NCBI GenBank assembly: GCA_963712115.1 | Contig: CAVQGX010000050.1 | Coordinates: 1-14,594, forward strand | From: an uncultured delta proteobacterium | GTDB taxonomy: Bacteria > Desulfobacterota > Syntrophobacteria > BM002 | Direction of reading: 5' to 3' | DNA: 14,594 bases | Made by a program: the position numbers and the translations under genes | In this document: positions 1 through 14,594 of the stretch, in pieces | How the letters are laid out: the number at the start of each line of letters is the position of its first letter | How positions within the stretch are numbered: position 1 is the stretch's first letter | Notes under the pieces: generated by a model | Seen by the model: only the letters and a program-made list of their open reading frames with translations | What the model was told of the DNA's origin: nothing | Database searches by the model: none

Positions 1-53
1 CCCTTAATTCACACTTTGCTAGAATTTAATCTGGCACAAGATATTGAGAGTAT

Positions 54-98
54 AAACAAGCGGAGCCGAAGCTCCGCATGGTCTTTGAAAAATGAATA
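54..98 (-). terminator. Rho-independent terminator, copy 1 of a repeated element
   Basis: Minus strand GCGGAGC-TTCG-GCTCCGC-TTGTTT directly downstream of the stop at 106; homologous to 1674-1718. Confidence 0.75.
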
Positions 99-105
99 CC
101 TGGCT

Positions 106-1032
106 TCAAAATTGAAGCGTGACACCTGCTGGGGGATTTTGCAAGAAATTCGTTATAGAGGCAATCATCTCTAAGTGAATAGGCATTCCTGCCAATATGA
201 GGGCCAGTTCTGCCCTGTTGAATGAACGCTCAGAGCTGTGAGCAGCGCTATTTCGTGCAATGCGCACAGCCTCTCCTAAAGTGTGAAGGGAACCGGGAAT
301 CATTTCCCACCATTGCCACCATTCAGTTCCCCTACCTTGTGTGCGTAGATTACGCTTAAGTGCCTCGAGCAGCCGTACCGTTGGCTTCCACCTAGCTGAA
401 AAAGACAGAGATGCATTATTACAGTTCTGCCAATCTGAATACCCATCACTATCTGGAGTTGGTGGACTGCAGTTGACTGGAATCGCCTCTAGTAGATCCA
501 TACACATAGTCTCGTTAGCTAAGCCCAGGACAACCATTCCAGCCCTAAAGCATCTTGCTCTTAGACATTGTTGAGCTTCCAGGAGTAACTGAATCTGGCT
601 GTCGCTAACTGTCTGAATACGATCCTGCAAATCTCTTAGCGCTTCAGCCAGATAACCTGGATCATCTACTGAAATAAGTCCATTTGAGAAGTAACTTATA
701 CCTTCCTCAGTGAAATGGAAAGCACCCTGGCTTAAACCCCAGTCGAGAGACTGATCTGTTGTGTAAGGCAGCAATAGACCCATATTTATGGCTGTTTGGT
801 AGACTTTAAGAACTGCATGTCTAAACGGAGGGTATCTGTCCCCTAAGATATGACTTGGTACAATATCCACTTCACGATACTTAGCAAACGCTTTAGCAAT
901 TAACCCACTCTCGCTTTCAACATTGAAATGCTGTCTTACATCGGCTGGATCACTGGAAAGTGCGAATTCTCTTAGCGTTTCCCAAATAATCCTTTTAGCT
1001 TCCAGAGACTCGAATTCTCTCAGGTGAGGCAT
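106..1032 (-). CDS. Hypothetical protein with C-terminal HEPN/DUF4145-like domain (candidate RNase/defence protein)
   Basis: 308-aa ORF. EAQQCLRARCFRAGMVVLGLANE resembles the HEPN/DUF4145 N-terminal helices and RNSAAH is an R-x4-H motif near the C-terminus. Confidence 0.65.
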   Translation of the reverse strand: MPHLREFESLEAKRIIWETLREFALSSDPADVRQHFNVESESGLIAKAFAKYREVDIVPSHILGDRYPPFRHAVLKVYQTAINMGLLLPYTTDQSLDWGLSQGAFHFTEEGISYFSNGLISVDDPGYLAEALRDLQDRIQTVSDSQIQLLLEAQQCLRARCFRAGMVVLGLANETMCMDLLEAIPVNCSPPTPDSDGYSDWQNCNNASLSFSARWKPTVRLLEALKRNLRTQGRGTEWWQWWEMIPGSLHTLGEAVRIARNSAAHSSERSFNRAELALILAGMPIHLEMIASITNFLQNPPAGVTLQF

Positions 1033-1136
1033 GTTATTATCTTTTTGATTTGATATCTGCTTTGCAGTCAGCGAAAGGTAAGTCGCAAAAAGACTGTCTC
1101 TCGAAGATTAGCAAACGTAAAACATCAACTTTTATC

Positions 1137-1166
1137 AGAATACGACAACGAAGTGGGCTGTGTCAA
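1137..1166 (-). promoter_or_regulatory. Sigma70-type promoter for the HEPN-like gene
   Basis: Minus strand TTGACA-N18-TATTCT about 105 bp upstream of the ATG. Confidence 0.55.
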
Positions 1167-1189
1167 ATGAGATGCAGCCTGGAGGGGTG

Positions 1190-1283
1190 GAGAAAAGAAA
1201 ACCCCCACCGAAGCCAGGATATCCGATGGGGGTGGGAAGGAGTCTTAGGTGGGAGAAGCAGGCCACAATTCCCACCCAATTGA
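1190..1283 (-). ncRNA. Candidate two-hairpin small RNA (unit B)
   Basis: Minus strand: stem TTGGGTGGGA/TCCCACCTAA, linker GACTCCTTCCC, then a 12-bp terminator stem ACCCCCATCGGA/TTCGGTGGGGGT followed by TTTCTTTTC. G-U pairs favour the minus strand; -10-like TATCAT just upstream. Confidence 0.45.
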
Positions 1284-1317
1284 TATGATATATAACGGAA
1301 GAGATAAGTTAATACAA

Positions 1318-1462
1318 GAAAAAAAGAAAAAGCCCCCACTGACCCGGCCACTTCCAGCCAATGGGGGCAAAAAACCTGGGCAGGGCTTCAGGTAGGAACC
1401 CTGCCGAGGGCAAGATAAGTCAGAATAGCATAACTGTGGTAGTTTCTGTCAATCCAGAAAAC
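1318..1462 (-). ncRNA. Promoter + candidate two-hairpin small RNA (unit A, copy 1)
   Basis: TTGACA-N19-(TGc)TATTCT, hairpin GGCAGGG..CCCTGCC, then a 13-bp terminator stem GCCCCCATTGGCT/GGGTCAGTGGGGGC with long U-tract; repeated at 3362-3504. Confidence 0.55.
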
Positions 1463-1673
1463 TTACATTTTTGCTTGCAGGTGGGTAGCCAAGAGGGTGG
1501 CGAAAAGAAAGGGACGGACAGGGAAAAAAGGACTAAAAAGGCACGTTTTTTTGTGGTTATGTGGCTAACTATATATCTGTTTTACAGTTATATATTACTG
1601 ATAAAACTATGATAACCAACTAAATTTTAATGTAAATTATTAAGTTTAGTGAAATGAAAGAAGCTCTGTCAAC

Positions 1674-1718
1674 AAACAAGCGGAGCTTCGGCTCCGCTCG
1701 TTCTTTGGAAAGTGAATA
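1674..1718 (-). terminator. Rho-independent terminator, copy 2 of repeated element
   Basis: Minus strand GCGGAGC-CGAA-GCTCCGC-TTGTTT with flanks matching 54-98. Confidence 0.75.
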
Positions 1719-1782
1719 ATAGATTGTCTTTCTTTCTAATTAGTATTGCTCCATGTAATGTTTTGCCTGAATATGTCTGACT

Positions 1783-2175
1783 TCAAGCCTCCAGCTTCAA
1801 TTGGGAAGCCATGTCGTGAATAATCTGACCTTTACGCACATTATCCAAATCCGCCCTTTTGCTTGTTTCAATAACAAAATCCGCAAAAGACTCATAGGCT
1901 TGCTTAAACTTTAGTCTTCGGTCTTCTGCTTTAATTTCTGCCATTATTCTTTGGGAAATAAGATTGAATCCCGATCTTACGGGGTCGTCTCCACCCATGT
2001 CGTTAGAGACTTGATTTAACGTCTCCACTAAATTCAGCCAAAACTCTTTTGGAAATGTAACCTTTGTCTCGAAAACCTTATCTTCATGTTCACTTATTTC
2101 GTTAAAACTAATCTCCATTTCAGGATATCGTTCTGGATTTATGTCCAACATCATAAAACGTCTATCTACCTCCAT
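1783..2175 (-). CDS. Hypothetical protein (130 aa) sharing a C-terminal helical domain with the upstream Zn-PilZ protein
   Basis: Start moved to ATG 2175 (MEVDRRF...), preceded by RBS AAGGAAGGAG. Tail SFADFVIET..DLD..KGQIIH is paralogous to the neighbour. Confidence 0.8.
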   Translation of the reverse strand: MEVDRRFMMLDINPERYPEMEISFNEISEHEDKVFETKVTFPKEFWLNLVETLNQVSNDMGGDDPVRSGFNLISQRIMAEIKAEDRRLKFKQAYESFADFVIETSKRADLDNVRKGQIIHDMASQLKLEA

Positions 2176-2194
2176 AATGCTGCTCTCCTTCCTT

Positions 2195-2242
2195 AAGCGA
2201 AGCCTAAACTCCGTAGTGTTCTTTAACAAATGAATATCCTGG
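2195..2242 (-). repeat. Degenerate third copy of the terminator element
   Basis: aagcgaagcctaaactccgtagtgttctttaacaaatgaatatcctgg aligns to 58-103 aagcggagccgaagctccgcatggtctttgaaaaatgaatacctgg; the stem is disrupted. Confidence 0.65.
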
Positions 2243-2292
2243 TGAGGCTTTGATAACAGCCCGCCTCACGACTTGAGGCTACCGGTCTTGCT

Positions 2293-2922
2293 CTACTTAA
2301 CAAACTTCAATCGCAACGAAGAGGACTTTTCGTGAATCATCTGACCTTTGCAAGCTTTGTCCAAATCCCTTCTACTTATTGTCTCAATGGCAAAATCGGC
2401 AAAAGATTTAAAAATCTCCTTGTTTTGTTGTGTTTTTCTCTCAAATGCCATATCAACCATAATCCTCAGCTGCTTTTCAACCAAAGCAGTGAGAAGCATT
2501 CGGTCTCTGTGTGAAATTCTGGTAAAACGAACGCCCACCCCATGAAACATTGTTTCGTCATCAAGGCAGTAGATGTCAGATTGAACCACTTCCGCATCCA
2601 CAGCTATTCTACGTTTTAAAGGAGGAGTATCTACAATCACCATGGATAATCTTTCTTTTTTCCGTAGACGTATGGAACTACCAATAAAGGCACCACCCGC
2701 ACTAATATCTTTTGCCTGACCAATCACATCCTCTCGGGAGACAGTCAATCTCAGGGGCAAATTGATTCCGACTCGGGGGTATTTGCGTTGTTCCCGGAAG
2801 ACAATTGGAAAAGCTTCGCAGATTGGACACACTTTTTCAATTGACCTTATCATCAGATTGGCTTTGCACCTGGGGCATTTGAATGGCTGCACTTTGACTC
2901 GTTTGATTTCGTAGGAATCCAT
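2293..2922 (-). CDS. Zn-ribbon + PilZ domain + C-terminal shared-domain protein (c-di-GMP receptor candidate)
   Basis: CPRC..CPIC, RKYPR (RxxxR) and DISAGG (DxSxxG) motifs. Likely start is ATG 2922 (or 2934) rather than 3063, which overlaps the upstream gene. Confidence 0.85.
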   Translation of the reverse strand: MDSYEIKRVKVQPFKCPRCKANLMIRSIEKVCPICEAFPIVFREQRKYPRVGINLPLRLTVSREDVIGQAKDISAGGAFIGSSIRLRKKERLSMVIVDTPPLKRRIAVDAEVVQSDIYCLDDETMFHGVGVRFTRISHRDRMLLTALVEKQLRIMVDMAFERKTQQNKEIFKSFADFAIETISRRDLDKACKGQMIHEKSSSLRLKFVK

Positions 2923-2926
2923 AGTG

Positions 2927-3262
2927 CTACTCATGCTGCTCTTTTTCAACCAAGGCAGCAATGTATTGTCTGTCTTCGGGTGATATGTGGATGAACCGAA
3001 TGCCCATACCAAAAACTTTTCTGTTGTGAATATTAAAGGTTCCTGACCAAATCTTCTCAGCAACTACAGAAATGGTTCGTTGTTCAGAAGGCTCTAGAAG
3101 AATAGGGAAGTTTTCTCCAACCCTAGGCTCCTTTGCACAGAAGATGAATACACCGTCAACGCTAATGTCCTTTGTCTCACTCTCTACGGAGCCTTGCGGA
3201 GTTTCAACAACAGCGGGCCAATTGACTAGGATTCTGGGATGTTGACGCCTTTCGATTCCCAT
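2927..3262 (-). CDS. Stand-alone PilZ domain protein
   Basis: ERRQHPR and DISVDG motifs, GMGIRF strand; likely start MGIERR at 3262. Confidence 0.9.
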   Translation of the reverse strand: MGIERRQHPRILVNWPAVVETPQGSVESETKDISVDGVFIFCAKEPRVGENFPILLEPSEQRTISVVAEKIWSGTFNIHNRKVFGMGIRFIHISPEDRQYIAALVEKEQHE

Positions 3263-3333
3263 GAGCGAACACAAATGTTTATTTCTTGGAGGATTATTGC
3301 TTGTACTTCTTCAGAAAGTCTTGAGCTGCTGTT

Positions 3334-3363
3334 AGATTACACGAATGCGGGGAGAACTGGCAA
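3334..3363 (-). promoter_or_regulatory. Sigma70-type promoter for the PilZ cluster
   Basis: Minus strand TTGCCA-N18-TAATCT immediately after the unit A terminator. Confidence 0.45.
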
Positions 3364-3504
3364 GAAAAAAGCCCCCCCTGACCAGTCCAGCAACCAAGGC
3401 CAATGGGGGCATTAAACCTTGGCAGGGCTTTAGGTGAGAACCCTGCCGAGGCGCACCGAAGCTACATTAGCACAAGCGGAGTGGTTTCTGTCTATCCGAA
3501 AAAC
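3362..3504 (-). ncRNA. Promoter + candidate two-hairpin small RNA (unit A, copy 2)
   Basis: TAGACA-N19-(TGc)TAATGT, the same GGCAGGG/CCCTGCC hairpin, terminator GCCCCCATTGGCC..GGTCAGGGGGGGC-TTTTTT; homologous to 1318-1462. Confidence 0.55.
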
Positions 3505-3553
3505 CACCATTTACATAAGATATATAAGAGTGAATATTTTTGGGATTACCCTC

Positions 3554-3582
3554 TTGACATACTTGTCTGATTTTGATAATTT
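3554..3582 (+). promoter_or_regulatory. Promoter of the RHH-integrase operon
   Basis: TTGACA-N17-TAATTT with TGn extension; palindrome GACA-tact-TGTC overlaps the -35. Confidence 0.6.
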
Positions 3583-3614
3583 GTATGTAAAGCATGCAAC
3601 AAGGGGGTGATTAG

Positions 3615-3755
3615 ATGGCAAAGGTAATCATGCTCAGAAACGTGGAAGAGGAACTTCACAGAAGGGTTAAGATGCAAGCGGCAAAAGAGGGAATGACCCT
3701 TCAGGCTTTAGTGACCAAGGCACTCGAACAATACCTTAAAAAAGTTGGGGGGTGA
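3615..3755 (+). CDS. Small ribbon-helix-helix (Arc/ParG/FitA-like) DNA-binding protein, 46 aa, not in ORF track
   Basis: MAKVIMLRNVEEELHRRVKMQAAKEGMTLQALVTKALEQYLKKVGG: strand-helix-G-helix pattern. RBS AAGGGGGTG; stop 5 bp before the integrase ATG. Confidence 0.85.
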   Translation: MAKVIMLRNVEEELHRRVKMQAAKEGMTLQALVTKALEQYLKKVGG

Positions 3756-3760
3756 ACTGA

Positions 3761-4897
3761 ATGGCAACCATTAAGAAAAGAGGTAGTACTTACCAGATTG
3801 ACTACTATGATCCAAGCGGCAAAAGGGTGAGGAAGTCGTTCAAGAAAAGGAAGGATGCTGAAACAGAGTTAGCAGCTCGTCAAGTCAGCATGGCAGATGG
3901 TACATACTTTGAAAAGGCTAAGACCTACACGACGACATTTGAAGAACTGACCGAAAAGTACATAGAGAATTTCAAACACCAGAGATCATTTAAACGGTCA
4001 AAGAGTTATGTGATTGAAGACCTGAAGAAAGAGTTTAAAGGGTATCTGCTGAAAAACATCTCTTATCTGGACATCGAGACATACCGGAACAAGCTAAGAA
4101 ACACTCTCACAGTACATGGCAAGGTCCGCAAAGATGCCACGGTCAACCGATATATGGCTTGCTTGCGCCACATGCTGGCTAAGTCTGTGTCATGGGATAT
4201 GATGGACCGGAACCCGTTTGACAAGGGTGAAAGCCTGCAACTGACGGAGAATAACAGGCGGCTCCGTTACCTGAGTGAAGAGGAAATTCAAACACTCCTG
4301 GCTGAATGCCCGACGAAAGCACCACCGAGGGAGAAAGGGAAGTTTACCCAGGGGCCACAGGCTGTCTACCTGAAGGATTTTATCATCATCGCCATTAACA
4401 CCGGCATGAGAAAGGGCGAGATTCTTTCCTTGAAGTGGGATCAGGTCAGGGGCGAGTTTATCTACCTAGAAAAAACCAAGACGGATAAGGCTAGGCAGAT
4501 ACCTATAAATGACGACCTGGCAGACTGCTTCAAATCCATCAGGAAACGTCAGCCGGTAGGGACCAAATATATCTTTTGTGACCAAAATGGTCACATTTCC
4601 GATATTAAGACCTCTTTCAATGCAGCAATCAAAAGGGCAGGGATTACCGATTTCAGGCCGCACGACCTCAGACACACCTTTGCGAGTCACTATGTCATGC
4701 GTGGGGGATCACTCAGGGCATTGCAGAAAATCCTAGGCCATGCAGACATTAAAATGACCATGCGTTATGCCCATCTATCGAAGGAATTTGCCAGGGAAGA
4801 GATCAAGTTGTTGAACGGTCTTACTTCAGGCAAGAAAAAAGAGGATGGTCACAAAATGGTCACATCCTCCATATCCGATAAAGCTGTCACCAGCTAA
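3761..4897 (+). CDS. Phage-type tyrosine recombinase/integrase
   Basis: N-terminal arm-binding-like region; catalytic TGMRKGE (R), HDLRH (HxxR), LGH and MRY (Y). Confidence 0.96.
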   Translation: MATIKKRGSTYQIDYYDPSGKRVRKSFKKRKDAETELAARQVSMADGTYFEKAKTYTTTFEELTEKYIENFKHQRSFKRSKSYVIEDLKKEFKGYLLKNISYLDIETYRNKLRNTLTVHGKVRKDATVNRYMACLRHMLAKSVSWDMMDRNPFDKGESLQLTENNRRLRYLSEEEIQTLLAECPTKAPPREKGKFTQGPQAVYLKDFIIIAINTGMRKGEILSLKWDQVRGEFIYLEKTKTDKARQIPINDDLADCFKSIRKRQPVGTKYIFCDQNGHISDIKTSFNAAIKRAGITDFRPHDLRHTFASHYVMRGGSLRALQKILGHADIKMTMRYAHLSKEFAREEIKLLNGLTSGKKKEDGHKMVTSSISDKAVTS

Positions 4898-4906
4898 GTT
4901 GTTGAA
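4845..4906. promoter_or_regulatory. att-arm region: tandem ATGGTCACA repeats and IHF-like site
   Basis: ATGGTCACA at 4845-4853 and 4856-4864. TAAGTTGTTGAAA near 4895-4907 resembles IHF YAANNNNTTGATW, next to the tRNA end. Confidence 0.5.
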
Positions 4907-4911
4907 ATAGT

Positions 4912-4988
<77 letters not shown>

Positions 4989-5005
4989 ACCCGGTGTAAA
5001 GTTTA

Positions 5006-5034
5006 CTTATATCAAGTAGATGAAGAAGTGTCAA
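5006..5034 (-). promoter_or_regulatory. tRNA promoter
   Basis: TTGACA-N17-TATAAG on the minus strand upstream of the tRNA. Confidence 0.55.
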
Positions 5035-5208
5035 CGTAATTATTGTTGACCCAGGGCCGAGCAATCTGCTAGTAAAAGAAGTTGATCGATTTTTCCTTGA
5101 GCCCAATATTTCACCCTCCCGCCAAACTGATTGGTGAAATATTGGGGCTAGATAACGCGACGAGTGATGGTGTAAGAGCATGTAACCCCAGATGCGTATA
5201 GCATACCC

Positions 5209-5853
5209 ATGCAAAAACACAACGTCTTTCTCGTTGATGACCACACTATTTTTGCCGAGTCCCTGAAACTTCTCCTAGAAGCCAGACCCGAGTTTTGTGT
5301 GATCGGCAGTACCGACAGCTGCCACTCCGCTATTGACCAGGTCAAGAAGTGTCGACCTGATCTCGTTCTCATGGACATTTCTATGCCCGACCTGAGCGGA
5401 ATCGAGGCGACTCGTCTAATCATTAAAGCACTACCTGACACCAAAGTGGTTGCCCTCACCATGCACAAAGACGAGGGATTTGTTGCCCAGTTTTTTGAAG
5501 CTGGTGGCTCGGGCTATCTAGTGAAAGACGCCGACGCCCAATGCTTATTTGGCGCTCTCAAAGCCATCTGCAGAGGAGAACGATTTCTGAGTCCGTCCAT
5601 ATCGGGCCACCAGATCAAGGGATACGAGGAAATCGGCGAAGAAAAGGATCGACCAAAGCTTTCTCCTCGCGAGAGGGAGGTGCTTAAGCTCATAGCAGAA
5701 GGGAAAAGCAGGAAGGAGATCGGCAAGAGACTCAACATAAGCGTCCGAACTCTGGACACTCACCGCACCAATATTCTCTTGAAGCTTGGCTGCAAGAGCA
5801 CAGCCGAGCTGGTGCATTATGCAGTACGCAGAAACCTTGTTGAACTAATCTGA
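5209..5853 (+). CDS. NarL/FixJ-family response regulator (REC + LuxR HTH)
   Basis: LVDDH, LMDISMP (phospho-Asp), LTMH, YLVKD; C-terminal LSPREREVLKLIAEGKSRKEIG..TLDTHR. Confidence 0.95.
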   Translation: MQKHNVFLVDDHTIFAESLKLLLEARPEFCVIGSTDSCHSAIDQVKKCRPDLVLMDISMPDLSGIEATRLIIKALPDTKVVALTMHKDEGFVAQFFEAGGSGYLVKDADAQCLFGALKAICRGERFLSPSISGHQIKGYEEIGEEKDRPKLSPREREVLKLIAEGKSRKEIGKRLNISVRTLDTHRTNILLKLGCKSTAELVHYAVRRNLVELI

Positions 5854-5905
5854 CCGCCTATAGCAAGCCAACCGAAAGAGTTTCAAACCTCCACTGTTTT
5901 TACAC

Positions 5906-6044
5906 CACGAAGAACACGAAGAGCACAAAGAGCGTAAAGCAAAGCGCATGGCACCAATTCGTTCATTTAAGGGTTATGGGTCATAGGTAATGGGTTATAG
6001 GTAGGATGCATCCCGTAACCCATTACCCATGACCTATTACCTTC
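5906..6044. repeat. 9-mer tandem repeat plus inverted heptamer-array hairpin between convergent genes
   Basis: cacgaagaa/cacgaagag/cacaaagag; then (gggttat gggtcat aggtaat gggttat) inverted to (gtaaccc attaccc atgacct attacct) around palindrome ggatgcatcc. Confidence 0.8.
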
Positions 6045-6048
6045 CTTC

Positions 6049-6873
6049 TCAGAAGAGGGCAATAGTAAGAGCCACAGCTCCCAGCACAAAGCAATAAGGG
6101 GCAAAATAGAATAGCTTTCCCTTACCTACCAAAGATCGCAATAGGCGCAAGGCGATCCAACCGACAAGAAAAGCCGAGAGAAAACCTGCGGCCACCACAT
6201 GCCATTCAGGATAGTTGCCACCTCCGTGAAACGCTTCGAGGGCCAGAGCTCCCAGAATGGCTGGAATGGACAGGAGAAAAGAAAAGCGGAATGCCAGGTC
6301 TGGTTCAAGGCCGAGTAGCATCCCCAGGGTGATAGTGACTCCCGAGCGCGACAGGCCAGGGGTGATTGCCGCGCCCTGAACCAAGCCAATCATCAGGGAG
6401 TCAAATACTCCGGGATTTTCCAGATGCTTGCGGCGCGGCTTGGACCAACGACTCCAGATGAGAAAAAAACCGGTGGTCCACAAACCTAGAGCGACAATGG
6501 CAGGTGAGGCAAAGAGGCGATCGAAGAGGTCCCTTAAAAGTAAACCGATGAAAGCTGTGGGTACGGAACCCACCAGAATCATTAAAGCCATCTTTACGCC
6601 ACTATCCAAACCGTTGGAAGTGGGAGTGGCTTGGGAGGAGGTTGCCTGGCCTATGGCCCTGAAGCAGCCCCTAAGCATCAGGCTCAAATCGCCCCGAAAG
6701 ACCAAGAATACGGCCATGAGGGTACCTACATGTACCGCAATATCAAAAAACAGTTGTGATTCCTGGAATCCTAACAAATGTTGGGCCAGTACCAGATGTC
6801 CTGAGCTGCTAATTGGGAGAAATTCAGTGATACCTTGCAGAGCGCCGAGACACAAGGCCTCCAGGACATTCAT
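6049..6873 (-). CDS. uppP: Undecaprenyl-diphosphate phosphatase (BacA)
   Basis: QGITEFLPISSSGHL and PGLSRSG motifs, FSFLLSIPA, multiple TM segments. Confidence 0.96.
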   Translation of the reverse strand: MNVLEALCLGALQGITEFLPISSSGHLVLAQHLLGFQESQLFFDIAVHVGTLMAVFLVFRGDLSLMLRGCFRAIGQATSSQATPTSNGLDSGVKMALMILVGSVPTAFIGLLLRDLFDRLFASPAIVALGLWTTGFFLIWSRWSKPRRKHLENPGVFDSLMIGLVQGAAITPGLSRSGVTITLGMLLGLEPDLAFRFSFLLSIPAILGALALEAFHGGGNYPEWHVVAAGFLSAFLVGWIALRLLRSLVGKGKLFYFAPYCFVLGAVALTIALF

Positions 6874-7023
6874 AGGTTAAAGCTCTCGTTCTGCGGGGAC
6901 CAAAACTGAGCCGACATAGTGAGATCGTCCAGCAACGCTCACGAGCCAGCCGCTTGGCGAAGAGGTGAGAGTAGGGAGATCATCCCTCCACGGATTATTT
7001 TGCCTTCTACCGGTCCAAGGAGC

Positions 7024-7338
7024 TTAGTAATCTTCCGCACCGAGTGGACGGGTAAAAGTGTACTTGGCAGGTGCCACAACCAGTTTCTGTGCAGCTTCAC
7101 CGGTATTGCCCCCAAGTAGACTGAATGGCAGAGAAACGATGAAGAAGGCTGTGCCTACGGCGAAACCAACCAGACCTAGAGGTCTGAGGAGCACCATATC
7201 AAAGATCATGGCAGGCGCATTCCTGTCTTCTCCGATTACATACTTCTTTTCCGAAGCCAGGGCGGGGGAGACCGCCCAGGTAAAGGCGAGCACAGCTGCA
7301 AGCAGAAAAATAAGTGATTGCTTCCTGAAAGTACCCAT
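7024..7338 (-). CDS. Small exported/membrane hypothetical protein
   Basis: Signal peptide (..SPALA), hydrophobic segment, RPLG motifs; RBS AAGGAGGG. Confidence 0.85.
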   Translation of the reverse strand: MGTFRKQSLIFLLAAVLAFTWAVSPALASEKKYVIGEDRNAPAMIFDMVLLRPLGLVGFAVGTAFFIVSLPFSLLGGNTGEAAQKLVVAPAKYTFTRPLGAEDY

Positions 7339-7691
7339 GGAGACACCCTCCTTGTAAAAGATCAGACTCTAATTCTGGGTGAAAATAGCTGAATGAGTGA
7401 AGAGAATTAATCCATAGTAAGGCAATTTACCACAAATACAGCACATTATGCTATGCAAATGTTGTACCTCTTGCAAGAAACCTGGACAACAATCAGCCTA
7501 ATTTGACCCACTATCATTGGGAGTCAAACACATTACTTGTCTCAGTGCTGTACATGCTGCAATGCTTTAGGGTCTTTTTCCTGGACTTTTGGCAGATGGG
7601 TGACTAAACTTCGAGACTGAGAGAATGGGATGTAAGCGTAAGCTATGGCACGTGGAAGATCTGATTTAGATGTCGGAGGAGGAGATTTATC

Positions 7692-7898
7692 ATGACTACA
7701 ACACCACAGCATTGCCCAGGATACGAATCTTTTAAGGATCTCAAATCTTTCGTTTGCAAGTGTAACAGCTGCGGAGAAGAGAAAGAGATCTTTTCTGACG
7801 AGTTCAACAAGACTCACACATGTGCGAAATGTGGCACCACTATAGATTTTACCACCTGTTCATACGAGGCAGGCGGTGGTACTAGCACTCCTCGTTAA
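7692..7898 (+). CDS. Small Cys-rich zinc-ribbon-like protein
   Basis: Strong RBS GGAGGAGGAG; CPG, CNSCG, EIFSDE, CAKCG. Confidence 0.85.
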   Translation: MTTTPQHCPGYESFKDLKSFVCKCNSCGEEKEIFSDEFNKTHTCAKCGTTIDFTTCSYEAGGGTSTPR

Positions 7899-9058
7899 TC
7901 TCCATCTGCCAACTTCTTTGGCTCTAGAGCTCGGATGGCAGAATTACGAATGGTCCGCAAGGTGCCTGCAACCAGACGCTCCGTATCGTAGCCGGCATGG
8001 AAGGTATTGATGTTGGGTGCGTTAACCCGGCCGATTGCATAGGTCAGCCATTGCACGGTAAGGATGAAATCAAGAAACTGCTGCAGGGGCTGGTTCGAGG
8101 CTGGCGTGTTTACCACCTCAATATTGCGCCCATATTCGACGGGCGTGAAATTTTTGCCAAGGAATTCAGGTTGAAGCCAGATGATCCTGGCATCGAAGAA
8201 TTCGCAGAGCACGGGGACAACTTCCCTTGCTCTGGCAGCAGTATCCTCGTCAAAGATAAGAAAAATAATAGTGTCTTTAGGCCGGGTTATAAAGTAAAGG
8301 GTGTGGCAGTATTCCTCGATGCCAGTGAAGCGTCCCAAGCGATTGAACTCGTGCATTTTGTAACTGGCAAAGCGAGCCACAATTTTTGTCCAACCACTTC
8401 CGAGGAAAAAGGTCTCCCCACTTTCGGCCCAGAATTTGGCTTTGTTGAATAACGGCTCATAAAAGGTGGGTGAGAGCAAGGTGCGAGTGTGGTCGAAGAG
8501 GACTTGCCAGTCTGGTTCTATTTCTGCCGCCCGCATAAGGGTAAGCAGGACCGCCCAGAATGTTTTGGTCTGAGCGACATCGTGATGATAACCAATGTAC
8601 TGCTTGGCGTGCTGGTCTGTATAGTTGGTATCCCCTAGTTCTTCCGGGGGTGATGCATAGATAGGCCAGACCGAAGAGGCCAGTTCTGCTAACGGGCTTT
8701 GTAGGTTGTCGGTTACAGCTACTACCTGGGCGCCTGCGGCCAAAGCTCTCTTTGCTGCCTCTAAAACCCTTACAGTGCGGCCGGAAACGCTGATGCCAAT
8801 GAGGGTATCGCCAGGCTGGAAGTGCTGAGCGGCCTGGCTGGCTTCAAGGGCTGGCAAACCAAATACTTGGCCACGTTCTTTCATCACCCACTGGCCAAAA
8901 AGGGCAGCGCAGTAAGAATCCCCCGATCCTGTGAGAAACACCCTATCCGAAGAAACAGGCCACTCCGGTGGAGGAAGTGTCCGCTGCAAAGAAACAATTC
9001 TCTCCTGCTCGAGCATTTCTTGATAAATGTATTCATCTCTGAGCATGAAGCTTCCCAC
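7895..9058 (-). CDS. Double SIS-domain protein (GlmS C-terminal/AgaS/FrlB-like phosphosugar isomerase)
   Basis: LTGSGDSY, ISVSGRT, AQTKTF, FLGSG..YKMHE and EEYCH motifs; no glutamine amidotransferase domain. Confidence 0.88.
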   Translation of the reverse strand: MGSFMLRDEYIYQEMLEQERIVSLQRTLPPPEWPVSSDRVFLTGSGDSYCAALFGQWVMKERGQVFGLPALEASQAAQHFQPGDTLIGISVSGRTVRVLEAAKRALAAGAQVVAVTDNLQSPLAELASSVWPIYASPPEELGDTNYTDQHAKQYIGYHHDVAQTKTFWAVLLTLMRAAEIEPDWQVLFDHTRTLLSPTFYEPLFNKAKFWAESGETFFLGSGWTKIVARFASYKMHEFNRLGRFTGIEEYCHTLYFITRPKDTIIFLIFDEDTAARAREVVPVLCEFFDARIIWLQPEFLGKNFTPVEYGRNIEVVNTPASNQPLQQFLDFILTVQWLTYAIGRVNAPNINTFHAGYDTERLVAGTLRTIRNSAIRALEPKKLADGD

Positions 9059-9118
9059 CTCCTAGCCCAGCAAGACTATCCCCCGACGGATCTAACTGTC
9101 AATTAGTTACTTCAGACA

Positions 9119-9376
9119 TTTAGTCGATTCGTTCAAATCGTTCAAGTCGTCAATTCGTCGATTAGTCAACTCGTCAAATCGTCAATTTGTAGACGGTTAT
9201 GGTAAACGCTGAACCGAAAACGGTTTCACCATTTGACCAATTTCCTAATTTTCTAATTAACCTTTTTTGTCTGCTGTCCGCTGCCTCCTGCCTGCTGCCA
9301 TCTATCCTCTGTCCTCTGACTTCTACCTATTACAACAAATGACAGCGGAGCGTAGTGACCCAATGACGCCGAAGGC
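9119..9376. repeat. Intergenic degenerate short tandem repeats
   Basis: 8-9-mers tcgtcaa(t/a) at 9119-9190, heptamers tgYctgc/tcctctg at 9268-9325, and aatgac-associated mini-hairpins at 9337-9376. Confidence 0.7.
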
Positions 9377-9526
9377 AAGTAGCTTATGGCCTGCCAGCTG
9401 TCTGCTGATTGCTGTATCTCTCGGCACGCTGATTGCATCGCCGTAGACCAGTCCTTGGTCTGCAAATTCCCCAAAATCTGGTGGACGAAGGAGTGGACAA
9501 TTGGCCGATGAAAGGAGTTTAGCGAG

Positions 9527-10768
9527 TTGAATTCAGTGGTTGTGAGAACACTGTTCTCCCTTATCGTGCCCGGTGGACTGGTGGTCATTTCTACAGCCAT
9601 GCTGGTTTGCCTTGGTATTTCGGACAAATCTCTGTCTGCTCTGGTGCACATTTATCCATATTTGGTTACAGTAGCCGGAATGTTGCTTGGCTGGCGCTTC
9701 AACCGCAGTCGCTTGATTCTCGCCATTCTTGTACTGGCTGTTGCAGACAGAGGATTACTTTTGTTTTCCTCTGCCGCTGCTAGCGGTGGTGCTGCTTCTG
9801 CAGATGTCGGCCGAACCGTCTACAATGCCATTGGCTTTCTCTTGCCTCTGAATCTGGTGTTTGTCTCTCGGGTGAAAGAACGGGGGATTTTAACAGTTCA
9901 CGGCATAATCCGATTGAGTCTCATCTTACTGCAGGTTCTGGGCGTATTTCTCATATGTCGATATCAGGAGTGGGGCCTGGCTGCTTTTCTAGACTATTCG
10001 TTGGCTGAAAAACACTTGCTCTCACGGCTTCCCCTTTCACTGCCTTGTCTTTTTTCCTTTGGCATAGCATTTCTTTCCCTCACCCTTGGTTTTATTCGAC
10101 ACGAGTCGGTAATTGAAAACGGGTTCTTTTGGGCACTGTTGTCGGTTTTCTTGGCTTTCGCCGCAGGCAAGATTGGTCCAATTTCAACGGTCTATTTGGC
10201 TACCGCAGGGCTTGTCCTTGTTGTTTCTGTAATTGAAACTTCCCATACCATGGCATTTCGAGATGAATTGACTGGCATTCCCGGCCGGCGCGCTTTGGAG
10301 GAAAAGCTTCTCCAACTAAGTGGTAACTACACTGTGGCCATGCTCGATATTGACTTCTTCAAGAAGTTTAACGACCGTTACGGCCACGAGGTTGGCGACC
10401 AAGTCTTGCGTTTGGTGTCGTCGAAACTTACTACGATATCCGGCGGCGGCAAACCTTTTCGCTATGGTGGCGAGGAGTTTACCATTATTTTCCCCGGGCT
10501 GAATAGCAGAGCGGCCATTTCTCATCTTGAGAAATTGAGAAAAAGCGTGGAACGGACGCGCTTTGTAGTTCGCGGTAGCCGTCGATCAGGTAAGAGATTA
10601 GAAAAATCGAAGGGGGTTAGAGGATTTCGAAAAAGAGTCAAAGTAACCATAAGTATTGGTGTGGCGGAGAGAAACGGAAAATACAACTCTCCGGAGCAAG
10701 TGCTTATGGCGGCAGACAAAGCTTTGTACCGAGCAAAAAAAGCTGGCCGAAATCGGACCAGCACCTAG
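9527..10768 (+). CDS. Membrane-bound diguanylate cyclase (GGDEF domain)
   Basis: Multi-TM N-terminus; DELTG, DIDFFKKFNDRYGHEVGD, RYGGEEF, TISIGVA, ADKALYRAKKAGRN; TTG start with RBS AAAGGAG. Confidence 0.95.
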   Translation: MNSVVVRTLFSLIVPGGLVVISTAMLVCLGISDKSLSALVHIYPYLVTVAGMLLGWRFNRSRLILAILVLAVADRGLLLFSSAAASGGAASADVGRTVYNAIGFLLPLNLVFVSRVKERGILTVHGIIRLSLILLQVLGVFLICRYQEWGLAAFLDYSLAEKHLLSRLPLSLPCLFSFGIAFLSLTLGFIRHESVIENGFFWALLSVFLAFAAGKIGPISTVYLATAGLVLVVSVIETSHTMAFRDELTGIPGRRALEEKLLQLSGNYTVAMLDIDFFKKFNDRYGHEVGDQVLRLVSSKLTTISGGGKPFRYGGEEFTIIFPGLNSRAAISHLEKLRKSVERTRFVVRGSRRSGKRLEKSKGVRGFRKRVKVTISIGVAERNGKYNSPEQVLMAADKALYRAKKAGRNRTST

Positions 10769-10773
10769 CCCTT

Positions 10774-11150
10774 AATCCCAAATCTACATTCCCCAATCCG
10801 AAATCCGCAGTCCTAAGTGTCTAAAATACCTAAATTTATTTCTCGACCAGCACAGAGGGAATAGCGTCAATGGCTCCTGACCCCAAGCATGGGGCATAGA
10901 GCATGAAGATAAATCCGAAAAGCCCATTCTACCCTCTGCCTGTTTAGCCGGTTAGCCAGTTTGGCCGGTCTTATCGGCAGGCAGCAGCCAGAAGCCAGAG
11001 ATCGGAGGTCGGAAGTCAGAGGTCAGTGAACAGGGTTAAAGCTGATCTCTGACATCCGACTTCTGACTTCTGAGATAGACGACTTCCCCTGCACCTTGTG
11101 CCCTGTGCCTTGCGCCTCTACGCAATCCGCAATCTACAATCTCAAATCCA
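10774..11150. repeat. Intergenic mosaic of heptamer arrays including an inverted array
   Basis: aatccNN arrays at 10774-10815 and 11124-11150; cagaggt-type array inverted against its complement at 10989-11072; tgYgccY array at 11090-11117. Confidence 0.8.
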
Positions 11151-11151
11151 A

Positions 11152-13603
11152 CTAGCGGTCATCCTTCTCTTTCCCAGCTTGCTTGGCGGCTTCTTCCTCT
11201 TTCTCCTGGGCTATAGCAAGGGCTGCAGCCGCAGCTGCCTCAAGCTTTCTTTTATCGGTGGGGGTAGTAGGCTCGTCCTTGCTTTCACTCTCCTTCTTAG
11301 ATTCTTCGGCGGTTGTCTCCGGCGGCATATACACCGTAACGTTTCGGTGGGCGAACTGTATGCCCTCTTTACGAAAGGCCTCTTGAATTCGTTGGAATAC
11401 TTCTCGCCGGATAATGAACTGCTGGCCTGGAACTGTCTTGAATTTGACCCGCATTATCATGGCGGAATCATCCATTGCTTTCACACCCTGGGACTTGATC
11501 TTGTCAAGCAAACCTGCTGCGAGTTCCGGATTCTCCTGAATTTCCTTGTCAATTTTTTTGATGATCTTTTTTACTTTATTGACGTTGGTGTCGTAACGAA
11601 CCCGAATATCCAGCTTCATGATTTGGTAGTCACGGCTGTAGTTTGTAACCGTCTTCATATCACCAAATGGAATTGTGATTACCGGACCGCGAGCGTTGCG
11701 AAGCCTCATGGAGCGCAAAGAGATTTTTTCAACTGTACCCTTCATGCCGGCGGTTTCCACAAAGTCACTTATGCGGAAGGCATCGTCAACGAGGAAGAAT
11801 ACCCCTGAAATGATATCCTTCACCAGGGTCTGGGCGCCAAAGCCGAGGGCCAGCCCAATGATACCGGCACCGGCAATCATGGGCGCGATGTTTACACCTA
11901 TTGCCGACAATACAATCATCGCTACTATAACCACCAGGACAGTAAGGACAAATTTTCTAAAGAGCAATAGCAAGGTGCCCTTCCGGGTGCCGCCCGCGCC
12001 ACCACCCTCCTCTATCTCCTCGCCCTCTCCGGGGAATTCTTCCTCGAGTTTTTTGTCAATCAAAGTTTTCGTATACTCCCAGACGAAAAGTCCAAGCAAT
12101 ACCGCAACGATGATACTGAGGAGGGTGGAGGAGAATATTCTGGTGACGGAGAGGTCAATTTCCCATAACCTGAGAAAGAGGAAGAGCAGGGCCAACACCA
12201 GCACAATACGGAATATTCGTTTGACCAAGGGGATATAATCCCGCGTAACCCCTTTCTCATCCCATGGGGGTTCATAGCCGGCAGGAAGTTCGCCAGCTGC
12301 ATCCGGATCAGCCCCAGCTTCAACCTTTTGATCTTCGCTTAGGTCAAAGGTTTTAGGCAGCTCACCGGAGGCGACTTTCAACATCCGTAGTCCCCACTGA
12401 TCGATTCCGATGAATATAGGAATGAGGAAAAGGCTGGCAATGAGTTTCAAGACGGTTCCCTTTCCTTCAATCAAGGCGCTGATTTGCCAGAATATTCCCA
12501 TAATAATTACATATAGAATCGCAAAAATATGCCAACTCTTGGCCAACCCAGCACTCAGTGGGGAGTGGTCACAGGTCCCTTCAGCAGCATCCTGGCACAT
12601 GGCTTGCGCCACTCTGTGTCGGCTTTGCCAGATCATTACGACGATTAATAAGATAACGCTAAGACCGGAGGCACTATACAATAATAGGTAGAGCTCTTCG
12701 CTGAGTCCGATATTGCGGACAATCCCACTCGCTCCTACAATCACCGCCGCTACAGCGGTAATTCGCAAAAACCAGCGGTAGAGAAAGGTTGCATCTGCAT
12801 CCGCCATAGGCACCAACCGTAAGGCCGGGGCTCCGGGTGAGAACACGACTCTGGCAAGGAAGATGATGGCCAGTAAATAGTAGCTAACGATCAAGTAGGT
12901 ACCAACAATAATGTATGAGGCGTTTCCTTTATCATAGAAAACAACAAAGAGGATGAAGGTGATGAGTATGTAAGCTGTCACTCCCAAGGCGTTGAGGAGC
13001 AGGCGGAAAAGTATGCGGCCTAGCTTCTCTAGGCTCCCTAGAGGCACGGTGGAAAGCAGCTGATCGCGAAAATCTTCCGTGAGACGCAAAAGCAGCCACA
13101 CCCCTAATAGACCTGTTCCAATCAAGGCAATCAGCCCTACAAAGGTCATGAGTAAGGAAGCGGTTCCCTTGCCGTCGGATAATAGCCCGATGAGAGCGCG
13201 TCTTTGCGACAAGACCGAAGCCGACTCACGAAAAATTCCTCTGATTCTCTTAAAAATCGCCGAAGCTCCGGCATCCGTTTCATCGAAGATCTGTCGCAGA
13301 CCGCTCCCTCTCTCAGTTTGCTGTCCAGTCTGTGCGGTTACGGCTTTCTTCTTCTGCCTTTTTCTTGAGTTCCTCAATCAGAAGGCGTCTGACCTGCTGG
13401 TCGCTGAGGGTGGCCATAAAGGCATCGATCTGGTCGCCGGAGAGTTGTTTTGGTAGTTGGGCCTCTTCCTTGGCCTCAGACTTTTTCTTGCCTTTTGAAG
13501 CCTTTACTGCTAGCGGGTTAGCTGCCCAGCCCACCTGCGCGCAGTATAGAAGCCCGAAGAAAAAAAGAATTGGCAAAAGAATAAATCTCTTATTGCTACG
13601 CAT
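11152..13603 (-). pseudogene. Large MscS-family mechanosensitive channel (YbiO-like), split by a frameshift near 13345
   Basis: The downstream frame has the MscS core (AGAGIIGLALGFGAQTLVKDIISG, GTVEKISLRS, VTNYSRD). The upstream frame supplies a signal peptide and RBS (GGAAGGA before ATG 13603). The frames overlap at 13313-13377; this may be a sequencing error. Confidence 0.75.
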
Positions 13604-13809
13604 TTTTAGTCCTTCCATTACCGAGTGAAGAGACGATGTTCTCTGAGCGTCGATTCTTGCCTAACTTAATCTTTCTGTCAAGAATTCTCCTCGTCTTTGT
13701 TGACTCGCACAATTAGCTGTCTTAACATCACTGAAAGCTTAGATGTCTTGCATATTTCTCTGCTAACCTCCCTAACTCTCTTGAACACCGTTATTAAAGG
13801 AGAAGTAGA

Positions 13810-14594
13810 ATGAAAAAAAATGTAACAGTCTTTGTCCTGATTTTGTCCCTCTTTCTTTTATTCGGATGTACCAAACAAATCATCAAGCCCACACCCACAC
13901 CTGTGCTCGATAACATTTTGAAGAGGGGCGAGTTAGTAGTTGGTACGGCTGCTGGCATGCCCGCCTTGAATATCAAAGCAAAAGACGGCGAAATTATCGG
14001 TTTTGAGGCTGACTTGGCCAAATTAATTGCTGATGGCATGGGCGTGAAACTTAGATTTAAAGAATTGAAATTTGACAAGTTGCTCTCCAGCCTGCAGGCG
14101 GGAGAGGTGGACATGATTTTGTCCTACATGACTATGACCCCCAAGCGAAATTTAAAGGTAGCTTTTGTCGGCCCATACTTTATATCTGGCAAGGCCTTTC
14201 TCACCAAGATTGAAACCATAGCCAAAGCAGAAGAGGCCACGGAAGTAAACAGCGCGAATGTCAGGTTGACCGCCCTCAAAGGCTCCACCAGTCAATATTT
14301 CGTTGAGGCAGTATTACCTAAGGTCCAGTTAATTCCGGCGGAGGACTACGATGAGGCTGTGGATCTTGTGCTAAAGGACAAGGTGCACGCCATGGTTGCC
14401 GACTATCCCATCTGTGTGGTATCCGTCCTTCGTTATCCAGATCAAGGATTACTCTCAGTGGTTACGCCCTTGACCTATGAGCCATATGGTATTGCAGTGC
14501 CATCCTATGACCCACATCTGGTCAACTGGTTGGAAAATTTTCTCTCCATCCTGGAAGAAAGCAGTGCACTGGACGAGCTAACCGAACGCTGGTT
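13810..14594 (+). CDS. Amino-acid ABC transporter substrate-binding lipoprotein (family 3), truncated at window end
   Basis: RBS AAAGGAG; MKKNVTVFVLILSLFLLFGC lipobox; RGELVVGT..DGEIIGFEADLAK..LQAGEVDMILSYMTMTPKR..FVGPY. Confidence 0.93.
   Translation, partial: MKKNVTVFVLILSLFLLFGCTKQIIKPTPTPVLDNILKRGELVVGTAAGMPALNIKAKDGEIIGFEADLAKLIADGMGVKLRFKELKFDKLLSSLQAGEVDMILSYMTMTPKRNLKVAFVGPYFISGKAFLTKIETIAKAEEATEVNSANVRLTALKGSTSQYFVEAVLPKVQLIPAEDYDEAVDLVLKDKVHAMVADYPICVVSVLRYPDQGLLSVVTPLTYEPYGIAVPSYDPHLVNWLENFLSILEESSALDELTERW

Follow-up and report, generated by a model that had tools for sequence, protein, structure and literature searches.

Lineage-wide repeat modules with predicted promoters and terminators frame unrelated cargo genes in a tRNA-Ala island

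The left end of the window (the whole stretch of DNA analysed, 14,594 nt from an uncultured delta proteobacterium) raises the question of how unrelated genes come to stand in the same non-coding frames beside a divergently oriented tyrosine recombinase. The initial annotation described two tandem modules and offered two readings, a modular cargo-exchange system or tandem accretion of sibling elements. The frame repeats were recovered where it had placed them, at 1327-1471 versus 3365-3512 (~147 nt, 75% identity) and at 54-98 versus 1674-1718 (45 nt, 80%). A repeat search within the window returned the longer repeat as two stretches, 1357-1470 versus 3399-3512 (114 nt, 75%) and 1327-1350 versus 3366-3389 (88%), which merge in a BLAST comparison with the whole genome into 147 nt at 75.5% identity (E ~5e-21). 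Each frame is a composite built from several parts, which we designate T, U, C, A and B and which lie as follows.

1..52, minus strand: C element, truncated by the contig end; conserved block ending GTGAATTAAGGG-ATGTAAT
54..98, minus strand: T1, predicted intrinsic terminator closing module 1; hairpin 60-77, UUCG loop on the minus strand, conserved A-rich 5′ flank
106..1032, minus strand: cargo 1, 308-aa protein; winged-helix domain at the N terminus, HEPN-like domain at the C terminus (structure model, invariant RNxAAH motif)
1127..1186, minus strand: predicted cargo-1 promoter; TTGACA 1166-1161, 18-nt spacer, TATTCT 1142-1137 (consensus scan, 10/12)
1187..1307, minus strand: B unit, a further unit resembling U (47.3 bits with covariance model R1); -10-like box rich in AT, hairpin GGGUGGGA...UCCCACC, predicted terminator ACCCCCAUCGG...GGUGGGGGU plus U run
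1318..1471, minus strand: U1, small-RNA-like unit (repeat, folding and covariance evidence); putative promoter with -35 TTGACA in a palindromic GGTGGTTT/AAACCAC-type flank, then a TATGCTATTCT box; hairpin 1 at 1405-1379, loop UUCCUACCUGAAG; predicted terminator hairpin 2 at 1368-1332; U run 1331-1321
1472..1673, no strand: AT-rich spacer between modules; zero BLAST coverage (no other genome copy), no att copy
1674..1718, minus strand: T2, predicted terminator closing module 2; hairpin 1679-1698, whose loop is inverted compared with T1
1783..2172, minus strand: cargo 2c, 129-aa protein (148 aa from a TTG start), no family
2195..2235, minus strand: degenerate T-like copy inside module 2, separating the PilZ genes from the 129-aa gene (nhmmer, E 1.2e-7)
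2293..2934, minus strand: cargo 2b, 213-aa PilZ protein with an N-terminal CxxC...CxxC region (Pfam PilZ, 1.1e-13)
2927..3253, minus strand: cargo 2a, 108-aa single-domain PilZ protein (Pfam PilZ, 1.3e-14)
3254..3364, minus strand: A module, read from sequence as a sigma70-like promoter (TTGCCA 3363-3358, 16-nt spacer, TGTAAT 3341-3336) plus conserved 5′ leader
3357..3513, minus strand: U2, small-RNA-like unit (repeat, folding and covariance evidence); putative promoter TAGACA 3494-3489, TGTGCTAATGT 3474-3464; hairpin 1 at 3447-3421, loop UUCUCACCUAAAG; predicted terminator hairpin 2 at 3410-3371; U run 3370-3365
3615..3755, plus strand: 46-aa ribbon-helix-helix (RHH) protein, first gene of the integrase operon (Pfam FitA-like_RHH, 2.8e-7)
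3761..4897, plus strand: tyrosine recombinase of phage-integrase type (Pfam Phage_integrase, 3.3e-36)
4911..4988, minus strand: tRNA-Ala(GGC), where the island is integrated; a repeat of its 3′ 46 nt (4911-4956) lies at C64:44904-44949, at the other end of the island

As the initial annotation held, the coding content of the two modules is unrelated, one 308-aa protein against two PilZ proteins and a 129/148-aa protein, and all of these genes are encoded on the minus strand and diverge from the RHH and recombinase genes. The 308-aa protein matched no family in Pfam, NCBIfam or PADLOC, and Foldseek gave zero matches at E <= 0.001. The C-terminal half of its AlphaFold model (mean pLDDT 82) nevertheless aligns with at least ten solved HEPN domains (Z 6.3-8.8), and the residues R260-N261-x-A263-A264-H265 are invariant in 25 homologues, so that the label "HEPN-like" is moderately supported for this half of the predicted structure. 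In module 2, the C-terminal tail of cargo 2c resembles that of the 213-aa PilZ protein, and the cargo 2c gene with its flanking T copies is paralogous to C5:6465-7014 (73.5% over 551 nt).

The U element has the appearance of a stand-alone small-RNA unit: an extended -10 box precedes a hairpin that covaries, and the terminator GCCCCC...GGGGGC is conserved. On the strand of the genes (minus), both U copies of the window fold into two hairpins with a U run after the second; their free energies (-49.5 and -51.1 kcal/mol) were equalled by 0 and 3 of 200 shuffles, and the plus strand folds more weakly (-40.4 and -43.2 kcal/mol). When 50 distinct copies from 13 genomes were aligned, pairing was preserved in 95% of cells, a value favoured by the fitting of this alignment (A6) to the model structure. 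Changes on both sides affected all seven pairs of hairpin 1 and six of the 12 pairs of hairpin 2; none of 500 shuffles reached the observed values, and slid controls paired at 43-55%. Frequent G-U pairs (35 of 50 copies at one pair, for example) mean that only the cargo-gene strand fits. Upstream of hairpin 1, TGnTAnnnT occurs in 22 of the 50 copies, 8 nt away in 14 and 15-16 nt away in seven, compared with a mean of 2.0 and a maximum of 7 in shuffled flanks, and a palindromic GGTGGTTT...AAACCACC motif overlaps the putative -35. Also conserved are a pyrimidine-rich hairpin-1 loop (CCUACCU or CUCACCU) and the sequence GCCCCCAYUGG...CCARUGGGGGC followed by the U run. Genes for Hfq and CsrA were not found in the genome (94.4% complete), leaving no evident classical chaperone for U-type RNAs.

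Downstream of the U terminators the predicted promoter modules vary, being sigma70 type A, type B or a sigma54-like TGGCAT-N5-TTGCA. The A module recurs behind U-type terminators at about ten other loci (BLAST matches on C37, C44, C5, C36, C41 and C9); the B block, which in the window follows U in tandem, is found on C46, C13 and C9 as well. At C46:151980-152220, which is 93% identical to positions 1127-1369 of the window, a PilZ gene takes the place of the 308-aa gene. A consensus promoter scan across positions 1-5200 showed no enrichment (12 found, 8.3 +/- 3.3 expected). The 45-nt T element is a GCGGAGC-loop-GCUCCGC hairpin, and a terminator scan calls both 60-77 and 1679-1698. T precedes C by no more than 40 nt in 22 of 74 C copies.

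The distribution of these parts extends far beyond the window. In the genome, a mixed-strain assembly of 4.9 Mb in 70 contigs with 5.99% contamination, nhmmer (E <= 1e-3) finds 73 T copies, 39 U copies, of which 16 include the promoter part, and 74 C copies on 35 of the 70 contigs; all are intergenic, often partial and ragged-ended, and the order of parts differs from locus to locus. The same parts flank a GNAT enzyme, a GATase, an OmpA-family protein, PKD proteins and the 308-aa HEPN-like protein. The combination T+C is present in all 18 other genomes of the family and in none of 12 that represent other families of the class; for U, covariance model R1 matches 12 of 12 congeners and 0 of 8 others; and matches are spread around the closed chromosome of a relative. 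In four congeners the best T+C matches are 90-96% identical, values inflated by the choice of a best match among many copies, against 70-79% for neighbouring housekeeping DNA. Selection for a binding function could by itself explain conservation this high. One 19-mer of C is matched exactly in more than 107 public genome stretches, and summed metagenome-contig depth is high solely over the repeat modules, with heterogeneous flanks and inter-module joints.

Two further patterns characterize the surroundings of the copies. The genome encodes 136 PilZ domains, a family-specific expansion (17-94 matches per genome inside the family, 4-11 outside), and no more than 1 kb separates 34% of T copies and 46% of U copies from one of them, compared with 5% of random points, a 6-10-fold enrichment; T downstream or U upstream is found at only 28 of the 136 domains, which means that PilZ genes do not generally come with these parts. 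Homology breakpoints also accumulate at the parts: among internal ends of inter-contig alignments (at least 600 nt, at least 90% identity, drawn from one mixed-strain assembly, with end points that are not independent), 29 of 367 fall within 40 nt of T, U or C, against 1.7 expected. Assemblers themselves break at repeats, and the outermost 2 kb of the contigs, 5.7% of the genome, contain 43 of 186 copies.

The recombinase belongs to a different level of organization. The left 4.9 kb of the window are part of a strain-variable island in tRNA-Ala, and the 46-bp att repeat is confined to the tRNA, C64 and the empty-site allele on C57; the left part of the island is absent from the assembly. Cargo beside close relatives of the integrase varies among metagenome contigs, and on the three contigs with the closest integrases (79-87% identity) no full-length U was detected. 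Full-length U does lie divergent from an integrase at three loci, namely the window, C39 of the same genome and the tRNA-Pro locus of the relative G011, an arrangement that speaks for some link to the integrase and for which shared modules do not account.

We lean towards the view that both frames are copies of lineage-wide, reusable expression modules, that the integrase moves the island as a whole and that homologous recombination exchanges the cargo. The idea of modular cargo frames thus stands insofar as unrelated genes occupy shared frames, at far more than two places; the proposed link to the neighbouring integrase is not supported, given parts scattered genome-wide. In the arrangement we envisage, U would be transcribed from its own extended -10 promoter into an RNA of ~85-100 nt, and a separate promoter module directly behind it would drive the cargo, module A serving the PilZ genes and unit B with the TTGACA/TATTCT promoter serving the 308-aa gene. 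T, a tetraloop terminator with a conserved 5′ flank, would close the cargo unit, often with C next. Such parts stand in varying order around dozens of unrelated accessory genes, here as in every relative of the family that was searched, and are concentrated in the PilZ-rich flexible genome; the only role of the tyrosine integrase would be whole-island insertion into tRNA-Ala. Cargo would most likely be assembled or exchanged through ordinary homologous recombination among dispersed part copies, as has been demonstrated for the PeSL cassettes of T4-type phages. Reused at dozens of places around unrelated accessory genes, the modules appear to be signs of a flexible genome prone to recombination, not of a cassette system like an integron.

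It is conceivable, at perhaps a minority chance, that the parts are merely the cis-regulatory sites (promoters, operators, leaders and terminators) of one large regulon, kept by selection, spread passively along with PilZ-locus duplications and of no consequence for gene exchange. Their family-only distribution parallels the PilZ expansion, they are enriched near PilZ genes, their cores are extremely conserved, as in the 19-mer of C, and a palindrome covers the -35 of U; yet the same parts flank non-PilZ genes, their order varies, and homology ends precisely at the parts, with unrelated genes adjoining. Appreciably less probable is the insertion of T, U and C as non-autonomous, MITE- or REPIN-like mobile elements that carry promoters and terminators into intergenic regions. 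Tens of intergenic copies per genome, interspecies conservation above that of housekeeping DNA and assembly breaks near copies would all suit such elements, but the copies are often partial with ragged ends, a non-systematic look at the T, U and C alignments revealed neither terminal inverted repeats nor target duplications, no T, U or C core lies less than 600 nt from any of the four Y1-transposase genes, and phage and plasmid collections gave no match.

That two sibling islands accreted in tandem at tRNA-Ala, each bringing one frame, as the initial annotation had considered, now seems very improbable: the region is a true tRNA-integrated island, and a sibling layout exists on C39, where U diverges from an integrase and a gene of RHH size, but neither a second 46-bp att repeat nor another integrase lies between the modules, the window (which lacks the island's left part) holds a single integrase, and frames occur at many loci that have none. 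Accretion might still have taken place further left, in the part of the island that the assembly lacks. Least credible of all is an integron-like system, with the repeated elements as sites where the neighbouring recombinase would capture cassettes. Co-oriented gene units divergent from a tyrosine recombinase, and cargo that differs beside its close relatives, recall such a system. Against it, the enzyme is phage-type, as first described, scoring 49.3 bits with the NCBIfam integron-integrase model (cut-off 265) over roughly its last 60 residues only, and its own site is the tRNA-Ala 3′ end; no RYYYAAC...GTTRRRY pair of the attC type is present in 1-3620, in agreement with the earlier reading; T forms a perfect hairpin of 7-8 bp that has a loop of 4 nt and comes with a U run; every unit carries a promoter-like module of its own; and the elements occur genome-wide.

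Among known systems, the closest analogues of these reusable modules appear to be the PeSL cassettes of phages and "putative mobile promoters". PeSLs (promoter-early stem-loop) are described as regulatory cassettes of T4-type phages, with mini-circles demonstrated as well as activity of the promoter or terminator (Arbiol et al. 2010, PMC2839356; Comeau et al. 2014, PMC4122927). As there described, they share with our parts a small composite build of sigma70-like promoter and terminator stem-loop, repetition amid many small non-essential genes, and intergenome similarity that starts and stops at the cassettes, with unrelated genes swapped between them. PeSLs reside in phage genomes, whereas the present parts occupy a cellular chromosome and its islands, fall into several distinct families (T, U, C, A and B), include in U an extra covarying hairpin with the look of an RNA gene, and have activities that are predicted. 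Putative mobile promoters are defined by Nijveen, Matus-Garcia and van Passel (2012, PMC3575422) as sequences of at least 50 nt and at least 80% identity upstream of non-homologous genes in one genome, a description that fits 1127-1369 and its C46 counterpart, for example (93% over 243 nt, different genes). Their families are mostly pairs in that account, which also names the intergenic repeats REP/BIME/RIP, REPIN, ERIC, Correia and BOX (PMC3575422), whereas families here have 39-74 members, the kit extends to terminators and an RNA-like unit, and across the lineage it is tied to a single expanded gene family.

Integron arrays resemble the locus in that unrelated genes form units of one orientation, divergent from a tyrosine recombinase, but the locus lacks an IntI-type enzyme, attC sites and a single Pc promoter, and its elements are genome-wide. 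REP/BIME/RIP, REPIN, ERIC, Correia and BOX sequences are dispersed hairpin modules, some with promoters or terminators, in mosaic sub-module combinations. The parts described here are likewise dispersed intergenic hairpin modules in mosaic combinations; unlike REP-type repeats, they showed no RAYT association, have lower copy numbers, keep a fixed orientation relative to flanking genes and cluster in accessory regions instead of being evenly spread. Multi-copy small-RNA families such as LhrC of Listeria and NsiR1 of Nostoc have C-rich loops or tandem promoter-plus-terminator units. The predicted U RNA would be similarly short, with its own promoter and terminator, a pyrimidine-rich loop and an occasional tandem arrangement, but its hairpin is much more variable among copies, and the terminator is the conserved part.

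The non-coding elements that frame the two gene modules of the window are best read, we believe with somewhat more confidence than doubt, as a reusable kit of expression modules that double as recombination linkers. The repeated frame described in the initial annotation was recovered in a repeat search of the window, in which 1357-1470 and 3399-3512 align over 114 nt at 75% identity and 1327-1350 and 3366-3389 are 88% identical; BLAST fuses both stretches into one match of 147 nt at 75.5% (E ~5e-21 against the genome). The shared end element is also present (54-98 and 1674-1718; 45 nt, 80% identity), and the cargo genes, all on the minus strand, diverge as described from an RHH gene and a tyrosine recombinase. 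The window spans the entire contig C50, so the assembly holds nothing to its left. The locus comprises small-RNA-like units (U1, U2), terminator elements (T1, T2), a third element (C), a promoter module (A) and a second U-like unit (B), arranged as follows.

Features of the locus, listed from the tRNA gene toward the contig end
4988..4912, minus strand: tRNA-Ala(GGC)
3761-4897, plus strand: tyrosine recombinase, stopping 15 nt short of tRNA-Ala(GGC)
3615-3755, plus strand: RHH gene
3513-3357, minus strand: U2, with TAGACA box, TGTGCTAATGT box, hairpin 1 (3447-3421), hairpin 2 (3410-3371) and U run
3364-3254, minus strand: module A, immediately 3' of U2, with TTGCCA, 16-nt spacer, TGTAAT and conserved leader, followed by two PilZ genes
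3253..2927, minus strand: PilZ protein
2934..2293, minus strand: PilZ protein
2235-2195, minus strand: degenerate T-like copy between the PilZ genes and the 129-aa gene
2172 or 2229..1783, minus strand: 129/148-aa protein
1718-1674, minus strand: T2, after the 129-aa gene
between T2 and U1: 200 nt of unique AT-rich DNA
1471-1318, minus strand: U1
1307-1187, minus strand: B, 3' of U1
1166-1137, minus strand: predicted promoter TTGACA-18-TATTCT, between B and the 308-aa gene
1032..106, minus strand: 308-aa protein
98-54, minus strand: T1, 3' of the 308-aa gene
52-1, minus strand: C, last in the series and cut off by the contig end

Minus-strand folding beats plus-strand folding for U1 and U2 alike. 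At 3481-3510 and 1443-1470, overlapping the -35 of U, lies a palindrome (GGTGGTTTTTCG-N-TTGACAGAAACCAC) that looks, by its sequence, like an operator; it is kept in the window, on contig C39 and in the closed chromosome of a relative (G011), and has about 20 short matches across the genome, each of them weak by BLAST.

Among the cargo, the 308-aa protein has 39 database homologues of ~313 aa without a Pfam domain, and a Foldseek search of its predicted model against PDB returned nothing at E <= 0.001. The model (pLDDT 82) has an N-terminal winged helix that aligns with a JetA chain at Z 8.9, and a C-terminal bundle (residues 140-300) that aligns with 2hsb at Z 8.8 and with at least nine more HEPN entries at Z 6.3-7.5 (VIA-align), a range that helical bundles can reach by chance. 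HEPN is a four-helix fold defined by an Rx4-6H motif, and RNxAAH is invariant in 25 sequences of the present family. Because the Z values lie within the chance range of helical bundles, we go no further than to call the modeled C-terminal domain HEPN-like, the term already used in the initial annotation. The 129-aa protein and the 213-aa PilZ protein have similar C-terminal tails (1805-1890 and 2321-2406; 74% over 86 nt, 46% over 54 aa). Two contigs, C5 and C31, carry paralogues of the 129-aa protein, one of which has a T copy on either side.

The initial annotation had linked the frames to the island that carries the recombinase. Copies are instead scattered genome-wide, the very outcome that it had named as fatal to such a link. 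In the assembly (4.9 Mb, 70 contigs, 94.4% complete, 5.99% contamination), iterated nhmmer searches gave 73 hits for T, among them two palindromic copies hit again on the opposite strand, 39 for U, with 16 of the 39 extending to the promoter part, and 74 for C; together they occupy 35 of the 70 contigs. The copies also form co-oriented clusters, as at C3:108-128 kb, where 14 lie on a single strand among small genes. Their combinations vary: C comes next, no more than 40 nt on, for 22 of the 73 T hits, U comes next within 250 nt for 7 of them, and 11 of the 39 U hits have a C no more than 150 nt behind. The predicted promoter modules 3' of U-type terminators differ as well: type A at ~10 loci, type B at four, and several variants that carry a sigma54-like TGGCAT-N5-TTGCA box. 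Sigma54-type boxes directly 3' of U-type terminators, and then another hairpin-terminator unit, are found at C5:12487+, C66:28851+, C3:109712+, C58:1262-, C3:110123+ and L061:15990-16090.

Contig ends are enriched four-fold for these elements, with 43 of 186 copies lying no more than 2 kb from one, compared with 5.7% of the genome, and several contigs, C50 among them, end inside C. Such repeats account for the breaking of assemblies of this group in accessory regions, a point of relevance to annotation. Separately, an insertion sequence of ~1.4 kb is present in at least eight near-identical copies (99.5-99.9%; for example C30:19252-20657, C42:10786-12192, C53:19455-20864, two on C63, and on C62 and C35), some of which adjoin C elements.

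Evidence that the parts may act as crossover points comes from the ends of homology within the assembly. When contigs were aligned with one another (600 nt or more, 90% identity or more), 367 distinct internal ends were obtained. Zones reaching 40 nt from a copy of T, U or C take up 0.46% of the genome, which predicts 1.7 ends there; 29 were counted (14 at T, 14 at C and 1 at U), the ends being non-independent and drawn from one mixed-strain assembly. C3:123609-124358, C13:18511-17762 and C46:151169-151900 are similar until a T copy and divergent beyond it, C36:23455-26018 and C54:3519-6081 stop just short of one, and C42:2194 and C53:18718 start at a C copy. Contigs of four metagenome runs (sediment, estuary, other; all DNA), compared at a likeness threshold of 90%, reach summed depths in the hundreds at window positions 1-174 and 3307-3480, with the 308-aa gene at about zero; loose ends are heterogeneous at positions 42-44 and 98, and joints with short sides of 20-40 nt place C beside B or U. 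Depth, loose ends and joints are consistent with free recombination of the parts.

The island itself is of a familiar kind. The 3' 46 nt of the tRNA (4911-4956) are repeated at 100% identity at C64:44904-44949, 106 nt from the end of C64, and contig C57, which matches window positions 4888-14594 at 97.4-98% identity, runs from the tRNA straight into the C64 flank (99.4% over 330 nt; empty site C57:33468-33848). Because it joins the tRNA directly to that flank, C57 is the empty site of another strain, whose DNA was assembled into the same bin, and the 46-nt repeat and this empty site together identify the integrase, the RHH gene and both modules as a strain-variable island in tRNA-Ala. The hallmarks of a tRNA-integrated island are thus all present (the integrase beside the 3' end of the tRNA, that end repeated directly at the opposite border, and a related strain with the site empty), with the middle of the island absent from the assembly. 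Close integrase relatives on metagenome contigs have different neighboring cargo. One of 79% identity also adjoins tRNA-Ala(GGC) and carries small ORFs without a Pfam family and a C copy at the end, one of 84% has two ORFs without a Pfam family and a T copy at the end, and beside one of 87% different DNA starts 35 nt past the position of U2; no U was detected by HMM beside these three. Full-length U does lie divergent from more distant integrases, on C39 (29.6% identity) and at the tRNA-Pro locus of G011 (39%), the latter with no att repeat within 40 kb.

The initial annotation offered two explanations for this arrangement, integron-like cargo exchange and tandem accretion of sibling elements. 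An integron array likewise lies divergent from an adjacent recombinase gene, and here the resemblance stops. The recombinase is not of the IntI type, in keeping with the phage-type look given to it in the initial annotation (TIGR02249, 49.3 bits against a cut-off of 265, with the match limited to residues 281-342); it also scores only 37.8 bits against NF011946, with its cut-off of 435. No RYYYAAC/GTTRRRY core pair 47-157 nt apart occurs in positions 1-3620, in agreement with the earlier failure to recognize attC, and the frames are genome-wide. Integron cassettes are promoterless, with one Pc promoter beside attI, whereas each unit here has its own predicted promoter-like modules; attC, found at the ends of cassettes, contains R''/L''...L'/R' sites with RYYYAAC and GTTRRRY cores, whereas T is a perfect short hairpin followed by a U run. 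An integron-like cassette system is not supported. Tandem accretion, in which each module would be a sibling element inserted beside the other, is not supported either, there being no att copy between the modules. REPIN repeats were considered as well; these adjoin a RAYT (Y1 transposase) gene and rely on it. No core of T, U or C lies closer than 600 nt to any of the four Y1_Tnp genes in the genome, and a link to RAYT was discarded.

Closer parallels to the proposed kit of expression modules and linkers are found in phages. In T4-type phages, a PeSL is a small cassette that couples a sigma70-like promoter to a terminator stem-loop; PeSLs sit in hyperplastic regions, where genes are shuffled by PeSL-PeSL recombination (PMC2839356, PMC4122927). 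By sequence, T then C, U and module A are candidates for such a composite, with predicted activity. PeSLs are repeated in variable regions with small accessory genes, and the present elements occur in co-oriented small-gene clusters, in a strain-variable island and four-fold more often near contig ends. The ends of insertions, deletions and replacements fall at PeSL cassettes, and 29 of the 367 homology ends described here fall at T, U or C copies. PeSLs belong to T4-type phage genomes and give mini-circles; the present genome is cellular, and T+C (positions 1-100) is without a match in phage and plasmid collections. A further study defines putative mobile promoters as sequences of at least 50 nt and at least 80% identity that precede non-homologous genes of one genome; it counts over 4,000 families, mostly pairs, and gives their mode of movement as unknown (PMC3575422). 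Window 1127-1369 and C46:152220-151980 form such a pair, with 93% identity over 243 nt and, on C46, a PilZ gene in the place of the 308-aa gene. Module A reaches 74-84% over 104-133 nt at four loci, and U1 and U2 share only 75.5%, against a threshold of 80%. The present case fits the descriptions of both PeSLs and mobile promoters in mode of working. It differs from both in being cellular, in having several large families of parts, one of them RNA-like, and in a lineage-wide tie to one expanded gene family.

That family encodes PilZ proteins, which are c-di-GMP receptors, and its expansion is unusually large and lineage-specific. The genome has 136 PilZ domain matches in 4.9 Mb, most of them in proteins 100-200 aa long with a single domain; counts run from 17 to 94 (17-94) elsewhere in the family and are 4-11 in 12 genomes of the class that belong to other families. 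A PilZ domain lies no more than 1 kb from 34% of T copies and 46% of U copies, compared with 5% of random points, and no more than 5 kb from 66% and 82%, compared with 16%. Only 28 of the 136 domains have a co-oriented T no more than 1.5 kb downstream or a U no more than 800 nt upstream. Among 90 ORFs of five cluster regions scanned with Pfam, single-domain PilZ proteins were common, accompanied by FHA, VpsT-like, GerE regulator, GGDEF, GNAT, GATase, OmpA and PKD proteins and by transposases.

We tentatively propose, while regarding it as rather doubtful in this full form, a chromosomal counterpart of the phage PeSL system in uncultured sediment Desulfobacterota, in which at least five portable non-coding parts, including a small-RNA gene family of more than 40 copies, are crossover points for more than 100 PilZ and other accessory genes. 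The small-RNA genes would share a common terminator scaffold and vary in their hairpins, and dispersed copies of the parts, serving as crossover points, would have built and would still reshuffle the PilZ and accessory repertoire, on tRNA-integrated islands and elsewhere. So far, the shuffling of genes by way of regulatory cassettes has been documented in T4-type phages, and for mobile promoters only deduced from statistics. If the parts act both as expression signals and as recombination linkers, they would provide a cellular case, and a route by which one family reached 50-136 PilZ genes per genome compared with 4-11 in relatives of its class. In the freely readable articles that the searches covered, we found no report of modules like these from Desulfobacterota, and none of so large a PilZ expansion. 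Horizontal regulatory transfer was reportedly described by Oren et al. in 2014.

The case for U as an RNA rests on 50 distinct copies from 13 genomes, in which 95% of cells pair in an alignment that was fitted to the model and so favors pairing. In hairpin 1 all 7 pairs vary on both sides, and in hairpin 2 6 of 12 do so; none of 500 shuffles reached the observed values, and slid partners pair at 43-55%. Only the cargo-gene strand can accommodate the numerous G-U pairs, which at one position make up 35 of 50. A TGnTAnnnT box precedes hairpin 1 in 22 of the 50 copies, with a spacing of 8 nt in 14 copies and of 15-16 nt in seven, compared with a mean of 2.0 and a maximum of 7 in shuffled flanks. 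The terminator is the conserved part of U and hairpin 1 is of several types, that of the window having a pyrimidine-rich loop, CCUACCU or CUCACCU. Because a separate promoter comes after its terminator, we predict that U is a stand-alone small-RNA-like unit, not a cargo leader, and the family would add a large new set of candidates to a phylum with few known small RNAs. Rfam (E <= 1) has nothing for U, T or C, the nearest match, to anti-hemB at 1324-1407, being at chance level (20.1 bits against a gathering score of 49.5), and no RNA run was listed as covering positions 1-5000. Inspection by eye of downstream-gene leaders revealed no convincing cis targets for the hairpin loops of U, and Hfq (PF17209) has no match in the 94.4%-complete genome.

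The C consensus ends in CTCAAYATCTTGTGCCAGATTAAATYCCAGCNRAGTGTGAATTAAGGG followed by ATGTAAT, its invariant core is GTGAATTAAGGGATGTAAT, and at its 74 sites it is usually followed within 40-80 nt by a predicted promoter-like module. The core could fold as AUUA-AGGGAUG-UAAU. RNAalifold gave no consensus structure for an ungapped stack of copies, and by eye some have complementary flanks (AGUGUG/CACACU, AAUGU/ACAUU) that are absent in others. The SELEX consensus for CsrA is RUACARGGAUGU, which the loop AUUAAGGGAUGUAAU resembles, and the AUUA-AGGGAUG-UAAU form is likewise similar to a CsrA site; CsrA (PF02599) has no match in the 94.4%-complete genome, and the idea was set aside. The 5' part of C resembles the IHF consensus.

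The kit appears to be confined to one lineage. T+C was matched in all 18 other genomes of the family, 17 of them of the same genus, and in none of 12 genomes of five other families of the class; on the closed chromosome of G011 the hits are distributed over the entire replicon. A covariance model of U built from 12 copies (R1) matched all 12 congeners, with 4-26 matches each, and none of eight other genomes. Public genomes contain the 19-mer core of C without mismatch in more than 107 stretches, almost all from MAGs labeled Desulfobacteraceae, Desulfobacterota, Syntrophobacterales/Syntrophobacteria or Deltaproteobacteria; a few MAGs under other labels have single hits. The top T+C matches in G015, G009, G005 and G011 reach 90-96% identity, a figure inflated by taking the best of many copies, and the housekeeping DNA beside the island (5209-9058) is 70-79% identical in the same four relatives and 85-87% in G016. 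Blocks of heptamer- or octamer-based repeats lie at 5972-6041 and 9142-9193, with a GGTTATGGGTCATAGGTAATGGGTTA palindrome and TCAANTCG units, and the first of these has numerous short matches in congeners.
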